Assembly (NCBI GenBank): GCA_943358385.1
Contig: CALRGX010000005.1
Span: forward strand, 2,886 to 66,885
DNA from: Parcubacteria group bacterium
Lineage (GTDB): Bacteria > Patescibacteriota > Minisyncoccia > Phycocordibacterales > UBA2100
DNA length: 64,000 bases
Direction of reading: 5' to 3'
Within the stretch, counting starts at the first letter, position 1, and every line of letters starts with the position of its first letter. The notes below the pieces were generated by a model. It was not told the DNA's origin, did not search any database, and saw only the letters and a program-made list of their open reading frames with translations. The position numbers and the translations under genes are program-made. This document shows, piece after piece, positions 1 to 64,000 of the stretch.

Positions 1-1
1 G

Positions 2-1036
2 ATGCAGTACCACACCGACCGAATGCAAGGACTTGCGCCCGATCTGCTGCAGCGTGCCGAGCGCAAAATGCACCTGCTGAACGAAGCACATGATGTGCTG
101 GGAAATCCAGAGCAGCGTGCGCAGTACGACACACTGTACGACACCTGGGAGAAACCCATCAGTCATGACGGTACTCCCATCATCGACCTCAGCGCCGAAG
201 GTTTTTCACTCTCGCGCTTGTTTGCGGGGATGGAAGGGTCTTCGGACGAGCATGATGCAAAAATGATTGAGCTGGCAGGGCAGCTGGCGCCTTTCAACGA
301 GGCCACCTACAACTTTTTCAAACATCAGGTGGAGTCCGAGGCGGGCTTGCCGCCAGGCCTCGAAAAGGCGTGGCAAGAGCAGCTGGAAGCACGTGAAGTG
401 CACCTGGCTCTGCGCGAATCTTTGATTCGCGACAGCATGGGTGTTCGTCGTAAGGACGGTGCGCCGCGCCTGTACTACGCGGAGCAGATTGAGGAAGAAG
501 TTGCCGCAGTCGTGCAGGAAGCACACGCAGCCATTGACACACAGGTGCTGCGACTTACTGCAGGCAAACCTGCTCTTTTGCCGGCGCCCGTTGGGGTGAG
601 CCCAGATGAAGGCAGCGTTGCCTTAATGGAGCACTACACGACGCGCATCAACCAGTACCTCGAGGCGAAAAAAGCGGAACTGGTTCCCTTGGTAAAAGAA
701 AGGGAAGAAATCCTCCGTCAGCGTTTCCAGCTCACGGCTCAGGTGTCGTATCATCCACTATCCACCGTCTTCACCGAACGGCTTGCCATTCAGGTGAAGA
801 CGCCAAAAAACACGACGCAATGGGTGACGGTAATCCGCACTGGCCCCACTCATGTGGAGATGAGTATGGAAGATGGTGTGAAAGAAATGGAAACGGATGC
901 GGGCGCAACGGCGTGGATTGCGAAGGGTTGGTCCATCGTTTCGTTTTTCGTGCAGCCAGGCATCGACATTCAGAGTCAGCTCTTGGAAGTGATTGAACAG
1001 CACATGAGCCAGGTGCCACACACAGAAACGGAATAG
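2..1036 (+). CDS. J-domain (DnaJ-like) protein, 5' partial
   Basis: The N-terminal segment (HLLNEAHDVLGNPEQRAQYD) matches the C-terminal half of a J domain. The ORF runs off the window start. The rest of the protein has no recognisable domain. Confidence 0.5.
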   Translation: MQYHTDRMQGLAPDLLQRAERKMHLLNEAHDVLGNPEQRAQYDTLYDTWEKPISHDGTPIIDLSAEGFSLSRLFAGMEGSSDEHDAKMIELAGQLAPFNEATYNFFKHQVESEAGLPPGLEKAWQEQLEAREVHLALRESLIRDSMGVRRKDGAPRLYYAEQIEEEVAAVVQEAHAAIDTQVLRLTAGKPALLPAPVGVSPDEGSVALMEHYTTRINQYLEAKKAELVPLVKEREEILRQRFQLTAQVSYHPLSTVFTERLAIQVKTPKNTTQWVTVIRTGPTHVEMSMEDGVKEMETDAGATAWIAKGWSIVSFFVQPGIDIQSQLLEVIEQHMSQVPHTETE

Positions 1037-1049
1037 ACGAGTGTGCGAA

Positions 1050-1080
1050 ACACACCGCCCGACAAAGTCGGGCGGTGTTC
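1050..1080 (+). terminator. GC-rich hairpin immediately after the J-domain gene stop
   Basis: ACACCGCCCGAC-aaa-GTCGGGCGGTGT forms a 12-bp stem 14 nt after the TAG. The U-tract is weak. Confidence 0.45.
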
Positions 1081-1084
1081 TGAT

Positions 1085-1172
1085 AAAAATATAAAGGTCG
1101 GTCCTTTATATTCTGAGGTGGTTCTCATGCAGACCTCCGTACTAAAAAATATAAAGGACCGACCTTTATATT
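1085..1172. promoter_or_regulatory. Pair of 28-bp near-palindromic elements bracketing an SD/ATG
   Basis: AAAAATATAAAGGTCGGTCCTTTATATT at 1085-1112 is the reverse complement of the copy at 1144-1172. Between them GAGGTGG-N5-ATG (ATG at 1127) is followed by ACCTCC, which can pair with the SD. Confidence 0.4.
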
Positions 1173-1250
1173 GCAGCTTGCGTGTGGGTGACCGCGTTCA
1201 TTTCGTGGATACAGGAGCCGACTGTGTGTGCGCAGTGCTACGATTTAGCC

Positions 1251-2282
1251 ATGTCATCAATGCGCCGGCTAGGTGCGCTTTTTGTGGGGGCCTGTGCCGC
1301 CATATGTACTTTTCCAGCAGTCGCGATGGCGCACACGCGCTGGTTTGCCGAAGGGACGCTTCAGCCCTACACCACCATGGAGCCTACTAGTTTATATTTG
1401 CTCGCCTGGGCCGTCATCACTACAGTTATTGTGAGTGTCGGCATCTATTTGGAGAGAAATACTATTCTGCGATTAGAATGGATTAAGCCGCGACTTGCGC
1501 ATTCCTTTGATAGAGCGGCGGGCACTTTTTCAATGGTGGCGGGCGCGTTTTTTGTAGTGGCAGGCACACATGAGTATCTCTTTTCGTCCAACATGGAAAA
1601 TGCTCTTGGTGTGCCCTCGTACTTCATTATTGCGCAGGTGTTTATTGGCCTCGCATTTTTGGTCGGAGCGTATGCACGTGTTGCGGCGCTCGCCTTGATT
1701 GCATTGTGGGCGCTCTCGATTGCATGGTTTGGTTGGTTGCCCATGGTTGAAAATCTGTGGGTGGTTGGGACTGGTCTTTTCATCCTGATAATGGGTAACG
1801 ATTATTTCAGCGTCCTAAATGTGCGGCTGCTCAAGAAATACACGCAGCACTATCATGCGTATGCATTGCCGCTTTTGCGCGTGTGTACTGGCGCCACATT
1901 GTTGGTGCTCGGCTTTTCGGAAAAGATTCTTCATCCCGAGTTCGGCATCAACTTTCTTGCTCAATACCACTGGAATTTTATGCAGCTGCTCGGATTTGCC
2001 GGGTACAGTGACTACCTCTTCACGCTCTCGGCCGGCTCGGTGGAAGCATTGCTCGGTATTGTATTTATTCTTGGCATCATGACCCGACTGAATGCATTGG
2101 TGGTCGCTACTTTTTTCACGATACCGCTTTTCATCCTGGGACCTATCGAGCTTGCTGGGCACCTGCCACATTTCGCGGCGGTGGTCATGCTTCTCTTGTT
2201 TGGAAGTGGTGACAAATTCGTTTTGATTCCACGGGTGCACCGCATTGCGGCCCACACGCGCCCAGGGGCGCATAGACGGTAA
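1251..2282 (+). CDS. Polytopic membrane protein with signal peptide, function unknown
   Basis: The ORF frame is 1182..2282. The start is chosen at MSSMRRLGALFVGACAAICTFPAVAMA|HTRW (signal-like) and is followed by multiple hydrophobic helices. Confidence 0.55.
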   Translation: MSSMRRLGALFVGACAAICTFPAVAMAHTRWFAEGTLQPYTTMEPTSLYLLAWAVITTVIVSVGIYLERNTILRLEWIKPRLAHSFDRAAGTFSMVAGAFFVVAGTHEYLFSSNMENALGVPSYFIIAQVFIGLAFLVGAYARVAALALIALWALSIAWFGWLPMVENLWVVGTGLFILIMGNDYFSVLNVRLLKKYTQHYHAYALPLLRVCTGATLLVLGFSEKILHPEFGINFLAQYHWNFMQLLGFAGYSDYLFTLSAGSVEALLGIVFILGIMTRLNALVVATFFTIPLFILGPIELAGHLPHFAAVVMLLLFGSGDKFVLIPRVHRIAAHTRPGAHRR

Positions 2283-2489
2283 TGATGGGTCTCGGGTACC
2301 TGGCTCGTCAGAGCTCTACACAGGTGGACGAGGTGAAGGGGGTGCGTACAATAGCCACAACACTCGTTTTATAGGCGTGTGATTAATAGCGTTACAACGC
2401 ATACATATGAAAGCAATACTAGGAATCGTGATTTTGATCGTGCTCGCAGCGGGCGGCTGGTACCTCTACGACAAAAAGAGTGCAGAAAA

Positions 2490-2957
2490 ATGGCACAAGA
2501 CGATGCGGCCATGAAAGCCGAAATGATGGCAAATGATCCAGATGGGGACGGTGACGACCACATGATGGGCACATCGACCGACGACATGATGATGGGTACA
2601 TCCAGCATGGCAACCTCGAGCTCTGCAACATCAACAGGCATGATGGATGACAAAAAGACGGAAGAAGTGGCTTCAGCGCCAGGAGCACCAGTCTTCACCA
2701 TGACCGGCAAAAATTTCGAGTTTTCCACGAAGGAGATGAAAGTAAAAAAAGGAGATAAAGTAACGGTGATTTTCGAGAGTTCGAGTGGATTCCATGATTG
2801 GGTGGTTGATGAATTTAAAGCAGCAACCAAACAGGTGAACCCTGGAACCAAGACATCGGTAACGTTTGTCGCAGATAAAACCGGCACGTTTGAGTACTAC
2901 TGCTCGGTAGGCAAGCATCGCCAGAGCGGTATGGTAGGGAAGTTGATTGTTGAGTAA
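2490..2957 (+). CDS. Cupredoxin (type-1 copper) domain protein with Met-rich linker; probably frameshifted from an upstream TM anchor ORF (2407..2511)
   Basis: The C-terminal domain has FHDW...YYCSVGKHRQSGM, matching the His/Cys/His/Met T1Cu ligand pattern. A Met/Asp/Gly-rich segment (DHMMGTSTDDMMMGTSSM) precedes it. A 34-aa TM ORF (MKAILGIVILIVLAAGGWYLYDKK...) lies in the +1 frame and overlaps at an A5 run at 2486-2490. Confidence 0.6.
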   Translation: MAQDDAAMKAEMMANDPDGDGDDHMMGTSTDDMMMGTSSMATSSSATSTGMMDDKKTEEVASAPGAPVFTMTGKNFEFSTKEMKVKKGDKVTVIFESSSGFHDWVVDEFKAATKQVNPGTKTSVTFVADKTGTFEYYCSVGKHRQSGMVGKLIVE

Positions 2958-3048
2958 AGGAGAAAACCGTTTCGGGAAAAGACAGCCGCGCCCTATGGGC
3001 GCGGCTGTCGTGTTTGTAGCAAGGCCTGGGTAGCGGTACAGTCTGGGT

Positions 3049-4194
3049 ATGCAAGGCGTCATTCATACGCGGAAAGTCGTTAGTAGTGTATTTTTCGTCG
3101 CCATCGCCATTGGCGGGTTTTTGGTCCCCGCATCGAGTGGTGCCCAAGAACTCTTGCCTGAAGTGGAGCACATATGGAAAGCTCAGGCCGTGAGTGTCTC
3201 GAGTGCGACGACAACATTCGAGGCATTTGGTGTGGAGTCGCAGTCCCAAATCCTCGAAGCTCGTATTCTGGAAGGCGAACGCTCGGGGGAAGTGGTACAG
3301 TTTCGCAACGACTACATCCTCCTTAAATCTGGAGACCGATTCTATCTGCGCCATAGCGTGCAGCCAGGAGGAGAAGATAGTTTTGCGGTGTTCGACCGAG
3401 ATCGACATCTGGTCTTGGGGGTGCTGGCTCTTTTATTTGTTGCGGCGGTTATATTCCTCGGAGGAATACAGGGTGTGCGTGCGCTGCTATCACTCATCGC
3501 CAGTTTCCTCTTGATTATGTACGTACTGGTGCCGTCACTCCTTGCGGCATATCCGCCCGTTTTGGTAAGTGTGGTGATTGCAGCGGGCATTTTGGCGCTC
3601 GCCATATTTCTGACACATGGCATCAATCGGGGGTCAGTCGTGGCGTTTGTAGGCACAGTCACTGCGGTGTTGTGTACTGGTGCACTGGCGACACTCGTCT
3701 CGTACTTTGCGGGATTTACGGGATTGGGCCCGGACGAGGCAACCTACCTTAATTTGGCAACGGGTGGAACGCTGGATTTAGCGGGTCTCCTTCTGGCGGG
3801 GATTATCATCGGTATGCTTGGTGTGTTGGACGATATTGCCATCACCCAGGTAGCGGTGGTGCGTGAGCTCTACCATGCGACACCGGATATGAGCAGGCAC
3901 GAAGTTTATACGCGTGCTATGCGTGTCGGGAAAGAACATGCCGGGGCATTGGTGAATACCTTGGTATTGGCGTACAGCGGTGCGGCGCTCCCGCTCATTA
4001 TGCTCTTCGCGCTCTCTGAAGAGAGTATGCTTTTTTTCATCAATAGAGAGATTTTTGCCGTGGAAATAGTACGAGCCCTGGTCGGCTCTATCGGCCTCAT
4101 GGTAGCGGTCCCCGTCACGACCGCGCTTGCCGCGTGGTTTTTGCGAGGACACGCGCATGGCGTCGGGCCCGTGCACGGCCATCACCACGGATAG
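3049..4194 (+). CDS. YibE/F-family-like integral membrane protein with His-rich C-terminus
   Basis: An N-terminal signal/TM is followed by a soluble domain and then about 6 hydrophobic helices. The architecture and the motifs LLKSGDRFYL and GVLDDIAITQ are reminiscent of the YibE/F family. The tail is HGHAHGVGPVHGHHHG. Confidence 0.45.
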   Translation: MQGVIHTRKVVSSVFFVAIAIGGFLVPASSGAQELLPEVEHIWKAQAVSVSSATTTFEAFGVESQSQILEARILEGERSGEVVQFRNDYILLKSGDRFYLRHSVQPGGEDSFAVFDRDRHLVLGVLALLFVAAVIFLGGIQGVRALLSLIASFLLIMYVLVPSLLAAYPPVLVSVVIAAGILALAIFLTHGINRGSVVAFVGTVTAVLCTGALATLVSYFAGFTGLGPDEATYLNLATGGTLDLAGLLLAGIIIGMLGVLDDIAITQVAVVRELYHATPDMSRHEVYTRAMRVGKEHAGALVNTLVLAYSGAALPLIMLFALSEESMLFFINREIFAVEIVRALVGSIGLMVAVPVTTALAAWFLRGHAHGVGPVHGHHHG

Positions 4195-4243
4195 GGTGCA
4201 TTTCCAAAAAAGGGTAGGGGCGCGTATACTCAGGGTACCTGCC

Positions 4244-5131
4244 ATGCTGTCACTCGTACTTTCCCCTCTGCGCATCCTGATGACGGGGCTCACCGCGCTG
4301 GCCATTGCCGTGTCATCCCTGGCGTACATGAAAAATGTAGAGCGCGTCCCTGTTCTCGTGGAGGCACCGCCGGTCTACTTTCATTGCGCACAAGGGAGGT
4401 CCTTCATTTTCACACCGCATACCGGCTCGGCAACAATTGAGCTTTCTGACGGCAGAGTGATGGAATTATATGCAAAAGAGACCGACGCGGGGGTGCGATA
4501 TTTAGACAAAGACGAGACCGGCGAATTTACCGTGCATGGTGATAGTGCTGGATTTATTTCACATGGGCTAGAAGATTTTAGCGATTGTTCGCGGGAAGAT
4601 GTGCCGAGTGTAAACACGTGCGTGCTGTCGTTGAAAAAGGCAGTGACTGCGTATGCTCGCCCGAGTACCAATGCTGCCGTGTTTGGCACCATTGCGATGG
4701 ATGAAAAGTCTCCCGTTGTAGGGCGCACCACGACGGGCTGGATTGGTGTTGAACCAGGTGTTCCTCAGGCGCCGAATATTGGTCCTTTTCGGGCTCGTTG
4801 GATTGAGCTCACCCCTGATGTGGCACTGGAAGGAGCTACCTGTAGTGTCCTTCCTATCATGCCTGCCCTTGATACACAGGCGTGTTACGTGATGGTGCAC
4901 CAAGACACTGCCGTGTATGCCCAGCCAGTTCGCGCATCAGCCACGGTGGCGACATTGTACAGCGGTGCGTATGTGCGCGCCGTATCACGCGACACGCGAG
5001 ATGCTGACTTTCTGAAGGTTAACCTTACCGACGGATCTTCTGGCATTGGGCGCACCGGAAAAACAATTGGATGGGTGCATAGCGCCGATGTGGATGTGAA
5101 TGGCGCGTGCGCGGCAGAAGATTTCTACTAG
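4244..5131 (+). CDS. Secreted/membrane-anchored hypothetical protein
   Basis: There is an internal start at MLSLVLSPLRILMTGLTALAIAVSSLA (signal/anchor) within the ORF frame 4127..5131. No recognisable domain was found. Confidence 0.45.
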   Translation: MLSLVLSPLRILMTGLTALAIAVSSLAYMKNVERVPVLVEAPPVYFHCAQGRSFIFTPHTGSATIELSDGRVMELYAKETDAGVRYLDKDETGEFTVHGDSAGFISHGLEDFSDCSREDVPSVNTCVLSLKKAVTAYARPSTNAAVFGTIAMDEKSPVVGRTTTGWIGVEPGVPQAPNIGPFRARWIELTPDVALEGATCSVLPIMPALDTQACYVMVHQDTAVYAQPVRASATVATLYSGAYVRAVSRDTRDADFLKVNLTDGSSGIGRTGKTIGWVHSADVDVNGACAAEDFY

Positions 5132-5150
5132 ACATTCCTACCATCCGCGT

Positions 5151-5864
5151 ATGTCCACCACACCGTACTCCAAAGTTGCTGCATTGTGGCATCCGTTTTT
5201 AGTGTTGGGAGGTTTTGACCGTGGCTTGCGCCACCTCATAAAACGATTGCCATACTTGCCGCCGAACGATGCACCACTCAAAGTACTCGATATAGGTTGC
5301 GGGTCTGCGGTGATGAGTTTTGCACTCCTGAAGCGCTTTCCTCAGGCTGAAGTTTTGGCCACTGATATGGACCCCATTATGGTGCGTGAGGCGGTAAAGC
5401 ACCGCGACAAGCTGGGCATCAAGAGAACACAGTGCGCTTTTGCCTGCTCGGATGCCAACTATCCCCACATGGTGCAGTACGGTTGTACGGGGGCATATCA
5501 GGAGTTGCCGCATGAAGCATTTGACCTGGTGGTTGCGGGTGCGGTCTTGGAGCATGTCGATTTAGATCGTGCCATACAATCAGTGTTTGCCTTGTTGAAG
5601 CCAGGCGGCACGTTTCTCATCATTGCGATGCGCGAAGAAGCCTTTCTTTCCAAGGTGTATGAGCGTGTCTATCATTGCATCCCGCGATCTATCGAGACAC
5701 ATCGCGAAAGTCTCATGGCCGCAGGGTTTCAAAGTGTTTTGGTGGAACGAACGCGATTGAGCGACTTCAGTGCAAACCTCACTCGCGTAGCAATTATTGC
5801 GCGCAAGGCACCTCACGTCGCTTCGTCTGAGGACCTCGCGTATACTGTGCCTATTATTGCGTAG
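5151..5864 (+). CDS. Class I SAM-dependent methyltransferase
   Basis: VLDIGCGSAVMSF...ATDMDPIMV matches SAM-binding motifs I and II. The start is chosen at MSTTPYSK. Confidence 0.6.
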   Translation: MSTTPYSKVAALWHPFLVLGGFDRGLRHLIKRLPYLPPNDAPLKVLDIGCGSAVMSFALLKRFPQAEVLATDMDPIMVREAVKHRDKLGIKRTQCAFACSDANYPHMVQYGCTGAYQELPHEAFDLVVAGAVLEHVDLDRAIQSVFALLKPGGTFLIIAMREEAFLSKVYERVYHCIPRSIETHRESLMAAGFQSVLVERTRLSDFSANLTRVAIIARKAPHVASSEDLAYTVPIIA

Positions 5865-5878
5865 TACTCAATCTCTCT

Positions 5879-6421
5879 ATGGTAAAGATGCTTACTGGTT
5901 TCGTGGTGGCTGGGGCGGTTATTCTTGGCGGGTGGTGGTACTTTGGGTCAGATACGACGGCGCCCGGTGCAGAAACTGCTCCCACAGAAAACACCGGCAC
6001 AGCTCCCACTGAGTCTGTACAAGCTGGTACGTTCAGCGGATCGTTTGATGATTTGGCAGCACGCGGCGGCGACTGGAAGTGCACCTTTACGTCAAAGACC
6101 GAAATGGGTGATGCAGTAGGTACTGTGTATGTTTCAGGAAAAAATATCCGTGGTGATTTTTCAATGATCGCGCCGGTTATTGGGAAAGTAGACAGCTACA
6201 TGATTGCTGATAGTGAATTCACGTACTCGTGGTCTTCGATGCTGCCGCAGGGTTTTAAAGCGAAGCGTGCAGATGGGGGAGTGGCTGCAGAGACTGACAC
6301 AAAAACTGCTGACACTATGGTGAACCCTAAGATGGCGATGAATTACAACTGCGAGCCGCATACGGCAGATGCGGCGCTCTTCGTCGTGCCGAGCAACGTT
6401 ACCTTCAAAGATTTGAACTAA
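5879..6421 (+). CDS. Hypothetical exported protein (N-terminal TM anchor)
   Basis: MVKMLTGFVVAGAVILGGWWYFG serves as an anchor and the remainder is a soluble domain. A terminator follows. Confidence 0.5.
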   Translation: MVKMLTGFVVAGAVILGGWWYFGSDTTAPGAETAPTENTGTAPTESVQAGTFSGSFDDLAARGGDWKCTFTSKTEMGDAVGTVYVSGKNIRGDFSMIAPVIGKVDSYMIADSEFTYSWSSMLPQGFKAKRADGGVAAETDTKTADTMVNPKMAMNYNCEPHTADAALFVVPSNVTFKDLN

Positions 6422-6448
6422 CGCTTCACGTTCAAGCAGTACAGAGTG

Positions 6449-6478
6449 AGGCGCGGCAACCTTTGGTTGCCGCGCCCT
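6449..6478 (+). terminator. Rho-independent terminator
   Basis: GAGGCGCGGCAACC-ttt-GGTTGCCGCGCCCTC is a perfect hairpin 28 nt after the stop. Confidence 0.6.
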
Positions 6479-6492
6479 CTTGCTCCCATCAC

Positions 6493-6789
6493 CTACATAC
6501 TCGGTGGTTCGTATACGCACAAAAGCTGCAGCGTGTGAGGCGAAATGCACACATGCCAACGCATATCGCGCGAAAGGCGTCGTGGGAACTCAGGCGGCAC
6601 TACTGCCGAGCGGCCGTGCTCGCTCATCATGTACAATCCGCCTGGCACCATTTCAATCCGTGATGCTGGCGCACAGTCGCCGTTGTTGCAGCAACCACTT
6701 TCATACCACGACACAACGCTACCATCGGTATTCACATGATCGTGTGCCATGGTGGATGCGGTAGTGATAAGGAGTATGAACGTCATCAT
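6493..6789 (-). CDS. Small putative exported His/Cys/Met-rich protein (low confidence)
   Basis: The internal start MMTFILLITTASTMA|HDHVNTDG... gives a signal-like N-terminus and a mature peptide beginning with His. It has the motifs WYESGCCNNGDCAP and LYMMSEHG. No SD is present, and the longer listed ORF frame 6493..7056 would overlap the next gene. Confidence 0.3.
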   Translation of the reverse strand: MMTFILLITTASTMAHDHVNTDGSVVSWYESGCCNNGDCAPASRIEMVPGGLYMMSEHGRSAVVPPEFPRRLSRDMRWHVCISPHTLQLLCVYEPPSM

Positions 6790-6959
6790 GCATACAGATA
6801 CCGCATTGTGCGGATGTCTGAGTATCATGCGATGTATCCTCCGTTTGGTGCAGTCTTTTTGCACCATACGCCGATTTATCATATGTGCAAGATTGTGATA
6901 TTCTCGAAAAAGGCAGCTCGTTGGTACAGCTGACCTCCTCGAACCAAGGAGACAGTACG

Positions 6960-7370
6960 ATGAAGAAACTGCGCTACGCAGGGGCAGCATTGCTCCTCCT
7001 GACACTGACGGCACTGACGGCCACACCTGCTGCCGCAAGCTTCTGCGGCGGCTCAACTGCCTGGAAGATGCTCACGAACGTCGCCTATGTCCAGTATGCC
7101 GACCCGGCACTACAGCAGAGGCTCTCGTTCTTCGAACGCTGGCAGGTACGCCGCGATCTCGACCTGCTCGAGACCACAACGGTCGGCCAGGCGCAGATCG
7201 ATGCGCTCGATCGTCTGATCGCAACGGCCCGTGCAAAACTTGGCCGTGATGCTGCTCGTCCCTATGCCGGCGCTGCCTACGAGCTCATCGGCAAGGTCTA
7301 CCACATCATGTCGGAGCACAATGGTGACCTCACGCTCGCCGATCGTGCCGAGGGCAATGTGGCTGGTTAA
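6960..7370 (+). CDS. Secreted hypothetical protein
   Basis: AAGGAG-N8-ATG precedes the start. The signal peptide is MKKLRYAGAALLLLTLTALTATPAAA. A strong terminator follows. Confidence 0.6.
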   Translation: MKKLRYAGAALLLLTLTALTATPAAASFCGGSTAWKMLTNVAYVQYADPALQQRLSFFERWQVRRDLDLLETTTVGQAQIDALDRLIATARAKLGRDAARPYAGAAYELIGKVYHIMSEHNGDLTLADRAEGNVAG

Positions 7371-7394
7371 GCTACGGCATTTTGATGCCTTTTG

Positions 7395-7431
7395 AAACGC
7401 CGCCTCCCCTTGAGGCGGCGTTTTCTTTTTT
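7395..7431 (+). terminator. Rho-independent terminator
   Basis: AAACGCCGCCTC-ccctt-GAGGCGGCGTTT is followed by TCTTTTTT. Confidence 0.75.
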
Positions 7432-7787
7432 GCACTCTTTTGCTGAGAGGCGTATGCTCGTGCTATGGAACTCTCTCAAGTCTGCCCCGATGTATCTAGC
7501 TGGCGTCACGACCGCCACGAGGCATTCGAATTGGGTGGGGCTGTGGTACCAGGACTTTTCCGTGATGTGTATCGCTATCGAGAAGATAGTACCGATGAGG
7601 ACTCACTTTCATGCGCATTCTACACACTCCATGATAAGCGGGTGCTTTCCGTCTGGGGTGTAGTTGGTGGCGCCGATTGCTGTCGGTACCACCAGCTGGA
7701 AGAGGGCGCGGTTCTCCCTGGTGCACCGAACATGCACGTGGACGTGAGCGAGCATTCTTTGTGGATTAACGATAAGCAATTTGCTCT

Positions 7788-8507
7788 ATGATTCAACATT
7801 TTTCTATAACCGGAATGCATTGTGGTGCGTGTGTTAAAAAAGTCGAAGCGGCCGTAGGTGCGCTTGCAGGGGTGCGAGTGGTGCGGGTCGACCTTGCGTC
7901 GCAATCAATAGTACTCGAACACGACGCGCCACTTGAGCGCGCTGTAGTGTCACATGCTATAGCCGCTGCCGGGCCATACGTTCTTGGCGACGCCCAGAAC
8001 ATAGTAAAGACACCACCTGCATCCGGTGGGGTTATACGCAGGGTTATGCCGCTCCTTCTCATGCTTGTGTTGGTAACCCTCTTTGCCCTCTTAAAGCAAA
8101 TATTTTTTGCATCGCCGGCCACATTCCATGGGCTAATGCAGGATTGGATGGCCGGATTCTTCTTGCTATTTGGAGTGCTGAAGGTTATCAATCTGAAGAA
8201 ATTTGCCCTCATGTATCAGGGGTATGATGTCGCGGCAAAGCGTTTCCCGTGGTGGGGTTACCTGTACCCATTTCTGGAAGTGGGTCTGGGTCTACTCTTC
8301 CTGTTTGGCGCTGCGCTCGTTTTTGCGAATGTGGCAACAGTCGCGCTGATGGGTTTGGGCATGATTGGCATCTACAAAAAAATCCACTCCGAAGGAGAGG
8401 TGCAGTGCGCGTGTCTGGGAGGATTTTTCAATGTGCCAGTCACCTGGTTTACGTTTGCTGAAAATGGATTGATGGTGGTGATGGCTGTGTGGATGCTTTT
8501 GCAATAG
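7788..8507 (+). CDS. HMA (heavy-metal-associated) domain fused to MauE/DoxX-family redox-associated membrane protein
   Basis: The N-terminus ITGMHCGACVKKVEAAV is an HMA ferredoxin-like metal-binding motif. The C-terminal 4-TM domain with LYPFLEVGLGLLFLFG and QCACLGGFF is clearly homologous to the ORF at 35873..36517. Confidence 0.6.
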   Translation: MIQHFSITGMHCGACVKKVEAAVGALAGVRVVRVDLASQSIVLEHDAPLERAVVSHAIAAAGPYVLGDAQNIVKTPPASGGVIRRVMPLLLMLVLVTLFALLKQIFFASPATFHGLMQDWMAGFFLLFGVLKVINLKKFALMYQGYDVAAKRFPWWGYLYPFLEVGLGLLFLFGAALVFANVATVALMGLGMIGIYKKIHSEGEVQCACLGGFFNVPVTWFTFAENGLMVVMAVWMLLQ

Positions 8508-8531
8508 AGCGCACAATAAACGACATCAGTC

Positions 8532-9617
8532 ATGAATATCGATCGCATCATTGGGCACATCGACCTTGATGCGTTTTTTGCATCGGTGGAAGAGCGCGAC
8601 AAGCCATACCTGAAAGGTATGCCGATTGCCGTAGGGTCAGACCCTCTTGGCGGGAAAGGGCGTGGCGTGGTTTCGACCGCGAGCTATGCAGCGCGTACAT
8701 ATGGAATTAGAAGCGCGCTCCCCATACAGACTGCGTGGAAATTATCACAAGCTGCCAAAGCGCGCGGTGAGCAAGAGTGCATTTTCATCGTGCCGCACCA
8801 CGACAAATACGGCACTGCATCTGCTGAAGTCTTTGCGATTATCCGAGAGATTTTTCCTATCGTTGAACAGGTGGGTGTAGATGAAGGGTACGTTGACATG
8901 ACAGAACTAGGCAGCATATCTGCCGCCGAGAAAAAAGCAGCGCTGTTGCGTACGCGCGTACGCGAAGAGCTGGGCCTGGCACTCACGGTTGGGATTGGTC
9001 CCAATAAGCTGATTGCAAAGCTGGCCTCTGAAAAAGGCAAGCCGGACGGACTGTTTGTAGTACCGAGTGAAGAAGTAGACGAGCTGCTCATGCCGCTTTC
9101 TCTACAAGAACTGCCAGGCATTGGCAAGGTTACCGCTGCGCGCCTTACTACACGTGGGCTCAAGACGGTACGCGATGCGCGCAAGCTCAGCTGGCAAGAT
9201 TTGAGGAAACTGTTTGGAAGCCACGGTTTTTCTATGTACGAACGACTGCGTGGGATAGATGAGCGCGTGGTCGAGGTGGTTGGTGAGGCGCCCAAATCAA
9301 TAGGTAAGCACCACACTTTTTTTGAGGATGTTACCGACATACGAGAGGTAGAGGTGGTCCTTGCTACACAAGTGCAGAGCATCATGCGCTCGTTGAAGCG
9401 AGAAAGCTTCAGTGCGTTTAGGACGGTCGTTTTGACGGTTCGCTTTGATGACTTCACGACAGTGAGCCGTGCACTCACGCTTTCCACACCGCGCGCGGAC
9501 GCAAAAGAGTTAGAACTGAAAGCTTTGAAATTGCTCCTCCCATTTTTTGAAAAGAAGGAAAATCCGCATAAGAGGCCGGTTAGATTGATTGGCCTACGAA
9601 TTGAGAAGCTCTCATGA
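8532..9617 (+). CDS. dinB: DNA polymerase IV (Y-family)
   Basis: IDLDAFFASVEERD...IAVG...GIGPNKLIAKLAS matches ImpB/UmuC family motifs. Confidence 0.8.
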   Translation: MNIDRIIGHIDLDAFFASVEERDKPYLKGMPIAVGSDPLGGKGRGVVSTASYAARTYGIRSALPIQTAWKLSQAAKARGEQECIFIVPHHDKYGTASAEVFAIIREIFPIVEQVGVDEGYVDMTELGSISAAEKKAALLRTRVREELGLALTVGIGPNKLIAKLASEKGKPDGLFVVPSEEVDELLMPLSLQELPGIGKVTAARLTTRGLKTVRDARKLSWQDLRKLFGSHGFSMYERLRGIDERVVEVVGEAPKSIGKHHTFFEDVTDIREVEVVLATQVQSIMRSLKRESFSAFRTVVLTVRFDDFTTVSRALTLSTPRADAKELELKALKLLLPFFEKKENPHKRPVRLIGLRIEKLS

Positions 9618-9632
9618 TAGTATCCGTGCACT

Positions 9633-10295
9633 ATGAGACGACTCGTTGAAAGGAAAGGGCGGATGGGAGACATACTGCGGTGCCTCAAAGATATGTACGG
9701 TGAGCCAAAAACGGAACTGCACTACAAAAAACCCCACGAGCTTTTGTTCGCGGTCATGCTATCAGCACAGTGCACGGATGTACGAGTGAACATGGTAACG
9801 AAGACACTCTTTAAAAAATATGCAACCTTGGCCGATTACGCGGCTGCCTCGCAGTCTGACATGCGCACCGCAATCACTTCGATAAGCTACCCAAATAATA
9901 AGGCGCAACATATCCGTGAGACTGCACAGATACTTTTGCGCGACTTCAAAGGGAAGGTGCCAGCAGTAATGGAAGATCTACTGACGCTCAAAGGAGTGGC
10001 TCGCAAGACCGCCAACGTGGTGCGTGGTGAGCTCTATGATGTCTGGGACGGTATCGCGATAGACACGCACGTAAAGCGGTTTGTGAAAAAATTTGATTTG
10101 TCTGACGCGACCACTAGTGATGGTATGGAGAAAGACCTCATGCTTCTCAATGCGCCTCACCATTGGAAGTATGTAAACAATGGATTGGTGCTGTATGGCC
10201 GCTATGTGTGCAAAGCAATTAAGCATGATTGTGATGAGCATCCACTCACCCAGTTGTGGCCGCCAGCAGAGAAAAGGTGGCCGAAGGCGAGTTAG
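9633..10295 (+). CDS. HhH-GPD DNA glycosylase (endonuclease III-like), apparently lacking a complete FeS cluster motif
   Basis: LKGVARKTANVV...DTHVKR is the HhH-GPD signature. The C-terminus has only 2 Cys. Confidence 0.6.
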   Translation: MRRLVERKGRMGDILRCLKDMYGEPKTELHYKKPHELLFAVMLSAQCTDVRVNMVTKTLFKKYATLADYAAASQSDMRTAITSISYPNNKAQHIRETAQILLRDFKGKVPAVMEDLLTLKGVARKTANVVRGELYDVWDGIAIDTHVKRFVKKFDLSDATTSDGMEKDLMLLNAPHHWKYVNNGLVLYGRYVCKAIKHDCDEHPLTQLWPPAEKRWPKAS

Positions 10296-10317
10296 CACGA
10301 GCTTCTCTATAGCAGGA

Positions 10318-10344
10318 AATGGCCGAGCTAAAAGCTCGGCCATT
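10318..10344. terminator. Bidirectional terminator between convergent genes
   Basis: AATGGCCGAGC-taaaa-GCTCGGCCATT. Confidence 0.6.
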
Positions 10345-10358
10345 CAATTCAGTGCGGG

Positions 10359-10682
10359 TCAGCAATTGCCGCCACGCACATGATCAGGGCTGATGGTGAA
10401 GCGCATACCTTTCGGCGCCGCAAGGGGAGGGAATCGATTCGCGAGTAGTTGATCGATAAACTCGGTCGCTTCCTTCGTCCGGTGGAGCGCGTTGAGCATG
10501 TCGTTGATGCTGCCGGTGTGGATAGCAATCGCAATGAATGCGTCTTGCCATGATCTGTGGCCACGCCGCGTTGCATAGTCAGCCGCCGCGCTGATGAGCC
10601 TTTCCTGTTCACTATGTGGGAGATCTGTTTGAATGCGTCCCGCAACGTATGCTCGATCTGCTTCGGTGATATTGATGGTCAT
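10359..10682 (-). CDS. Hypothetical protein
   Basis: The start MTINITEADRAY is preceded by AGAGGGTG-N5. No recognisable domain was found. Confidence 0.45.
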   Translation of the reverse strand: MTINITEADRAYVAGRIQTDLPHSEQERLISAAADYATRRGHRSWQDAFIAIAIHTGSINDMLNALHRTKEATEFIDQLLANRFPPLAAPKGMRFTISPDHVRGGNC

Positions 10683-10766
10683 GAGACACCCTCTTTCGCT
10701 GGTCCTCGTAACACCATACGCGCGTTGCATACTTCACGCAATGTTCAGCTGTGTAATGTATGAAGA

Positions 10767-10791
10767 GGGCCGCCTGTAATACAGGCGGCCC
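10767..10791 (-). terminator. Terminator hairpin downstream of the 10799..11077 gene
   Basis: GGGCCGCCTGTA-at-ACAGGCGGCCC. Confidence 0.55.
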
Positions 10792-10798
10792 CATCTAT

Positions 10799-11077
10799 TC
10801 AATCCCACCGCAGCCCCAGTACTTCGTTGCTGCGAGGGAAGAGCTCGTCCCGAAGTGCGTGACCGATCGCCTTACCCACTTCATGGCGCAGGGCGGTGAC
10901 GGCAAGAAAGTCGTCAATAGTTTGGTTGCTGGCCGTGCAGTGGCGCTCCACTGCGAGTGCGACCGCTTCTTCTGCATTCTGCAGCCCTTCCTTCTGTGCG
11001 AAGGCATCAGCCGCTTTTCGTATCGTTTTCTGTTCGTCTGCGGGGAGTGCGAATACCGCTTTCACGGATGGATGCAT
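10799..11077 (-). CDS. Hypothetical protein
   Basis: The start is MHPSVKAVF with GGAG upstream. No recognisable domain was found. Confidence 0.4.
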   Translation of the reverse strand: MHPSVKAVFALPADEQKTIRKAADAFAQKEGLQNAEEAVALAVERHCTASNQTIDDFLAVTALRHEVGKAIGHALRDELFPRSNEVLGLRWD

Positions 11078-11161
11078 GCCTTTTTCTCCGAGTGGACTTG
11101 AGGCAATGTATAACAACTACTGAGATTAGCCAAGGGACCCTAGGTTAGGTACCATGAGGCT

Positions 11162-11851
11162 ATGGAGAAGCGCAAAGTGGCGGTGTTTGATGTAGACGGT
11201 ACGATTTTCCGCTCGTCACTCTTTGTTGAATTGGTGGAGGCGCTGATGGCTAAGGGAGTGTTTCCATCGGCGGCACGCAAGCTCTATGATCGGGAGTATC
11301 GCACCTGGATCGAGCGTGAGGGCGACTATGAAGCCTACATTGCGGCGATGGTGAAAGCGTTCCGCCGAAATATCAAAGGCATTCACTACGGAGAGTTTAA
11401 AGACATTGCTCGCGAAGTGGCAAATCTAAAGTGGAAGAAATCATATCGCTACACGCGTGACCTCACCCAGGATCTTAAAAAACGAGGCTACTATCTCCTT
11501 GCCATATCGCACTCGCCAAAAACCATCATCGACTACTTTTGCCCGAAACTCGGCTTTGATAAAGCCTATGGCATGGTGTACGAGCTGGGACCACAAGACC
11601 GATTCACCGGATCAGTGATGGATGAGCATGTCATTTTGAATAAGGCCAATATTCTGAAGCGGGCTATTGAAAAAGAGAACCTCACGCTTGAAGGTTCTAT
11701 TGGTGTAGGTGACACTGAATCCGATATTCCATTTTTGGAACTCGTCGATCACCCCATCTGTTTCAATCCAAACCAAAAGCTCTATCGGCATGCAAAAATT
11801 AACGCATGGAAGGTGGTGGTAGAGCGTAAAGACGTCGTCTACGAGCTATGA
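11162..11851 (+). CDS. HAD-superfamily hydrolase (subfamily IB-like)
   Basis: VAVFDVDGTIF is HAD motif I, with GDTESD downstream. Confidence 0.6.
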   Translation: MEKRKVAVFDVDGTIFRSSLFVELVEALMAKGVFPSAARKLYDREYRTWIEREGDYEAYIAAMVKAFRRNIKGIHYGEFKDIAREVANLKWKKSYRYTRDLTQDLKKRGYYLLAISHSPKTIIDYFCPKLGFDKAYGMVYELGPQDRFTGSVMDEHVILNKANILKRAIEKENLTLEGSIGVGDTESDIPFLELVDHPICFNPNQKLYRHAKINAWKVVVERKDVVYEL

Positions 11852-12552
11852 AATGGATACTGCTTGTTTTGGCGGTGTGGGGGGTGTATGCGTATCTGCA
11901 TGTGGCACCTCGGCTGCGCGCAGCGGCAGTGACCGTCGCTCAGACGAAGCCCTACACACGTGGAGAGGCGCCAAAAGGTACGGCACTTTTGGTGGTGGGT
12001 GATAGTACTGCCTATGGTGTGGGTGCAGAAACGCCTGCCGTTTCTACGGCAAGCCGAGTAGGAGATGCGCTCGGGGCCTCAGTTGAAAACTATGCTCGCT
12101 CGGGCGGGAAAACTCGTGAAGTACTCGCCCAACTTAACAAAGCGCAGAAGGAAAAGTATGACGTGATTTTGATTCAAGTGGGCGCAAACGATATCATGCA
12201 GTTTTCCAGTAGTGTACAAACACAGGCAGAGCTCGATGTGGCGCTGCAACGAGCAAAAGAGCTCTCCAGCACCGTTGTATTGCTCACCTGTGGAGATATC
12301 GGAGCGGCGCCCCTCTGGCCATGGCCGGTAGGGTACCTGTACACGTATCGAGCACAAGTTCTACGAGAAAAGTTTATGAGCACGGCGCAAAAGTACGGTG
12401 TCCACTATGTCGATTTGCTGACCAAGCCCGACACGTACTCCACCGACCCTGCTCGGTACTATGTGCCTGATGGGTTGCATCTTTCCGGCGAAGGGTACGC
12501 GTTGTGGGCACAATATATACAGGAGATGATCAGCCATGCCGACACACCGTAG
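11848..12552 (+). CDS. SGNH/GDSL-family hydrolase
   Basis: An N-terminal TM is followed by LLVVGDSTAYG (GDS motif) and GANDI (block III). Confidence 0.6.
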   Translation: MKWILLVLAVWGVYAYLHVAPRLRAAAVTVAQTKPYTRGEAPKGTALLVVGDSTAYGVGAETPAVSTASRVGDALGASVENYARSGGKTREVLAQLNKAQKEKYDVILIQVGANDIMQFSSSVQTQAELDVALQRAKELSSTVVLLTCGDIGAAPLWPWPVGYLYTYRAQVLREKFMSTAQKYGVHYVDLLTKPDTYSTDPARYYVPDGLHLSGEGYALWAQYIQEMISHADTP

Positions 12553-13342
12553 TGTTCGCCACGCAGTGCTCGAGTATTTTAAAAAGCATGGTCGTGCGCA
12601 CCTTCCCTGGCGCAAGACCACAAAAGCCTATCGCATTCTCGTATCAGAAATTATGCTACAGCAGACGCAGGTGGATAGAGTGATGCCATTTTACAAAAAC
12701 TTTCTGAAACAATTTCCGACGCCAGCAGTGCTTTCTCAAGCACCACGTTCTGACGTCCTAAAGGCATGGAGTGGCCTTGGCTATAATCGCCGTGCAAAAT
12801 TCTTGCACGAAGCGGCAAGAGCTATGGTGATGCGGCATAGGGGAAAGGTGCCTCAAGGCTACGACGAGCTGAGAGCTCTTCCTGGCGTGGGGGAATACAC
12901 TGCAAAGGCAGTACGGGTATTTGCACACAATGAACCAGAGGTCCTCATTGAAACGAATGTGCGCACCGTAATTATCCACCACTACTTTCAGAAACAGGCG
13001 CACGTATCCGAACCGGCGCTCCTCGACATCGCGACCCATCTCGCCGCAGGGCAAGACCCTCGCACCTGGCATGGGGCGCTCATGGATTATGGAACACATC
13101 TCAAGGCAACCCATGGTAACCTGTCGCGCAAGAGTGCTCAGTACACCAAGCAAAAGCCGTTTAAGGGGTCCCTGCGCGAAGTGCGGGGCGCCGTACTAAA
13201 AGTGCTGCACCCAGGCGCTGCAACACAAAAAGCGCTGCAGAAAGCTCTGCCGCAAGAACTCCACGATCGTCTCGATGCAGCGCTTCTACAACTCCAAAAA
13301 GAAGGACTTATTACCAAGGACAAAGGGACGTTTCGCACTTAG
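12536..13342 (+). CDS. A/G-specific adenine glycosylase (MutY)-like HhH-GPD protein, short form
   Basis: HLPWRKT..YRILVSEIMLQQTQV...WSGLGYNRRAKFL is a MutY-family N-domain. At 268 aa it has no obvious FeS/NUDIX parts. Confidence 0.55.
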   Translation: MPTHRSVRHAVLEYFKKHGRAHLPWRKTTKAYRILVSEIMLQQTQVDRVMPFYKNFLKQFPTPAVLSQAPRSDVLKAWSGLGYNRRAKFLHEAARAMVMRHRGKVPQGYDELRALPGVGEYTAKAVRVFAHNEPEVLIETNVRTVIIHHYFQKQAHVSEPALLDIATHLAAGQDPRTWHGALMDYGTHLKATHGNLSRKSAQYTKQKPFKGSLREVRGAVLKVLHPGAATQKALQKALPQELHDRLDAALLQLQKEGLITKDKGTFRT

Positions 13343-14490
13343 CGAGTGTCTTTCAAAAGGAGTGTGACGGGAAGACCAATCAAGAGAATCAACGCACCCA
13401 AGAGACCAAAGAGTACGTCTATACTGGTAAAGACCAGAAGTACTCCAACGATGAGCGGCGTGATGACATACGATAGAGGAAAAAGAATACGGAAGGCGCT
13501 CACGATACCTGCATCAGCTCCTTTCATGTGTTTGAAAAAGTAGACATCGCTCATGATTTCAATACTTGCCGCACCAATACGCGTGGTAAACAAAAGAGCC
13601 GTCCAGACCCAAAAAGTGTGCACCGTGATGAAGGGAATGGCGAGCGTGGAAAGGCCCATAATAAGCAGCCCCGCAAAGAGAAATTCTTTTTCGCCAAAAC
13701 GCGTGTCGGCAAGAAAACCGAGCGGCAGTTGTATCAAGACGAAAGGAGCCATGGCAATAGAAAAAATGAGCCCCATTTCCGCAAGGCTAAATCCGAGATG
13801 AACGGTGAGGTACACCGGCATGTATACGACCATGAGGGCGCTAAACATGCGCATAACTGCCTGCACTATAAATATGTGGCGTACATCGCGTTTCTTTTTA
13901 AGCGTCTGGATGAGCGCCGGTATCGCGAGTGGGTGATAGCGGGCCTCGGGAATGTGGCGCAGGCCAAAGTGGACGATCATGAGGCACAAGAGCAGTACGA
14001 AGCTCCCAAACGCATAGAGCCCTGCGTAACCATGCAGAGTAACAAGGAGCGCGGCGAAGCCAGGGACGATGACAAATGCGAGGTTAGAGGCTGTATAGAA
14101 GACGCCACGCAAAAGTCCGGTGTCGCCTTCGTGTTTGGTCGTCTGCTCGATGAATATGTCGAGGGATGTGTACAGAATGAGGCTGCAGACGGTGTTGATC
14201 ACAAATGCGATGAGTGCACCCAGCGGTGTTGCGAGCGGGATGGCAATCAGAGAGAGTGCGGCACACGCAAGTGCGACGAAAGTGACGCGCCGGTTACCAT
14301 ACTTGTGCATGGCATACGGTGAGAGTATGAGGCCGAGGATGGTGGCGCTGTAGGCAATGATGAAGAACCAGCCGATCTCATGCTCGGTAAATCCTATTTC
14401 TACCAAAAGAGGTGTGGTGTAGAACGCGGTAATAGCGAGTACGCCGAAGAAAAGGAACTCGAACGCAAGGAGCGGGCGATGAATCTGCAT
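13339..14490 (-). CDS. MFS transporter
   Basis: It has 12 predicted hydrophobic helices and the loop motif GNRRVTF. Confidence 0.6.
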   Translation of the reverse strand: MQIHRPLLAFEFLFFGVLAITAFYTTPLLVEIGFTEHEIGWFFIIAYSATILGLILSPYAMHKYGNRRVTFVALACAALSLIAIPLATPLGALIAFVINTVCSLILYTSLDIFIEQTTKHEGDTGLLRGVFYTASNLAFVIVPGFAALLVTLHGYAGLYAFGSFVLLLCLMIVHFGLRHIPEARYHPLAIPALIQTLKKKRDVRHIFIVQAVMRMFSALMVVYMPVYLTVHLGFSLAEMGLIFSIAMAPFVLIQLPLGFLADTRFGEKEFLFAGLLIMGLSTLAIPFITVHTFWVWTALLFTTRIGAASIEIMSDVYFFKHMKGADAGIVSAFRILFPLSYVITPLIVGVLLVFTSIDVLFGLLGALILLIGLPVTLLLKDTR

Positions 14491-14517
14491 CGCCTTCAGT
14501 GTAACACCGTAGGATGC

Positions 14518-16398
14518 TTAGACGCTGACAATAACGGGGATGACAATCGGGTTTTTGTGCGTCTGTTGCAAGAGGAATCGTGCGACTGCATCCGAGAGGT
14601 CATCACGTGCGCGATCCAAGTCGCCACCTTTTGGTGGGCGCATCGATGTTTCTACACTCTTGCGCACAATGAGTCGCGTTTGATCCATCAATTCTTTGTT
14701 GTCACGCAGATACACAAAGCCACGCGAGATGATGTCGGGAGATTTGTGCAAGCGGCCGGTGCGGCGGTCAATGGTAGCCACCACCACGCAGAATCCGTCT
14801 TGCGAGAGCGCTTTGCGATCGCGCATCAACACATCAGAGAGTTCGCTGATTGATTGACCTTCCACGACGCGCAAACCAGCGGCAACTTTTTCTTTCAAGA
14901 GGACGAGTTTGTTGCCACCATCCTGGATTTCAACAATGGAGCTGTTGTCCGGAATGACAATGTGGTTGCGCGGGATTCCCGTAGCTTCCATCATCAGCTC
15001 GCCATGTGCGCGGAGCATGTAGTGGTGCCCGTGTTGTGGCATGAAGTACTTTGGTTTGATCTGCTGGTGAATCCAACGAGCTTCTTCACGGTTTCCGTGG
15101 CCTGAGGCGTGTACATCGGATGCCTGGTAAGTGATGATGCGCGCGCCTTGGCGTGCGAGCTGGTCTTTCAAGCGCTGCACTGAGCGTTCGTTTCCTGGGA
15201 TGACCGACGAAGAAAGCACGATAGTGTCCTCTGGGGTGAGGCGAATCTGTTTGTGCACTTTGTTGCCGATACGCATCAAAGAGGCGAATTCGTCTCCCTG
15301 GGCACCGGTTGCAAGGATGACGACCTTTTCCTTCGGGTATTCCTCCATATGATCGACTGATACCACCGTGTCATCTTTGTGTTTCAAGATGCCGAGCTCG
15401 CGCACGATTTCGATGTTGGTGCGCATTGAGCGACCGTCGACGATAATTTTCTTGCCACATCGCTCGGCAATCATCACGATGTTCATGAGGCGCTCGAGCT
15501 GGGAGGCAAAGGTACCAATGATGATGCGGCCGTTTGTTTCCGTAATGATTTTTTCGAGCGTGTGGTGCACGATGCGCTCGGGGATAGACCAGCCTGGTCG
15601 GTCGACGTTGGTTGAGTCCATCAACAGCATGAGCGACTTTCGATTCTTGAATGTTTCGAACTCGCGTACTTCGTTTTCTGCTACTACCGTGTTCTCGTGA
15701 TCGAGTTTGATGTCACCCGTGACGACGACGTCGCCGTAGGGTGTTTCGATGATGATACCCATGGCATCCGGAATGGTGTGCGTCACGGCAAAGAAACAGA
15801 CCTTCAAGCTGCCAATCTGTACCGTTTCGTTGCCCTCTACTTCACGGATGATGGGCGCGGGGAGGTATGAGAACTCTTCTTGGCGCTTCTTGATCATCAT
15901 GCCAGTGAGCTTGCGCGTATAAATCGGCGGGTGGCCGATGCGATCAATGATGTACGGAATACCACCGATGTGATCGAGGTGACCGTGCGAAATGATCAAT
16001 GCACGAATCTTATCTTTGTTGTCTTCGAGATATTGCGTGTTGGGAAGGATGTAGTCGACACCGGGAGTGTTTTCGTTTTCGCCGAAACCAAAACCACAGT
16101 CAACGACAATGATCTCGCCGCGGAATTCAATCGCGGTCATGTTGCGGCCGATTTCTTCCACACCACCGAGAGGAATGATACGGATAGCATCATCGGCAAG
16201 TGGCGGAATGGTGTCTTGGTGTGCACGATTCATGACACCTTCGCGCATAGGGTGCTTGTGCGGATTGCGCGGTGGGCGCAGACGGCGGCCATTGCCACCG
16301 CCACGTGGCGGACGCGAGCCTGCGCCACCACCTTTGTGTGGTGGGCGTGGGCCACGAGGGCCGCGTGCATCTCCCGCTGGTCGTTGTTGAGGGTTCAT
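14518..16398 (-). CDS. rnj: Ribonuclease J with Arg/Gly-rich N-terminal extension
   Basis: The metallo-beta-lactamase motif HGHLDHIGG and beta-CASP architecture are present. The first ~50 aa are an RG/RGG/PRG low-complexity segment. Confidence 0.75.
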   Translation of the reverse strand: MNPQQRPAGDARGPRGPRPPHKGGGAGSRPPRGGGNGRRLRPPRNPHKHPMREGVMNRAHQDTIPPLADDAIRIIPLGGVEEIGRNMTAIEFRGEIIVVDCGFGFGENENTPGVDYILPNTQYLEDNKDKIRALIISHGHLDHIGGIPYIIDRIGHPPIYTRKLTGMMIKKRQEEFSYLPAPIIREVEGNETVQIGSLKVCFFAVTHTIPDAMGIIIETPYGDVVVTGDIKLDHENTVVAENEVREFETFKNRKSLMLLMDSTNVDRPGWSIPERIVHHTLEKIITETNGRIIIGTFASQLERLMNIVMIAERCGKKIIVDGRSMRTNIEIVRELGILKHKDDTVVSVDHMEEYPKEKVVILATGAQGDEFASLMRIGNKVHKQIRLTPEDTIVLSSSVIPGNERSVQRLKDQLARQGARIITYQASDVHASGHGNREEARWIHQQIKPKYFMPQHGHHYMLRAHGELMMEATGIPRNHIVIPDNSSIVEIQDGGNKLVLLKEKVAAGLRVVEGQSISELSDVLMRDRKALSQDGFCVVVATIDRRTGRLHKSPDIISRGFVYLRDNKELMDQTRLIVRKSVETSMRPPKGGDLDRARDDLSDAVARFLLQQTHKNPIVIPVIVSV

Positions 16399-16413
16399 AG
16401 TCGTTGTTATTCG

Positions 16414-18177
16414 TTACAGTTGTTTAGAATCAGTGATAAATATATCCCACACACGTTCAGTCTCACGGTGCCACTCGTAGACATTCGCAAACCGTTCAGA
16501 AGCAGTAGTCAGAGTACCCAGGGACACACCGAAAAGGTCATCAGGGATACTATAGATGAACTCTGGTACGTAGAGGAAGATGGCAGGAACATCTTCTTCA
16601 ACTGTTGCTGCGAACTCTAGCAGCTTTTCCTTGCGAAGGGAAGGGTCGGTCTCGCGGCGGGCTTCCGTAAGGAGACGGTCAGCTTTCGCATTGGCATAGA
16701 GAGAAAGATTGAGGCCTGGGTCATTTCGCTGTGACGAGTGCCAAAAAGCATATAAATCTGCACCACGCCCCACTACCTCGCCAAAAAGGAGTGCCTCGTA
16801 CTCACGTGGGCGAATGACGGTGGTGTTTAAATCTCCCGTTGAGAACACCTTTATGGTGACCGTCGCGCCAAGAGAACGCCACGTCTGTGCCAAGGCTTCA
16901 GCAGTTTGCGACAATTCTGGCGTGTCGGCGGTGGTCAATGAAAAAGCGAGCGCAGTACCTTTTTTGTTGACGCGCACCTGCTTTGCTTCATCCATAACCC
17001 AGCCCGCTTTTTCCAGGATGGCGCGTGCTGCAACAAGACGTTCCTCGGATGTTACTGGTGTGGTAGGTGGTGCGGGTGTTGGTGCAATGTTTTTAGGCAA
17101 TGGGCCGGTTACTGCTTCGCCATAGCCAGAAAGAGAGGTGGCAATGAGGGCCTCGCGATCAACCGCCGTGTTCAGTGCTCGACGTACCTCTTTTTCAATA
17201 AGCACTGGTGATTTCGCTTCGTTTATGAAGACGGCGAAGACGCGAGGGAGCGGTGTGCGAATCACATTCGTGCCTTCAGGGAGGACCGAAGGGGTTATCG
17301 CGGCGATACTTTCGATATCGCGCTTTTCAAGTGCCTTAAGTGCGTCGTCTTCGTTTGCGTACACATGCAGAGTGATTCTTTTGATGTACGGCACCCCTAG
17401 AGTGAAGTCTTCAAAAGAGCGGAGAGAATATTCGATAGGGGCACCTGAAGAATCTTCACGCACGTCGTCAATGCGATACGGGCCGCTACCGACAGGCTTT
17501 TTATTTAGTTGGTGAAATGGGAAATCTGCAGGGCTCACGTTTTCCCACAGGTGCGCAGGGAGGATGCCGAGAGTCGTGGCTTCGAGGAATGGTGCATATG
17601 CGCGTGGCAGAGTGAATTTCACCGACACGGGATCAATTGCTTCTACGTGGACACCGTCCCACTCTGCGCGCTTCACACTTTTTATATCAGGATGCTGGGC
17701 GGCCGTAACGGTGAACACAATGTCTGCTGAAGTAACTGGCGTACCATCGTGGAAGGTTGCATCCGAGCGTAGGGTAAAGAGGTAGGTGATGCCGTCTTCT
17801 GATACTTCTACACCCTCTGCGATGTCGGGCGTGAGTGAACCGTCTGGAAGAGAACGCATCAAGCCGGAATAGACGAGCGCACTCACGTCTTTGTCGGTGT
17901 CGGATGCGGCAAGGAGTGGGTTCGCGAATCGAGAAGTTCCCACTACTCCTTCGGTAAGCGACCCACCTTGGGTAGGAATAGGATTAGTTACTTCGTAGTT
18001 TATGAGTGCAAGCATCCCAAATGCGCTCGCGGCGAGTATAAAAGAAAGTATGTAGAGCGTGAGGCGTTCGAACGGGGAGAAGGTGGGAAGGAGCGATTCG
18101 AGTTGTTGCAGAAATGCAAAACGACGCTCAGACACGAGAGGGTTAAGGATTGGTTCATGTGGTGGAGGAAAATCCAT
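16414..18177 (-). CDS. ABC transporter substrate-binding protein, family 5 (peptide/nickel-type)
   Basis: It has SBP_bac_5-like length and motifs, plus an N-terminal TM anchor. The start is chosen at MDFPPP (the ATG), because the listed ORF begins at a non-ATG codon. Confidence 0.55.
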   Translation of the reverse strand: MDFPPPHEPILNPLVSERRFAFLQQLESLLPTFSPFERLTLYILSFILAASAFGMLALINYEVTNPIPTQGGSLTEGVVGTSRFANPLLAASDTDKDVSALVYSGLMRSLPDGSLTPDIAEGVEVSEDGITYLFTLRSDATFHDGTPVTSADIVFTVTAAQHPDIKSVKRAEWDGVHVEAIDPVSVKFTLPRAYAPFLEATTLGILPAHLWENVSPADFPFHQLNKKPVGSGPYRIDDVREDSSGAPIEYSLRSFEDFTLGVPYIKRITLHVYANEDDALKALEKRDIESIAAITPSVLPEGTNVIRTPLPRVFAVFINEAKSPVLIEKEVRRALNTAVDREALIATSLSGYGEAVTGPLPKNIAPTPAPPTTPVTSEERLVAARAILEKAGWVMDEAKQVRVNKKGTALAFSLTTADTPELSQTAEALAQTWRSLGATVTIKVFSTGDLNTTVIRPREYEALLFGEVVGRGADLYAFWHSSQRNDPGLNLSLYANAKADRLLTEARRETDPSLRKEKLLEFAATVEEDVPAIFLYVPEFIYSIPDDLFGVSLGTLTTASERFANVYEWHRETERVWDIFITDSKQL

Positions 18178-18217
18178 ATGGGCGAGGCAATGCCTCTCTG
18201 TATACAAGAGAGGAAGC

Positions 18218-18448
18218 TTACACGAACAAGCTCATGAGCGCTGAAAGCGCAAAGAGGATGCCAAGCACTATGGTGCTGCGGAAAAGCGTCTTCTCGAAAC
18301 CGCGTCGGGTATGAAAACCTGACGAGAAGTTATCTGCGCCGAATGCACCACCAAGGCTGGCGCCAGTGCGTTGCATAAGAACGACGAATATAAGAAGCGC
18401 CGATAGGGTGAGCTGTATGTAGGGGAGATACCCCGCGAGTGTTGACAT
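18218..18448 (-). CDS. secG: Preprotein translocase subunit SecG
   Basis: At 76 aa it has two TM helices and LLIFVVLMQRTGASLGGAFG, which is SecG-like. Confidence 0.6.
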   Translation of the reverse strand: MSTLAGYLPYIQLTLSALLIFVVLMQRTGASLGGAFGADNFSSGFHTRRGFEKTLFRSTIVLGILFALSALMSLFV

Positions 18449-18520
18449 CGAACATAGGGTACCAAAAGCGGACTAGGAAGTCAAAAGCGGTAGGCTAGAA
18501 ATCATGTATGCATAAAGGAT

Positions 18521-18545
18521 GGCTGGAACCCTTCGGGTTCCAGCC
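18521..18545 (-). terminator. Terminator hairpin
   Basis: GGCTGGAACCC-ttc-GGGTTCCAGCC lies immediately downstream of the 18552..18800 gene. Confidence 0.6.
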
Positions 18546-18551
18546 ATGAAT

Positions 18552-18800
18552 TCACTCGACGAAGCCTGGTTGCACGGTGCGTGGCGCACTGTGTTGCCCG
18601 AGGAGTCGTTCGGGCGCCAGGCCTGAGCCCGGGCAGTGTGCGCGTAGTTCTGAGGCGTGCTCGCACATCACATACGCCTCTTCATCGGGAAGGTGTGCGG
18701 TGTTTTTGCCGTCACGATCAGGATAACCGACGAAGCGTGTGGCATGGACCGTTTTGCAAGTGACGCAGATACCCAAGACGTAGGGGAATTCGGAAGCCAT
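18552..18800 (-). CDS. Small Cys/His-containing hypothetical protein
   Basis: CVTCK...CEHASELRAHC may form a zinc-binding site. No family was recognised. Confidence 0.35.
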   Translation of the reverse strand: MASEFPYVLGICVTCKTVHATRFVGYPDRDGKNTAHLPDEEAYVMCEHASELRAHCPGSGLAPERLLGQHSAPRTVQPGFVE

Positions 18801-18868
18801 TAATTCTCTCCGCTATGTTCTGTTGCTGTGCTGAATTCAAAATACGTATCTAAAAAGATACTGTCAAG

Positions 18869-18897
18869 TTGGCAATACAGCCCGTGGTGCCTATAAT
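18869..18897 (+). promoter_or_regulatory. Sigma70-like promoter for groES-groEL
   Basis: TTGGCA-17 bp-TATAAT. A GCGTGCGC-containing palindrome lies between the promoter and the gene, and no CIRCE was seen. Confidence 0.55.
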
Positions 18898-18970
18898 TCA
18901 ACACGTTCTGCGTGCGCAGTGTCGCGTGCGCGGCAAACCATTTATTCGCTCAGTGTAAATACAATTTCAT

Positions 18971-19294
18971 ATGGCAAAGAAAGAAGCGAACAAGAGTGCG
19001 AAAGGAATAACTCCCTTAGGGGACCGCGTGCTCATAAGGCCGCTTGAGGCAGATACCAAAACGCCATCAGGCATTATTATTCCTGACTCAGCAAAGAAGA
19101 AGGAATCAAAGCAAGGGACGGTCATCGCATTGGGTGCTGGTAAGGTCTTGGAGAACGGCACGGTTCGCCCGATAGACGGTATTACCGTTGGTGACACGGT
19201 GTTGTATCGCCAAGGCTGGGACAACGAGGTTGAGATTGACGATGAAAAACATTACCTCATCTCTGAGAGCGACGTGCTTGCAGTAATCGCATAG
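18971..19294 (+). CDS. groES: Co-chaperonin GroES (with short N-terminal extension)
   Basis: PLGDRVLIRPLEADTKTPSGIIIPDSAK...GTVIALG. Confidence 0.85.
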   Translation: MAKKEANKSAKGITPLGDRVLIRPLEADTKTPSGIIIPDSAKKKESKQGTVIALGAGKVLENGTVRPIDGITVGDTVLYRQGWDNEVEIDDEKHYLISESDVLAVIA

Positions 19295-19354
19295 TGTTCC
19301 TGTGCGGGCACAAGCCCGTGCACTACCAACTACCAAAACTATCAACTACTACTT

Positions 19355-21013
19355 ATGGCAAATAAACAAGTTCTCTTTGGTCAGGATGTACGCGAAGCGC
19401 TGAAGCGTGGCGTGGATACGGTTGCAAATGCGGTGAAAGTTACCCTCGGGCCGCGAGGACGCAATGTGGCACTCGACAAGGCATTTGGTGGTCCACGCAT
19501 CACGAACGATGGTGTGTCGATCGCAAAAGAAATTTCTTTGAAGGATAAGTTTGCAAACATGGGCGTAGAAGTGGTGAAAGAAGTCGCCACAAAAACGAAC
19601 GACAAAGCAGGAGACGGTACCACCACTGCCGTTGTGTTGACCCAGGCAATCGTTTCAGAAGGCCTGAAGCGCGCAGCTATGGGCGCTAATGCGGTCATGA
19701 TTCGCCGCGGCATCGAGAAAGCGGCACGGGATGCCGTTGCCGAGTTGCGAAAAATGGCGAAGGAAGTGAAAGGAAAGAATGAAATTAAGCAGGTAGCTGC
19801 TATTTCTGCAGAATCGGAGGAACTGGGCGCCACGATTGCCGACACTATCGAAAAGGTGGGGAAGGATGGCGTGGTGACGGTAGAAGAATCGCAGTCGCTT
19901 GGAACAGAGATTGATTTGGTTGAAGGGATGGAATTTGATCGTGGATACGTCTCGGCCTACATGATCACCAACCCAGAGCGCATGGAAGCAGTGATGAAAG
20001 ATGCGTCAATACTTATCACCGACAAAAAGATCTCGTCAATTCAAGAGGTGCTGCCTTTCTTAGAGAAATTTCTACAGAGCGGCAAGAAAGAATTAGTTAT
20101 TATTGCTGATGATGTTGATGGCGAGGCACTCACCACTTTTGTGGTCAACAAGCTTCGAGGCGTCTTCACTGTCTTGGCGGTAAAAGCACCTGGGTATGGG
20201 GATCGCAAGAAAGAGCAGCTGCAGGATATTGCAACAACTATCGGCGCAACGGTCATTTCTGAAGAGGTGGGCCTGAAGTTCGATGCATTGGAGCTTTCAG
20301 TACTTGGACGCGCACAGCGTGTAGTTGCCACGAAAGACTCGACGTTGATTGTAGGCGGTAAGGGAAAGAAGCCTGAGATTGAAGCACGCATCGAGCAGTT
20401 GAAAAAGCAGATCGCTGTTACAGAATCTAAGTTCGATAAGGAGAAGCTGAACGAGCGCTTGGCAAAGCTTTCAGGCGGCGTTGCGGTCATCCGTGTGGGT
20501 GCGGCAACAGAAACCGAGATGAAGTACCTCAAGGATAAAATTGAGGACGCGGTGAATGCTACGAAAGCAGCTATTGCAGAAGGTATTGTTCCTGGTGGCG
20601 GCGCGGCACTCGTGAAGGTGGCCGACAAGCTCATGAAAAAGGTGGATGCGACTGCACACGATGAGTTTTCTATCGGCTACAAGATTCTGGTCCAAGCACT
20701 CTATGCACCGATGAAGCAGATTGCAAAAAATGCCGGATTCGATGACGCATCAGCAGTGGTGAAGATGGTGTCCGACAAGGGTGGAAACTGGGGTTTTGAT
20801 GCAAGTGCGGACAGCACCGAGCCAAAACTCGTCGATATGATTGAGCACGGCATCATCGATCCAGTGAAAGTAACCAGGAGTGGTGTGGAAAATGCCGCAT
20901 CAGCAGCAGCGGTACTTTTGACCACCGAAGCGGCGGTTGCAGACGAACCAGAAGATGAAAAGAGAGAGAATCATAACCACGGCATGAGCGACATGGGTGG
21001 GATGGATTACTGA
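19355..21013 (+). CDS. groL: Chaperonin GroEL
   Basis: AGDGTTTA is present, the length is 552 aa, and the C-terminus is GGM-like (GGMDY). Confidence 0.9.
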   Translation: MANKQVLFGQDVREALKRGVDTVANAVKVTLGPRGRNVALDKAFGGPRITNDGVSIAKEISLKDKFANMGVEVVKEVATKTNDKAGDGTTTAVVLTQAIVSEGLKRAAMGANAVMIRRGIEKAARDAVAELRKMAKEVKGKNEIKQVAAISAESEELGATIADTIEKVGKDGVVTVEESQSLGTEIDLVEGMEFDRGYVSAYMITNPERMEAVMKDASILITDKKISSIQEVLPFLEKFLQSGKKELVIIADDVDGEALTTFVVNKLRGVFTVLAVKAPGYGDRKKEQLQDIATTIGATVISEEVGLKFDALELSVLGRAQRVVATKDSTLIVGGKGKKPEIEARIEQLKKQIAVTESKFDKEKLNERLAKLSGGVAVIRVGAATETEMKYLKDKIEDAVNATKAAIAEGIVPGGGAALVKVADKLMKKVDATAHDEFSIGYKILVQALYAPMKQIAKNAGFDDASAVVKMVSDKGGNWGFDASADSTEPKLVDMIEHGIIDPVKVTRSGVENAASAAAVLLTTEAAVADEPEDEKRENHNHGMSDMGGMDY

Positions 21014-21127
21014 GGTAGGGAAAAGGGAGAAGTAAGAAGGGAGAAGGGGGAGTAGGTTGTAGGTGCGAGAAAAGAGGAGGTAGGTGGTAGGTGACAGGTT
21101 GTAGGTGTGAGAAAAAGGGAAAGAAAA

Positions 21128-21152
21128 CAGGCGCAACCGTTGGTTGCGCCTG
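21128..21152. terminator. Bidirectional terminator
   Basis: CAGGCGCAACC-gt-TGGTTGCGCCTG lies between groEL and the convergent 21207..21782 gene. Confidence 0.55.
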
Positions 21153-21206
21153 TTGGGTAAAAGGGAACGCCGGCACAGGGTGCCGGCGTTCGAGTTGGAC
21201 AGTTGC

Positions 21207-21782
21207 TTACGCGGTCGCGTTCTTCTTCGCGAAGAACGCGTCGCGCTTGGCTTGCGCTGCGGCGCCGAGGCTTGCCTTCGTTACGACGAGGCCGTGCTGA
21301 GACGCTACCTCGTCCTCGACAGAGATTGCCTTCACGGGGAAAGCAGTCTCGCCGTGGAGGAGGAGCGCGCTCACCAAATCGTCTTCGCTGCAGTAGGCGA
21401 TAACCGTGCTCCACCGCGTTTCGGCGAAGAGCATGGTCATGAGGCCGGCGTTGTCGTGCAAGGCCAGTTCGCGGCGGCGCGGTTCCGGGATTTCTCGCGG
21501 TTCCGTGCTGAACACGAACGTGAGCAGAGAATGCGGTTTGCCATCCTTGTTCTCGCGGTTTTGGACGAACACGTCCACCAGGCGGTGTCCCATGTTGGCC
21601 AGAAGTGCGGGCAAGTTGGCGAGCGTCGCGCCGTGCCGCTCGAAGGCGATATCACGTCCGGGCTTCGCGGCGCGGACAGTGCGTTCGGCAGTCGACTCCG
21701 TCGGCTTCCGCCGCACTCCCGTCGGGAAGACGGTGTTCGCTTCGAGCTTGAACTGAATCAATACGTCTTTCTTGCTGAGCAT
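21207..21782 (-). CDS. Hypothetical protein (GC-rich gene)
   Basis: The minus frame has protein-like composition. The overlapping plus-strand ORF 21144..21905 is Arg-rich and looks like a shadow ORF. Confidence 0.45.
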   Translation of the reverse strand: MLSKKDVLIQFKLEANTVFPTGVRRKPTESTAERTVRAAKPGRDIAFERHGATLANLPALLANMGHRLVDVFVQNRENKDGKPHSLLTFVFSTEPREIPEPRRRELALHDNAGLMTMLFAETRWSTVIAYCSEDDLVSALLLHGETAFPVKAISVEDEVASQHGLVVTKASLGAAAQAKRDAFFAKKNATA

Positions 21783-21909
21783 TGGATCTCTCCTGGTTTG
21801 CTCGTTGGACTGTTGTGTATTGTACTATGTTTCGAAGAATATGTCAATTACCGGCCAACGTGCATAAAGTCCTGCATTTGCAGGGAAATAGGCGTGCTAC
21901 CATAAAACT

Positions 21910-22914
21910 ATGCACATCGTATTCGACATTATGGAAGCTGAGGAGCGGGCGCTCTACGAAGCCGCCTTTGCAGGTCATCAATTAACATTTTTGGATACCG
22001 CTATTACTGAAGAAACCGTTGTTCCCGCAGACACCGAGCTCCTCTCGGTGTTCATTGCATCGAAAGTACCGGCAACACTTCTTGAAAAACTGCCTCAGCT
22101 GAAATTCATTACGACGCGGTCTATGGGGTACGATCACATAGATGTAAAGGCAGCACGTGCGCGTGGCGTGGCGGTTGCATCGGTCCCGAGCTACGGCGTG
22201 CGCACGGTCGCGGAATTTACTTTCGCGCTCATTTTGGCGCTGTCGCGTAAGGTGTATGACGCCTATGACCGACTGCGCTCGGAGGGGACCACTGATGTAA
22301 AAGATTTTGAGGGATTTGACTTGGCAGGACAAACTATCGGCATTGTGGGGACCGGCAACATCGGGCGAAATGTCGGGCGAATTGCAAAAGGCTTTGGTAT
22401 GCATGTGATGCTCTATGATCCGCATCACAATCACGCATTCGCACAGGAAGTGGGTGCGCACTACGTGGAGTTAGACGAATTAGTGATGAATAGCAGCATC
22501 GTCTCTATGCATGTGCCGTATATGCCTGCGACGCATCATTTGGTCAATGAGGCACTGCTGCAAAAATTTAAGCCGGGCGCGTATCTGATCAACACCTCGC
22601 GTGGTGGGATTGTGGACACCAAGGCATTGGTGATAGCTCTTACAGAGGGGCGCCTAGCAGGTGCGGGCCTCGATGTTGTGGAAGGCGAGCGAGAGCTGCT
22701 GGATGAAATGTCGCTCCTTTCAAACGAACACCACGACATCAATCAATTTCAGTCACTGGTTGCGGCACACGAGCTCCTCCACATGCCGAATGTGATACTC
22801 ACGCCGCACATTGCGTTTAACACCAAAAATGCGAAGCGTGAAATCGTGGATGTCACCGTGTGCAACATTAAAGACTTCCTTGACGGAAAACCACAGAATG
22901 TCATTCCTGCATGA
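21910..22914 (+). CDS. D-isomer-specific 2-hydroxyacid dehydrogenase (D-lactate dehydrogenase-like)
   Basis: GIVGTGNIGRNVGRIAKGFGMHVMLYDP is an NAD-binding motif, with catalytic R/E/H positions present. Confidence 0.75.
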   Translation: MHIVFDIMEAEERALYEAAFAGHQLTFLDTAITEETVVPADTELLSVFIASKVPATLLEKLPQLKFITTRSMGYDHIDVKAARARGVAVASVPSYGVRTVAEFTFALILALSRKVYDAYDRLRSEGTTDVKDFEGFDLAGQTIGIVGTGNIGRNVGRIAKGFGMHVMLYDPHHNHAFAQEVGAHYVELDELVMNSSIVSMHVPYMPATHHLVNEALLQKFKPGAYLINTSRGGIVDTKALVIALTEGRLAGAGLDVVEGERELLDEMSLLSNEHHDINQFQSLVAAHELLHMPNVILTPHIAFNTKNAKREIVDVTVCNIKDFLDGKPQNVIPA

Positions 22915-24176
22915 GTCGCCATATTCAAAATTTCGAAGAGCTAGCGCGCACTGGTGAGAGGCGAGATGTGCTTGCGTGCCTCGAAGCTGCCTACGATGCG
23001 ATTGATACTGAGAAAGTGATTCTCAAGAGTGTGCACCTAGAGGACGGGGTGCTCACCATTCTCGGGACGTCGTGGCAACTTAATGAGTATGAGCATGTAT
23101 ACATCATTGGGTTTGGAAAAGTGGCATGCAAAGCAGCGTCGGTCCTTGAAAATGTGTTGGGTGAGCGCGTGAAGGATGGGGCAGTGGTGGGGTCTGCGGA
23201 GTACAGCTGTGCAGTTATTTCTACATACAAGGGTACACACCCACTGCCGTCGCAGGCAAATTTTTTAGCCAGTGCGCACATTGGTCGGATTGGAGAAACA
23301 CTTACCGCTCGCGATTTGGTTCTGGTGGTAGTGGGCGGCGGCGGGAGCGCCATGCTGTGCGGCTCGGAAGAGGAGAAAGAACAAGGTGCGCGACTCTATA
23401 ATTCGTTCCTCGGGAGTGGTGGCACTATTGATGAGTTGAACGTGGTGCGCCGGCACATTTCCCCTTTGAAAGGTGGCGGCCTGGTGCAGATGCTTCACCC
23501 CGCCGAAGTTATTGGACTTATTTTCTCTGACGTGGTGGGAGGGCACCCTTCTACGGTTGCGTCGGGACCCACCTACTACGACGAAACAACTGCTGCTGAT
23601 GCGCAGCGCATCATCAACACGTACCAGCTGGGTAGCTACAAGCTGATAGAGACACCAAAAGAACGTTCCTACTTTGAAAAGGTAACCAACTTACTTTTGG
23701 TTTCAAATGAGACGGCTGTCGTTGCCATGGCAACCAAGGCGCGCGAGCTTGGCTATGCGACCATCATTCCACCGTGTAATCCATACGCCACGCCCGAAGA
23801 ATTGGTGCGCTGCCTCATGGGCGCAGCAACGCCGCATTCAATAGTGTGTGTGGGTGGCGAGCCGCGCCTGGCGGTGCCCGAGGGGACCGTGGGCCATGGA
23901 GGCCGAGCGACTGCCACTGCACTTTCAGCGCTTTCGTTTCTGCAAGAGCAGCACACATTTGTTGGCAGTGCATCAGATGGACACGATAACGGAGAGCATG
24001 CTGGTGCTATTGTTGATACGGCGAGCTTCAAAAAACTACACGAAGAAAAAATAGATATCGCGGCACATCTCGTTGCGTGCGATTCTGCTTCCGCACTGAC
24101 GCGTTCAAAGGATGTCTTGATGACCGGCACCGTTGAGGCAAATGTGTCGGACGTGTTTCTCCTACTTACCAAGTAA
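22911..24176 (+). CDS. Glycerate kinase, MOFRL family (glycerate 2-kinase-like)
   Basis: HPLP...LVLVVVGGGGSAMLC...ISPLKGGGL matches the DUF4147+MOFRL pattern. Confidence 0.6.
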   Translation: MSRHIQNFEELARTGERRDVLACLEAAYDAIDTEKVILKSVHLEDGVLTILGTSWQLNEYEHVYIIGFGKVACKAASVLENVLGERVKDGAVVGSAEYSCAVISTYKGTHPLPSQANFLASAHIGRIGETLTARDLVLVVVGGGGSAMLCGSEEEKEQGARLYNSFLGSGGTIDELNVVRRHISPLKGGGLVQMLHPAEVIGLIFSDVVGGHPSTVASGPTYYDETTAADAQRIINTYQLGSYKLIETPKERSYFEKVTNLLLVSNETAVVAMATKARELGYATIIPPCNPYATPEELVRCLMGAATPHSIVCVGGEPRLAVPEGTVGHGGRATATALSALSFLQEQHTFVGSASDGHDNGEHAGAIVDTASFKKLHEEKIDIAAHLVACDSASALTRSKDVLMTGTVEANVSDVFLLLTK

Positions 24177-24186
24177 CTATTATTGT

Positions 24187-25398
24187 ATGTCGGCATGCAT
24201 TGAAAACATTGAGGCGTTTCAGATTGAAGACTCGCGCAAGCGGCCGGCGTTGCGAGTGGTAGTGCGTGCGGGAGGGGGCGAAGGCTCTTTTGATGTACCG
24301 AGCGGTGCCTCTACGGGGAGTCGTGAGGCGCGTGAGCTGCGCGACCCTGATGGAGGTCTCACGAAAGCAATGCGCTGCATCACCGAAGAAATCGCGCCAG
24401 CTCTTTTCGGGCGAGATGCAGAAAAGCAGCGCCTGATAGATGAGACACTTCTGGCACTTGATGGGACCCCTTTGAAGGAGAGAATGGGTGGGAATAGTTT
24501 GATCGGTGTTTCTGTGGCGGTTGCGCGTGCTGCAGCAAGCGCGCGCGGAGTGCCACTCTCGACACACCTGCGCGAGCTTGCCGACATTCCTCGCTCGCGA
24601 CACGCGCCACACTTGTTCGTCAACCTCATTAACGGCGGCAAACATGCCGAGGGGGGTAGTTCTATTCAGGAGCATCAGATAGTCACGCTTGATGAAGATC
24701 CGCGTGTTGCGTTTGCGACCGCCGAGCGGGTGGAGCGTGCACTGCATGAATTGCTTACCGAAGAGGGGCGTCCTTTCACGATGGGCGATGAGGGTGGCGT
24801 GGTATTTCCGGTTACTGATGCATCCACTGCATTTGAGGTGCTGTTCCGTGCGGTGCAGAAAGCTGGTGCAGAGAAAGAGGTGGTGCTGGGGAGCGACATG
24901 GCGGCGTCGTCATTTTTCGGTAACGGCACCTACACGCTGTGCGGCTCATCGTACGATACAGCGCAACTGTCGGAGCAGTACCACCAATTAATACAGCGCT
25001 ACCCGCTCACCTTTATTGAAGATCCTTTTGATGAAAATGATGTGCCGGCCTTTGCGGCGTTTCAAGCAGCTCACCCTGGTGTGGTGGTCATTGGAGATGA
25101 TCTCACTACCACAACTGCATCTGCAATTACTGAAGCAGGTACCAAGGGGGCAATACAAGCGGTAATTATTAAACCGAATCAGGTTGGCACGTTGTCGGAA
25201 ACGCTTGCTGCGATGCAAGCTGCGCGTGTGGAAGGAGTACACTGCATCATGTCGCACAGAAGTGGGGAAACTATGGATGCTTTTATTGCTGACATGGCCT
25301 ATGCATACGGTACTCTTGGTCTGAAGGCAGGTGCGCCGAGTGCGCGCGAACGTGCGGTAAAATATCAGCGACTTATAGAGCTTTATGGAAACCACTAA
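24187..25398 (+). CDS. eno: Enolase
   Basis: SGASTGSREARELRD is present, the metal-binding region is conserved, and the length is about 400 aa. Confidence 0.8.
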   Translation: MSACIENIEAFQIEDSRKRPALRVVVRAGGGEGSFDVPSGASTGSREARELRDPDGGLTKAMRCITEEIAPALFGRDAEKQRLIDETLLALDGTPLKERMGGNSLIGVSVAVARAAASARGVPLSTHLRELADIPRSRHAPHLFVNLINGGKHAEGGSSIQEHQIVTLDEDPRVAFATAERVERALHELLTEEGRPFTMGDEGGVVFPVTDASTAFEVLFRAVQKAGAEKEVVLGSDMAASSFFGNGTYTLCGSSYDTAQLSEQYHQLIQRYPLTFIEDPFDENDVPAFAAFQAAHPGVVVIGDDLTTTTASAITEAGTKGAIQAVIIKPNQVGTLSETLAAMQAARVEGVHCIMSHRSGETMDAFIADMAYAYGTLGLKAGAPSARERAVKYQRLIELYGNH

Positions 25399-26197
25399 CA
25401 CCAGTTCACGAACCCAAATTGTTGCGACACTTGGCCCTGCATCAGAAAAGCCAGAGACGCTGCGCGCGATGATTGCAGCAGGCATGGATGTGGCGCGATT
25501 GAATTTGGCGTGGGGACCCGAAGAGGAGCACCGGCGATTCATTCGCGATGTGCGTGCGATGGCAGAGGAAGTGGGGAAAAAGGTCCCTATACTGTGTGAT
25601 TTGGCAGGGCCGCGCGTTCAAGAAGGTGGTGAACATCATTTTGGAGAAAAAGCAGGAAGCATTATTACGGTCAAAGACCGGGCCGACGTGGCGGTGGGTG
25701 TTTCTGCGTCGGTAGAATACTTTGCGCTGTCATATGTAGGCGGGGCTGCTGACATCGAAGAGCTTCGCCAGATATTAAAAGATACAGGAAGCACGGCGCG
25801 CATCATTGCAAAAATAGAGCGTCCTGAGGCAGTGGAACATATAGAAGGGATTATCCGCGCGGCAGACGGCATCATGGTTGCGCGAGGTGATTTAGGAAAT
25901 GCACTCCCGTTTGAGCAGGTACCTTTTGTGCAGCATCGCCTTACCATCCTGGCGCGGGCATTGGGAAAGCCAGTGATTGTGGCGACCGAGATGATGACAT
26001 CGATGATTGAAGGCGACCGTCCCTCGCGCGCGGATGTCACCGACGTGGCATTTGCGGTGGTGACGGGCGCTGATGCGGTGATGCTTTCAAATGAAACGAC
26101 AGCCGGGAAGGATCCGGTTGCCGTTATTGCGGCGATGGAAAAAATTGTATCCGAGGCTGAGAAACACAGTGTGCCTTTTGGGCACCGCGCTCTCTAA
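25385..26197 (+). CDS. pyk: Pyruvate kinase, minimal form (short B-domain region, no C-terminal domain)
   Basis: IVATLGPAS...NLAWG...LAGPRVQ...MVARGDLG...VATEMMTSMIE...MLSNETTAGKDPV are PK barrel motifs. The protein is only 270 aa. Confidence 0.6.
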   Translation: METTNTSSRTQIVATLGPASEKPETLRAMIAAGMDVARLNLAWGPEEEHRRFIRDVRAMAEEVGKKVPILCDLAGPRVQEGGEHHFGEKAGSIITVKDRADVAVGVSASVEYFALSYVGGAADIEELRQILKDTGSTARIIAKIERPEAVEHIEGIIRAADGIMVARGDLGNALPFEQVPFVQHRLTILARALGKPVIVATEMMTSMIEGDRPSRADVTDVAFAVVTGADAVMLSNETTAGKDPVAVIAAMEKIVSEAEKHSVPFGHRAL

Positions 26198-26255
26198 GAG
26201 AATCTCTAGGGTGTATCGAAAAGGGCGCAAGCATAGCTTGCGCCCTTGGATTCAT

Positions 26256-27437
26256 TCACACCGAACTAAACAGTGCCGCTGCGTGCACGCCGCCGATGCC
26301 TGACGACGTCTTGAGCAACAGCTTTTGCTCGCGGTGCAGCGGTTCACGCGGGAGGAAAATGTTTCCGCAGGCAGGGTCTTGTTCCGAAAGATAATTTCCA
26401 GGAACCGTTTCAGATACCATGCCTTGCAGACCGAGTACTAATTCCATCGCGCTCGCGGCACCGTTGCAGTGGCCGATAAGTGGCTTCACGGAGTACACAG
26501 GGGTGCCACGTGAGAGTAATCGCTCGAGCGCCTTGCCTTCGCCAATGTCTCCCGCAACAGTGCCCGGTGCATGCACATTCGCCACACTTATTTCCTGTGG
26601 CATCAGCCATGCGCGGTGCAATGCCGTCTCGATAGCGCGTTGTATGCCCGACCCCGAAGGATCGTTTGCATACGCAAAGCCATCGTTTACCGATGCGTAA
26701 CCGCGTACACGTGCAATAACGCGCGCGCGACGGGAATGGGCGTGATCGAACGTCTCCAAGACAAGTGCTGCTGCACCCTCACCAGGAATGGTGCCGTCGC
26801 GTGCGCGATCAAACGGCAGGCAGCGACTGGAAGGTGAGCACACGCCGAGTTGTGCGAATTGTTCGACGCACAGCTCGGTGAGGCTGGTTTCCACACCAAT
26901 GACAATCGCCTTCTGGATGTAGCCCAACTTCAGTTGATTGCACGCATCCATGAGCGCCTGCAGCGACCCTGTGCAAGCGCTGCTCACCATCTCGGTAACG
27001 CCCGTGATGCCGAAGTGTTTTGCTACCCAAAACGCAGGTGCCAGAGCGAGGCTCTGGATGAGTGCGTCACGGGGCAGAAGCCCTCCGATGTTGAGCGTGT
27101 GCTGATACGCGCTCTTGGTGTGGTCGGTGAAGCGTGAGCTGCCAACGAACACGCCCGTCTTGTCGCCGGATACTTCTACCAGGTCGGCGTCCCGAATGGC
27201 TGCATCTGAGACTGCTACTGCAGCTTGTACGCTGCGATCGAGCGTGCGAATTTTCGGGGGTAGATTGCTCGTATGAGCGGCAAAGTGGTCACCCAATTCG
27301 CATGTGCACGCCCGTATTCCCGTCGTTGATGTGCATGGCTTGTGGCGAGTGCGTTTTTTCAGAAGCGCGCGCCATGTCGCTTCGAGATGACCTGCTGCCG
27401 AGAGCAGGCTTGTGCCAGTAATCACTATGTCATGCAT
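26256..27437 (-). CDS. Beta-ketoacyl-[ACP] synthase (KAS I/II family)
   Basis: It starts MHDIVITGTS, has the active-site Cys context SSACTGS and the His motifs (HAPGT, GHCNGAAS), and ends SSGIGGVHAAALF. Confidence 0.7.
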   Translation of the reverse strand: MHDIVITGTSLLSAAGHLEATWRALLKKRTRHKPCTSTTGIRACTCELGDHFAAHTSNLPPKIRTLDRSVQAAVAVSDAAIRDADLVEVSGDKTGVFVGSSRFTDHTKSAYQHTLNIGGLLPRDALIQSLALAPAFWVAKHFGITGVTEMVSSACTGSLQALMDACNQLKLGYIQKAIVIGVETSLTELCVEQFAQLGVCSPSSRCLPFDRARDGTIPGEGAAALVLETFDHAHSRRARVIARVRGYASVNDGFAYANDPSGSGIQRAIETALHRAWLMPQEISVANVHAPGTVAGDIGEGKALERLLSRGTPVYSVKPLIGHCNGAASAMELVLGLQGMVSETVPGNYLSEQDPACGNIFLPREPLHREQKLLLKTSSGIGGVHAAALFSSV

Positions 27438-27513
27438 CGGAAAGCTCCGTGTAAGAGAACAACTGCGGGCAGCATGCATGGTGCCCGCAGTCGCGTCAAC
27501 GTGCAGTACCATT

Positions 27514-28365
27514 CTAGGTCGTCGACAAAGGGTTCTGTACGCGCAGTGCTCGCGAAAAATCTTCGCGCGGAACAGGGCACACATCCTTCTTGGTGTAGGA
27601 GAGTGGTTCGCCCACCAAGCCTACTACCTTGAGAAGTTGTGACGCATGTGCGGTAAATAGATAACTATGATGCCACAGGGGGAGTTTGCTTTCCTTCCAC
27701 ACACGGCGGAGGTGCCACAGTGGGAGCGACGTACAGTTCTCAGCAATCAAATCGTAGAAGACCGGTCGCTCGCGTAGTTCGTCCATGCGGGTGAGCATAT
27801 CAACCAGGACCGCACGTATGTATTCCTTTGGTACACGCATCTCAAAAATAGAAACGGCTTCATCGGTGCGGTCGCAGATGCGTGTGCGCAGCACATCTGC
27901 TTCGGTTGTAGCAATGTACATCAGCTCTACAGGGCGGAAAAGTATCTTCCAGCCAAAGACCACATCGGTGCGTTTGCGTATTTCAATGGAAATGGGTAAG
28001 CAGCGCCCATCTTTAAACTCGAATGAGAAAAATACATGTGCCGCGAGCGGCCCGAACACTGATTCGATAAACCACAGCCGTTCAACGTCATCTAGGTTGT
28101 AGGTGGCATCGTGGTGGCGCACATCGTATTCCTCACCATTGGTCCCAGGGTAATAGTGGGAATCGCGTACGTTGTGGATGGTGACGGTTTTCCCGGTAGC
28201 ATCAAAGGTGGCACCTTGCAGGGTCTCTTGGTCTTTGGTCCACTGACGGTGGTTTGAGGGGGAAAGAATGAAGTGTTTGTAGCGCTGCCACAAGGCAAGT
28301 AGCAAGAGCACCACCGAAGCACCCATGAGAAAGTTGCTTATGAATTGCAGAATGGCATATGGCAT
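27514..28365 (-). CDS. Membrane-anchored hypothetical protein (DUF4105-like?)
   Basis: It has an N-terminal TM and a conserved-looking core (WFIESVFGPLAAHVFFSF). The family assignment is tentative. Confidence 0.4.
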   Translation of the reverse strand: MPYAILQFISNFLMGASVVLLLLALWQRYKHFILSPSNHRQWTKDQETLQGATFDATGKTVTIHNVRDSHYYPGTNGEEYDVRHHDATYNLDDVERLWFIESVFGPLAAHVFFSFEFKDGRCLPISIEIRKRTDVVFGWKILFRPVELMYIATTEADVLRTRICDRTDEAVSIFEMRVPKEYIRAVLVDMLTRMDELRERPVFYDLIAENCTSLPLWHLRRVWKESKLPLWHHSYLFTAHASQLLKVVGLVGEPLSYTKKDVCPVPREDFSRALRVQNPLSTT

Positions 28366-28430
28366 CCAGGGGAGTGTAACACCAAAAAAGAGGGTTGCAT
28401 TTCATCAGCTGGAGGGTATAATTTTCTCAT

Positions 28431-28991
28431 ATGACACCACTATTTATTGTTCTTGGGATAGTTGCCGTACTAGTCGTTTGGTTTATTAGCGTCTACAACC
28501 GGTTTATCGCGCTTGCCAATCGTACGAAGGAAGCATCTTCGGATATCGAAGTGCAGCAGAAGCGTCGCTACGACCTCATTCCGAATTTGATTGAGACGGT
28601 GAAAGGGTATGCCGCACACGAAGCAGGAACACTGACGAAGGTGACCGAAATGCGCACACGCGCAATGAATGCAACGGCACCTGAAGAAAAAGCTGAAGCC
28701 GAGAATATGCTCTCTGGCGCATTGAAGTCACTGTTTGCCGTATCAGAAAATTACCCCACACTCCAGGCAAATGCGAACTTCATTGAGCTCCAGCGCGAAC
28801 TATCCGACACCGAAAACAAAATCCAGGCTGCGCGCCGCTTCTTTAACTCGGTGGTAAACGATTTGAACACGGCCCTCCAGACATTCCCGAGCAACATTGT
28901 GGGCGGTATGTTTGGCTTCAAAGAAGGAACACTGTTTGCACTTGATGCAACGGAGCAGGCGGCAAAGCAGCCCGTGAAAGTGAGCTTCTAG
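28431..28991 (+). CDS. lemA: LemA family protein
   Basis: An N-terminal TM is followed by YNRFIALANRTKEASSDIEVQQKRRYDLIPNL, the LemA signature. Confidence 0.7.
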   Translation: MTPLFIVLGIVAVLVVWFISVYNRFIALANRTKEASSDIEVQQKRRYDLIPNLIETVKGYAAHEAGTLTKVTEMRTRAMNATAPEEKAEAENMLSGALKSLFAVSENYPTLQANANFIELQRELSDTENKIQAARRFFNSVVNDLNTALQTFPSNIVGGMFGFKEGTLFALDATEQAAKQPVKVSF

Positions 28992-29749
28992 TCGGTATAA
29001 AAGGTGTGGTTTCCAAACTCTCCTACTGCGCGTAGTGCGCGCCACATCCTTTTTGATTTCTCTGACATTCTCGTGTCGGTAGAACCAACATGGCTCCAAT
29101 CGGTGCGCTTGTAGTAGAGCGTACCTTTGGGGAGCTTGAGCATGTGTGCCAAGAGACCGATGGCATCGGCATACTTTTTTCCGTTGATGAGCATATCTAG
29201 TAGTGCGCGCATGTTTTTCCGGTACATTTCAGGAGGTTCTTTTTCCATGAGCTGTACCTCGCGGGTCCATGAGTATTGATTCTTTTGATACACTACGCCG
29301 CAAACTGAATTCGCAAAGCGGCGGTCTTGCGATCGCGCAAGGGTGACCAGTGCGACGGCAAGTTGGCCACGGTCGGGCTCTCCACGTGCCTCGTGGTAGA
29401 TATTTTTTATGAGACAGGAAATGTCGTCGTCGGATACCTTATCGCCTCCAGAAATCTCTATATCGGGCGAGACTACATCCTGAATGAGACTTTTTAATCG
29501 GGCTTTCTCCGCCGCGGTTGGTTCAGAAGTGGTTAGTGGTACGGCGGGTGCCTGTTGAGCAAAGGCGCTTGCTGGTGCGATGCCCGCCAGCGTTGCCGCA
29601 AGTGCCATCTGGCGAGCGGTGCGTTGCAGTTCAACTCCATCAAGTGACGCTCTCTCGGGTGGTTGCGCGGCATTTTGATCATGGCTAAACCGATCAACTA
29701 ACTGTGCAATGGTCTCCCGTTTCTTTGCCTTGCCCCTGCGTTCGCTCAT
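28988..29749 (-). CDS. Cell-wall hydrolase, SleB/CwlJ (Hydrolase_2) family
   Basis: IYHEARGEP...AVALVTLAR...SVCGVVYQKNQYSW matches the family core. Confidence 0.65.
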   Translation of the reverse strand: MSERRGKAKKRETIAQLVDRFSHDQNAAQPPERASLDGVELQRTARQMALAATLAGIAPASAFAQQAPAVPLTTSEPTAAEKARLKSLIQDVVSPDIEISGGDKVSDDDISCLIKNIYHEARGEPDRGQLAVALVTLARSQDRRFANSVCGVVYQKNQYSWTREVQLMEKEPPEMYRKNMRALLDMLINGKKYADAIGLLAHMLKLPKGTLYYKRTDWSHVGSTDTRMSEKSKRMWRALRAVGEFGNHTFYTD

Positions 29750-29822
29750 GCTCGTATTCTAGCAAGCAAACATAGGTACTGTGTAGGAAAGGCCCGCATG
29801 CGCAGCATGCGGGCCCCACTCT

Positions 29823-30311
29823 CTACATCCACCCTGCCATCACGACCGCTGCTTCGCGTTCATTGAGTAATGTGCGTCGCACTTCCCAAACACGCTGCGA
29901 ACGGATTCCTTGCGAGGGGAAGCGTGCCTCCAGAATGAAGCGGCTGCAGAGCTCTTGGGCAGCAGCTTCGGCGCTCATGGCCTCACGCAGCGGCACCGCT
30001 TGGTTGTGCGGTGCGGTAAGCAGCACTCGCACTGATGCGCTGTGTCCAGTGACGGGCATCCAGTGGGTGAATGCGCTGAAACGCGGCCCCATGGCATCTT
30101 TGAGTGCCTCCATGGTGGCGAGGCAATCTTCGACCGGTATGGAGCGCACGCGCATTGAGGCGGGGAGTTCGCTGAAAAGCATGGCAATCTCCGTGATGCT
30201 TTGACTGCCGCGACGATAGCACAGAGCTTTGCGAAAATACATCCTTTTGCATGTGGAGGTTACCCAGGTATGATGTGCCCATGGCAAGCCTCTATACACA
30301 TCGTGCATCAA
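29823..30311 (-). CDS. Hypothetical protein (start uncertain)
   Basis: This is an ORF with no recognisable domain. It may start at the internal MYFRKA, which would avoid overlap with htpX. Confidence 0.3.
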   Translation of the reverse strand: MMHDVYRGLPWAHHTWVTSTCKRMYFRKALCYRRGSQSITEIAMLFSELPASMRVRSIPVEDCLATMEALKDAMGPRFSAFTHWMPVTGHSASVRVLLTAPHNQAVPLREAMSAEAAAQELCSRFILEARFPSQGIRSQRVWEVRRTLLNEREAAVVMAGWM

Positions 30312-31177
30312 ATGTCAGGAAGACGTGGGCGCTGATGAGCGTGTTTTTTGTGGCGGTTATTGGTATTGGGTGGGTGCTTTCAGAAGTGTATGGAAATCCT
30401 GGCATGCTCTATACGGCCGCCTTGTTTTCAATCGGCATGAATATTTCGGCTTTTTGGTTTTCCGACAAAGTGGCGATAGCTGCAGCACGTGCAAAACCCG
30501 CAGACGGGCCAGAGTACCTCGAGCTGAATCGTATTGTGGAGAATCTCGCCATCACTGCGGGGCTCCCTAAGCCGCGTGTGTATGTGATGGACGAACCTGC
30601 GCCAAATGCATTTGCCACCGGGCGCGATGCGAAACACGCGGCAATTGCGGTGACCACCGGCTTGATGCGCACACTCGACAAAGCAGAGTTGGAAGGCGTA
30701 ATTGCACATGAGCTTTCGCACATCGGGAATCGCGACATTTTGGTAATGACGGTTGCGGTGGTGTTGGTGGGCTTCCTCTCCATTATTGGGGACATGTTTT
30801 TCCGCATGAGCGTTTTTGGAGGGAATCGTGATAGTGATAGTAAAAACGGTGGGCTCCTAGCAATTCTTGCAGTTGTGGCGCTGGTGATTGCACCAATTGC
30901 GGCCCAGTTGATGCAGTTGGCGATTTCACGCAAGCGCGAGTTTCTGGCGGATGCTTCAGGTGCGCTTCTCACGCGCTACCCTGATGGCCTCGCGTCTGCA
31001 CTTCAAAAGATCGGCTCCTACAGCGCGCCGATGTCGAGTGCGAGCTCGGCCACAGCACATTTGTACATTTCGAATCCTTTTGGTAAAGAACAGGCCGGAA
31101 GATTTGTCGCGAAATTGTTTGCCACACATCCGCCCATGGAAGAACGCATAGCGGCACTCAACGACATGCGCCTGTAA
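30281..31177 (+). CDS. htpX: Protease HtpX (M48 family)
   Basis: HELSHIGNRD is the HExxH motif, with 4 TM segments and the start MASLYTHR. Confidence 0.8.
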   Translation: MASLYTHRASNVRKTWALMSVFFVAVIGIGWVLSEVYGNPGMLYTAALFSIGMNISAFWFSDKVAIAAARAKPADGPEYLELNRIVENLAITAGLPKPRVYVMDEPAPNAFATGRDAKHAAIAVTTGLMRTLDKAELEGVIAHELSHIGNRDILVMTVAVVLVGFLSIIGDMFFRMSVFGGNRDSDSKNGGLLAILAVVALVIAPIAAQLMQLAISRKREFLADASGALLTRYPDGLASALQKIGSYSAPMSSASSATAHLYISNPFGKEQAGRFVAKLFATHPPMEERIAALNDMRL

Positions 31178-31188
31178 AAGCGCCTAGT

Positions 31189-31767
31189 ATGAAAGAAAGC
31201 ATACCCAACCTACTCACTATTTTCCGTGTGCTGCTCACTTTGGTGGCGATTGCGCTCGTGCCTTTCTCGCCCATTCATTTCTATGAATGGCTTCTGGTGA
31301 TATTCATACTGGCCGCTGCGACGGACAATCTGGATGGCTACCTAGCACGACGTTGGCGTGTAGAATCTGATTTTGGAAAAATCTTTGACCCACTTGCTGA
31401 TAAGGTGCTGACGTTTATTTTCCTCGTGATCCTTTACAGCACAGGCACCATTCCTGCGGTCATCATCCTCCTGCTCATTGTGCGCGATTTGGTGGTGGAT
31501 AGCGTACGCGCTGTTGGTGCAGCACAAGGGAAGGTGGTGCAGGCAATCATGACGGCAAAAATTAAAACCGTGCTGCTGTTTGTGTTGATTATCGCCGCTC
31601 TCAGCTCACTCACCCTCGGTGCAGGCAATGCCGTGCAGCCGTTGGTTATGCCGCTTGCCATCGCCGCGCTCCTATTTTCGTATGTCAGCGCTGCACAGTA
31701 TGGTGTCGTTTTTTGGCAGCACTACAGAATCGTGAAAAGCAGCGAAAAGAAATCATCAGCCCAGTAG
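31189..31767 (+). CDS. pgsA: CDP-diacylglycerol--glycerol-3-phosphate 3-phosphatidyltransferase
   Basis: NLLTIFRVLL...DNLDGYLARRW...GKIFDPLADK matches the CDP-alcohol phosphatidyltransferase motif. Confidence 0.75.
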   Translation: MKESIPNLLTIFRVLLTLVAIALVPFSPIHFYEWLLVIFILAAATDNLDGYLARRWRVESDFGKIFDPLADKVLTFIFLVILYSTGTIPAVIILLLIVRDLVVDSVRAVGAAQGKVVQAIMTAKIKTVLLFVLIIAALSSLTLGAGNAVQPLVMPLAIAALLFSYVSAAQYGVVFWQHYRIVKSSEKKSSAQ

Positions 31768-32210
31768 GAGAGGGTGATGATGAGGCGGTCGCGTGGGCTC
31801 ACCAGGCGGTCCTTCAGGAGGAATGCTCGGCCGCCGATGTTGCGAGCGAACAAACCGTCGGTAAAAAATTTGTCGCCAATCACGAGGAACTGCGTGTGCT
31901 CGTCGTGCGGGATGGCGGCGAGGATGCGGGCGCTTGGCTTTCTGCGCGGCGATTCAACAAGCGGGATGCCCAACTCTTGGGCGAATCTGCGCGCGCGAGT
32001 CCGGTCGCGCGTGTTGGTGACCAAGAGTACACGGGTGAGGCTCACCAGCTGCTGCGCGCAGGCACGCGCGTGGGTGTCCATGTCATCATCACCATCTGCT
32101 GCAAGCACGCCGTCTACATCAAGCAGTACGAGGTGCTCTTTGTGGACAGCGGCGAGAATTTCTTCCCACGTCTTTCGTTCAACATGTAATTTCTTTCGGG
32201 GGGTATGCAT
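31722..32210 (-). CDS. HAD-superfamily phosphatase (YqeG/IIIA-like)
   Basis: LVLLDVDGVL matches HAD motif I, with LLVTN and FFTDG downstream. The gene overlaps the pgsA 3' end by 46 bp. Confidence 0.5.
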   Translation of the reverse strand: MHTPRKKLHVERKTWEEILAAVHKEHLVLLDVDGVLAADGDDDMDTHARACAQQLVSLTRVLLVTNTRDRTRARRFAQELGIPLVESPRRKPSARILAAIPHDEHTQFLVIGDKFFTDGLFARNIGGRAFLLKDRLVSPRDRLIITLSYWADDFFSLLFTIL

Positions 32211-32213
32211 AAG

Positions 32214-32960
32214 CTACGCAATTTCAAGCAATAGTGGGAAGTGATCGGATCCATGGAGCCCGAGCCGCTTTTGCTTGAGTACGGTGAGATGCAGTGGCAC
32301 TAGGATGTAATCGAGCTGATTCGGAACCTTCCAAAAAGTGATGGTGCGACGGAAGGGATTTTTGAGCTGGTACAAATCGAGGAGCGCATGGAGAATGTTG
32401 CGCTCGTGAATCTGGATTTCGTGCAGCTTGTAGCCAAAATATTTCCATACGAATAAATTGAGAAAGGGTTTACCAAAGGTATTAAAGTCGCCGCAGATGA
32501 TGTTCATCCGCTCGCGGCTGAGGCTCTCGACCACTTCACGAAATTGGGAGAGGCGGTGGTAGGGGCCAGCTTCACACTTGAAGTGCGTGTTGAAAATGCG
32601 AAATTTTCCCTGCGGTGCATCTACTTCAACAAACTGAGAATCTGCCTTGTAGTCGGCATAGGTGGTATCGAAGCCAGAGACATGCTCGTAGTGATACTGG
32701 TGGGGGACTATCTTCTGACTCACGATGGGAAATTTTGATGCAATCACCATGTACAGTTTTTCAGTGGCTTTTTTGGGATTGCGGAAGCGCATAATCTCCT
32801 CGTTGAGTGTGATGTGCATGCCGAGCTTTTCAAGCAGTGGTGCGTGTCGTTGGGGGAGTTCTTGGAGGCAGATAATATCCGCATCTTGTTCCTTCAGAAA
32901 ATCAATCGCCTCCGGGATGCGTTTGTTCTTGTTGTACATGTTCCAGGTGATGATTTTCAT
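32214..32960 (-). CDS. Endonuclease/exonuclease/phosphatase (EEP) family protein, Xth-like
   Basis: MKIITWNMYN...DADIICLQEL. The start is trimmed to this Met because the longer ORF would run through the ssrA gene. Confidence 0.65.
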   Translation of the reverse strand: MKIITWNMYNKNKRIPEAIDFLKEQDADIICLQELPQRHAPLLEKLGMHITLNEEIMRFRNPKKATEKLYMVIASKFPIVSQKIVPHQYHYEHVSGFDTTYADYKADSQFVEVDAPQGKFRIFNTHFKCEAGPYHRLSQFREVVESLSRERMNIICGDFNTFGKPFLNLFVWKYFGYKLHEIQIHERNILHALLDLYQLKNPFRRTITFWKVPNQLDYILVPLHLTVLKQKRLGLHGSDHFPLLLEIA

Positions 32961-33009
32961 GGTCGTGCCTACTATACCACTCTCCCTGGGTAGGTGTTTA
33001 CGCTGAATA

Positions 33010-33038
33010 TTGACGTGGAACGTACTTGAAAGTATAGT
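33010..33038 (+). promoter_or_regulatory. Strong sigma70-like promoter driving ssrA
   Basis: TTGACG (33010-15), a 17-bp spacer, then TATAGT (33033-38). Confidence 0.6.
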
Positions 33039-33044
33039 CCAAAA

Positions 33045-33107
33045 CGGTGTTAGGTGCGGTGTAACTAAGTGGATCGGACCCGGGGGCGGTACCCGGCGCC
33101 TCCACCA
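33045..33107 (+). ncRNA. ssrA: tmRNA acceptor (3') piece of a circularly permuted ssrA
   Basis: A T-arm-like hairpin CCGGG-ggcggta-CCCGG is followed by CGCCTCC-ACCA. This is the 3' acceptor strand, discriminator and CCA, and it lies upstream of the 5' GGGGGCG strand. Confidence 0.55.
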
Positions 33108-33149
33108 AAAACACATCGCTCTGTTCTTTACAGAAGGTGTGCTTTTGCT

Positions 33150-33340
33150 GGGGGCGAAATAGGATCGACGACCACCCAAAAGCTCCGCTGCTTCAACGCA
33201 AGCCGAAGCACCAACTCAAGTGCCAACCATCAGGACGGCGCTGTTCACGCCTAAGGGCTGAACGGGGTTCGGGGAGTACCTGGCAACAGAAACTCCCCAC
33301 TCATACCATGGGCCCGCTCAAAGAGAGCGGGCCCAACTCA
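33150..33340 (+). ncRNA. ssrA: tmRNA coding (5') piece of permuted ssrA
   Basis: It begins GGGGGCGAAATAGGATCGACG, which resembles the tmRNA 5' end GGGGcugauucuGGAUUCGACG. Its GGGGGCG is complementary to the upstream CGCCTCC. It contains a short reading frame ending TAA (a candidate tag ...ANHQDGAVHA) and a terminal hairpin GGGCCCGCTC-aaagag-AGCGGGCCC. Confidence 0.55.
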
Positions 33341-33420
33341 TATCTGAGTGAATTTGACACTAGTATTTTACGGTGGTACTATATAAAAGGTACAGTAGGA
33401 AACCAAAGGAGAACAGACGA

Positions 33421-34080
33421 ATGGCCAAGCATCTCAAGAGTTCGGCAACGAACATGCGCCATTCCGACACGATCAACGCCCACACCCTGTGGGCATTCAT
33501 GAACCCCGAGTACGCAGAGGACGATATCCGTGTCGAGCGCAAGCTCGAGGCATTGGAAGATGAACTGCGCGAAACATGGGAGCCGTACGAAACTTCGCAG
33601 CCGACCCACGGTTACAACGGGCATGACCCGTTCACTGAGGCAGGTGAATTCGCACGATTCCCCAAGTCCGGCATCTATTTCCGGGACATGGAGCGGATGG
33701 ATTATGACTACAGCGGATCGGACGACGAGTTCCAAGACGAAGCTGACTACGAGCCTCAGCATCACTTTTATGACGGGTCAGTGTACGAAGACTACACCCG
33801 ATCGTCGCGGCAGGCCGACATCGACGACTGGTACGACGACTATCCGCAGTACGAATTCCCGGACTACGAGTGGGAAGCGTACGAGGCGTCACTCGTCTGC
33901 GAGCCTGATCCCACGGAGTCCGAGTACCTGGAGGACCGATACTCACTCCCGTACACGCAATCCTTGCGGATGGCGGTGCGCGAACGAGTGAATGGCGACA
34001 TGGAGAGCTGCCGGTGGAATGGGCCGTATTCGCGTGGCAAACGCTGCAAGCCTTCGCACCGGCCGCGCGCTGGCCGCTGA
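33421..34080 (+). CDS. Highly acidic Tyr/Asp/Glu-rich hypothetical protein
   Basis: AAAGGAG-N9-ATG precedes the start. Low-complexity acidic segments include DYDYSGSDDEFQDEADYEPQHHFYDG and DDWYDDYPQYEFPDYEWEAYEA. A terminator follows. Confidence 0.55.
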   Translation: MAKHLKSSATNMRHSDTINAHTLWAFMNPEYAEDDIRVERKLEALEDELRETWEPYETSQPTHGYNGHDPFTEAGEFARFPKSGIYFRDMERMDYDYSGSDDEFQDEADYEPQHHFYDGSVYEDYTRSSRQADIDDWYDDYPQYEFPDYEWEAYEASLVCEPDPTESEYLEDRYSLPYTQSLRMAVRERVNGDMESCRWNGPYSRGKRCKPSHRPRAGR

Positions 34081-34110
34081 CAGTCGTCCTTGTTCGAGAT
34101 ACTAAAACAC

Positions 34111-34144
34111 ACAGCCGGAGCATTCGCTCCGGCTGTACTTTTTC
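34111..34144 (+). terminator. Rho-independent terminator
   Basis: ACAGCCGGAGC-attc-GCTCCGGCTGT is followed by ACTTTTTTC. Confidence 0.7.
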
Positions 34145-34165
34145 TATTCGTATTCGCTAAGATGT

Positions 34166-34747
34166 CTATCCGCGCATCGCTTTCAGGCCGCGTGTCCATT
34201 TAAGGAGCTGTTGAATCATGACACCTGCTTTCTCTTCATACTTTGCAAATAGTTCAGCGGGCGTGCCTTTGCCAAACAGCACAGGGAAGTAGTCGTTCCC
34301 CAAGAGGTGAACTGCCTCGCGCACCGGTGCCATTTGCAATTCGATGGCAACCAAGCGCAGGTGCTCGACGGCGCGTGCTCCGCCTACTGATCCGTAGGCG
34401 ACGAATGCTACTGGCTTGTCGTTCCATTCCTGGTACACCCAGTCCATCGCATTTTTGAGCACACCTGAAGTAGAGTGATTGTACTCGGGAGTTACGATGA
34501 CGTAGCCATCTGCCTCTGCAATCTTCTTGGTGAATCGCGCTACAGCCTCGTGAGTATAGGGCGCGGTTTTAAATGCTGGGCTCACCGGCTCATTGAAAAG
34601 CGGCATGTCGTAGTCGCGTAAATCAAGCATTTCTGCAACGACACCTTCTTGCTTTGCGAGGTGTTCGGCAACCCAGGCGGCTGCCTTATCACCAAACCTT
34701 CCTTCACGCGTGCTGCCAATAATCACTTTTATGTTGAGTGGTGCCAT
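34166..34747 (-). CDS. NAD(P)H-dependent FMN reductase (flavodoxin-like)
   Basis: MAPLNIKVIIGSTREGRFGDKAA matches the NADPH-dependent FMN reductase N-terminal motif. Confidence 0.65.
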   Translation of the reverse strand: MAPLNIKVIIGSTREGRFGDKAAAWVAEHLAKQEGVVAEMLDLRDYDMPLFNEPVSPAFKTAPYTHEAVARFTKKIAEADGYVIVTPEYNHSTSGVLKNAMDWVYQEWNDKPVAFVAYGSVGGARAVEHLRLVAIELQMAPVREAVHLLGNDYFPVLFGKGTPAELFAKYEEKAGVMIQQLLKWTRGLKAMRG

Positions 34748-34787
34748 ACATATGTTGAAAAGAGTAATACCTCTAGCGTAGCGTGCC

Positions 34788-34846
34788 ACTTTACAAAGTA
34801 AAGTGAATACAACGCTGCACGACAACTACTTTACATTGTAAAGTAG
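34788..34846. promoter_or_regulatory. Two perfect palindromes sharing the half-site ACTTTAC in the divergent FMN-reductase/hxlR intergenic region
   Basis: CACTTTAC-aaa-GTAAAGTG at 34788-34806 and CTACTTTACA-t-TGTAAAGTAG at 34826-34846. Confidence 0.5.
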
Positions 34847-34854
34847 CGATTCGT

Positions 34855-35166
34855 TTGCTATGCTCCTCGTATATGGCGGAGAGCCCCAAAGAAGTGTGCC
34901 CCATCACCAAAGTAGCCGAGCTCCTCTCGGATACCTGGACGATGCTTATTATGCGAGCCCTCACTGAAGGGTCCAAGCGATTTACCGAGCTAGAGGTATG
35001 GTTGGGTGACATATCCTCACGCACGCTCACTCTGAAGCTGGCCAAGCTGCAAGAGCAAGGCTTGGTAGAAAAAACCCAAGAAGGCACCTACCAGGCCACC
35101 AAAAAAGGGAAGGGCTTGAAAATGATTGAAAAGGCAATGGTGAAGTACAGTAAGGAGTATCTGTAG
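34855..35166 (+). CDS. HxlR-family winged-helix transcriptional regulator
   Basis: CPITKVAELLSDTWTMLIMRAL...RFTELEVWLGDISSRTLTLKLAKLQEQGLV is the HxlR-type HTH. It is divergent from an FMN reductase gene. Confidence 0.65.
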   Translation: MLCSSYMAESPKEVCPITKVAELLSDTWTMLIMRALTEGSKRFTELEVWLGDISSRTLTLKLAKLQEQGLVEKTQEGTYQATKKGKGLKMIEKAMVKYSKEYL

Positions 35167-35196
35167 TTCTTGCCTGTGCACTACGGCAAAGTTGGG

Positions 35197-35202
35197 TATA
35201 AT
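35197..35202 (+). promoter_or_regulatory. -10 box (TATAAT) for tRNA-Ser
   Basis: TATAAT lies 9 nt upstream of tRNA position 1. No clean -35 is present. Confidence 0.4.
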
Positions 35203-35211
35203 CCAACCCAC

Positions 35212-35301
35212 GGAGGGTTCGCATAGTGGTCTAGTGCACGTCCCTGGAAAGGACGAGTCTGGGAAACCGGACCGAGAGTTCGAATCTCTCACCCTCCGCC
35301 A
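35212..35301 (+). tRNA. tRNA-Ser (anticodon GGA), CCA encoded
   Basis: The acceptor GGAGGGT/ACCCTCC is followed by GCCA. The anticodon loop is CTGGAAA, and the long variable arm is GTCTGGGAAACCGGAC. Confidence 0.85.
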
Positions 35302-35322
35302 ACACAATTTAGTCTCGGAGTC

Positions 35323-35357
35323 AACTCACTTGCCTGAGCAAGTGGTGCGACTCACAT
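35323..35357. repeat. Left copy of imperfect direct repeats flanking the AT-rich islet (AACTCACTTGCCT ... GCGACTCACAT), containing palindrome CACTTGC-ctga-GCAAGTG
   Basis: ACTCACTTGCCT and GCGACTCAC recur at 37653-37667 as GCGACTCACTTGCCT. ACTCACAT recurs at 37729-37736. Confidence 0.5.
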
Positions 35358-35371
35358 ACATAAATTGCAAC

Positions 35372-35402
35372 AAAAAAACACGATAATCTCGTGTATTTTT
35401 TG
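35372..35402. terminator. Bidirectional terminator (tRNA-Ser on + and the island operon on -)
   Basis: AAAAAAACACGA-taatc-TCGTGTATTTTTTT. Confidence 0.65.
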
Positions 35403-35417
35403 TTGCAAGAGTAACTC

Positions 35418-35837
35418 TCAATAAGACTTTAGCCACTCATTCATCATTTTAATTTCAACCTCTTGAGCTTTTATTATATTCTCTGCAAAAGTCCTAATTT
35501 CAGGATTTACAGTTTTGTCTTGTAGTAACAATTTGGCCATGTCTACAGCACCTTGATGATGAGGTATCATGCCAGCAATAAATTCTTTTTCTAGAGCTTT
35601 ACCTGTTTTACCTTTCATCATCCCGACCATGTCTGTCATGGTCATATCCATCATACTGTTACCAGTATTCATCATCATTGAACCATCTGGCATTTGATGC
35701 ATATTCTGCATTGTTTTCTGTGCACCAGTTAGATTGTTTATTCGCTCTTTATCTTTCTGTACGATATCTCCGAAGTGAAATACCCATGTAGAGATGAGTG
35801 CTATTGCTAATACGATTGTAGAAATTTTGTAATTCAT
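35418..35837 (-). CDS. DUF305-family protein with Met-rich segment (copper-associated four-helix-bundle family)
   Basis: Signal peptide, the Met-rich run MQNMHQMPDGSMMMNTGNSMMDMTMTDMVGMM, and the DUF305 motif GMIPHHQGAVDMA. Confidence 0.65.
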   Translation of the reverse strand: MNYKISTIVLAIALISTWVFHFGDIVQKDKERINNLTGAQKTMQNMHQMPDGSMMMNTGNSMMDMTMTDMVGMMKGKTGKALEKEFIAGMIPHHQGAVDMAKLLLQDKTVNPEIRTFAENIIKAQEVEIKMMNEWLKSY

Positions 35838-35872
35838 AAATCTGTTTATTAATTAATAATACTTTGGGGACA

Positions 35873-36517
35873 TTACATTGCCATATGCCCCATACTTAAA
35901 GTTGTGATCACCATATAGAGAGCCATAAGTGCCATAAATAGATTCTCGAAAAGAGTTACCTTTGTCATTGGTACAGAGAAAACTGTTCCTAAGCATGCAC
36001 AAGGTATCTCATCTTTGTTTTGAAGTGCTTTCCAGACCCCTATAGTACCTATAGACATAATAATAAAGGTAAACACGTCTCTGTATATTCCACCAATGAC
36101 AAAGAAGTACAGTACTCCAAGCCCTATTTCAATAAATGGATACAGAAGTGCGTATGTGCGAGACTTCTTTGCCAAGATATCATACGTCATGTAAGCGTCT
36201 GCAAAAGCACTCAAATTGGGTAGTTTAAATAATCCAAAAACAAGAAAGAAATAGGACATCATGTACATCATTCCTGTCATAAAGCTATAATCTTGTTTGA
36301 GATACATAGAGACAATAGTCAAAATTGTAATGACTCCGATCATAGCTATTAATGGTAATAGTTTTTGGAAAGTTGATTGATGTGGAAGATTCAAGACTTT
36401 TATTGATTGTTCGGTTTTGTGGTGTTCACAAAAGTAATGAGGACTACCATTTGTGTTCTCATAATAGGTGCCAGCCATACTACACTTCTCACATTTGTTG
36501 TATTTTATTGCATGCAT
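35873..36517 (-). CDS. MauE/DoxX-family redox-associated membrane protein with N-terminal zinc-ribbon-like domain
   Basis: The N-terminus CEKC...FCEHH is followed by a 4-TM domain with LYPFIEIGLGVLYFFV and IPCACLGTVFSVPMTKVTLFEN. It is a paralogue of the C-domain of 7788..8507. Confidence 0.6.
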   Translation of the reverse strand: MHAIKYNKCEKCSMAGTYYENTNGSPHYFCEHHKTEQSIKVLNLPHQSTFQKLLPLIAMIGVITILTIVSMYLKQDYSFMTGMMYMMSYFFLVFGLFKLPNLSAFADAYMTYDILAKKSRTYALLYPFIEIGLGVLYFFVIGGIYRDVFTFIIMSIGTIGVWKALQNKDEIPCACLGTVFSVPMTKVTLFENLFMALMALYMVITTLSMGHMAM

Positions 36518-36522
36518 ACAAT

Positions 36523-36888
36523 TTAATGTTGAACGCTTTCACTTCCATGATGATCTTCACCAAGTAGTGTGTTATCCATAACATAATGAGAAAACAACAT
36601 AAAAAGTATTGCTAAAATTACCACAACTGCAAGATTTCTCTTTTCTATTTTGAATCTGTCTTTCAAGAAAAATGTTACATAGGTGATAATCATTCCAAGG
36701 CCAAGAAGTATTCCAGCGTATGACGGATTATCAAGATAATGCTGTATACCACCTGACAAAAATCCAGTTGCAAACGAAAGTCCTGTGATTATAAGAAAAT
36801 AATTTAGGTTGATTTTTTGCCCATGTTCTTTTGCTTCTTTAATATTTCCTATAATAGTGAAGATTAGACCTATACCAATTAGAACCAC
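36523..36888 (-). CDS. Small integral membrane protein, His-rich C-terminus; start may lie upstream (non-ATG)
   Basis: It has 3-4 hydrophobic helices and a C-terminus EDHHGSESVQH. The in-frame hydrophobic sequence continues upstream to 36993 without an ATG. Confidence 0.45.
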   Translation of the reverse strand: MVLIGIGLIFTIIGNIKEAKEHGQKINLNYFLIITGLSFATGFLSGGIQHYLDNPSYAGILLGLGMIITYVTFFLKDRFKIEKRNLAVVVILAILFMLFSHYVMDNTLLGEDHHGSESVQH

Positions 36889-37008
36889 ATATCTAGTAAC
36901 TCCATTTTGGAGTGTTCCGATATGAACTACTGACCCTGCGATAAGGGCAACTCCTAAATATTTGCAATATAAGTAAAAAATGCATAATGTGATTTATTTA
37001 TATCCATA

Positions 37009-37281
37009 CTATTTCCTCTTTAGCTTATAGACTTTAATAATCTCCTCTTGCATTTCCTTGATTCGACTTTTATTTGTGTCTTTTGTAAGACAGTGGGCAA
37101 GGTGGCTCTGTAGCATCTCATCTTCAAGGGAAGAGATGGCACTTTTTATAGCACTTGTTTGAGTAATGATATCAATACAGTATTTATCTGCTTGAATCAT
37201 CTTTTCAACTCCCTCCAGTTGTCCCATTATGCGTTTAATGCGACTAACTATTTTTTTGTTATCTTTGTGTACTCCGTGCAT
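37009..37281 (-). CDS. csoR: CsoR/RcnR-family metal-sensing transcriptional repressor (copper-sensing CsoR-like)
   Basis: VSRIKRIMGQLEGVEKMIQADKYCIDIITQTSAIKSAISSLEDEMLQSHLAHC carries the DUF156 pattern with conserved Cys...His...Cys ligand positions. Confidence 0.75.
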   Translation of the reverse strand: MHGVHKDNKKIVSRIKRIMGQLEGVEKMIQADKYCIDIITQTSAIKSAISSLEDEMLQSHLAHCLTKDTNKSRIKEMQEEIIKVYKLKRK

Positions 37282-37283
37282 AT

Positions 37284-37367
37284 TTATTTACAGCAATTAG
37301 AACCACAATTTGAACAAGCACACTTCTCACATTTACATGTGATACAAGAGCATTTTGTATTTTTCAT
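37284..37367 (-). CDS. 27-aa Cys-rich peptide (MKNTKCSCITCKCEKCACSNCGSNCCK), candidate metallothionein/Cu-binding peptide; first gene of csoR operon
   Basis: I translated the minus strand by hand. It gives 9 Cys in 27 aa, in CxC and CC motifs. The stop TAA lies 2 nt before the csoR ATG. The ORF is below the size cutoff of the ORF track. Confidence 0.5.
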   Translation of the reverse strand: MKNTKCSCITCKCEKCACSNCGSNCCK

Positions 37368-37421
37368 AATAATAGAGATATTGTAGTGGGTTATGGTAAT
37401 GGACTAGAATATCTTGTATAT

Positions 37422-37450
37422 ATTATATACCCTATGGGGGTATATTGCAA
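37422..37450 (-). promoter_or_regulatory. Promoter of the Cys-peptide/csoR operon with CsoR-like operator in the spacer
   Basis: On the minus strand the promoter reads TTGCAA - 17 bp - TATAAT. The spacer contains the GC-rich pseudo-palindrome ATACCCTATGGGGGTAT (37427-37443), which resembles known CsoR operators (TACCC...GGGGGTA type). Confidence 0.55.
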
Positions 37451-37652
37451 CTAGTCTATAAGCGTTAATTCTTTATCTTTATACACGATCTTGCTCCGCA
37501 GATTTGCTAATAGCTCTCGCTTCTCTGTGACCGCACCCTCTTTCAGAATGTATTTTGCATAATTTCGTATATCAGTATCAGGTGCTTATTTCTCTAGGTG
37601 TCTCATTTGTCTCATTTTCATCTAAAACCCTTTGTTTTATTACTGGGAGATA

Positions 37653-37667
37653 GCGACTCACTTGCCT
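37653..37667. repeat. Right copy of direct repeat (GCGACTCACTTGCCT) bounding the AT-rich islet
   Basis: It matches the left-flank segments at 35323-35335 and 35347-35355. Confidence 0.45.
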
Positions 37668-37827
37668 CAATGAGACACTCTAAAAAGTGCTATAATACAC
37701 TTACAAGGCCTCAAGTCGTGGGTACTTAACTCACATGGCCCGCAAAAATAAAGAGACAGAAGCGAAAGCTTCTGGCGATTATATTTTTGTAGGAAGGGTG
37801 AAAGATTCGAAGGCCGGAGGCGGGGGT

Positions 37828-37960
37828 CCCCAAAAGCTTTTGGGGCGCCGAGGCAGGGTCGTGGAATTTTCAAGTGCGACGGCACTTGAAAATATCCCTG
37901 ACCGAATCCCGGTCAAAAGTCTGCATCTACTGATACAGCTTTCGACCCTGCCTCGCGCCG
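37828..37960 (+). other. Highly structured ~130-nt element (candidate ncRNA or MITE-like repeat)
   Basis: A perfect 18-bp palindrome CCCCAAAAGCTTTTGGGG lies at 37828-37845. A 13-bp long-range stem pairs CGAGGCAGGGTCG (37849-61) with CGACCCTGCCTCG (37943-55). Inside it are the hairpins TTTTCAAGTGC-gacg-GCACTTGAAAA and GACCG-aatcc-CGGTC. Confidence 0.4.
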
Positions 37961-38381
37961 ACGCGCTCCGGCCTTGCGAAGCTGCGCACGGCTCGCTTCT
38001 CACCCCTCCGCTTTGTTCAAGAGAAAGCTTCAAGATAAAGAGAGAAGTTCGCCGCCTTCGCATGTATACTTTCAGTATGTGGATTCACCAGCGCTCGCTG
38101 CTCATCGGTGCTGCCTTCGCACTTCCATTTTTCGCTGCAAATGTGCTGGTAGCTTTGCAGGCAAAACTATTCCTTTGGCTCCTGCGCCCCCTGGGGCATA
38201 CCACGCTGGATGAAGAAATCGCCCAGCCCCCAGCCGATAAGGGCAATAAAAGCACACAGAACACCCCACGAAAGTGACATGGGGGAAGTGTAGCATCGCT
38301 GCCACAGACAGCTCGGCAGTATGTACATTGCGTTCACGTGTGTGCTAATGTAATTCGGGTTTAGCTACAGGAGAGTGCTAC

Positions 38382-38801
38382 GTGCAGCAACTTGAAGTAA
38401 CGGATCGTTCCCCGGGCGCACAAATACAGGCGGTCCTCATCCAGGTGAGTGACCAGGTGGCGCACAGCAGTGCTATGCGCTGGCTTTGCCGTGTCGTGTC
38501 TCTCGTCCCCGGAGGAATACAAACCTTCAGTGTCGTCCTCATTATCATCGCTGGCCTCGTGCCAATGGTGCTGATGGGTGTTGCGGTAGCCGTGGCAGAA
38601 AAGCTCTGCGCGCGCCGCGTAGGGTTGCTGCCCGCGCAGTATATCGGGGCGACCTGCTATCTGCTCACCCTCTTAGGGGCTGCAGTGTTCAGCAACATAG
38701 CGCTCGTACTCTTTGCACTCACCACGCTCTTTTTGATAACGGGCTGGTTCATCAGTGCGGTACCTGCAGCATCAGTGAGTAAAAAGGAAACCGCGGAATA
38801 G
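38382..38801 (+). CDS. Small hypothetical membrane protein
   Basis: It has three hydrophobic helices and no recognisable domain. A terminator follows. Confidence 0.4.
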   Translation: MQQLEVTDRSPGAQIQAVLIQVSDQVAHSSAMRWLCRVVSLVPGGIQTFSVVLIIIAGLVPMVLMGVAVAVAEKLCARRVGLLPAQYIGATCYLLTLLGAAVFSNIALVLFALTTLFLITGWFISAVPAASVSKKETAE

Positions 38802-38816
38802 TCACCGCCGTATGGC

Positions 38817-38847
38817 GAAACCACTTCAGAGAAGTGGTTTCTTCTTT
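38817..38847 (+). terminator. Rho-independent terminator
   Basis: GAAACCACTTC-aga-GAAGTGGTTTC is followed by TTCTTT. Confidence 0.7.
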
Positions 38848-38885
38848 AATGGAAATATATCTGAAGTACGTGGTATCATAAAAAT

Positions 38886-39278
38886 ATGAACGACGAGCAG
38901 TGGAAAGAAAAACTCACGGACGAGCAATTCGAGGTCATGCGCCAAAAAGGGACCGAGCTGCCTTTCACGGGAGACTACTGGGACACCAAAACGCCTGGCA
39001 AGTATCGCTGTGCTGGTTGCGGTGCTGAATTGTTTGATTCTGATACGAAATTTAATTCCGGGACTGGTTGGCCTTCCTTTGCAGAGGCCAAAGAGGGCGC
39101 TGTTCGTTTTGAAAAAGATGCCAGCCTTGGCTTGGAGCGAACGGAAGTGGTGTGTGCGCAGTGTGGTGGGCACCTTGGGCACGTTTTTGAAGACGGACCT
39201 GAAATGGTGAATGGGAAGGAAACCGCTGGCAAGCGCTATTGCATTAACTCCTGTGCCTTGAATCTTGAGGAAAAATAA
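38886..39278 (+). CDS. msrB: Peptide-methionine (R)-S-oxide reductase MsrB
   Basis: YRCAGCGAELFDSDTKFNSGTGWPSF...CAQCGGHLGHVF carries the SelR CxxC pairs and the catalytic Cys. Confidence 0.8.
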   Translation: MNDEQWKEKLTDEQFEVMRQKGTELPFTGDYWDTKTPGKYRCAGCGAELFDSDTKFNSGTGWPSFAEAKEGAVRFEKDASLGLERTEVVCAQCGGHLGHVFEDGPEMVNGKETAGKRYCINSCALNLEEK

Positions 39279-39380
39279 GTACCGCTCTCCACTGCTGAAT
39301 ACCGTGTTATGCACTACACCCGCTTGCGGGCTCTAGGTGGGGCAGGCACAATGAGGCTACTTAGCAATTTATAAAACCCT

Positions 39381-39791
39381 ATGTTTGAAGTAAATCTATT
39401 GGCAGTTCTTGTGGCAGCAGTCGTCAACATGGCGATTGGCATGGCCTGGTACAACCCGAAAGTATTTGGTACGTCGTGGATGAAGATGGTAGGCCTAACT
39501 CCTGAGCTCGGCGAGATGGGCAAGAAGAAAATGCCACTCCATGCGTTCTTTGGTTTGCTCGCAGCATTTGTGATGGCATACGTCCTTAACCACTTTGGTA
39601 TCGCATGGGGAGTGTTCGATTGGATCGGTGCTGTCGAACTTGCCTTCTGGGTCTGGCTCGGCTTCTTGGTACCAGTTCTTCTTTGGCCTGCACTCTGGGA
39701 GATGAAGCCATGGAAATTGGTGGTCATCAACGCCAGCTATTGGCTGGTTGCCTTGATTGCAACATCATCAGTGTTGATGTTTTTTGCGTAA
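39381..39791 (+). CDS. DUF1761-family membrane protein
   Basis: It has four TM helices, and MAIGMAWYNPKVFGTSWMKM is DUF1761-like. Confidence 0.5.
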   Translation: MFEVNLLAVLVAAVVNMAIGMAWYNPKVFGTSWMKMVGLTPELGEMGKKKMPLHAFFGLLAAFVMAYVLNHFGIAWGVFDWIGAVELAFWVWLGFLVPVLLWPALWEMKPWKLVVINASYWLVALIATSSVLMFFA

Positions 39792-39807
39792 CAAGACCAG
39801 TAATCAT

Positions 39808-39838
39808 GAAAACGGCCGCGCGACGCGCGGCCGTTTTC
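39808..39838 (+). terminator. Rho-independent terminator
   Basis: GAAAACGGCCGCGCG-ac-GCGCGGCCGTTTTC. Confidence 0.75.
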
Positions 39839-39866
39839 ATATACCACCGTATGCTATCCTTTCCGT

Positions 39867-40334
39867 ATGGTTTTCAATGCGCGCGCAGCAGTGTACGGCT
39901 TTATCGCACTGCTCTCTATTATCGGCATCGGCATAGCATTTTCATCCATGGGCGGATACTACGAACATGCGTCACAGACTCCCTACGAACGATTAATCAC
40001 GGTAGGCGGCACGCCATTTAAGGTGGATGTTGCCGATACGCCAGCCGAGCGAGAGCGTGGGCTTTCCAATACGCCACCGCAACCACCGCGCGCCATGTTG
40101 TTTATTTTCGATTATGACGAACAGTGGGGTATATGGATGAAGGACATGAACTATCCTATAGATGTGCTCTGGATTACCGCTGATTTGCAGGTGGTTCAGA
40201 TAGAGCCTAATATGCATCCCGCATCGTTTCCACGCGTGTATCGAGCCAGCATTCCCGTGCGCTACGTGCTAGAGCTCCCAGGAGGGACCATCGAGGCATA
40301 CAATCTTGCCGTAGGTAATCAAGTAGTGCTCTAA
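39867..40334 (+). CDS. DUF192-family protein (COG1430)
   Basis: It has a TM anchor, and RGLSNTPP...MLFIFDYDEQWGIWMKDMNYPIDVLWI...YVLELPGG matches the DUF192 core. Confidence 0.55.
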   Translation: MVFNARAAVYGFIALLSIIGIGIAFSSMGGYYEHASQTPYERLITVGGTPFKVDVADTPAERERGLSNTPPQPPRAMLFIFDYDEQWGIWMKDMNYPIDVLWITADLQVVQIEPNMHPASFPRVYRASIPVRYVLELPGGTIEAYNLAVGNQVVL

Positions 40335-40360
40335 AAGGGGCGCATGATAAACTGCGCCCG

Positions 40361-40771
40361 ATGAAGCGAGTCCTCATAACTGGCGGAGCGGGCTTTATAG
40401 GGCACCACGTCGTGGACTACCTCCTCGAGAGAACCGATTGGCAGCTGGTTTTGCTGGATCGCCTCGACACCTCGGGTGATTTGAATCGCCTCACCCATCT
40501 TCCCATCTGGCCGGCTCAGAAAGCACGCGTCACTTTCGTACATCACGATTTGAAAGCTCCATTCAACGAAGCGATATGTGCGCGCCTCGGGAGTATCGAC
40601 TACATCTTTCATTTGGCCGCATCGACGCACGTTGATCGAAGTATCAGTGACCCCATGCTTTTTGTGGGCGATAACGTCGTAGGAACGGGGCACTTGTTGG
40701 AATACGCACGCACACTACCCGCGCTTTCACTGTACTCTTTTGTGTCGCATCCGTGTATACATTTTATATAG
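40361..40771 (+). pseudogene. Truncated NAD-dependent epimerase/dehydratase (RfbB/GalE-like) N-terminal fragment
   Basis: MKRVLITGGAGFIGHHVVDYLL is the Rossmann GxxGxxG motif, and DYIFHLAASTHVDRS is present. The ORF stops after 136 aa, whereas full-length enzymes are about 310-350 aa. Confidence 0.55.
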
Positions 40772-40959
40772 GCTATCGCCTAGCGCAAAAACACAAAAGT
40801 ACTTTCTCAAAAGAGAAGATTGCATAGGTCAAAAAGTGCTGCAAATGCACTCATTTTGAGTGAACGTATTTACAGTGTCCTCTGCTTGTTTCGTGCGCAT
40901 TATCCACAGGGGACTACACCCCATGAGGAGTACAATGAATTCATTACAAGCATCAGTAC

Positions 40960-43329
40960 GTGCGCATGACCACTGCAATAAAAAACGCGGGTAAAAAATC
41001 TGCCCCTTCGGAAGCCCCGAAGGCAACTCACAAAGTTGTCGACTCGGCTGCTATCAAAGTTTACAAAAAGTATCTTCCTAAAATCCAGAAGCGTGATGGT
41101 CGCATCATGCCGTTCGAGTTTGACAAGATAGTGACTGTTATCGAGAAGGCAATGGAAGCAACCGGCGAAGGTTCATTTGAAGAGGCGGTCGTGGTTGCCC
41201 ACAAGGTGGCGAGCGAAATGATGACCATTGCGAGGAAGTACAAGAACTTCCTCCCTACGGTGGAGGGGTGCCAGGACGAAGTTGAACGCCAACTGATGCT
41301 TGCAGACTATGTCGCGCCTTCAAAGGCGTACATTCTCTATCGTGCTGATCGCGCCAAAATGCGCGCGCTCCAAGGTGATGTGCCGCCACACGTAAAAAAG
41401 CTTGCTGACGAAAGCAAGAAGTACTTTGAAGGAAATCCGCTGGGTGAATTTGTGTATTTGCGCACCTACGCACGCTGGATCGAGGCTGAACAGCGCCGCG
41501 AGACGTGGATTGAGACGGTAGAGCGCTACATCGGTTTCATGAAGGAGAACTTGGGCAACAAACTCACAGAAAAAGAGTATGCCATGGTACGTGAATCAAT
41601 CCTGAAACAAGAGGTGATGCCGAGTATGCGTGCGATGCAGTTCTCGGGCCCCGCTGCGCGTCGCTGTCATGCAGTGGTGTACAACTGCTCGTTTATTGCA
41701 CCGACGAAGCTCGAAGATTTCGCTGAAATCATGTATCTCTCGATGAGTGGCTGTGGAGTGGGATACAGTGTTGAGCACGAAAATGTTGAACAGCTTCCAC
41801 AAATTCAGAAGCAGACGGGCGCGAAATTGGCAACATACGTTGTTGAAGACTCAAAAGAAGGATGGGGCAACGCACTCACGCATGGGCTGAAAGCGTGGTA
41901 TGCAGGCAAAGACGTGGAATTCGACTTCTCTCAGTTGCGCCCACTCGGTGCTCGTCTAAAGACGATGGGCGGCAAATCCTCAGGCCCTGATCCTTTGCGT
42001 TCACTCCTTTCATTCGCGCGCGAACGATTGATGGTGCGCCAAGGAAGACGCCTACGCACGATTGATGTACACGACATGATCTGCAAGATTGGCGAATGTG
42101 TGGTTGCTGGCGGTACACGCCGCTCAGCTATGATTTCGCTTTCTGATTTGGACGACGAGCTGGTGCGTGATGCTAAAGCTGGCCAATTCTGGATGACTGA
42201 CCCACACCGAGCGATGGCAAACAACTCGGCGGTCTACGAAACAAAGCCGACCAACGAAGAATTCATGGATGAGTGGGCGTCTCTCATGAAAGCAAAGACG
42301 GGTGAGCGCGGTATTTTCAACCGCACAGCACTCGAGACCACCATGCCTAAGCGTCGTTTGGATTACCTGAAGAAAAAGAACGGTGGCCGTCTGCCTCTGA
42401 TCGGTACGAATCCTTGCGGCGAAATCACTCTCCAGAGTAAGCAGTTCTGCAACCTCTCCGAAGTGATTGCGCGCGCGAATGACACCGAAGAAACGCTGGT
42501 GCAGAAGGCAAAGGTGGCAGCACTATTGGGCACCTTCCAGTCGTCCTTGACGAAATTCAGCTACCTCTCGAAAGAGTGGACTGAAAACTGTGAAGCAGAG
42601 CGCCTTTTGGGTGTGTCGGTCACGGGCCAGTGGGATTCTCCTGCGTTCCGCAACGAGAAAACAATGCGCAAAATGCGTGATGCAGCGGTCAAAGAGAATG
42701 AAAAGTATGCAAAGCGCTTTGGTATCAATCCGTCCAAATCGGTTACCTGTGTGAAGCCTTCCGGAACGGTGTCGAAGACCTTCGACAACGCCTCAGGCAT
42801 GCATGCGCGATTTGCGCCGTACTACATCCAGCGCATTCGCATCTCATCAACGGACTCGCTCTTCAAAATGGTGCGCGATCAGGGCGTGCCGTATCACCCA
42901 GAAGTAGGGCAGCAGATGGAAACAGCGAACACCTATGTATTGGAGTTCCCGGTAAAGGCGCCAAAAAACGCAGTGTACAAGAACGACCAGACCGCGCTTG
43001 AGCAGCTTGAATACTGGAAGATGGTCAAGCTCAACTTCACTGAGCACAATCCTTCCGTCACCATTTCAGTAGGAGACAACGAATGGATTGCGGTGGCGAA
43101 CTGGCTCTACGAAAATTGGGACATCATCGGTGGACTTTCATTCCTTCCACGCTCAGACCATGCGTATCGCTTGGCACCGATGGAAGAGTGCACTAAAGAG
43201 CAGTACGAAGAGCTCTTGAAGAAAGTGGCTCACATCGACTACTCGAAAATCATTCTCTACGAAAAACGAGATGAGACTGAGCAGAAGAAGGAGTTGGCGT
43301 GTGCAGGAGGAGTATGCGAAATCGTTTAA
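40960..43329 (+). CDS. nrdJ: Ribonucleotide reductase class II (adenosylcobalamin-dependent), with N-terminal ATP-cone
   Basis: NPCGEI is the active-site thiyl Cys context. The N-terminus KRDGRIMPFEFDKIVTVIEKAM is an ATP-cone. The length is 789 aa. Confidence 0.8.
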   Translation: MRMTTAIKNAGKKSAPSEAPKATHKVVDSAAIKVYKKYLPKIQKRDGRIMPFEFDKIVTVIEKAMEATGEGSFEEAVVVAHKVASEMMTIARKYKNFLPTVEGCQDEVERQLMLADYVAPSKAYILYRADRAKMRALQGDVPPHVKKLADESKKYFEGNPLGEFVYLRTYARWIEAEQRRETWIETVERYIGFMKENLGNKLTEKEYAMVRESILKQEVMPSMRAMQFSGPAARRCHAVVYNCSFIAPTKLEDFAEIMYLSMSGCGVGYSVEHENVEQLPQIQKQTGAKLATYVVEDSKEGWGNALTHGLKAWYAGKDVEFDFSQLRPLGARLKTMGGKSSGPDPLRSLLSFARERLMVRQGRRLRTIDVHDMICKIGECVVAGGTRRSAMISLSDLDDELVRDAKAGQFWMTDPHRAMANNSAVYETKPTNEEFMDEWASLMKAKTGERGIFNRTALETTMPKRRLDYLKKKNGGRLPLIGTNPCGEITLQSKQFCNLSEVIARANDTEETLVQKAKVAALLGTFQSSLTKFSYLSKEWTENCEAERLLGVSVTGQWDSPAFRNEKTMRKMRDAAVKENEKYAKRFGINPSKSVTCVKPSGTVSKTFDNASGMHARFAPYYIQRIRISSTDSLFKMVRDQGVPYHPEVGQQMETANTYVLEFPVKAPKNAVYKNDQTALEQLEYWKMVKLNFTEHNPSVTISVGDNEWIAVANWLYENWDIIGGLSFLPRSDHAYRLAPMEECTKEQYEELLKKVAHIDYSKIILYEKRDETEQKKELACAGGVCEIV

Positions 43330-43530
43330 GGAAAGTCTTATAAACGGCGGGTTGCGTCGTTGTGGGTCCCAGTAGTTTTCTCCGCCGTACCAGGCAGTAC
43401 GTCTATGAAAATTACTATCCCACGCCTAGCACTCCATCAGTTTTTAAAACTTTTATCGAGTCGGAAAACACCTGTCGGTATCTGCAGGTGTTTTCTGCGC
43501 AGGTGTGGATAGGGATGGTGGAAAAAGTTT

Positions 43531-43555
43531 CAGGCCGGCGCTATGCGCCGGCCTG
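43531..43555 (-). terminator. Terminator hairpin for the 43584..44039 gene
   Basis: CAGGCCGGCGC-tat-GCGCCGGCCTG. Additional hairpins lie at 43462-43496 and 43560-43577. Confidence 0.5.
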
Positions 43556-43583
43556 ATGCGTGTTGGGGATGCAACACGTCGAT

Positions 43584-44039
43584 TCACTGCTTCTTCGTCA
43601 GCTCTTCGAGCATAAAATCGAGTGCGCCGTCGAGCGCGTGCTCGTAGAGCTCTTGCCGTAGGGCAGGGAAGAGTGGATCCCGCACGATGGGGGCACGGAG
43701 GTGGATGACGGTCGCGTGCGTCAAGGTGCCGGTAATGCCAACATCCTTGAACACGTAGATGACCTCGTGCGCGTTGTGCTCGGTGTCGAACACATGTCCA
43801 CTTGCCTGCACGGTGAGCGTAGGTACGCCATGCTGGCCGATAGTCACCGATATCCACTCTGTGCAATCACCAGTCAGATCGACGTTTTCAGTAGTGCACG
43901 CCTTGATAATCGGTGCCGAGGGAGCCTTTGCCTTGATGAGTTGCATCATGGTGCCGATTCTCGGATCGGCCTCAGTAGCGGCGGCAGGTGTACCCCATAT
44001 GGCGCAAAGCAGTGCTGTAGCGATGAGTATTCGTATCAC
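43584..44039 (-). CDS. Secreted hypothetical protein
   Basis: The signal peptide is MIRILIATALLCAIWGTPAAA. No recognisable domain was found. Confidence 0.5.
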   Translation of the reverse strand: MIRILIATALLCAIWGTPAAATEADPRIGTMMQLIKAKAPSAPIIKACTTENVDLTGDCTEWISVTIGQHGVPTLTVQASGHVFDTEHNAHEVIYVFKDVGITGTLTHATVIHLRAPIVRDPLFPALRQELYEHALDGALDFMLEELTKKQ

Positions 44040-44140
44040 GTGTCAATCCTCCGGATTGGTTTGTACTGGGTTGGTACTGCTAGGATTATGCAACGAAATA
44101 ATAAAATTTGCAAGCATACCAGGAGTATGAAATACTGTGT

Positions 44141-44487
44141 GGGCTGCATCGGGTAGCTGCTATCAATGGCAACATCGATAGAGGAAAGTCCGGGCTCGGG
44201 CCGATAGAAATATCGCGCAGCAGGGTAATAGGTAACGCCTATCCATCGTAAGGTGAGAGGTGCGAGCAGAAACGCCCGCGGCGAAAGCCAGAGGCCCCGC
44301 AAGGGTGACGTCTGTGGAAACACAGATATGAAACGGCTAAATCCTTACCTCCGTGCAAGGTCGTGCCTGTCGCAAGACAGGAGTGCCGCTTGAGGGTGTT
44401 GGCGACAACACTCCCAGATGAATAGTTACACAGTCCTTCGCCTGAAAAGGCTCGGGATGGACAGAACCCGGCTTACAGGTGCAGCGC
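44141..44487 (+). ncRNA. rnpB: RNase P RNA, bacterial type A
   Basis: GGAAAGTCCGGGCTC is the P4 5' strand, GGTAACGCC is present, ACAGAACCCGGCTTA is the P4 3' strand, the P3 hairpin is TATCAATG-gcaa-CATCGATA, and P1 pairs GCTGCATC with GGTGCAGC. Confidence 0.85.
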
Positions 44488-44795
44488 AGTGAGTGAAAAG
44501 AGGCCCCGAATAGGGGTCTCTTTTCCGAATAAGCAATTCTGTATGCTCCGCATACAGATGCAGCGCAGCGAATAAAGAAGAGACCCGAACAGGGTCTTTT
44601 CTTTTGAGCAAGCAAAATCTGAAAGGTTTCCTTATAGGTGCAGCGAAATGAGCGAAGAAAAACCCCGAATAGGGGTTTTTCTTCCGAATGAGCAATCCTG
44701 TATGCTTTGCATATAGGTGCAGCGAACGAGTCAAAAGAGAACGCGAAAGCGTTCTCTTTTGCGAGAGAGCCAGAACTGTATCGACCCGTGCCCGC
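44477..44795 (+). repeat. Four tandem ~80-bp units, each = copy of rnpB P1-3' strand (GGTGCAGCG / GATGCAGCG) + hairpin with GAANA pentaloop + U-tract (+ second hairpin in units 1 and 3)
   Basis: Units start at 44477, 44556, 44636 and 44716. The stems are GGCCCC/GGGGTC, AGACCC/GGGTCT, AAACCCC/GGGGTTT and AGAACGC/GCGTTCT, so they covary. Units 1 and 3 also carry TGTATGC-nnn-GCATACA. Confidence 0.6.
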
Positions 44796-44876
44796 ATGCC
44801 CCTGTGTGTATACGATATGCATAGTTTTTCTTGTGCTAGAATTATTCCAATTATAGGAATCTTAAAAGCAGTTATC

Positions 44877-47237
44877 ATGTCCACATCAATGCAAGGTTTG
44901 TCAAAAGTGCTTCAAAGTGTTGCTCTCTGGAGCGCAACACTCACTGTGGCATTACTCCCCGTATTTTTCCTCCCTGTGCAATGGGCAACTATTGCGCATG
45001 CGAAATTCTTGTTGCTTGCATTGGGCGTGGGCATCGGCGTTGCGGCTGCAGCGATAGCGAGCTTGGTGCGTGGGGACATACGCATTCCAAAGAGCATTGC
45101 GCTTTTCACCGTCTTCTTGGTCCCCTTGGCCTATATGGCCTCAGGTTTGATGCGCGGTGATGCGCATAGTTTCTATGCAGTTGAGAGAGACACGGTCTTG
45201 GCGTCGCTCCTGTGGGCAGGCGCGCTGTGGCTTGCGGTCCTCGGTTTCCAAAGTCGCGTACGAGTACTGTGGGCATATCGTGCCTTTTTGATTCTGGCCA
45301 CACTCATCACACTCTTCCAGATCGCGCGGCTCCTCATTGGGCCTGATCTCTTTACCTTTGGCGGTGCGCTCATTGGTCCCTCTGCAAGCGTCGTTGGCTC
45401 GTGGCACGACCTGGCCATCTTCTTGGGCTTTACCTTCATCCTCGCTATCTCGTTTCTGGGGAGTACTCATGCGGAAGGCACCGATCGCATCATCAGCATA
45501 GCGACAGGTATCATTGCGTTTCTAGGTCTTGCACTCATCAATATGCTTGATGTGTGGGTAGTAATTTCACTCACGACGGGTGCAATTGGTGCGTACCATG
45601 TGTACCGCTTCTACGCGCAGGATAAAAAGTGGAGTGTTGATCTGTTGAAGCATACCAGCACCGCACTCTTCCTCGGTGCGGCACTCCTGGCAGGTCTCTT
45701 TGCGATTGCAGGCACCACACTACACACCGTATTACCAACGGCGCTGCAAGTTACTCAAGTGGAAGTGCGGCCTTCATGGCAAGGGACTTTTGATGTTGCC
45801 TCGGCCGTCTATCGATCTTCGGGCGCTCTTTTCGGCTCAGGACCAAACACCTTTGTACGCGAGTGGGGAATGTACAAGCCTGCTGGCGTAAACGAAACAG
45901 CGTTCTGGAACGCGGATTTTGCGCAAGGTGTTGGTTTTATTCCAACCTCGCTCATTACGCTAGGAATTTTCGGCGCGATCGCGTGGCTCTTGTTCCTTGG
46001 CAGTTTTGCGTTTGAAGGTGTGCGTACGCTCATGCGCTCGGCGTCTGACAACAGTGTTGAGCCAATCATTGCAGGCCTCTTTGGTGGAGCGCTCTATCTC
46101 TGGGCGCTGCATGTGACTTACCCACCAGGGCCAGCCATTATGGCGTTGGCATTTTTGGTGAGTGGCCTTGCAATTTCATGGGCTGCGCACTCAGGCACTA
46201 TTCCGCTGATTCATATCTCAACACTTGCTGGCAGCCCACGATGGAAAATATTCTCGGTCACCCTCGGTTTTATTGTGCTCGGTGCCGGTATGTTTGTTAC
46301 CTCGGGGCTGTTTGTGCGCGCACTTGCAGCCGACATGCTCGTCAACAAATCAGTCGCCTCATTTAATCGCACTGGCTCGCTCGAGCAATCAGATGCGCTA
46401 CTCAAGACATCACTCGCGCTCTATCCCGGATACGATCGTGCCCACCGTGCGAGCGTTGAGCTGGGGCTTCTGCAGCTCGCCACCTTGGCAAAGGATGCAA
46501 ACGCTGAAGATCAAGCACGAGTAAAGTTGCTCCAGGACACCGTTTCAAACGCTATTGCGCACGGCCTTGCTGCCGTTGAATCCAATGCAGACGATTATCA
46601 AAACTGGCTCACGCTCGCTCGCGCATACGAGCAACTGGCAGGTGCGCAGGTAGAAGGTGCCTATGAGCGCGCCATTGACGCATATCAGGGCGCCGTTGCA
46701 AAAAACCCTACCAATCCTGCGCCACACCTCCTCTTAGCGCGCCTTGCTCTTCTGAAAGAAGATGTGGAGGGTGCCAAGAGTCAGCTCGCGCTTGCCGTTC
46801 AAAAGAAACAGAACTTCGCCGAGGCATACTTCTTGCTCTCACAGATCGCATCCTCAGCAGGTGATGTCGAAGGTGCTATTGCTGCAGCAGAGCGAGCAGT
46901 GCTCTCTGCACCACAAGAACCGGTTGCATGGTTCCAGTTGGGTGCGCTTCAGTATGGTGCACAGACCTACGACAAGGCTGTTGCGGCACTTGAGCAAGCG
47001 GTACTCCTGAACACCAACTATGCAAACGCACTCTACGTTCTCTCGCTCTCATATGCCGCACAAGGCAGATTCGAAGAAGCTGCGCGCGCGATGGAGTTGG
47101 TTTCTGCACTCAACCCAGATAGTACGGACTTGAAAAGCCTGGTGCAACAGTTGCGCACACAGGCTACAGCTACGCCTGCACCAGCTGTTCAAGACGTTCC
47201 TGCAGTAGAAGCAACGGAGCCAGCAACTGCTGAATAA
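44877..47237 (+). CDS. O-antigen ligase (Wzy_C)-like polytopic membrane protein with C-terminal TPR repeats
   Basis: Ten or more TM helices are followed by a C-terminal ~300 aa of TPR-like repeats (AYERAIDAYQGAV..., AEAYFLLSQIAS..., ALYVLSLSYAAQGRFEEA). The start is trimmed to MSTSMQG to avoid the repeat array. Confidence 0.55.
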   Translation: MSTSMQGLSKVLQSVALWSATLTVALLPVFFLPVQWATIAHAKFLLLALGVGIGVAAAAIASLVRGDIRIPKSIALFTVFLVPLAYMASGLMRGDAHSFYAVERDTVLASLLWAGALWLAVLGFQSRVRVLWAYRAFLILATLITLFQIARLLIGPDLFTFGGALIGPSASVVGSWHDLAIFLGFTFILAISFLGSTHAEGTDRIISIATGIIAFLGLALINMLDVWVVISLTTGAIGAYHVYRFYAQDKKWSVDLLKHTSTALFLGAALLAGLFAIAGTTLHTVLPTALQVTQVEVRPSWQGTFDVASAVYRSSGALFGSGPNTFVREWGMYKPAGVNETAFWNADFAQGVGFIPTSLITLGIFGAIAWLLFLGSFAFEGVRTLMRSASDNSVEPIIAGLFGGALYLWALHVTYPPGPAIMALAFLVSGLAISWAAHSGTIPLIHISTLAGSPRWKIFSVTLGFIVLGAGMFVTSGLFVRALAADMLVNKSVASFNRTGSLEQSDALLKTSLALYPGYDRAHRASVELGLLQLATLAKDANAEDQARVKLLQDTVSNAIAHGLAAVESNADDYQNWLTLARAYEQLAGAQVEGAYERAIDAYQGAVAKNPTNPAPHLLLARLALLKEDVEGAKSQLALAVQKKQNFAEAYFLLSQIASSAGDVEGAIAAAERAVLSAPQEPVAWFQLGALQYGAQTYDKAVAALEQAVLLNTNYANALYVLSLSYAAQGRFEEAARAMELVSALNPDSTDLKSLVQQLRTQATATPAPAVQDVPAVEATEPATAE

Positions 47238-47245
47238 GGCGGCAT

Positions 47246-48922
47246 ATGATTCGTGATGCCCTGCGGATGCTACGCGGCGAAGTGCGTGGGATGCACGCCG
47301 CGGCATATGTGCTCGGGCTTTCTGCGCTCGGTTCAGCGCTCCTTGCACTCGTCCGCGATAGACTTTTCGCGCACACCTTTGGGGCGAGCGAAATGCTGGA
47401 CATCTACTATGCGGCGTTTCGCGTGCCCGACCTGATCTTCGTCTTAATCGCATCACTGTTCTCAGCATATGTGTTGATTCCTGAACTGGCAAAGCGGGTA
47501 GATCGCATTGATGCGCGTCGGTATCTTGATGCAATTTTTATTGGCTATGGGGCGCTGATGCTTGCGGTGAGCGCCATTGCGTTTGTGGCGACACCATACC
47601 TGCTTGAGGCATTGTTCCCCGAACTGTATGCCGGGGCTCATCGTGAAGAGTTTTTATTGTTGGCACGTATGCTTTTGTTACAACCACTCTTTCTGGGCGC
47701 ATCAAACATATTCGCCGCGATTACCCAACATGAAAATCGATATGGGCTGTATGCGATTACGCCGCTTCTGTACAATGCATCAATCATTGTGGGGCTAGTA
47801 CTGCTGTACCCGCAATTTTCACTCCTGGGTATTGGTATCGGTGTGGTTGTGGGCGCGTTTCTTCACCTTGCGGTGCAGGTGCCGGCAGCGTTCCAGTCAG
47901 GCTTCATTAATACAGGCATTCCGCGTGCAGATTTTGCGGTGGTATGGGAAACCATGCGTGTATCACTCCCTCGCACCCTCGCGCTTTCAATGGGGCAGCT
48001 CTTGATTTTTGGACTGCTCGCTTTGGCTGGTATGTTGCGCGAAGGATCCATTGCCATATTTATTTTTGCCCTTAATTTGCAGGCGGTCCCCCTCAGTATT
48101 ATCGGGGCAAGCTACTCCGTAGCGGCATTCCCGACACTCTCGCGCATGTTTGCACAAGGTGATACACCTGCGTTTGTAGAGCAAGTGGTGGGGGCCGCAC
48201 GACACATTATCTTTTGGTCTGCTCCTGCGGTCGCGCTTTTTATTGTGTTGCGAGCACACGTGGTGCGCGTAGTCTTGGGTTCGGGTGCATTTGATTGGAC
48301 CGACACACGATTGACGGCAGCAGCACTCGCGCTCTTGGTGACTGCACTTATACCCCAATCACTCTCGCTCCTTTTGGTGCGCGGTTACTACGCCGCTGGG
48401 CGCTCGTATGTTCCGCTCATTGTCACATTGCTTTCAAGTATCGTGGCTTACATCTTTGCACTGGGTTTCTTGGGAGCGTTTTCATTCGTTGGTGTGGTGC
48501 ATTTCGTGGGCGAGCTGCTACGTGTCTCGGACGTCCCTGGCGTGGAAATGCTCGCACTCCCTGCTGCATACAGTATCGGTATGTGGCTCTCATTCCTGTT
48601 ACTCACTATGCTGTTCGAGCGCCGATTTCAAGGATTTGTGCGTGGTATTTCGCGTACAGTGTGGGAGGCGCTCACGGCTGCTGGATTAGCGGGAGCTGCA
48701 GCTTATACTTTGCTCGCGGTATTGGGGGAAATATCTCCGCTCGACAGTCTCTTTGCCGTCTTGCTACAGGCCTCTGTGGCGGGCGTGGGCGGTATTTTAG
48801 TGGGGATTATGGTGTACGCCTTTGCGGGGAGCCAAGAGCTTCTAGAGACCTACCAAACGATTGCCCGCCGTACCAAGCCAGCGGCACACCCAGGCTCGAG
48901 CGAAGAGCAGCTCACCCAATAG
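47246..48922 (+). CDS. murJ: Lipid II flippase MurJ (MviN)
   Basis: LFAHTFGASEMLDIYYAAFRVPDLIF is the MurJ N-terminal signature. It has 14 TM segments and the length is 558 aa. Confidence 0.75.
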   Translation: MIRDALRMLRGEVRGMHAAAYVLGLSALGSALLALVRDRLFAHTFGASEMLDIYYAAFRVPDLIFVLIASLFSAYVLIPELAKRVDRIDARRYLDAIFIGYGALMLAVSAIAFVATPYLLEALFPELYAGAHREEFLLLARMLLLQPLFLGASNIFAAITQHENRYGLYAITPLLYNASIIVGLVLLYPQFSLLGIGIGVVVGAFLHLAVQVPAAFQSGFINTGIPRADFAVVWETMRVSLPRTLALSMGQLLIFGLLALAGMLREGSIAIFIFALNLQAVPLSIIGASYSVAAFPTLSRMFAQGDTPAFVEQVVGAARHIIFWSAPAVALFIVLRAHVVRVVLGSGAFDWTDTRLTAAALALLVTALIPQSLSLLLVRGYYAAGRSYVPLIVTLLSSIVAYIFALGFLGAFSFVGVVHFVGELLRVSDVPGVEMLALPAAYSIGMWLSFLLLTMLFERRFQGFVRGISRTVWEALTAAGLAGAAAYTLLAVLGEISPLDSLFAVLLQASVAGVGGILVGIMVYAFAGSQELLETYQTIARRTKPAAHPGSSEEQLTQ

Positions 48923-48960
48923 TTGCTCTTATGGCAACTCCTGCGTAGAGTGTCCACACT

Positions 48961-50730
48961 ATGCCCATTCGAAACTTTTCAATTATTGCTCATATCGACC
49001 ACGGCAAGTCCACGCTTGCCGACCGCATGCTCGAAGTAACCAACACGGTGGAGAAGCGTTCTATGCGCGCACAGGTCTTGGATTCAATGGAGCTCGAGCG
49101 AGAGCGTGGGATTACCATCAAAATGCAGCCAGTGAGAATGGAATGGAAAGGGCACACGGTGAACTTGATTGATACTCCCGGACACGTCGACTTTGCATAC
49201 GAAGTATCGCGAGCATTGTCGGCCGTTGAAGGAGTGGTGCTTTTGGTTGATTCTACACAAGGCGTGCAAGCTCAGACACTCTCGGTGCTGAATTCAGCAC
49301 AGGCTCTCGGACTCGTGATCATCCCCGTGCTTTCAAAAATTGATGCGCCGCACGCACGTGTCGAGGACGTTCGTTCAGAAGTGTCGCTCCTTTTGGGTTG
49401 TGAAGAAGAAGACATACTGCTCTGTTCAGGAAAGACTGGTGAGGGTGTGCCGGAACTCCTCGACACTATTATTGATAAGGTCTCACCACCACGCGCCGCT
49501 ACGGATGGTAACCGCGCGCTCATTTTCGATTTTTCGTACTCGGATCACCGTGGCGTGATTATGTATTGCCGCGTCTTTGATGGCGCGTTCAAAAAAGGCG
49601 ATCGCATGCGCTTTGTGGCCGCAGGTGAAGAATTTATCGCCGCAGAAGTGGGGGTTATGAAGCCGGACGAAACTCCTGCGGAAGCACTCGGGCCGGGCGA
49701 CATTGGTTACATCGTGACCGGCATCAAACGGCCAGGTGTGGCATCAGTGGGTGACACCGTAACGCTCGCGAAATTACCGTCGACGTCTCTCGGGGGATAC
49801 CGCACGCCTGCGCCGGTGATTTGGGCGAGTGTGTATCCGGAAGGGCAAGACGATTTTGTGCTCTTGCGCCAAGCACTCGAGCGCCTGCGCCTCACGGATT
49901 CATCTCTTTCATACGAAGAAGAACAATCGGGCATTATGGGGCGAGGATTTCGTTGCGGTTTTTTGGGAATGCTTCACTTGGAAATTATTACAGAGCGTTT
50001 GCGTCGTGAATTCTCGCTGGAATTGGTAGTTACTCTCCCGACAACGGTCTATGAGGTCACTACAGCGAGTGAAATGCTCACCATCTATTCGCCAGCACGT
50101 TTTCCTGATGACGGCTCTATCAAAGGGGTGCGCGAGCAGTGGGCGCGCATGCACGTATACACTCCATCGAATTCTCTTGGGCCGATTGTGCAGCTTCTGC
50201 ACGAGCACGAAGCAAACACCGAAAGTACGGAAACACTTCCTGATGGCCGTATTCAGATTGTCGCCACCATGCCATTGCGTGAAATGATGCGCGGTTTTTT
50301 CGATCAGCTCAAAAACGCATCATCAGGTTTTGCGTCGCTCTCGTATGAATTGATGGGTATGCACGATGCTGAGGTGGCACGTTTGGATATTTTGGTGAAC
50401 GAAGAGGTGATGCCGGCATTTTCGCGCATCGTATCAAAGCGCCGTGTGCAAGAAGAGGGCGAGGCGATGGTTGAGCGTCTTGAAAAGCTCCTCCCGCAAC
50501 AATTGTTCGTACTGAAAATCCAGGCGAAAGCAGCGGGGCGTATTATTGCTTCTCGTCGCAAGTCGGCACGCCGAAAAGACGTAACCGGCTACCTGTATGG
50601 GGGCGACATTACCCGCAAAATGAAGCTTCTGGAGAAGCAGAAGAAAGGAAAGAAGCGTCGCGCCGAGCTCGGTGGTACGAAGGTAAACATTCCGCACGAT
50701 GTGTTTTTGAAAGTGATGAGGGAAGAATAG
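48961..50730 (+). CDS. lepA: Elongation factor 4 (LepA)
   Basis: IRNFSIIAHIDHGKSTLADR is the G1 motif, DTPGHVDF is G3, and there is a LepA-specific C-terminal domain. The length is 589 aa. Confidence 0.9.
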   Translation: MPIRNFSIIAHIDHGKSTLADRMLEVTNTVEKRSMRAQVLDSMELERERGITIKMQPVRMEWKGHTVNLIDTPGHVDFAYEVSRALSAVEGVVLLVDSTQGVQAQTLSVLNSAQALGLVIIPVLSKIDAPHARVEDVRSEVSLLLGCEEEDILLCSGKTGEGVPELLDTIIDKVSPPRAATDGNRALIFDFSYSDHRGVIMYCRVFDGAFKKGDRMRFVAAGEEFIAAEVGVMKPDETPAEALGPGDIGYIVTGIKRPGVASVGDTVTLAKLPSTSLGGYRTPAPVIWASVYPEGQDDFVLLRQALERLRLTDSSLSYEEEQSGIMGRGFRCGFLGMLHLEIITERLRREFSLELVVTLPTTVYEVTTASEMLTIYSPARFPDDGSIKGVREQWARMHVYTPSNSLGPIVQLLHEHEANTESTETLPDGRIQIVATMPLREMMRGFFDQLKNASSGFASLSYELMGMHDAEVARLDILVNEEVMPAFSRIVSKRRVQEEGEAMVERLEKLLPQQLFVLKIQAKAAGRIIASRRKSARRKDVTGYLYGGDITRKMKLLEKQKKGKKRRAELGGTKVNIPHDVFLKVMREE

Positions 50731-50776
50731 GGAGAAGCGTATAGGGAAAAGTGTGAAAAAGGGGGGGGTGTAGGAA

Positions 50777-50802
50777 GAGGCCGCTGCAGATTGCAGCGGC
50801 CT
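50777..50802. terminator. Hairpin after lepA (bidirectional)
   Basis: GAGGCCGCTGCA-ga-TTGCAGCGGCCTC. Confidence 0.5.
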
Positions 50803-50812
50803 CTGTAGGCGA

Positions 50813-51079
50813 TTAGGACGTGGGGCCGGGACCGTAGGAGTCGAAGTCCTTGACGGGCGCCTCGAGCGCTTTGAGCATGCGCACGAGGCTCTCGCGGAGC
50901 TCCTCAATGGTGTCGCCTTGGGCGGCGACAGCTTCCTCCGTAATGCTCACCGAGCCGTCGGAGCCGGTGTGCTCCTCGTGGATGGCCAGGAAATGGCCAT
51001 CCAAGCCGCCTCCATAAGGACGCCGAATTACGACGTGGCGCCATTTCGCAGGGGTCGTGGCGGTATCAGTGTCAGTCAT
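50813..51079 (-). CDS. HicB-like antitoxin-domain protein (UPF0150-type), orphan
   Basis: AAGGAGG-N6-ATG precedes the start. YGGGLDGHFLAIHEEH...AAQGDTIEELRESL resembles the HicB N-domain motif (...pdlpGc...qGdTleEa). Confidence 0.45.
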   Translation of the reverse strand: MTDTDTATTPAKWRHVVIRRPYGGGLDGHFLAIHEEHTGSDGSVSITEEAVAAQGDTIEELRESLVRMLKALEAPVKDFDSYGPGPTS

Positions 51080-51221
51080 GCAAACCTCCTTGATAACCGA
51101 ATATATAATAACACAAAAACAGGTAAACACAAGTTTTAGTCTTTCAACAACAGAAGAGCGGCAGTGACATTTGTTCTGCCTCTGAATATCCGATACGATT
51201 CAAGTAGAAAGGAGATGCTCA

Positions 51222-51545
51222 ATGCGCATACTGGTGCACGCTGATCCACAACCTCACGTGAAAGAGCCGATGTTTGTAAAAGAGGCCTACATCGGGCTCA
51301 TTCTCGATGTAGAACGTGCGTTTCTTGGGCACCGAGCTCCCGACAAATGGCCAAACGGTTTGTACATGGTGTGTCTCGCAGACGTGCTAGAAGCGATGCG
51401 GGAGGTAAGTCCTCTGGCATATGAATGGCTCCGCAACGAAGAACAGAGCGCAGACACTTACATGCGTGAACACGGTGATCCAACAGGAGTGCAGCTGCCA
51501 TTTCCAGCGGAGTGCTGCACGGAGGTACCAGAACGGTTTCATTGA
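51222..51545 (+). CDS. Hypothetical protein
   Basis: AGGAG-N6-ATG precedes the start. No recognisable domain was found. A terminator follows. Confidence 0.45.
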   Translation: MRILVHADPQPHVKEPMFVKEAYIGLILDVERAFLGHRAPDKWPNGLYMVCLADVLEAMREVSPLAYEWLRNEEQSADTYMREHGDPTGVQLPFPAECCTEVPERFH

Positions 51546-51550
51546 TGTGA

Positions 51551-51580
51551 AAGTCAGCCCACCGATGTGGGCTGACTTCT
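51551..51580 (+). terminator. Rho-independent terminator
   Basis: AAGTCAGCCCAC-cgat-GTGGGCTGACTT. Confidence 0.7.
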
Positions 51581-51725
51581 TGACTGCCTGCTAGAAGAAA
51601 ATTCCTGGAGCAAACAACGCAACCATCGAGAGAATGATCAAGACGGCGATAATCTTCCAAATCCAGGTGAGGACCTTGGTTGTTTTTTTATGAAATAGAA
51701 AACTCATACGTGGTAGAATATCAGA

Positions 51726-52094
51726 ATGAGAGAGTTCGAGCAACGCAGGCACCCCGCACGGCTTCTGGGGAAAAGGCTCATTACGGTGGTGCTTTTTATA
51801 GCGCTTTTGCTGGCAGTAAAAGGGGCGTGGGGGGTGTACGATAAAAAGCAAGAAACTGACCGATTGCGCACGGAAGCTGAAGCAAAGATGAGCGAGCTTT
51901 CGGAGCGGTCAGAAGCGCTCTCGGAGACGGTGGCCAAACTTAAGACCGAAGAGGGTATAGAAGCAGAATTGAGGCGGCAATTCGAAGTGGGGAAAGAAGG
52001 GGAGGGAGTGATTATTGTGATGGACGGAGAGCCAATAGTTGCCGAGACTCCCACGAGTACTGTATGGTGGAAGAAATTGAAAAGTTCTGAATAG
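51726..52094 (+). CDS. Septum-formation initiator (FtsB/DivIC)-like protein
   Basis: A single N-terminal TM is followed by a coiled-coil region rich in E/K/L heptads. Confidence 0.4.
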   Translation: MREFEQRRHPARLLGKRLITVVLFIALLLAVKGAWGVYDKKQETDRLRTEAEAKMSELSERSEALSETVAKLKTEEGIEAELRRQFEVGKEGEGVIIVMDGEPIVAETPTSTVWWKKLKSSE

Positions 52095-52112
52095 CGACAC
52101 TACTACGTAAGG

Positions 52113-52141
52113 GCGCGCTAGATTCATAGAATCTAGCGCGC
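52113..52141. terminator. Bidirectional terminator between convergent genes
   Basis: GCGCGCTAGATTC-ata-GAATCTAGCGCGC. Confidence 0.65.
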
Positions 52142-52162
52142 GATGGATTGAGGATGCTGACG

Positions 52163-52603
52163 CTATACGCCACGCACGCGCGACCCGCTATCGATCGCGA
52201 CCATGCGATGATGGAGCGAAACGACGTTGTCGTAAAATGCTTGGAACGTTTCGGGAAGTGCACGCAGCTGTGGATGCTCAGTACTCCACTGGTCGCTGTA
52301 CAGATCCGCGATGGCGCGCTTTGCCCTTGCCGTGCCCCATCCGTCCACCTCCTCTCCTTCGAGCTGACTTCGCTGAACGAGCGCCCAGCTCGCCAGCATG
52401 AGCATTCTGCTGGTCATCTGCATAGATGCACCAACATACGCGCCCTGAAGTGCTCGAGAGAGCTTCTTGCACTCTCGTCGTCCTTGGCCGTCAAGATACG
52501 TGGCCATTGATTCGGTAAGACTCATTGCCTCGGTGAAAAGTCCATCGAACTTGCGTTTTTTGTACTCTGCACCAAAAGAAACAACGGTGACAGGTGATGT
52601 CAT
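52163..52603 (-). CDS. Hypothetical protein
   Basis: The start MTSPVTVVSF is preceded by GAGGA-N5. A longer start would overlap the tRNA-Gly promoter. Confidence 0.45.
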   Translation of the reverse strand: MTSPVTVVSFGAEYKKRKFDGLFTEAMSLTESMATYLDGQGRRECKKLSRALQGAYVGASMQMTSRMLMLASWALVQRSQLEGEEVDGWGTARAKRAIADLYSDQWSTEHPQLRALPETFQAFYDNVVSLHHRMVAIDSGSRVRGV

Positions 52604-52688
52604 GTGGTCCTCGCTTTCTCTGTGCGCATAGTGCAACGCGTACATGCGCGAGTCAATGCACACAGCGCGAGCACAGGAGTCCGAGTCT

Positions 52689-52697
52689 TGGTATAAT
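52689..52697 (+). promoter_or_regulatory. Extended -10 promoter (TGgTATAAT) for tRNA-Gly
   Basis: TGGTATAAT ends 10 nt before tRNA position 1. Confidence 0.5.
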
Positions 52698-52707
52698 CGG
52701 CGCGTAC

Positions 52708-52778
52708 GCGGAATTAGTTCAGTGGTAGAACGAATGCTTCCCAAGCATTAGACGCGGGTTCGATTCCCGCATTCCGCA
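52708..52778 (+). tRNA. tRNA-Gly (anticodon CCC)
   Basis: The acceptor is GCGGAAT/ATTCCGC with discriminator A. The anticodon stem AATGC/GCATT carries the loop TTCCCAA. The T-arm is GCGGG-TTCGATT-CCCGC. Confidence 0.85.
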
Positions 52779-53204
52779 CAAAAAAGATGAGCTGGAAGCG
52801 TGAGCTTCCGGCGATTACTTTTTGTAGCGAAATGCGGGAATCGAAAGGCGGAGCCTGAATGAATGCCGAACTGAGTGAGGCAGAGAACAGGCGAGCCCGG
52901 GGAGGAAGCACTTAGATTTTTCTGCGTGAGCTAGAAAAAACTTAGTGACTTGACCCCGATTCCCGCATTCCGCACAAAACTCGCTGAGCGAGTGTGTGTG
53001 GAATGAGAAACATGCCTGCGCATGTTTCGTCGGGAATCGAAGCCCGGAGCGTTGTGTTTGTTTGTGTAGCAAGGCAAACACCCTGCCCGACCGGCAGGCG
53101 GGCGCGAGGGCCGGCTCGAAGAAAATTGCGTCAGCAATTTTACTGAGAGGATCCCGCATTCCGCGTTATCGTAAATATCCCTGATTGATTCCCGCATTCC
53201 GCAC
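52758..53204. repeat. Patchwork of direct and inverted copies of the tRNA-Gly 3' end
   Basis: Direct copies of GATTCCCGCATTCCGCAC(AAAA) lie at 52763-80 (in the tRNA), 52958-79 (22 bp), 53152-64 (13 bp) and 53187-204 (18 bp). Inverted partial copies ATGCGGGAATCGAA lie at 52832-45 and CGGGAATCGAA at 53031-41. The arrangement looks like two ~195-bp units, each a direct core, a hairpin and an inverted core. Confidence 0.6.
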
Positions 53205-53271
53205 TCCACTATCCACTTGCGTCCCTGTGGAGTGCCAATGCTATACTGACCCTCTAAAAGCTAGCGTGCAC

Positions 53272-53511
53272 ATGCGTATGCAATCAGTAACCATTTACAG
53301 CACTCCTACCTGCCACTTCTGTCACATGGCAAAGGAGTTTTTTACAGAGAATAAAGTTGAGTATACCGAGCATGACGTTGCGGCAGATATGGAAAAGCGC
53401 AATGAAATGATTGAGAAAAGTGGCCAGATGGGAGTACCGGTCATTATGATTGGCAGTGAATTGATCGTAGGATTTGACGAGGATACCTTGCGCGAAAAAC
53501 TGGGCTTGTAA
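53272..53511 (+). CDS. Glutaredoxin-family (NrdH/Grx-like) small redox protein, CHFC active site
   Basis: VTIYSTPTCHFCHMAKEFF...GVPVIMIGSELIVGFD has a thioredoxin-fold CxxC and the Grx GVP motif. Confidence 0.6.
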   Translation: MRMQSVTIYSTPTCHFCHMAKEFFTENKVEYTEHDVAADMEKRNEMIEKSGQMGVPVIMIGSELIVGFDEDTLREKLGL

Positions 53512-53571
53512 AAGTTTCTTCCCGTAAAGCCTGCCTCCAACGAGGTGGGCTTTGTGCTACAGTTGCTGCGA

Positions 53572-53643
53572 GCCTCCATAGTTCAATGGATAGAACAGAC
53601 CCGTCCTAAGGGTTAGATCCTGGTTCGATTCCGGGTGGGGGCA
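53572..53643 (+). tRNA. tRNA-Arg (anticodon CCT)
   Basis: The acceptor is GCCTCCA/TGGGGGC plus A. The anticodon stem GACCC/GGGTT carries the loop GTCCTAA. The T-arm is CCTGG-TTCGATT-CCGGG. Confidence 0.75.
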
Positions 53644-53665
53644 CTGAAATGGTATAATCTTTGCC

Positions 53666-53995
53666 ATGCCCCCCAACACTGAAGATCTTCTTAAGAAAAT
53701 ATACGAGCTCGAGCGTGACAATAACCGCATGCTTCACGCCATGCGTCGCAGCTCCTTCATCTCGGGGACGCTCAAGGTGATTATGTGGATTGTGGCGCTG
53801 ATCATTCCTCTGTATATCTACATTAATTACCTTGGTCCGGCCTTGAATCAAGCCATGGGGGCCTTGAATCAAGTACAGGGGCAGATGCAGCAGGTACAGG
53901 AAGCGGGAGCCAAAATATCCGTGCCTTTTTCTGAATTTTCTGGTATCTTGGAAGGGCTCAAGAAGTACGCTCCAAAGGGGAGTACCGAGCAATAA
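53666..53995 (+). CDS. Small hypothetical membrane protein
   Basis: It has one central TM helix, a Q-rich C-terminal segment and no recognisable domain. Confidence 0.4.
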   Translation: MPPNTEDLLKKIYELERDNNRMLHAMRRSSFISGTLKVIMWIVALIIPLYIYINYLGPALNQAMGALNQVQGQMQQVQEAGAKISVPFSEFSGILEGLKKYAPKGSTEQ

Positions 53996-53996
53996 T

Positions 53997-54070
53997 GCCC
54001 AGGTAGCTCAGTTGGTTAGAGCATTCGCCTGAAGAGCGAAGGGTCGCCGGTTCGAATCTGGCCCTGGGCA
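53997..54070 (+). tRNA. tRNA-Phe (anticodon GAA)
   Basis: GCCCAGGTAGCTCAGTTGGTTAGAGC...CTGAAGA...GGTTCGAATCTGGCCCTGGGCA has the canonical bacterial tRNA-Phe features. Confidence 0.85.
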
Positions 54071-54072
54071 CA

Positions 54073-55338
54073 ATGTGGGATCCATTTGCGTCTTTTTCCA
54101 AACAGACCCTAGACAATGGTCTGGCCGTTTACACATCGGAGTGGAAAGATCGTCCGTTGCAGGTGTTTCATTTTGTGGTGAACACAGGAGGCTTTCATGA
54201 TGCAGAGAATCACCACGGCACGGCGCACTTCATTGAGCACATGGTCTCCAAAAATGCGTCGTTGCCCTACCAGGAGCTACGAGATTTTTTTGAAAATATA
54301 GGCGGCTTTGTGAGGCTAGGCTCTACCAGTATGCTCTCTACGCGCTATTCGTGTGGCCTACCTCTCGATGAAAAGCATATTGCACGCGGGCTCGAAATTT
54401 TTGGGCATATGTTGCTAGGGGCGTCTCTCACACAAAATTTTGAGCGAGAAGGTACCGTCATACAGAGTGAATTCGAGCGTGAATTCCCTTTAAAGATTTC
54501 ACAAACCATGCAAGTGGATCGCTACAAGGCGCTTTTAGAGGGGCTCCCTGGAACGCATCCGTATTGGGTCATTGGAGACCCTGAAACGCGCCGCACTATG
54601 ACCACCGCCTATCTGCAGGAGGAGTATGACCGACGCTACGTGCCTGCATCGATGAAGGTCATTACAGCCGGCGGTCTGTCGCCTGAGAAGGTTGCATCCG
54701 CAATCGCCGCGAGCCCATTCGGTAACATAAAACAAGGTGCTGCTTCAGCAGCAATAGTACCTTTGCAGTCATTTAGGAATCCGCGTGAAGCGTCGAATAC
54801 CGTGCATCTTGCCGACCATATCAAAGACGTACAAAACGCTTCAAATTCATATGAAACCGCGTGTGTAGTGCCGAAAGCGCTTTTTACAGACATCGTACTT
54901 GCGCTATACCTCGACATACTCGACGAGCATACATTCAGAGTTTTCAGAGAAGAGAAAGGGTGGGCATACCACGTGGGGTCCGGATACCAAGATTTGGGTG
55001 TTGCGCACGATCTGAAAATCACGATGGACGGAATTCCTAAAGACGCGATAGCACAAGTAGAAGACCTCATGACTCAATGTATCGAAAAGTCTGCCGTTGA
55101 TGCGGTTGCCTTTGAGAAATTTAAAAAACAGCGACTGAATAGCCTAGGGCGGCACGACTTGTCAGTTCGTGCGGTCACGGATCAGGCGGCAAGCGACGTT
55201 GCTTCGTATGACCGTATCATTCCCATGCAAGAGGAAGACGAGCGCATTCTGCAAGTGACACTAGCCGATATGGCGTTGGTGGGACATGCGTTAAGCCGCA
55301 CCAAAAGGTGGAGCCGACGTGTACTCGCTTCTTCGTAA
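54073..55338 (+). CDS. M16-family (pitrilysin/insulinase-like) zinc peptidase
   Basis: HGTAHFIEHM is the inverted zinc motif HxxEH. The length is 421 aa. Confidence 0.65.
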   Translation: MWDPFASFSKQTLDNGLAVYTSEWKDRPLQVFHFVVNTGGFHDAENHHGTAHFIEHMVSKNASLPYQELRDFFENIGGFVRLGSTSMLSTRYSCGLPLDEKHIARGLEIFGHMLLGASLTQNFEREGTVIQSEFEREFPLKISQTMQVDRYKALLEGLPGTHPYWVIGDPETRRTMTTAYLQEEYDRRYVPASMKVITAGGLSPEKVASAIAASPFGNIKQGAASAAIVPLQSFRNPREASNTVHLADHIKDVQNASNSYETACVVPKALFTDIVLALYLDILDEHTFRVFREEKGWAYHVGSGYQDLGVAHDLKITMDGIPKDAIAQVEDLMTQCIEKSAVDAVAFEKFKKQRLNSLGRHDLSVRAVTDQAASDVASYDRIIPMQEEDERILQVTLADMALVGHALSRTKRWSRRVLASS

Positions 55339-55341
55339 GAT

Positions 55342-56166
55342 ATGTCATCAGGTGCACACCTCATACGGGTCGACTACCATTTCCATCCCAATCTGCCAAC
55401 CAGTAATGCGCGCGCAGCGCGCAAGGTGGCACGCCTGTACAAGCGTTTTGCACAACGTGGCATTTCGGCGGTTTTGATTACCGAGCATGTATACAAAGAT
55501 CCTGTGCGTGCTTGGCGCATGATGCAAGAACAGAAACCGGCAGACATCACCATTTTTCCTGGGCTTGAGTATCTGACGAGAGAGGGTATAGACATCTGTC
55601 TTTTTGCTGAAACCGACGCTATCTATTCGTATTCATGGATTCCTTATGCGCTCAGCTATGAGGAAGTTATCGACTTTCTCCAAACGCATCCCGACGTGCG
55701 TGGTTTTGTGACACATCCATACACGCTCGGCACCACCAGTATCATTACCAAAAAAGGCGATTCTTTCACCAGGGAGGCTATAGAGGCACTTGGCTCGGTG
55801 GAGTGCGTATACTCCGTCTTCAAGGACTTGAAGAAGCTGCTCAGTCTTCCAATTCTGCGACTCTGCACCGCTTCACTGCGCGCGCGTATAGATAAAAATG
55901 AATCCTTGCCACTCGATTTCCATCCACGAACCTTGCGCTTTTTTGCAATCGGCTCTGACGCACACCACGTGTGGGAAATCGGCCCTTGTGCAGAGGTCGC
56001 CATCAAAGAATCCGTTTTTGCATCAATAGTGGGCAACACTGCCATACAGCCGTATGGTATCGACCAGGGGAAGCTCTGGCGCTTGATACCGGCTGCTTTC
56101 ACCACCGCGCACGAATGGTTGCTTAAGCGAGTGACTGCAGCGCCTTCAAGCAACGCTACCGCGTAA
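55342..56166 (+). CDS. PHP-domain metal-dependent phosphoesterase
   Basis: VDYHFH is the N-terminal HxH, followed by ITEH and further His/Asp ligand positions. Confidence 0.5.
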   Translation: MSSGAHLIRVDYHFHPNLPTSNARAARKVARLYKRFAQRGISAVLITEHVYKDPVRAWRMMQEQKPADITIFPGLEYLTREGIDICLFAETDAIYSYSWIPYALSYEEVIDFLQTHPDVRGFVTHPYTLGTTSIITKKGDSFTREAIEALGSVECVYSVFKDLKKLLSLPILRLCTASLRARIDKNESLPLDFHPRTLRFFAIGSDAHHVWEIGPCAEVAIKESVFASIVGNTAIQPYGIDQGKLWRLIPAAFTTAHEWLLKRVTAAPSSNATA

Positions 56167-56791
56167 AAACTGTTTTCTTAATCGTTCGAAAATCAACCAG
56201 TGCCTTTATGCTTAGGGCAGTTGCACTTATTGCCGCTATCAGTGGAACGATGTTGCCGTACCCCAGTGCGAGTAAGAAAAAACCGGCATATAAAACATAC
56301 ACGAAGAAGTTGGGAAAAAATCCTGCGTACGCCTTGATGAGCCAGTCACTTTCTTTGGTCACGTTTTTCTTTATCACCATGAACGTTCGGCACAGAAGCA
56401 TTGCATACACCACTATGCCGGCCAAGAAACCCGAGACAAATCCAGCGTATGCCATACCAAGCATGAACACGGTGAACGTCACGTTATCAACCACCACGTC
56501 AGTAAATTTTCCCTTGTCAGATGCAGTGCCGCGGTAGCGAGCAATCTCACCGTCTAAATTGTCGGCAAAAAGTGCAATGAGGAGTATCACCAGAGCGGTC
56601 GTTATCTGGGTACTCATAAAGCTCACACTTAGGAAAACGAGCCCCAGCCCGATGTAGCTCATCAGGTCTGCGGAAATACCTATCGCCGAAAAAAACAGCA
56701 CCGCAGGACGCACTATTATGCCTCGCCAGGCCCGTGCCCGCACATAGAGACTCTCTTCAAAGGTGCGGACACGTGTTTCTTCAAAGGCCAT
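56156..56791 (-). CDS. CDP-alcohol phosphatidyltransferase family protein
   Basis: FADNLDGEIARYRG...GKFTD...D matches the family motif D-G-x2-A-R...G...D...D, with multiple TM segments. Confidence 0.6.
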   Translation of the reverse strand: MAFEETRVRTFEESLYVRARAWRGIIVRPAVLFFSAIGISADLMSYIGLGLVFLSVSFMSTQITTALVILLIALFADNLDGEIARYRGTASDKGKFTDVVVDNVTFTVFMLGMAYAGFVSGFLAGIVVYAMLLCRTFMVIKKNVTKESDWLIKAYAGFFPNFFVYVLYAGFFLLALGYGNIVPLIAAISATALSIKALVDFRTIKKTVFTR

Positions 56792-56872
56792 ACCTAAAGC
56801 GTATCACAGAGGCCGCAGCGTTCCTGGTTGCGAGCGCATGCGCACGAGGTCTTTCTGACCTATACTCTCTGC

Positions 56873-57460
56873 ATGAATCGCGTGTTTATTGTGCACGGCT
56901 GGGCGTCTTCGCCTGAGGATGCGTGGTTTCCGTGGCTCAAAATCGAGCTAGAGAAAAACGGTTGCTTGGTCGAGGTTCTCTCGCTACCTGAACCCAAGCG
57001 ACCTGCGCCCGATGCGTGGATTGCCGCCATACAGGATGCGGTTGGCACCGTGGATGTAGACACGTATTTCGTGTCCCACAGTTTGGGCTGCCGTGCCACT
57101 GCACTTTTTTTGCAATCGCGAGCAGAAGGTGAAGTGGCAGGTGGAGCCGTGTTTGTAGCCGGCTCATTCCTCCCACCAAAGGCACCCCACCCGCATCCTC
57201 TTGCAGAAGAAGTGCGCGCGAAGTGGAAGGAACACTCGGTAGAACCTGAAGGGCTTGCGGCTCACCTCAAACGCCTTATCGCCATATACTGCGAAGATGA
57301 TCCATGGGTGTCGTTTGAAAATGCTGCATTTTCAAAAAATATCCTCGGTGCAACATTGATTGTGGAAACAGGAAAAGGACATTTTCGAGGCAAGCACGAC
57401 GGCATCCTCGAGCTACCGTCGGCACGCGACGCAGTTGAATCTTTGATGTGCAAAGATTGA
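56873..57460 (+). CDS. Alpha/beta hydrolase, YdeN/RBBP9-like serine hydrolase
   Basis: VFIVHGWASSPEDAWFPWL...FVSHSLGC contains GxSxG-like HSLGC. Confidence 0.55.
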   Translation: MNRVFIVHGWASSPEDAWFPWLKIELEKNGCLVEVLSLPEPKRPAPDAWIAAIQDAVGTVDVDTYFVSHSLGCRATALFLQSRAEGEVAGGAVFVAGSFLPPKAPHPHPLAEEVRAKWKEHSVEPEGLAAHLKRLIAIYCEDDPWVSFENAAFSKNILGATLIVETGKGHFRGKHDGILELPSARDAVESLMCKD

Positions 57461-57500
57461 TGCCTTTTGTATTGGATGGTACGGTGCCTGCTGGAAAGCA

Positions 57501-58004
57501 ATGGAGGAATGTGACATGGAAGCAGCGTCAGGTGATGCGGGGTTTGGCACGGTCTTTTTGGCGCTCGTGTGTATCGCGATTGGATTCTACGCGTCGCGCG
57601 TCGTCAAGAACGTACACGCCGTCTCCGAGGGTGTAAGACATCTACGCGCATGGCGCTGGGTACAGCGGCCAATTATATTTGCGCCACCGCCACAGCTGCA
57701 CCAAGCGCAACAGACCATTCTGCGCAGTGATGAATACGAAGTCGCACTCACATCGAGTATGAAGCAAGGCGTTCGTCTGGCACTGCTTCAGGTGCGATTT
57801 TCTAACCGTACACTCTTCGAGTTTCAACTCTTCGATCACTTTGTGGCCGGCGTTCGGTACTATCCTCCAGGAGATAGGAAGAATGTAGCAACGCTCGGCA
57901 TGTTGATGCGTTGGTCTCATCCAGCAGAGTATGCAGCAGTGGAAAAGTTCTGCGCTACTTGTCTGGAAGAAGTTGCCCACTGGGAGAGCGGCTCGCAGCA
58001 CTGA
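57501..58004 (+). CDS. Hypothetical protein with N-terminal TM
   Basis: No recognisable domain was found. Confidence 0.35.
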   Translation: MEECDMEAASGDAGFGTVFLALVCIAIGFYASRVVKNVHAVSEGVRHLRAWRWVQRPIIFAPPPQLHQAQQTILRSDEYEVALTSSMKQGVRLALLQVRFSNRTLFEFQLFDHFVAGVRYYPPGDRKNVATLGMLMRWSHPAEYAAVEKFCATCLEEVAHWESGSQH

Positions 58005-58162
58005 TGCGTTCGTAAGCGTTTCTCGACACAGCGCCCCACTATGTGGGGCGCTGTTCTCATAGAACCCACCTACTCTAGGAATGCGGGGATTCTGGATAAG
58101 TTTGCAATACATGCATATGTGTGTTCTGATTAATATAGTCAACCAATCAATAGGAGTTTCCC

Positions 58163-58435
58163 ATGGAAACCGTGTTGCTTCTCGGAAAGTCATGGCTCGT
58201 TTTAGCGGGTGGTGTGGTCACGCTATTCATACTGCTCTACGCCTTTACTACGCATCGCACATGGGCGAGCAGCCGCATCATTTCTCCTGAGATGGCGCGG
58301 TTAAAAATGATGGCTAGTCGGTCGTGTCTTGTGCGTACCAATGGTGCACGCGACTGGTTCACCCTGGAAAACGTAGATCTGCTCATCCGTTGCCACTCAC
58401 CGATTATACGGAAGGCGTGTATGTGGGCACCATAG
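58163..58435 (+). CDS. Small hypothetical membrane protein
   Basis: AGGAG-N7-ATG precedes the start. The N-terminus is a hydrophobic helix. Confidence 0.35.
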   Translation: METVLLLGKSWLVLAGGVVTLFILLYAFTTHRTWASSRIISPEMARLKMMASRSCLVRTNGARDWFTLENVDLLIRCHSPIIRKACMWAP

Positions 58436-58653
58436 TGGTGCTTTACAAACAAGAAGCTGCCTATTGGATTTTTTCGATGGCAGGCGACGAGTGCCAGCAA
58501 ATAACCCTGGTGCACGCTGACTATCGGAAGACCAGGTTGCTCGCCCTCGACTTGCGGTCGCGCTATCCTGCAGCTGCAGATGCGCTCACTGAGCTCACTC
58601 ATCAGTGGGGGTTACTCGGGCGAACCGAGTAACGTTGAGTACCCGGGCAACAA

Positions 58654-58678
58654 GAAGCCCCGCACACTGCGGGGCTTC
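58654..58678. terminator. Bidirectional terminator (also serves hsp20 on minus strand)
   Basis: GAAGCCCCGC-acact-GCGGGGCTTC. Confidence 0.65.
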
Positions 58679-58691
58679 TCTTATTCACACC

Positions 58692-59195
58692 CTATCGGCT
58701 CTTCACTTTCAGCTTAGTCTCCTTTGCTTTGTTTATTTTTGGCAAACGAATCACGAGGACACCATGCTTTTCGGATGCTTCTGCAGCGTCAACGTCAACC
58801 TCCTCAGGCAGAAGTATGGTGCGAGAAAAAGCACCCCAATACAGTTCACGGCGGAAATAGCCGTCTTCTTGTGCTTCACGATCATCTTCGCGCACGCCTT
58901 TGATGGTTACCATGTCGCGGGTGAGCACGATGTCAACATTACCTGGCATGACCCCCGCAATGAGTGCTTTAATCACCACAAATGCAGTGGTTTGATACAT
59001 ATCGATAGGAAGCTCCTCAGAACCTTCTTGTGCATCATCTTGCCATGTTTTTGATGTAGGGCGGGCTCGCGAAGCGACACGTTCATCTCGTGGGGTTTCA
59101 GCGCGTTCAGGCTCCTGCGGTTCGTCGTAAAAAGTATCGAATTCGTCTTGGTCGCCAGCGCCGGTGAGTCGTTCGAGTAATGATGGTTTTTTCAT
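58692..59195 (-). CDS. Hsp20/alpha-crystallin family small heat-shock protein
   Basis: DMVTIKGVRE...YFRRELYWGAFSRTILLPEEVDVDAAEASEKHGVLVIRLPK matches the ACD core. The N-terminal region is acidic. Confidence 0.7.
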   Translation of the reverse strand: MKKPSLLERLTGAGDQDEFDTFYDEPQEPERAETPRDERVASRARPTSKTWQDDAQEGSEELPIDMYQTTAFVVIKALIAGVMPGNVDIVLTRDMVTIKGVREDDREAQEDGYFRRELYWGAFSRTILLPEEVDVDAAEASEKHGVLVIRLPKINKAKETKLKVKSR

Positions 59196-59211
59196 GGCGA
59201 ATGTAGAAATA

Positions 59212-59898
59212 CTAACGGTGGTGAATACGCTTCACAATCTCAATGGCCCCAAGAAGCGCAAGCACACCTACCCAGACAAGCGCAAACGTTCTGAAAATAT
59301 GCTCGCTCGGTGTGTTCAGTATAAGGAAGTTGAATAGGCTATGCAAAGATGCGGCGAGGATAACTCCGCCCACCGCAGCCATGCGGCGCACGTGCTTGGG
59401 TTTATAGAAGCTCAGCGCGAGGCACACACCGACCGCTGCGGATGAAAGAGTATGCAACAAAGTGGCGCCAATAAAACGAAGGTTGCCCGTCATCAGATTC
59501 GCCACCACACCGTCACCTGCAAGGGGGGAAACCAGAAACAGGGCATTTTCTGCAGCAGCAAAGCCAAGTGCGACCAACACCATATAAATCACCATATCAA
59601 TCGGCTCATCTACATCGCGGCGCCACAAAATAACGATACCGGCGAGTGCTGCCTTCACTATTTCCTCAATAAAGGACCACACGATAAACGTCAGTGTGGT
59701 GCCCACTACGAATGCAGCCACGCTCTTTTGTATGGGAATAACCACTGCAACGGCGATCATGCCTACCAAAAAGGCGAGTGCGATCAATTGGCGCGGCTCA
59801 GGGTGTGCACGATCTTCACGTAACCAAAACCATACCCACAGGAGTGCAGGCAGAAAACCACCACCCATGGCAACCGCAATAGAGCCAAATTCGGACAT
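59212..59898 (-). CDS. PrsW-family intramembrane protease-like protein
   Basis: It has 7 TM segments, FIEEIVK (EExxK motif), FAAAENALF and HTLSS. It is co-oriented with hsp20 16 bp downstream. Confidence 0.45.
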   Translation of the reverse strand: MSEFGSIAVAMGGGFLPALLWVWFWLREDRAHPEPRQLIALAFLVGMIAVAVVIPIQKSVAAFVVGTTLTFIVWSFIEEIVKAALAGIVILWRRDVDEPIDMVIYMVLVALGFAAAENALFLVSPLAGDGVVANLMTGNLRFIGATLLHTLSSAAVGVCLALSFYKPKHVRRMAAVGGVILAASLHSLFNFLILNTPSEHIFRTFALVWVGVLALLGAIEIVKRIHHR

Positions 59899-59929
59899 GG
59901 GGAAAGTATAGCAAGAGAATGGTATGCAG

Positions 59930-59956
59930 ATGGCGCCACCTGAAAGGTGGCGCCAT
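59930..59956 (-). terminator. valS terminator hairpin
   Basis: ATGGCGCCACC-tgaaa-GGTGGCGCCAT lies downstream of the valS stop on the minus strand. Confidence 0.5.
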
Positions 59957-60162
59957 GAAATTCAGAGCTGCTGAATAAAGAAGCAAGGAACTGCTACTTC
60001 AGTATGCAGCATGATGTCGCCGCGACGAGTCCGAGTCACGATTCTCGGTTCTTCTCCAAATAGGTAGGTAAAGCAGTGGTCGCGATGGTTCGCTCTGTGC
60101 ATGGGGTCCTCACCAGTTAAATTACCTGAGAGGATTATGCAAGAAAACAACAAAAAAACAAA

Positions 60163-62322
60163 TTACTTTTTCGACTCAGGCCAGCGGGCGACCATGAGGA
60201 AATCAGTGTCCTTACCAGGCAACTTCTGCCAAATAGTTTCCGTTACAAACGGCATGAAGGGATGGAGCATCTTGATACTGGTCGTCAATAGATGGTGCAG
60301 TGTCCAGGCGCGCGATGCCAAGGCTACTTCATCCGCGCCAGCGAGAATTGGCTTGCTCTCTTGAATAATCTTTGCTGCCAAATTGTCCCATATGTAGTGA
60401 TAAAGCTTTTCTGCTGCGAGATGGAAACGGAATCCTTCGAGGTCGCTTGTTACATCAGCCACCACAGCATCAAGTTCTTGCACCAGCGTCTCGTCTGCAG
60501 GGGTCAGTGTTGGCTTATCTTTGGGAAGCTTGCTCGAAGTACCTTCCAAAATGAAGCGGGTAATGTTCCACAGCTTGTTGGCGAATTTTTTGTATGCACC
60601 GATTTTTTGCGGATCGAGGTTGAGGTCCGTGCCAGGTGTGTTGCCTACGATGAGTCCCATACGGAGTGCGTCGGTCCCATACTCGTCACATACGGTCGCC
60701 GGGGCGATGACGTTACCCTTGCTCTTGCTCATCTTCACACCCTTAGCGTCGCGAACCAACCCGTGCAGGTACACTTTCTTGAACGGGACGTCTCCTGTGC
60801 GATATATACCGAGCATGATCATACGTGCCACCCAAAAGAAAAGAATATCTGCACCGGTTTCCATTACGGAAGTAGGGTAGTGACGCTTGAAGTCGGGGCT
60901 ATCAGGGTAGCCGAGCGTTGCAAATGGCCACTGGCCCGACGAGAACCAGGTGTCGAAAGTGTCGGGGTCTTTCACCAACTGACCTTTGCAGGTAGGGCAG
61001 GTGGTCAGCGCATCGTCTATATCCACAAATCCATCGTTGCAGCCAGTGCATAGTTTTGCTGGAATCGGAATGCCCCACACCACTTGGCGAGAAATGTTCC
61101 AGTCTTGGATGTTCTCGAGCCAATGCATAAATACTTTTTCGTGCTGCTCGGTCAGAATGTGGACGCGCTTTTCACGCACGGCATCCATCGCTTTCTCTGC
61201 AAGCGGCTGCATTTTTACGAACCACTGAGCTTTTACCTGCGGCTCAATTTCGCGGGCACATTTGTAGCAGACAGGCACTTCGTTTTGATACTTCTCATCC
61301 ATTCCTTCCACCAGTCCCTTTGCTTTGAGTTTTTCGATAATCTTTCCACGGGCTTCGGTGATAGCCATACCTGCAAATTCTCCTGCGATAGGGAGGAGCT
61401 TTCCTCGCCAATCAATTATTTGTTCAAATGGCAGGTTGTGACGCTGAGCGATTTCAAAGTCGATACCAGAGTGCCATGGTGTGATGGTCATAACACCGCT
61501 GCCGATGGTCGGGTCGCTCGCTGCATCTTTGATAACGGTTGCCGTGATAGGGCCGTTGATCCACTCGAGCTCAATCTGCTGCCCATGGGTATACGACGCA
61601 TAGCGTGCATCCTCGGGATGCATCACGACGTACTTGTCGCCAAATTTTGTCTCCGGGCGCACGGTGCCGATGGTGAATGGGCCATACTTCAGGTAGTAGA
61701 AAGGTGTTGTGCGCGTCTCGCGTTCCGTTTCCAAATTCGAGAGGGAAGTCTGATGCTTCGGGCACCAGTTCACAATGCGAGCGCCACGATACAGCAACTT
61801 ATCGTCAGAAAGTTTCTTAAAGGTGTCGTACACGGTCGTGCGTACACGATCATCCAAGGTGAAGAGTTCACGGGACCAATCGCACGATGCACCCAGCTGG
61901 CGGATTTGACCCTCCATGAATGTTTTGTTGGCGAGCGTGAAATCAAGAATTTCTTTGTACAGTTCCTCCGGTTTCATATCGAAACGCGAGCGACCTTCCT
62001 TTTCAAGTTTCTTTTCGTACACCACCTGCGTTTCAAAACCTGCATGATCAGCACCTGGGTACCACAGCGCTCGCATACCCTTCATACGGGCAAAACGAAT
62101 CATAATGTCCTGAAGTGTTACGAACAGCGCGTGCCCGGCGTGGAGGCTGCCGTTTGCATTCGGCGGAGGCATGATAATCGTGAATGCTTCCTGAGGGTTG
62201 CCAGGGAGGTGGTCTGGGTTGAAGTACCCGCTCTTTTCCCATGCAGTGTAAATGCTGCTTTCCGTAGCTTTTGGGTCGTAGGGTTTGAGGAACTCCTCGG
62301 GAATATTAAAGCGGTTGTCCAT
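60163..62322 (-). CDS. valS: Valyl-tRNA synthetase (short form lacking C-terminal coiled-coil)
   Basis: PPPNANGSLHAGHA is the HIGH region and KMSKSKGNVI is KMSKS. The editing domain region is present. At 719 aa it is shorter than typical bacterial ValS. Confidence 0.8.
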   Translation of the reverse strand: MDNRFNIPEEFLKPYDPKATESSIYTAWEKSGYFNPDHLPGNPQEAFTIIMPPPNANGSLHAGHALFVTLQDIMIRFARMKGMRALWYPGADHAGFETQVVYEKKLEKEGRSRFDMKPEELYKEILDFTLANKTFMEGQIRQLGASCDWSRELFTLDDRVRTTVYDTFKKLSDDKLLYRGARIVNWCPKHQTSLSNLETERETRTTPFYYLKYGPFTIGTVRPETKFGDKYVVMHPEDARYASYTHGQQIELEWINGPITATVIKDAASDPTIGSGVMTITPWHSGIDFEIAQRHNLPFEQIIDWRGKLLPIAGEFAGMAITEARGKIIEKLKAKGLVEGMDEKYQNEVPVCYKCAREIEPQVKAQWFVKMQPLAEKAMDAVREKRVHILTEQHEKVFMHWLENIQDWNISRQVVWGIPIPAKLCTGCNDGFVDIDDALTTCPTCKGQLVKDPDTFDTWFSSGQWPFATLGYPDSPDFKRHYPTSVMETGADILFFWVARMIMLGIYRTGDVPFKKVYLHGLVRDAKGVKMSKSKGNVIAPATVCDEYGTDALRMGLIVGNTPGTDLNLDPQKIGAYKKFANKLWNITRFILEGTSSKLPKDKPTLTPADETLVQELDAVVADVTSDLEGFRFHLAAEKLYHYIWDNLAAKIIQESKPILAGADEVALASRAWTLHHLLTTSIKMLHPFMPFVTETIWQKLPGKDTDFLMVARWPESKK

Positions 62323-62362
62323 CCAGCTATCCTACATGAGCCACCTCGTGCTGAAAAGCCTA

Positions 62363-63838
62363 TTATTTTGCGCGACAGGCAGTCGTATCTGTGGCGCTCG
62401 GCAATGAAGTGCACAGCGCGTCTATCTCTTCGTACGAAAATTGAGACAAGAGGCGGCCACGGATACCACCAAAGCAGCTCTTGCGGCCCAGTGACCCGGG
62501 AGTATACAGCGAACAAAATTCAACCATGCGGTCAAACTTCTTTTCTGGAGTGATGCCATTGTTGAAACCGGTAAGGATACCTTCCATGCAAATGGTGAGC
62601 AGTTCCTTCCTCGGTAATTTTTCACAGGTGGCGTGGATGCCCTTAATATCTAGATGGGCGATCTTGCGGCGCACTTCATCATCGATGATGCCGTACACGC
62701 CTGCGCTCTGATCTTCAATCCTGGGGAGCGTTGTCATGTATACCAAGCCTTCTTCAAACGAAAGTAGGTTGCGATTGCGCACGTACCCCGTTGCAATCTC
62801 TGTGTAGCAGACGCTTCTATATGGCGGCGATAGGGTCGAGCATACCGCTGTTGGATTGTTGTCTGAAAAACTCAGTTTATACAAATCAGAACCATACGCA
62901 ATTGAAAGAGCATTAAATATGCCCGAGCCGCAGCGCTCACGTTTGTGCTCTTCGGTCGTTAAGCGTTCGCATTCAGTAATACTTTTAGCCACCATCTTGG
63001 GTGCATCGCCCCACAGAGTGCCGTCGAGTGAATCAAAAATAGCGTGGCCCATGCCGTGATAGCAGCCAGCGCGGGCCTCGTCGGCTGCGTGTTTATTTTC
63101 GAATCTGCCCGGTTCGATCAGTGAGTCACAGTACCGGGCGCCTTCTTCGAGCCTACCTACACCGTACTCGCGCGCCATTTCTTCCACGAACCCGTGGTAA
63201 AAGCCAAAGCCGCAGTACCCCGTTTCAGGGAGTGTCACTACCGTGTCGTGGTCTTTGAATTCATGAAATGCTTCCACGCCTAATATGTGCGTCACGTCAT
63301 GGCAGTTGCGTTGAAATTCAGGATCCTCAGTGTACCAAAGGCGAAATTGGTCGAAGGCTGCAGTAAGTCCAGTATCGTCAATAATTTTTTTCAGATCAGC
63401 TTCCCAACAAACAGCTCTGATGGTGTCGGTATTGGTGCGGAGGCAGCTCTCGATGGTCTCGCCGTCATCACCTGCGACAAAAATGGTGCCATGAAATTGT
63501 GACGCCATATGATCGTGAAGGGGCCAGACACCTGGCTCCATGAAAGTAAACGACCACTCGCCACGCGGAGGAACTTCTGTCTTGGGGTCGAAGGCTGGGT
63601 AGCGTGTGTGATTCGGATGCGAGTCAGATGCTGGCCAAAAGGGAAGGTCGATGTCGGACACAAAACGCACGGTGTCACCCCTCTGTAGATAGACCTTGGT
63701 CGGCACAAAACCAGATGCAGTGCGTGTGATGGTGACCGTTTTGGGGAGCTGTTCGCGCAGTGTCCACGCGTATGCTGCAATCAAGGTGAGCACCATGATA
63801 GCAAGGACTATTGTTGGTTTCGTCCAAGCGATACGCAT
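62363..63838 (-). CDS. Secreted hypothetical protein with cupredoxin-like N-terminal region
   Basis: It has a signal/anchor. The N-terminal segment KVYLQRGDTVRFVSD...PGVWPLHDHM...GTIFV suggests a beta-sandwich with His/Met. The rest is Cys/Tyr-containing with unknown function. Confidence 0.4.
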   Translation of the reverse strand: MRIAWTKPTIVLAIMVLTLIAAYAWTLREQLPKTVTITRTASGFVPTKVYLQRGDTVRFVSDIDLPFWPASDSHPNHTRYPAFDPKTEVPPRGEWSFTFMEPGVWPLHDHMASQFHGTIFVAGDDGETIESCLRTNTDTIRAVCWEADLKKIIDDTGLTAAFDQFRLWYTEDPEFQRNCHDVTHILGVEAFHEFKDHDTVVTLPETGYCGFGFYHGFVEEMAREYGVGRLEEGARYCDSLIEPGRFENKHAADEARAGCYHGMGHAIFDSLDGTLWGDAPKMVAKSITECERLTTEEHKRERCGSGIFNALSIAYGSDLYKLSFSDNNPTAVCSTLSPPYRSVCYTEIATGYVRNRNLLSFEEGLVYMTTLPRIEDQSAGVYGIIDDEVRRKIAHLDIKGIHATCEKLPRKELLTICMEGILTGFNNGITPEKKFDRMVEFCSLYTPGSLGRKSCFGGIRGRLLSQFSYEEIDALCTSLPSATDTTACRAK

Positions 63839-64000
63839 CCGAACATTTAATCATGCGCACACGGCATGGCTTCATTGACATGCAATGTCAGAGTGGTACT
63901 GTCTAAAAAGCGGGTACGGTAAGCACACGCGATCGTCCCCCCGAAGAGCGGCCTTTGTCTGCAATCAGCACAGTCTCCACACTTTCTTTCAATGGAGATT

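What the first reader, a model, noticed from the sequence alone, without database searches (positions are those of the whole stretch)
7788..8507. Two paralogous MauE/DoxX-family membrane proteins, each fused to a different N-terminal metal-binding domain
The C-terminal 4-TM domains are clearly homologous. LYPFLEVGLGLLFLFG...QCACLGGFFNVPVTWFTFAEN at 7788..8507 aligns with LYPFIEIGLGVLYFFV...IPCACLGTVFSVPMTKVTLFEN at 35873..36517, and the intramembrane CxC is conserved. One carries an HMA domain (GMHCGAC). The other carries a zinc-ribbon-like CxxC...CxHH module and sits in the CsoR operon. MauE/DoxX proteins are poorly characterised redox-associated membrane proteins. Metal-binding N-domains in copper contexts suggest a thiol-based membrane metal reductase or relay. 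The 7.8 kb copy neighbours a Met-rich cupredoxin, a YibE/F-like protein with a His-rich tail, and a small exported His/Cys protein.
Basis: partly seen in the sequence, partly recalled or inferred. Interest (0 to 1): 0.5.

Follow-up and report, generated by a model that had tools for sequence, protein, structure and literature searches.

The report
Copper-linked MauE-family membrane proteins, two copies
The window encodes two related small membrane proteins, each with a cysteine-rich metal-binding head, that belong to a very large unstudied branch of the MauE family. This branch sits in copper-stress operons across many bacterial phyla and most likely hands toxic copper across the membrane.

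Summary
ORF A (7788..8507, +) is HMA + MauE. ORF B (35873..36517, -) is a conserved C-x2-C...C-x-H-H module + MauE. They share 35% identity (E 1e-35), and the CxC is invariant in 138/138 diverse relatives.

Corrections: both have five TM helices, not four. The CxC lies in a loop, not inside the membrane. B is not a paralogue: it rides on a 2.4-kb low-GC csoR cassette next to tRNA-Ser, 88-91% identical in DNA to a 33%-GC Patescibacteria contig. The cupredoxin and YibE/F genes lie 3.6-5.4 kb from A, behind a terminator.

Both belong to a subfamily of at least 6,876 clusters that sits beside metal-sensing regulators (CsoR, HMA-AraC, ArsR, MerR/CueR) and copper proteins that work outside the cytoplasm (DUF305/CopM, multicopper oxidase, Cus, MbnP).

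A 2026 preprint shows that canonical MauE is a DsbB-like thiol oxidase with a CXC active site. This subfamily keeps the CXC, Lys and Glu. It replaces two Arg found in all 117 canonical sequences examined with Asp/Glu, and about six aliphatic (mainly Leu) residues with Met.

My best reading, at moderate confidence, is a Cu(I) thiol/thioether relay across the membrane. The main rival is a copper-induced thiol:quinone oxidoreductase. This is a new variant of a known kind.

The parts
7788..8507 (+). ORF A, 239 aa: HMA domain + extra TM helix + four-helix MauE core. This is the native copy.
   Evidence: Pfam HMA 1.3e-11 and MauE 3.3e-14. AF2 mean pLDDT 88.8. GC3 0.54, like the host genes. Collinear with Paceibacterota contig L014 at 76% identity.
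7788..7988 (+). HMA domain of A (residues 1-67), motif GMHCGAC (C12, C15)
8022..8105 (+). Extra N-terminal TM helix of A (residues 79-106), outside the Pfam MauE model
   Evidence: Helix 79-106 in the model. The Pfam model starts at residue 119. Canonical MauE starts directly at the next helix.
8406..8414 (+). C207-A-C209 of A, in the loop between TM4 and TM5
   Evidence: Invariant. Residues 201-219 are non-helical. Homologous to the CXC active site shown by mutagenesis in canonical MauE.
7465..7791 (+). orf108: a 108-aa Cys/His-rich ORF whose stop overlaps A's start by 4 nt (ATGA). Probably co-translated with A.
   Evidence: and the sequence. 58% identical and gap-free, with the same 4-nt overlap, in L014. 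No Pfam hit. No other homologue in the fetched loci.
7394..7424 (+). Strong intrinsic-terminator-like hairpin that separates A's operon from the upstream genes
   Evidence: 13-pair stem with 8 GC pairs, followed by a T-run.
35873..36517 (-). ORF B, 214 aa: C-x2-C...C-x-H-H module + extra TM helix + MauE core + Met/His tail. This is the acquired copy.
   Evidence: Pfam MauE 3.5e-14. AF2 mean pLDDT 80.1. 728 homologues. GC3 0.36.
36419..36493 (-). N-terminal Cys/His module of B (C9, C12, H27, C30, H32, H33)
   Evidence: Conserved as KCExCSM...HY[YF]CxHHK in alignment A1. Small beta-hairpins, pLDDT about 70. No Pfam or NCBIfam family. Absent from some family members that keep the same operon.
35993..36001 (-). 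C173-A-C175 of B
   Evidence: Invariant. Lies in a low-confidence loop, residues 167-184.
35876..35899 (-). C-terminal tail LSMGHMAM of B
   Evidence: An MG[HN]MxM tail recurs in family B. Predicted to lie on the side of the membrane opposite the CxC loop.
37009..37281 (-). csoR, the first gene of the cassette
   Evidence: PF02583 3.1e-25. Ligand set C35/H60/C64.
37424..37444 (.). CsoR operator ATATACCCTATGGGGGTATAT (TAC-N9-GTA)
   Evidence: The TACCC-N5-6-GGGTA box occurs only once in the 64-kb window. The same box lies upstream of csoR in L008-L013. Matches 17 of 20 specified positions of the published type-2 consensus (PMC3902906).
36523..36888 (-). 121-aa small membrane protein with a His-containing tail, between csoR and B
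   Evidence: 57% identical to the ORF in the same position in L010. Lacks about 44 N-terminal residues relative to that ORF. No family above threshold.
35418..35837 (-). DUF305 / CopM-like Met-rich exported protein, the last gene of the cassette
   Evidence: PF03713 3.1e-20. NCBIfam CopM 74 bits, below its cutoff of 90. Adjacent to the MauE gene in all family-B loci.
35365..35408 (.). 13-nt perfect inverted repeat after the DUF305 stop codon. Possible terminator of the cassette.
   Evidence: Inverted repeat I6. Sequence.
35302..37720 (.). Low-GC islet carrying the csoR cassette. It starts right after tRNA-Ser(GGA) at 35212..35301.
   Evidence: GC 0.30-0.40 against about 0.52. tRNA. 88.2% and 91.4% nucleotide identity to L008/L009. 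A 12-nt direct repeat, ACTCACTTGCCT, lies at 35324 and 37656, which is weak evidence.

Best explanation
Both genes encode members of one large, uncharacterised branch of the MauE family that is linked to metal regulons.

Architecture (shown): a swappable N-terminal Cys-bearing module, one extra TM helix, then the four-helix MauE core with its CxC loop.
- A has an HMA domain with CxxC.
- B has a C-x2-C...C-x-H-H module.
- Other members have a monothiol glutaredoxin, HMA+GNAT, or no module at all.

Five helices force the N-module and the CxC loop onto the same face of the membrane (geometry). Charge bias, the nature of the fused domains and the absence of signal peptides indicate that this face is the cytoplasm (inferred).

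Expression is controlled by sensors of cytoplasmic Cu(I) or other thiophilic metals. This is shown by conserved gene order and, for B, by a literature-matching CsoR operator.

Proposed mechanism (inferred):
1. Cu(I) captured by the N-module is handed by ligand exchange to the CxC.
2. It then passes the acidic residues D113 and E191, and a ladder of conserved methionines on TM2, TM4 and TM5, toward the outer face.
3. Acceptors outside the cytoplasm take it up. These are B's own Met/His tail and the co-operonic CopM-like DUF305 protein. In Bacteroidota the acceptor is a multicopper oxidase or a Cus pump.

In short, this is an accessory device that moves copper out of the cytoplasm, built on a thiol-oxidase scaffold. 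Transfer could be pulled by the outside sink or coupled to protons through the conserved carboxylates.

Copy A is the native gene, co-translated with a 108-aa Cys/His ORF. Copy B arrived recently on a mobile csoR cassette.
For: 1. Family size and architecture.
- 6,876 representative clusters at E<=1e-3.
- HMA+MauE in most of the top hits.
- N-module variants: B-type, monothiol Grx, HMA+GNAT, none.

2. Regulatory context.
- csoR-(TM)-MauE-DUF305 in all nine family-B places read, plus the window.
- A CsoR box upstream of csoR in L008-L013, and in the window only once. It matches the published consensus.
- For HMA-MauE: 33 of 73 upstream genes are AraC regulators, and 32 of the 33 ORFs of that size start with the HMA motif IKNMVCxRC.
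- CsoR upstream in L029 and L077. ArsR upstream in Parcubacteria.
- CueR or MerR beside the gene on plasmids.

3. Partner genes work outside the cytoplasm on copper.
- Multicopper oxidase, OEP/RND/CusB, DUF3347/HMBD, MbnP with a MauG-like peroxidase, DUF305.
- CopM binds Cu(I) with KD about 3e-16 in the periplasm and outside the cell (PMC4335983).

4. Subfamily-specific chemistry, compared with 117 canonical mau-cluster MauE proteins.
- Canonical R44 and R124 (117/117 each) align with D113 and E191 (138/138 each).
- Canonical L14, L18, L86, L128, L/A131 and V/L135 align with M83, M87, M154, M195, M198 and M202 (112-138 of 138).
- Core Met content is 6.3% against 1.8%.
- By helical periodicity these Met residues share faces with K98 and E191.

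5. Sidedness.
- K+R alternates 2.5-2.9 / 0-0.15 / 2.8-3.4 / 0-0.4 / 2.1 / 0.15 along the chain.
- A GNAT fold or a Grx domain with glutathione-type motifs lies before TM1.
- There are no signal peptides.
- Met/His-rich tails follow TM5.

6. The N-module is dispensable in relatives that keep the same operon. This resembles the accessory metal-binding domains of metal transporters.

7. No P-type ATPase or RND pump is encoded in the islet or anywhere in the window.
Against: - Nothing here is experimental.
- The only functional data for the family show a redox enzyme: canonical MauE replaces DsbB and needs its CXC.
- The Lys and Glu that the preprint places at a docked quinone (K98, E130) are invariant here too, so the ancestral chemistry may be retained.
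- Glutaredoxin fusions and some redoxin, DsbA or DsbD neighbours fit a redox role.
- A five-helix protein has no obvious energy source for exporting a cation against the membrane potential.
- The preprint predicts the CXC to be periplasmic in its two proteins. That conflicts with my charge-based topology, so sidedness is unresolved.
- I could not obtain model coordinates, so I have not shown that the Met and acidic residues line one continuous path.
- Copy A has no recognisable regulator or CsoR box in this genome, so its link to copper rests on family context only.
- A few contexts contain methyltransferases or CDF/ArsR genes, so the metal may not always be copper.
Confidence: 0.45

Rival explanations
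1. Copper-induced thiol:quinone oxidoreductase. The membrane domain keeps the DsbB-like chemistry of canonical MauE, with electrons passing from the CxC to a quinone. The fused CxxC, monothiol or Cys/His module is its dedicated redox partner or substrate, as in VKOR-thioredoxin fusions. Under copper stress it would oxidise, or keep correctly paired, thiols that Cu(I) would otherwise attack. This is the kind of job the Scs and Dsb systems do.
For: - Canonical MauE complements dsbB, its CXC is essential, and 8.2% of MauE entries are fused to thioredoxin-superfamily domains.
- K98, E130 and the CxC are invariant here and map onto the canonical Lys, Glu and CXC.
- Grx-MauE fusions are common on plasmids.
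- DsbA, DsbB, DsbD, redoxin and DCC1-like genes occur in some of the same islands.
- Copper-induced thiol oxidoreductase systems (Scs) are established (papers listed).
Against: - The two Arg-to-acidic reversals and the roughly six changes from aliphatic (mainly Leu) residues to Met are unexplained by unchanged redox chemistry.
- The residue after the CXC, Phe in 99 of 117 canonical sequences and proposed to bind quinone, is Leu here.
- HMA and Cys/His modules are metal binders, not typical redox carriers.
- The Grx domains are monothiol.
- The N-module is dispensable.
- The most constant partner, DUF305, has no Cys in the window's copy.
- If the CxC faces the cytoplasm, there is no periplasmic thiol substrate for it.
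- Patescibacteria are generally held to lack quinone biosynthesis (my own knowledge, not tested here).
Confidence: 0.3
2. Membrane-anchored copper buffer, chaperone or sensor that does not translocate metal. The N-module and the CxC bind Cu(I) at the inner face of the membrane. They either sequester it or pass it sideways to a true exporter (a P-type ATPase or a Cus pump) encoded nearby or elsewhere.
For: - HMA-MauE sits inside a Cus-type RND operon in Kordia.
- It sits beside P-type ATPases in some islands.
- The HMA domain resembles CopZ-like chaperones.
- The protein is small and has no energy-coupling module.
Against: - Buffering does not explain conserved Met and acidic residues spread through the transmembrane helices, or the outward Met/His tails.
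- Many cassettes, including the window's, contain no exporter.
- The tight pairing with an exported DUF305 protein suggests communication across the membrane.
Confidence: 0.13
3. Mer-like inward relay. An outside binding protein (DUF305, MbnP) passes a thiophilic metal through the membrane domain to the cytoplasmic CxC and HMA module, for supply or for cytoplasmic detoxification.
For: - It is analogous to MerP-MerT-NmerA hand-off (my own knowledge).
- Some loci pair the gene with MbnP and a MauG-like peroxidase, a pair that I recall is linked to copper acquisition.
- Methyltransferase neighbours occur in a few loci.
Against: - CsoR, CueR and similar regulators switch genes on when cytoplasmic metal is high, when import would be harmful.
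- No MerA or other cytoplasmic detoxifying enzyme recurs in the neighbourhoods.
- The NCBIfam MerTP model matches only the HMA part, at 22 bits against a cutoff of 180.
Confidence: 0.06

Closest known systems
Canonical MauE (methylamine utilisation protein E; PF07291), proposed DsbB-like disulfide-forming protein (bioRxiv 10.64898/2026.03.05.709764)
   Same: - Pfam family membership.
- A four-helix core with a long amphipathic loop.
- A CXC in the loop before the last core helix.
- An invariant Lys on core helix 1 and Glu on core helix 2.
- The same loop charge pattern.
   Different: - The extra helix is at the N-terminus instead of the C-terminus.
- There is an N-terminal metal- or thiol-binding module.
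- CAC-L-G replaces CGC-F-R.
- Two canonical Arg (117/117 each) are replaced by Asp and Glu.
- About six aliphatic (mainly Leu) positions are replaced by Met.
- No mau genes or MauD lie nearby. The genes sit in metal regulons instead.
MerT/MerP and MerTP fusions (mercury transport)
   Same: - A small membrane protein with a Cys pair, combined with an HMA domain.
- Metal moves by thiol ligand exchange without ATP.
- Encoded in metal-regulated operons (my own knowledge; the HMA similarity is).
   Different: - No sequence relationship in the membrane part.
- The MerTP model scores 22 bits against a cutoff of 180, and only on the HMA part.
- No MerA partner.
- Copper genes, not mercury genes, lie nearby.
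- The likely direction is outward.
P1B-type copper ATPase CopA with N-terminal HMA domains and a CPC motif, plus CopZ, under CsoR
   Same: - A CsoR-controlled response to cytoplasmic Cu(I).
- An N-terminal HMA module that is accessory to a membrane domain carrying a Cys-x-Cys-type site plus Met and acidic ligands.
   Different: - No ATPase domains, and only five helices.
- An unrelated fold.
- No demonstrated transport.
Copper chaperone for SOD1 (CCS): HMA domain plus a C-terminal CxC motif
   Different: CCS is soluble and eukaryotic. It has no membrane domain and no homology outside the HMA domain.
VKOR-thioredoxin and DsbB/DsbA systems; Scs copper-stress oxidoreductases
   Same: - A four-helix membrane redox scaffold fused or paired with a CxxC domain.
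- Induction by copper, in the case of Scs (titles).
   Different: - No Pfam match to DsbB or VKOR.
- The fused modules here are mostly metal binders or monothiol Grx domains.
- The predicted side of the membrane is the cytoplasm.
CopM (DUF305) of Synechocystis
   Same: The window's DUF305 neighbour matches the CopM model over residues 66-136 and is Met/His-rich, with an N-terminal hydrophobic anchor. CopM is a periplasmic and extracellular Cu(I) binder.
   Different: - The score of 74 bits is below NCBIfam's cutoff of 90.
- In Synechocystis, CopM is encoded with a two-component system, not with CsoR or a MauE-family gene.

Membership tests
MauE (PF07291) | Match to the Pfam model above the gathering score | tested here: met
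   A 53.7 bits and B 53.6 bits against a cutoff of 27. Canonical P. denitrificans MauE scores 101.6 bits.
MauE (PF07291) | CXC motif in the loop before the last core helix (the active site by mutagenesis in the preprint) | tested here: met
   C207/C209 in A and C173/C175 in B. 138/138 in representatives. Aligns with C106/C108 of P. denitrificans MauE.
MauE (PF07291) | Conserved Lys on core helix 1 and Glu on core helix 2 (proposed quinone site) | tested here: met
   K98 and E130 are 138/138. They align with K29 and E62, which are 117/117 in the canonical set.
MauE (PF07291) | Conserved Phe after the CXC | tested here: not met
   Leu in 129/138 (CACLG). The canonical set has Phe in 99/117. The preprint reports a conserved Phe-Gly.
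MauE (PF07291) | Ability to form disulfides or replace DsbB, with a quinone as acceptor | not testable with these tools
   Needs dsbB complementation and quinone-reduction assays.
MauE (PF07291) | Association with mau genes (MauA, MauB, MauD) | tested here: not met
   None found among the genes examined around either copy in the window, or in the roughly 100 related loci. The preprint notes that only about 10% of species with MauE have MauA, so this feature is not strictly defining.
HMA (PF00403) | Pfam match, MxCxxC motif and a ferredoxin-like fold | tested here: met
CsoR regulon (for copy B) | CsoR-family repressor with the Cu(I) ligand set Cys-His-Cys | tested here: met
   PF02583 at 88.8 bits. 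C35, H60 and C64 present. The assignment of this triad to copper sensing is from my own knowledge.
CsoR regulon (for copy B) | G-tract pseudopalindromic operator (TAC-N9-GTA) upstream of the operon | tested here: met
   ATATACCCTATGGGGGTATAT at 37424-37444, the only such box in the window. It recurs upstream of csoR in L008-L013. The consensus ATATACCCCTNAGGGGTATAT is given in PMC3902906.
CsoR regulon (for copy B) | Copper-dependent derepression | not testable with these tools
   Needs EMSA with and without Cu(I), or expression data.
MerT / MerTP mercury transporters | Match to the MerTP or MerT models, and a Cys pair in the first TM helix | tested here: not met
   The NCBIfam MerTP_fusion model scores 22 bits against a cutoff of 180, and only on the HMA part. 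There is no Cys in TM1.
P1B-type ATPase | E1-E2 ATPase and hydrolase domains | tested here: not met
   Only HMA and MauE are found. ATPase models match only the HMA part, far below their cutoffs.
Zinc ribbon (N-module of B) | Two Cys knuckles on beta-hairpins, recognised by a family model | tested here: inconclusive
   The conserved pattern is C-x2-C-x17-C-x-H-H. Hairpins at residues 18-29 with pLDDT about 70. No Pfam or NCBIfam match.
CopM / DUF305 (neighbour of B) | Match to the family models | tested here: inconclusive
   PF03713 at 73.2 bits against 27, which is met. NCBIfam CopM at 74 bits against a cutoff of 90, which is not met.

The most novel reading that the evidence does not exclude
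The five-helix, Met- and acid-substituted branch of the MauE family is a new and very widespread class of small, ATP-independent Cu(I) exporters. It would have evolved from a thiol-oxidase scaffold. In genome-reduced Patescibacteria, the mobile three-gene set csoR + MauE-type protein + CopM-like protein would then be a self-contained cassette that senses, exports and captures copper. A corollary is that the CXC loop of the whole MauE family may face the cytoplasm, as the charge bias indicates for both branches. That would require the DsbB-like model for canonical MauE to be revisited.
Probability: 0.3. Interest if true: 0.8.

Novelty: new variant of a known kind. Interest (0 to 1): 0.6.

Why it matters
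Copper efflux from the bacterial cytoplasm is currently attributed almost entirely to P1B-type ATPases.

**What is new.** This is a large family: at least 6,876 clusters at 50% identity, and at least 563 places in species-level genomes. It sits directly under copper sensors in Bacteroidota, Patescibacteria, Planctomycetota, Proteobacteria and Cyanobacteria, including cultured organisms such as Riemerella, Flavobacterium, Kordia, Dinoroseobacter and Sinorhizobium. I found no paper that discusses it.

**If it moves or relays Cu(I).** It would be a missing component of copper homeostasis. It would also be a clear case of a redox scaffold being converted into a metal-handling one by a few diagnostic substitutions.

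**If it is instead a copper-induced thiol oxidase.** It would extend the newly proposed MauE disulfide pathway into metal stress.

**Testability.** Either outcome can be tested directly with a handful of point mutants.

**A further issue raised.** The charge-based topology of MauE proteins disagrees with the published prediction. That disagreement bears on how the whole family works.

Tried and rejected
1. **'Inverted topology relative to canonical MauE'.** I held this view after reading the preprint. I dropped it when 117 canonical sequences showed the same loop charge alternation as this subfamily. What remains is a conflict with the preprint's TOPCONS prediction, not an inversion.

2. **Mercury (Mer-like) reading.** No MerA recurs in any neighbourhood, and the MerTP model matches weakly and only on the HMA part.

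3. **In-genome duplication of A to give B.** Rejected on GC3 (0.36 against 0.54) and on 88-91% DNA identity of the islet to a 33%-GC contig.

4. **Attachment sites for the islet.**
- The only candidate is a 12-nt direct repeat at both edges. About 0.24 such pairs are expected by chance (my estimate), so this is weak.
- An inverted 17-nt copy of the tRNA-Ser 3' end at 37795-37811 does not fit the usual direct-repeat pattern.
- There is no integrase in the islet. Large serine recombinases lie a few kb from related cassettes in L008 and L011.

5. **Literature searches.** Searches for MauE with HMA, copper, CsoR or DUF305, for the NCBI product name, and for the Riemerella operon found nothing relevant. 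The 'Alvarez et al.' reductase paper cited by the preprint could not be located. The preprint's supplementary sequences are not held.

6. **PDB sequence search.** The His-rich C-terminal domain of P0269 gave no significant match.

7. **orf108.** It has no Pfam family and no homologue outside L014 among the fetched loci.

8. **Model geometry.** I could not measure distances in the AF2 models because coordinates are not exposed.
Full report
**What is in the window**

ORF A (7788..8507, +, 239 aa) matches Pfam HMA (residues 5-49) and MauE (residues 119-238). ORF B (35873..36517, -, 214 aa) matches MauE (residues 84-203), and its N-terminus has no known family. The two align at 35% identity over 158 residues, E 1e-35.

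AlphaFold2 models built on family alignments are confident: mean pLDDT 88.8 for A and 80.1 for B. Both show the same plan:
- a small N-terminal domain;
- a linker;
- one long helix;
- the four-helix core covered by the Pfam model;
- the CxC in a non-helical loop between the fourth and fifth helices.

**The two copies have different histories**

Copy A is native.
- Its GC3 (0.54) matches the other host genes.
- Window 5100-10295 is collinear, gene for gene, with a Paceibacterota contig (L014). The shared genes are a methyltransferase, two small exported proteins, a small Cys/His protein, orf108, A, dinB and nth, at 58-85% amino-acid identity.
- A's start codon overlaps the stop of a conserved 108-aa Cys/His-rich ORF by 4 nt (ATGA). 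A strong terminator lies upstream at 7394-7424.
- The Met-rich cupredoxin (2379..2957), the YibE/F protein with a His tail (3049..4194) and a DoxX-like protein (1182..2282) are real. They lie 3.6-6.6 kb away and are not in A's operon.

Copy B is acquired.
- It lies in a 2.4-kb islet of GC 0.30-0.40, against 0.52 for the window. The islet starts immediately after tRNA-Ser(GGA).
- The islet genes have GC3 of 0.22-0.37.
- Its DNA is 88-91% identical to the csoR-MauE-DUF305 cassette of a 33%-GC Patescibacteria contig.

B is therefore a recent xenologue, not a paralogue.

**The csoR cassette**

All four islet genes are on the minus strand:
- csoR (37009..37281), with the C35/H60/C64 ligand set;
- a 121-aa membrane protein with a His-containing tail;
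- B;
- a Met-rich DUF305 protein that matches the CopM model, at 74 bits against a cutoff of 90.

Upstream of csoR lies ATATACCCTATGGGGGTATAT (37424-37444). It is the only TACCC-N5-6-GGGTA box in the 64 kb. It matches 17 of 20 specified positions of the published type-2 CsoR consensus and has the TAC-N9-GTA core.

The same box precedes csoR in L008-L013, six family-B loci. The order csoR-(small TM)-MauE-DUF305 holds in all nine family-B places read. These come from lineages 50-86% identical to B, and include members that lack the N-terminal Cys/His module entirely.

CopM is a periplasmic and partly extracellular protein that binds Cu(I) with KD about 3e-16 and lowers cellular copper (PMC4335983).

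**The wider family**

HMA-MauE fusions are abundant.
- There are 617 word-index hits, most with both domains.
- A profile of both families finds 6,876 representative clusters at E<=1e-3 among 1.84 billion proteins.

Immediate neighbours in 73 loci:

| Position | Families found |
|---|---|
| Upstream | AraC-type regulator in 33; of the 33 upstream ORFs of that size, 32 start with the HMA motif IKNMVCxRC. Also CsoR, multicopper oxidase, HMBD, DUF305, YHS |
| Downstream | Multicopper oxidase (for example Riemerella, Flavobacterium), OEP/RND components, DUF3347, MbnP, redoxin |

Second neighbours add DUF3347, HMBD, CusB-type adaptors, MauG-like peroxidases and P-type ATPases. In Kordia the gene sits inside a Cus-type RND operon. 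In Parcubacteria an ArsR regulator lies 20 bp upstream.

On plasmids of Roseobacter-group bacteria, Sinorhizobium, Paracoccus, Pseudoalteromonas and Picosynechococcus, the same membrane domain carries an N-terminal monothiol glutaredoxin. It sits beside cueR, MerR-type or csoR regulators, again next to DUF305. Other members insert a GNAT fold between HMA and the first helix.

The N-terminal module is therefore swappable and, in some members, absent.

**What is known about MauE**

A March 2026 preprint (10.64898/2026.03.05.709764) reports the following:
- Two four-helix MauE proteins replace DsbB in E. coli.
- The CXC is essential.
- Ubiquinone docks near a conserved Lys and Glu.
- 8.2% of MauE entries are fused to thioredoxin-superfamily domains.
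- TOPCONS places the CXC in the periplasm.

It does not mention copper or HMA. I found no other paper on these fusions.

**Comparison with canonical MauE**

I located the P. denitrificans mau cluster (L102) and gathered 117 canonical relatives.

Shared features: the Lys (K29 = K98), the Glu (E62 = E130), the CXC, and the overall charge pattern of the loops.

Features specific to the metal-linked branch:

| Feature | Canonical set | Metal-linked branch |
|---|---|---|
| Position of the extra helix | C-terminus | N-terminus |
| Residues around the CXC | CGC-F-R | CAC-L-G |
| D113 position | Arg, 117/117 | Asp, 138/138 |
| E191 position | Arg, 117/117 | Glu, 138/138 |
| M83, M87, M154, M195, M198, M202 positions | Leu or another aliphatic residue | Met in 112-138 of 138 |
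| Met content of the core | 1.8% | 6.3% |

By helical periodicity, M83-M87-F91-F94-K98 share one face of TM2, and E191-M195-M198-M202 share one face of TM5.

**Sidedness**

With five helices, the N-module, the long amphipathic loop and the CxC loop must all lie on one side of the membrane. Four lines of evidence point to the cytoplasm:
- K+R counts alternate cleanly along the chain: high in the N-flank, the long loop and the CxC loop, and close to zero in the others.
- There are no signal peptides.
- The fused GNAT and glutaredoxin domains are of cytoplasmic type.
- The tails after TM5 are Met/His-rich.

The canonical set shows the same alternation: 0.01 / 3.5 / 0.3 / 4.4 / 0.5 / 2.3. So I do not claim that the core is inverted. 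Instead, the charge-based topology of both branches disagrees with the preprint's periplasmic prediction. This needs experimental mapping.

**Interpretation**

The conserved regulators sense cytoplasmic thiophilic metal, mostly Cu(I). The conserved partners act on copper outside the cytoplasm. The branch-specific substitutions replace cation-repelling Arg with carboxylates and aliphatic (mainly Leu) residues with thioethers, which are typical Cu(I) ligands.

Together these make a Cys-to-Cys-to-Met relay of Cu(I) from the N-module, across the membrane, to outside acceptors the best-supported mechanism. I put it at about 0.45.

The main rival, at about 0.30, is that the ancestral thiol:quinone chemistry is retained and serves copper-stress thiol maintenance. 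In its favour are the invariant Lys, Glu and CXC, the glutaredoxin fusions and occasional Dsb or redoxin neighbours. A non-translocating buffer or chaperone role, and an inward Mer-like relay, are less likely.

For copy A in this genome, no regulator or CsoR box is visible. Its link to copper is therefore inferred from its family.

**Verdict**

The fusions are catalogued in databases but functionally undescribed, and they differ from canonical MauE by a coherent set of changes. I rate this a new variant of a known kind, of moderate-to-high interest.

Noticed in passing
window 37780-37970 (+): A GC-rich stretch just outside the low-GC islet has nested perfect inverted repeats (13 nt at 37849-61/37943-55; 12 nt at 37866-77/37882-93). 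It folds to -90.4 kcal/mol, z = -6.0 against 200 shuffles. It has no Rfam match at E<=1. It also holds an inverted 17-nt copy of the tRNA-Ser 3' end (37795-37811). This may be an undescribed structured RNA or a recombination scar.
   Followed up: partly
window 33006-33345 (+): The tmRNA gene is of the permuted (two-piece) type: Rfam alpha_tmRNA 122.9 bits and tmRNA_permuted 91.9 bits, and ARAGORN flags it as permuted. Judged by its best protein matches, the genome is a Paceibacterota (CPR) genome.
   Followed up: no
window 1182-4194 (+): A second possible copper cluster: a DoxX-like membrane protein (1182..2282), a Met-rich cupredoxin (2379..2957; PF13473/PF00127) and a YibE/F protein with the His-rich tail RGHAHGVGPVHGHHHG (3049..4194).
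   Followed up: partly
window 7465-7791 (+): orf108 is a conserved 108-aa protein with a CC pair and several His residues. It has no known family and is translationally coupled to the HMA-MauE gene. Among the fetched loci it is found only in the closest relative (L014).
   Followed up: partly
window 36523-36888 (-): The 121-aa membrane protein between csoR and B lacks about 44 N-terminal residues that its homologue in L010 has (165 aa, 57% identity). The gene is absent from the otherwise 88-91% identical cassette in L008/L009. It is a variable and possibly truncated accessory gene.
   Followed up: partly
L020-L093 (Bacteroidota loci), genes about 50-100 bp upstream of HMA-MauE: A family of AraC-type regulators of about 186 aa carries an N-terminal HMA-type motif, (I/V)(K/R)NMVCxRC, in 32 of 33 ORFs of that size. 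These are apparently metal-sensing AraC regulators that control copper operons in Bacteroidota. I found no description of them.
   Followed up: partly
L102 (P. denitrificans mau cluster) and 116 relatives: Canonical MauE proteins have a strong positive-inside charge pattern that places the CXC loop on the cytoplasmic side. Mean K+R is 3.5 and 4.4 in the two long loops and 2.3 in the C-tail, against 0.01-0.5 in the other segments. This is at odds with the periplasmic placement predicted in the 2026 preprint.
   Followed up: partly
L008 1-5996 and L011 11034-12621: Related csoR-MauE-DUF305 cassettes have large serine recombinases a few kb away. In L008 a larger copper island also lies alongside (DsbB, two DsbA genes, a second DUF305, a P-type ATPase). 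This suggests the cassette travels on mobile elements among Patescibacteria.
   Followed up: no
P0269 residues about 245-517: One HMA-MauE member carries a C-terminal domain of about 270 aa after TM5 that is His-rich and appears from its sequence to be beta-rich. It has no Pfam family and no PDB sequence relative. It may be a metal-binding domain that lies outside the cytoplasm.
   Followed up: partly

What the first reader, a model, noticed from the sequence alone, without database searches (positions are those of the whole stretch)
33010..33340. Circularly permuted (two-piece) tmRNA gene with its own strong promoter
The tmRNA 3' tRNA-like end lies upstream of the tmRNA 5' end. It consists of a T-arm-like hairpin, then CGCCTCC, a discriminator A and CCA ending at 33107. 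It is followed by a ~42-nt intervening segment and then GGGGGCGAAATAGGATCGACG at 33150, which matches the tmRNA 5' acceptor/D-region consensus. GGGGGCG pairs with CGCCTCC to form the acceptor stem. No conventional 3' T-arm with CCA exists downstream of the coding piece. That order of acceptor piece then coding piece is the hallmark of permuted ssrA, which is known from alpha-proteobacteria, some beta-proteobacteria and cyanobacteria. A perfect-spacing promoter, TTGACG-17-TATAGT, sits ~10 nt upstream of the acceptor piece. The T-loop GGCGGTA is atypical. The tag reading frame is uncertain; one candidate is ...ANHQDGAVHA followed by TAA.
Basis: partly seen in the sequence, partly recalled or inferred. 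Interest (0 to 1): 0.6.

Follow-up and report, generated by a model that had tools for sequence, protein, structure and literature searches.

The report
Alpha-type two-piece tmRNA in a CPR bacterium
This is a real split (circularly permuted) tmRNA gene of the kind typical of Alphaproteobacteria and their phages, but it sits in the chromosome of a Patescibacteria (CPR) bacterium, a phylum that normally has the ordinary one-piece form, so it was most likely acquired by horizontal transfer and then kept.

Summary
ARAGORN calls a permuted tmRNA at 33011-33345 with tag ANHQDGAVHA. Rfam alpha_tmRNA scores 122.9 bits and tmRNA_permuted 91.9 bits. The stated coordinates, the 42-nt intervening sequence, the G3:U70 acceptor stem and the TTGACG-17-TATAGT promoter are all correct.

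The contig is from a Candidatus Paceibacterota (Patescibacteria/CPR) bacterium. A published census of that phylum lists 5,252 standard tmRNAs and only 15 alpha-type permuted ones, which its authors suspected might be misbinned.

Here the gene lies between CPR genes in at least four species-level lineages from independent assemblies. A fifth lineage (L003/L170) has an empty site. The mature RNA is almost invariant (0/62 and 1/156 changes) while adjacent DNA is 62-86% identical, and the promoter hexamers are kept across a diverged spacer. This indicates a functional gene.

The RNA is a compact, divergent alpha type. It scores 123 bits against 295-310 for cellular alphaproteobacterial genes, and its architecture resembles phage-borne copies. 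Its tag lacks both ANDN and the terminal AA. No close relative was found.

Whether it replaces or supplements a native one-piece tmRNA could not be tested.

The parts
33010..33038 (+). ssrA promoter: -35 TTGACG (33010-33015), 17-nt spacer, -10 TATAGT (33033-33038)
   Evidence: Promoter scan, 10 of 12 matches. In lineage L171 the spacer sequence has diverged (this segment is 62% identical) but TTGACA-17-TATAGT is kept.
33046..33107 (+). Acceptor piece (about 62 nt). From 5' to 3': a 5' tail that pairs with the 3' tail of the coding piece, the P2b and P2a 5' strands, the T-arm (33080-33096, loop GGCGGTA), the acceptor 3' strand CGCCTCC (33097-33103), discriminator A, and an encoded CCA (33105-33107).
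   Evidence: The 5' end is inferred: it lies 7-8 nt after the -10 box and is where perfect conservation begins in L171 (62/62 identical against 57/85 upstream; Fisher p=4e-8).
33108..33149 (+). Intervening sequence (42 nt), removed during processing. In the precursor it folds as a hairpin extending the acceptor stem.
   Evidence: It is 41/42 identical in L168.
33150..33305 (+). Coding piece. From 5' to 3': acceptor 5' strand GGGGGCG (33150-33156), D-loop analogue AAATAGGATCGACG, the P2a/P2b 3' strands, the tag reading frame, the conserved hairpin GGGGAGTACCTG/CAGAAACTCCCC (33271-33298) and a 3' tail.
   Evidence: It is 155/156 identical in L168 and identical in L167. The 3' end is inferred, not mapped.
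33222..33254 (+). Tag reading frame: GCC AAC CAT CAG GAC GGC GCT GTT CAC GCC TAA = ANHQDGAVHA*
   Evidence: ARAGORN. It aligns codon for codon with the 10-residue tags of the compact viral-contig forms. L168 has GAC>GAA, giving ANHQEGAVHA.
33306..33342 (+). 37-nt GC-rich hairpin element (stem 33309-33319 / 33325-33335), a probable terminator or 3'-protective stem-loop. It is bounded by the direct repeat ACTCATA.
   Evidence: It is present in the window and L168 and precisely absent in L167. There is no other copy in the window and no U-tract follows it.
33354..33382 (+). Promoter of the downstream gene Hyp219 (TTGACA-17-TACTAT). It is the counterpart of the single promoter in the empty site of L003.
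32214..32960 (-). Left flanking gene: Exo_endo_phos family nuclease, transcribed divergently from ssrA.
   Evidence: Pfam. It is 98% identical at the protein level in L003 and 96% in L171. More distant homologues are named Sungbacteria and Staskawiczbacteria.
33421..34080 (+). Right flanking gene: Hyp219, a clade-restricted hypothetical protein.
   Evidence: No Pfam hit. Only 5 homologues in the 5.8-billion-protein database.
44141..44491 (+). RNase P RNA (class A), the enzyme expected to cut the 5' end of the coding piece.
   Evidence: Rfam RF00010, 120.4 bits. Its role in processing this precursor is inferred from what is established for two-piece tmRNA.

Best explanation
Window 33010-33342 is a functional, circularly permuted (two-piece) ssrA gene of the alphaproteobacterial type. 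It resides in the chromosome of a Candidatus Paceibacterota (Patescibacteria/CPR) bacterium.

Mechanism (inferred from established two-piece tmRNA biology):
- One precursor is transcribed from the TTGACG-17-TATAGT promoter.
- RNase P cuts 5' of G33150, and 3' trimming exposes the encoded CCA at 33107. The 42-nt intervening hairpin is discarded.
- The roughly 62-nt acceptor piece and the roughly 155-nt coding piece stay together through the acceptor stem, helices P2a/P2b and a pairing between their outer tails.
- Alanyl-tRNA synthetase charges the RNA through G3:U70.
- With SmpB and EF-Tu, the RNA enters stalled ribosomes. Translation resumes on GCC and adds ANHQDGAVHA.

Origin (inferred): the gene entered an ancestor of this genus-level CPR clade by horizontal transfer from an alphaproteobacterium or, more likely, a phage carrying a compact permuted ssrA. 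It has been maintained by selection in at least four lineages and lost from this site in one (L003/L170).
For: Identity:
- ARAGORN calls a permuted tmRNA. RF01849 scores 122.9 bits and RF04321 91.9 bits, both above their gathering scores.
- All invariant alpha-type positions are present.
- The co-fold gives the canonical two-piece structure with G3:U70. Fold z-score is -7.1.

Host:
- All 29 GTDB loci encoding relatives of the M48 peptidase 2 kb upstream come from uncultured MAGs, at least 25 labelled as Patescibacteria lineages. The best, at 95%, is a Paceibacterota MAG that shares 10 kb of synteny.
- Exo homologues are named Sungbacteria and Staskawiczbacteria.
- The contig's GroEL clusters at 90% or more with a GroEL named Candidatus Paceibacterota.

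Not an artefact:
- The same cassette lies next to the same genes in ENA ERZ27280264 (identical).
- It is on two different contigs of NCBI GCA_021733565.1, where the neighbouring protein is 74% and 58% identical.
- It is in Logan SRR33465452 and in ERR5863101/ERZ4201065.

Selection:
- In L168 the RNA gene has 2 changes in 279 nt against 17 in 80 nt in the next spacer (p=2e-10).
- In L171 the acceptor piece has 0 changes in 62 nt against 28 in 85 nt upstream (p=4e-8).
- The promoter hexamers and their spacing are kept.
- The only change in the tag is Asp to Glu, in frame.

Foreign origin:
- The published census lists Patescibacteria with 5,252 standard tmRNAs, 15 alpha-permuted and 5 beta-permuted in 6,765 genomes (PMC11915505, Supplementary Table 2).
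- DNA matches are only to Alphaproteobacteria and their phages.
- The compact architecture (109 nt between the conserved blocks) matches phage and viral-contig copies (110-134 nt), not cellular alphaproteobacterial genes (165-168 nt).
- Phages are known to move alpha-type ssrA into non-alpha hosts (PMC9004378).
Against: - No close relative or donor of the RNA was found in GenBank phages, PLSDB, 120 IMG/VR copies or two JGI metagenome pattern scans. The direction and vehicle of transfer are therefore inferred.
- No SmpB gene is in the window or in 476 kb of fetched relatives' DNA.
- The tag lacks the ANDN motif and the C-terminal AA found in 83 of 88 alpha-type tags, so its use as a degradation signal is uncertain.
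- The intervening sequence and the hairpin are as conserved as the mature RNA in L168. This could mean recent spread by recombination rather than long-term purifying selection.
- One sister lineage lacks the gene at this site, so it may be dispensable or a second copy.
- There are no expression data.
Confidence: 0.72

Rival explanations
1. The gene is an extra, accessory tmRNA. The CPR genome keeps its native one-piece ssrA elsewhere, and the acquired two-piece copy is a dispensable second rescue RNA, possibly with a different tag function. This differs from the best explanation only on whether the gene replaces or supplements the native one.
For: There is presence/absence polymorphism: the sister lineage L003/L170 has an empty site with the same flanking genes. 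It is no more distant from the window than the cassette-bearing lineages are. The phylum normally carries standard tmRNA. The tag is non-canonical.
Against: No standard tmRNA is in the 64-kb window or in any fetched relative's locus. That covers only a small fraction of each genome. The strong conservation of the RNA argues that it matters where it is present.
Confidence: 0.35
2. The gene is an artefact of metagenomics. The ssrA belongs to an alphaproteobacterium and was joined to, or binned with, CPR sequence. This is the explanation the tmRNA database authors offered for cross-phylum cases.
For: The database authors warn of misbinning (PMC11915505). Several assemblies break inside ssrA, at blocks shared with alphaproteobacterial genes.
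Against: The gene is internal to a 153-kb contig, with CPR genes on both sides. The same junctions recur in independent assemblies from different studies, with flanks diverged to 62-86% identity. The RNA scores only 123 bits against 295-310 for cellular alphaproteobacterial genes and has a unique tag, so it is not a stray piece of a typical alphaproteobacterium.
Confidence: 0.02
3. The gene is a decaying relic: a horizontally acquired ssrA that is no longer functional in the CPR host.
For: The Rfam score is low relative to cellular alphaproteobacterial genes. The 5' hairpin with the outer P2 helix, the PK1-region segment and the post-tag segment are missing. The tag is odd. The gene is lost in one lineage.
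Against: Every invariant position of the tRNA-like domain and the 3' block is intact. The RNA is nearly invariant while its flanks diverge. The promoter hexamers are conserved. The tag frame is intact in all copies. Phage copies with the same deletions score similarly (95-148 bits), so the compact form is a recurrent design rather than decay.
Confidence: 0.06
4. The gene arose independently or vertically. This CPR clade permuted its own tmRNA, or inherited a permuted form from deep ancestry, and the resemblance to the alpha type is convergent.
For: Permutation is thought to have arisen more than once, in the alpha, beta and cyanobacterial lineages (as summarised in PMC11915505 and PMC9004378). 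No donor was found.
Against: The gene shares long alpha-specific sequence blocks exactly: GGACCCGGGGGCGGTACCCGGCGCCTCCACCA, GGGGGCGAAATAGGATCGAC and CCTGGCAACAGAA. The alpha model is the best-scoring model of the tmRNA clan. None of the 29 patescibacterial loci examined has a tmRNA call, and the phylum is more than 99% standard form.
Confidence: 0.04

Closest known systems
Alphaproteobacterial two-piece tmRNA (Rfam RF01849 alpha_tmRNA). The prototype is Caulobacter crescentus ssrA (Keiler, Shapiro & Williams 2000, as cited in PMC9004378).
   Same: The gene order is the same: acceptor piece, intervening sequence, coding piece. The tRNA-like domain is identical, including the T-loop GGCGGUA, G3:U70, discriminator A and an encoded CCA. 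The 5' block of the coding piece and the GGCAACAGAA 3' block are the same. The resume codon is Ala and the second codon is Asn.
   Different: The host is a Patescibacteria bacterium. The score is 123 bits against 295-310. It lacks the 5' hairpin with the outer P2 helix, the PK1-region segment and about 40 nt after the tag; the span between conserved blocks is 109 nt against 165-168. The tag is ANHQDGAVHA rather than ANDN...(L/V)AA.
Phage-encoded permuted tmRNAs: Rhodobacter phage RcRudolph, Mesorhizobium phage Cp1R7A-A1, OM43 phage Melnitz (PMC9004378) and compact copies on IMG/VR contigs.
   Same: The coding piece is compact and lacks the post-tag segment. The RF01849 scores are similarly low (95-148 bits). 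The compact IMG/VR forms have a 10-codon tag at the same aligned position. These copies are a precedent for alpha-type ssrA occurring outside alphaproteobacterial cells.
   Different: The window's gene sits among housekeeping genes of a cellular chromosome, with no phage genes nearby. Its intervening sequence is short (42 nt against about 93-98 nt in the two GenBank phages). The variable regions show no sequence similarity. The phage tags keep ANDN or AN.N and end in LAA.
Standard one-piece tmRNA (Rfam RF00023), the form found in more than 99% of Patescibacteria with a detected tmRNA.
   Same: The inferred function is the same: trans-translation with SmpB. Both are alanine-charged, tRNA-like and carry a short tag frame.
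   Different: The gene is circularly permuted. No contiguous one-piece model match exists here.

Membership tests
Permuted (two-piece) tmRNA, alpha type (RF01849 / RF04321) | The 3' tRNA-like half (T-arm, acceptor 3' strand, CCA) is encoded upstream of the 5' acceptor strand and the tag frame. | tested here: met
   Sequence; ARAGORN permuted call; Rfam alignments.
Permuted (two-piece) tmRNA, alpha type (RF01849 / RF04321) | The score reaches the curated gathering score of the covariance model. | tested here: met
   RF01849 122.9 bits against 50; RF04321 91.9 bits against 47. This is far below the four cellular alphaproteobacterial controls (295-310 and 147-154 bits).
Permuted (two-piece) tmRNA, alpha type (RF01849 / RF04321) | A 7-bp acceptor stem with the G3:U70 alanine identity pair, a discriminator A and a 3' CCA. 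| tested here: met
   The pairs are G-C, G-C, G-U, G-C, G-C, C-G, G-C, followed by A and CCA.
Permuted (two-piece) tmRNA, alpha type (RF01849 / RF04321) | Alpha-type sequence signature of the T-arm/T-loop, the D-loop analogue and the GGCAACAGAA 3' block. | tested here: met
   All invariant columns of the 7-sequence alignment are shared by the window.
Permuted (two-piece) tmRNA, alpha type (RF01849 / RF04321) | A tag reading frame with an Ala resume codon and an in-frame stop. | tested here: met
   GCC...TAA at 33222-33254. The frame is kept in L168 with a D>E change.
Permuted (two-piece) tmRNA, alpha type (RF01849 / RF04321) | A canonical alpha tag: the ANDN motif and a C-terminal (L/V/I)AA. 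| tested here: not met
   The tag is ANHQDGAVHA. Of 88 alpha-type tags, 83 end in AA, 76 contain ANDN or ANDD, and none has His in the last three residues. This feature is typical of the family rather than strictly defining.
Permuted (two-piece) tmRNA, alpha type (RF01849 / RF04321) | Host within Alphaproteobacteria (the taxonomic scope of RF01849). | tested here: not met
   The flanking genes and synteny are patescibacterial.
Permuted (two-piece) tmRNA, alpha type (RF01849 / RF04321) | The precursor is processed into two base-paired RNAs. The RNA is charged with alanine and acts with SmpB in trans-translation. | not testable with these tools
   This needs RNA-seq or northern blots and biochemistry. 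RNase P RNA is present in the window. SmpB was not found in the DNA available, which is a weak test.
Standard one-piece tmRNA (RF00023) | A contiguous gene with the 5' acceptor strand first and the T-arm and CCA end last. | tested here: not met
   No RF00023 match at gathering score and no non-permuted ARAGORN call anywhere in the window.
Phage-encoded permuted tmRNA | Located in a phage or prophage genome. | tested here: not met
   The neighbours are housekeeping genes (M48 peptidase, PgsA, nuclease, FMN reductase, tRNA-Ser), conserved in synteny with a sister MAG. There are no near matches to phage records beyond the conserved RNA blocks.
Phage-encoded permuted tmRNA | A compact coding piece lacking the segments typical of cellular alphaproteobacterial genes. 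| tested here: met
   The span is 109 nt, against 110-134 nt in phage and viral-contig copies and 165-168 nt in cellular alphaproteobacterial genes.

The most novel reading that the evidence does not exclude
A genus-level clade of Paceibacterota has replaced its native one-piece tmRNA with a horizontally acquired, phage-like compact two-piece tmRNA of alphaproteobacterial ancestry. This foreign RNA works with the CPR SmpB, alanyl-tRNA synthetase, RNase P and the unusual CPR ribosome. Its tag has been remodelled (ending ...AVHA) for a different fate of the tagged proteins. That would be a cross-phylum xenologous replacement of a core translation quality-control RNA. It might also point to an alphaproteobacterial host, or to shared phages, for these episymbionts.
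Probability: 0.3. Interest if true: 0.65.

Novelty: new member of a known kind. Interest (0 to 1): 0.5.

Why it matters
tmRNA is usually treated as a vertically inherited core gene, and the permuted form as a marker of three bacterial clades. The 2025 tmRNA census listed 15 alpha-type permuted genes in Patescibacteria but could not exclude misbinning.

This locus shows that at least one such case is real. The gene is embedded in CPR chromosomes of several species, is under strong constraint, and is variably present among close relatives.

If followed up, it offers a natural experiment on three questions:
- whether a two-piece tmRNA is interchangeable with the one-piece form across phyla;
- how tag sequences adapt to a new proteolytic background;
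- gene flow between CPR episymbionts and Alphaproteobacteria or their phages.

It also carries a practical warning. Assemblies tend to break inside this gene, so it will be under-reported in CPR bins.

Tried and rejected
**Searches for close relatives or a donor of the RNA** (all found only the universally conserved blocks, or nothing):
- blastn against GenBank phages and PLSDB found only Alphaproteobacteria and their phages, at 80% identity or less over the tRNA-like domain.
- IMG/VR scans with the window-specific 5' block and with a degenerate back-translation of the tag found nothing.
- A generic IMG/VR scan returned 120 alpha-type copies. None matched outside the conserved blocks.
- A JGI metagenome scan requiring the compact spacing and a tag starting Ala-Asn-His found nothing.
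- A second JGI scan without the tag constraint gave 7 loci. Six were low-GC and five lay near tRNA genes. Every tag called was of ANDN type, and none was close.

**SmpB.** There were no hits. This is uninformative about whole genomes.

**Assembly chimera.** Considered and rejected.

**The 37-nt hairpin as a dispersed repeat.** There is no second copy in the window.

**Target-site duplication.** The two promoter -35 regions (TGAATATTGAC and TGAATTTGAC) flank the cassette, and the empty site has one (ATAATTGAC). This fits either insertion with duplication or deletion between repeats, and it cannot decide between them.

As a result, relatives' whole genomes could not be scanned for tmRNA.
Full report
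**1. The observation**

- The T-arm is CCGGG-GGCGGTA-CCCGG (33080-33096).
- It is followed by CGCCTCC, a discriminator A and CCA, ending at 33107.
- A 42-nt intervening sequence follows (33108-33149).
- GGGGGCGAAATAGGATCGACG starts at 33150.

ARAGORN reports a permuted tmRNA at 33011-33345 with the tag ANHQDGAVHA. Rfam gives RF01849 (alpha_tmRNA) 122.9 bits over the whole model and RF04321 (tmRNA_permuted) 91.9 bits, both well above their gathering scores. Neither tool reports a one-piece tmRNA in the window.

The promoter scan finds TTGACG-17-TATAGT at 33010-33038.

A co-fold of the two inferred pieces reproduces the canonical two-piece design:
- a 7-bp acceptor stem with G3:U70;
- a 5-bp T-arm;
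- helices P2a and P2b;
- a pairing between the 5' tail of the acceptor piece and the 3' tail of the coding piece.

In the precursor, the intervening sequence forms a hairpin that extends the acceptor stem. The precursor folds far better than shuffled sequence (z = -7.1).

**2. The host is not one of the usual carriers**

The window is a bacterial chromosome. It encodes GroEL, RNase J, enolase, LepA, MurJ, a class II ribonucleotide reductase, a class I aminoacyl-tRNA synthetase, RNase P RNA and four tRNAs. It comes from a 153-kb metagenomic contig.

Three lines of evidence place it in the Patescibacteria:
- A scan of one genome per GTDB species with the M48 peptidase 2 kb upstream returned 29 loci, all from uncultured MAGs. 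At least 25 are labelled as Patescibacteria lineages (Paceibacterota, Kaiserbacteria, Parcubacteria, 'Saccharibacteria'). Two of the most distant are labelled actinobacterial, and two carry no phylum label.
- The best of these, L003 (a Paceibacterota MAG, 95% identical in M48), shares about 10 kb of synteny with the window.
- Exo homologues carry Sungbacteria and Staskawiczbacteria names. The contig's GroEL clusters at 90% or more with a GroEL named Candidatus Paceibacterota.

According to Supplementary Table 2 of the 2025 tmRNA census (PMC11915505), 6,765 Patescibacteria genomes hold 5,252 standard tmRNAs, 15 alpha-type permuted and 5 beta-type permuted. The authors caution that cross-phylum cases may be misbinned contigs.

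**3. It is really embedded there, in several lineages**

The cassette lies between two divergently transcribed genes: an Exo_endo_phos nuclease (32214-32960, minus strand) and a clade-restricted hypothetical protein, Hyp219 (33421-34080, plus strand).

Cassette-bearing copies:

| Locus | Source | Relation to the window | ssrA |
|---|---|---|---|
| L032 | ENA ERZ27280264 | identical | identical cassette |
| L174, L175 | ERR5863101, ERZ4201065 | same strain, 99.9% | present |
| L167 | NCBI GCA_021733565.1 | Hyp219 74% identical | same ssrA, RF01849 123 bits, tag ANHQDGAVHA |
| L168 | NCBI GCA_021733565.1, another contig | Hyp219 58% identical | same ssrA, 121 bits, cut off at the 5' contig end, tag ANHQEGAVHA |
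| L171 | Logan SRR33465452, 29.9-kb contig | Exo 96% identical | contig ends exactly at the acceptor CCA; acceptor piece identical |

Empty sites: L003 and L170 have the same two genes with only a 95-117-nt spacer and a single promoter.

Housekeeping genes of the window, L003 and L171 are about 80% identical in nucleotide sequence to one another. Hyp219 identities are star-like, at 60-78%. The empty-site lineage is therefore not an outgroup, and one loss is more parsimonious than several gains.

More distant relatives place M48 directly next to tRNA-Ser and lack the whole block. The identities between the window and L003 are mosaic (Exo 98%, PgsA 65%, PGPase 50%). This region is clearly prone to recombination.

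**4. Evidence that the gene is functional**

Conservation by segment (Fisher tests):

| Comparison | RNA gene | Adjacent DNA | p |
|---|---|---|---|
| L168 | acceptor 44/44, intervening sequence 41/42, coding piece 155/156, hairpin 37/37 | next spacer 79% identical; Hyp219 80% | 2e-10 (2/279 changes against 17/80) |
| L171 | acceptor piece 62/62 | upstream non-coding DNA: 28 changes in 85 nt | 4e-8 |

- In L171 the spacer between the promoter hexamers has diverged, but TTGACA-17-TATAGT is retained. Perfect identity begins about 7-8 nt after the -10 box, where a transcript should start.
- The only change in the tag is GAC>GAA (Asp to Glu), in frame.

One caveat applies. The intervening sequence and the terminal hairpin are as conserved as the mature RNA in L168. 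Recent exchange of the cassette by recombination may therefore contribute to the conservation. The diverged promoter in L171 argues that selection on the RNA itself is also at work.

**5. What kind of permuted tmRNA it is**

Controls run in the same way calibrate the scores:

| Source | RF01849 score | Tags |
|---|---|---|
| Four cellular Alphaproteobacteria (Shinella, Sinorhizobium, Methylobacterium, Paracoccus) | 295-310 bits | ANDN...(L/V)AA |
| Two GenBank phages of alphaproteobacterial hosts | 95-112 bits | ANDN type |
| Six complete metagenomic loci, low GC (0.40-0.43), five with tRNA genes nearby | 130-148 bits | ANDN type |
| This window | 123 bits | ANHQDGAVHA |

In the alignment, the window keeps every invariant alpha-type position. 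It lacks three segments that all four cellular genes have: the 5' hairpin with the outer P2 helix, the PK1-region segment, and about 40 nt after the tag. Both GenBank phage copies also lack the post-tag segment, and RcRudolph lacks the PK1-region segment as well.

The distance between the conserved 5' block of the coding piece and the GGCAACAGAA block is 109 nt here. It is 110-134 nt in phage and viral-contig copies and 165-168 nt in the cellular genes. A low-GC group on IMG/VR contigs has the same layout, including a 10-codon tag at the same aligned position, but its variable regions are unrelated in sequence.

The tag is an outlier. Of 88 alpha-type tags collected here, 83 end in AA, 76 contain ANDN or ANDD, and none has His among the last three residues.

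**6. The search for a donor failed**

blastn against GenBank phages and PLSDB matched only Alphaproteobacteria and their phages, and only over the conserved tRNA-like domain. Three IMG/VR scans and two JGI metagenome scans found either nothing or copies that matched only the conserved blocks.

Phage Melnitz of OM43 is a published case of an alpha-type two-piece ssrA carried into a non-alphaproteobacterial host system. Its authors found 53 two-piece tmRNAs in phage genomes (PMC9004378). A phage vehicle is therefore plausible, but it is inferred.

**7. Interpretation**

- **Shown:** a bona fide alpha-type permuted ssrA gene is embedded in patescibacterial chromosomes of at least four species-level lineages, is conserved far above its surroundings, and has a conserved promoter.
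- **Inferred from established two-piece tmRNA biology:** the precursor is cut by RNase P (its RNA is at 44141-44491) and by 3' trimming into two pieces that remain base-paired. The RNA is charged with alanine through G3:U70 and, with SmpB, rescues stalled ribosomes, appending ANHQDGAVHA.
- **Inferred from distribution and signature:** the gene was acquired horizontally from an alphaproteobacterium or a phage and was later lost in the L003 lineage.
- **Not resolved:** whether the genome also has a standard ssrA, and whether it has SmpB. Neither is in the DNA I could reach. It is also unknown what the non-canonical tag does.

**8. Verdict**

By itself, a permuted tmRNA would be ordinary. The interest lies in the host: this is a verified, contig-internal, selectively maintained alpha-type two-piece tmRNA in the CPR, a situation so far only tabulated and suspected to be misbinning.

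It is a new member of a known RNA family in an unexpected phylum, with a compact phage-like form and an unusual tag. Interest is moderate.

Noticed in passing
window 35400-37900: There is a low-GC islet (GC 0.37-0.46 against about 0.52 elsewhere) immediately after tRNA-Ser(GGA) at 35212-35301. It encodes DUF305, MauE, a hypothetical protein and a CsoR-type metal-sensing repressor. It is absent from the sister MAG L003, where about 150 bp replace about 2.6 kb. It looks like a small metal-resistance island inserted next to the tRNA gene. No integrase was seen.
   Followed up: partly
window 30251-35166 versus L003 2093-6634: The protein identities between the two sister genomes are strongly mosaic across adjacent genes: M48 95%, PgsA 65%, PGP-phosphatase-like 50%, Exo 98%, Hyp219 64%, FMN reductase 89%, HxlR 90%. 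This suggests frequent recombination or gene replacement. In more distant relatives, M48 abuts tRNA-Ser directly.
   Followed up: partly
L033, L168, L171, L174, L175 (window equivalents 33289, 33064, 33107, 33080, 33270): Five contigs from other assemblies begin or end inside the ssrA gene, mostly at blocks shared with alphaproteobacterial ssrA (T-arm, CCA end, GGCAACAGAA region). These are probably assembly-graph tangles with co-occurring Alphaproteobacteria or strain variants. Such breaks would make the gene easy to lose from CPR bins.
   Followed up: no
window 33306-33342: A 37-nt perfect GC-rich hairpin after the coding piece is an indel: it is present in the window and L168 and precisely absent in L167. 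It is bounded by the direct repeat ACTCATA (CCCCACTCATA / CCCAACTCATA). It has no U-tract and no other copy in the window.
   Followed up: partly
window 44141-44491: RNase P RNA, bacterial class A, scores 120.4 bits, only modestly above the gathering score of 100. Several helices are shortened or deleted relative to the consensus alignment.
   Followed up: no
window 52163-52603 (minus strand): A 146-residue protein matches DUF1465 (84.8 bits). I recall this family as mainly alphaproteobacterial, but that is from memory and untested. If correct, it could be another gene shared with Alphaproteobacteria.
   Followed up: no
L038 1437-1851 (Rhodobacter phage RcRudolph); L039 1439-1848 (Mesorhizobium phage Cp1R7A-A1): Both GenBank phage genomes carry permuted tmRNA genes (tags ANDNVRMDAQALAA and VAANDNHFEARALAA) that are not annotated. 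In RcRudolph a 'hypothetical protein' CDS (RCRUDOLPH_61) is annotated over part of the gene. In Cp1R7A-A1 the gene lies near a tRNA splicing ligase gene.
   Followed up: partly
L160-L166 (JGI metagenome contigs): Compact alpha-type permuted tmRNAs (RF01849 130-148 bits; tags ANDNKAFALAA and ANDNEALALVA) sit on low-GC contigs. Five of the six complete copies lie among tRNA genes (Gly, Pro, Arg) in a phage-like arrangement. In two of them (L160, L165) Rfam finds the gene but ARAGORN does not.
   Followed up: no
window 52708-54071: A cluster of tRNA-Gly(CCC), tRNA-Arg(CCU) and tRNA-Phe(GAA) lies within 1.4 kb.
   Followed up: no
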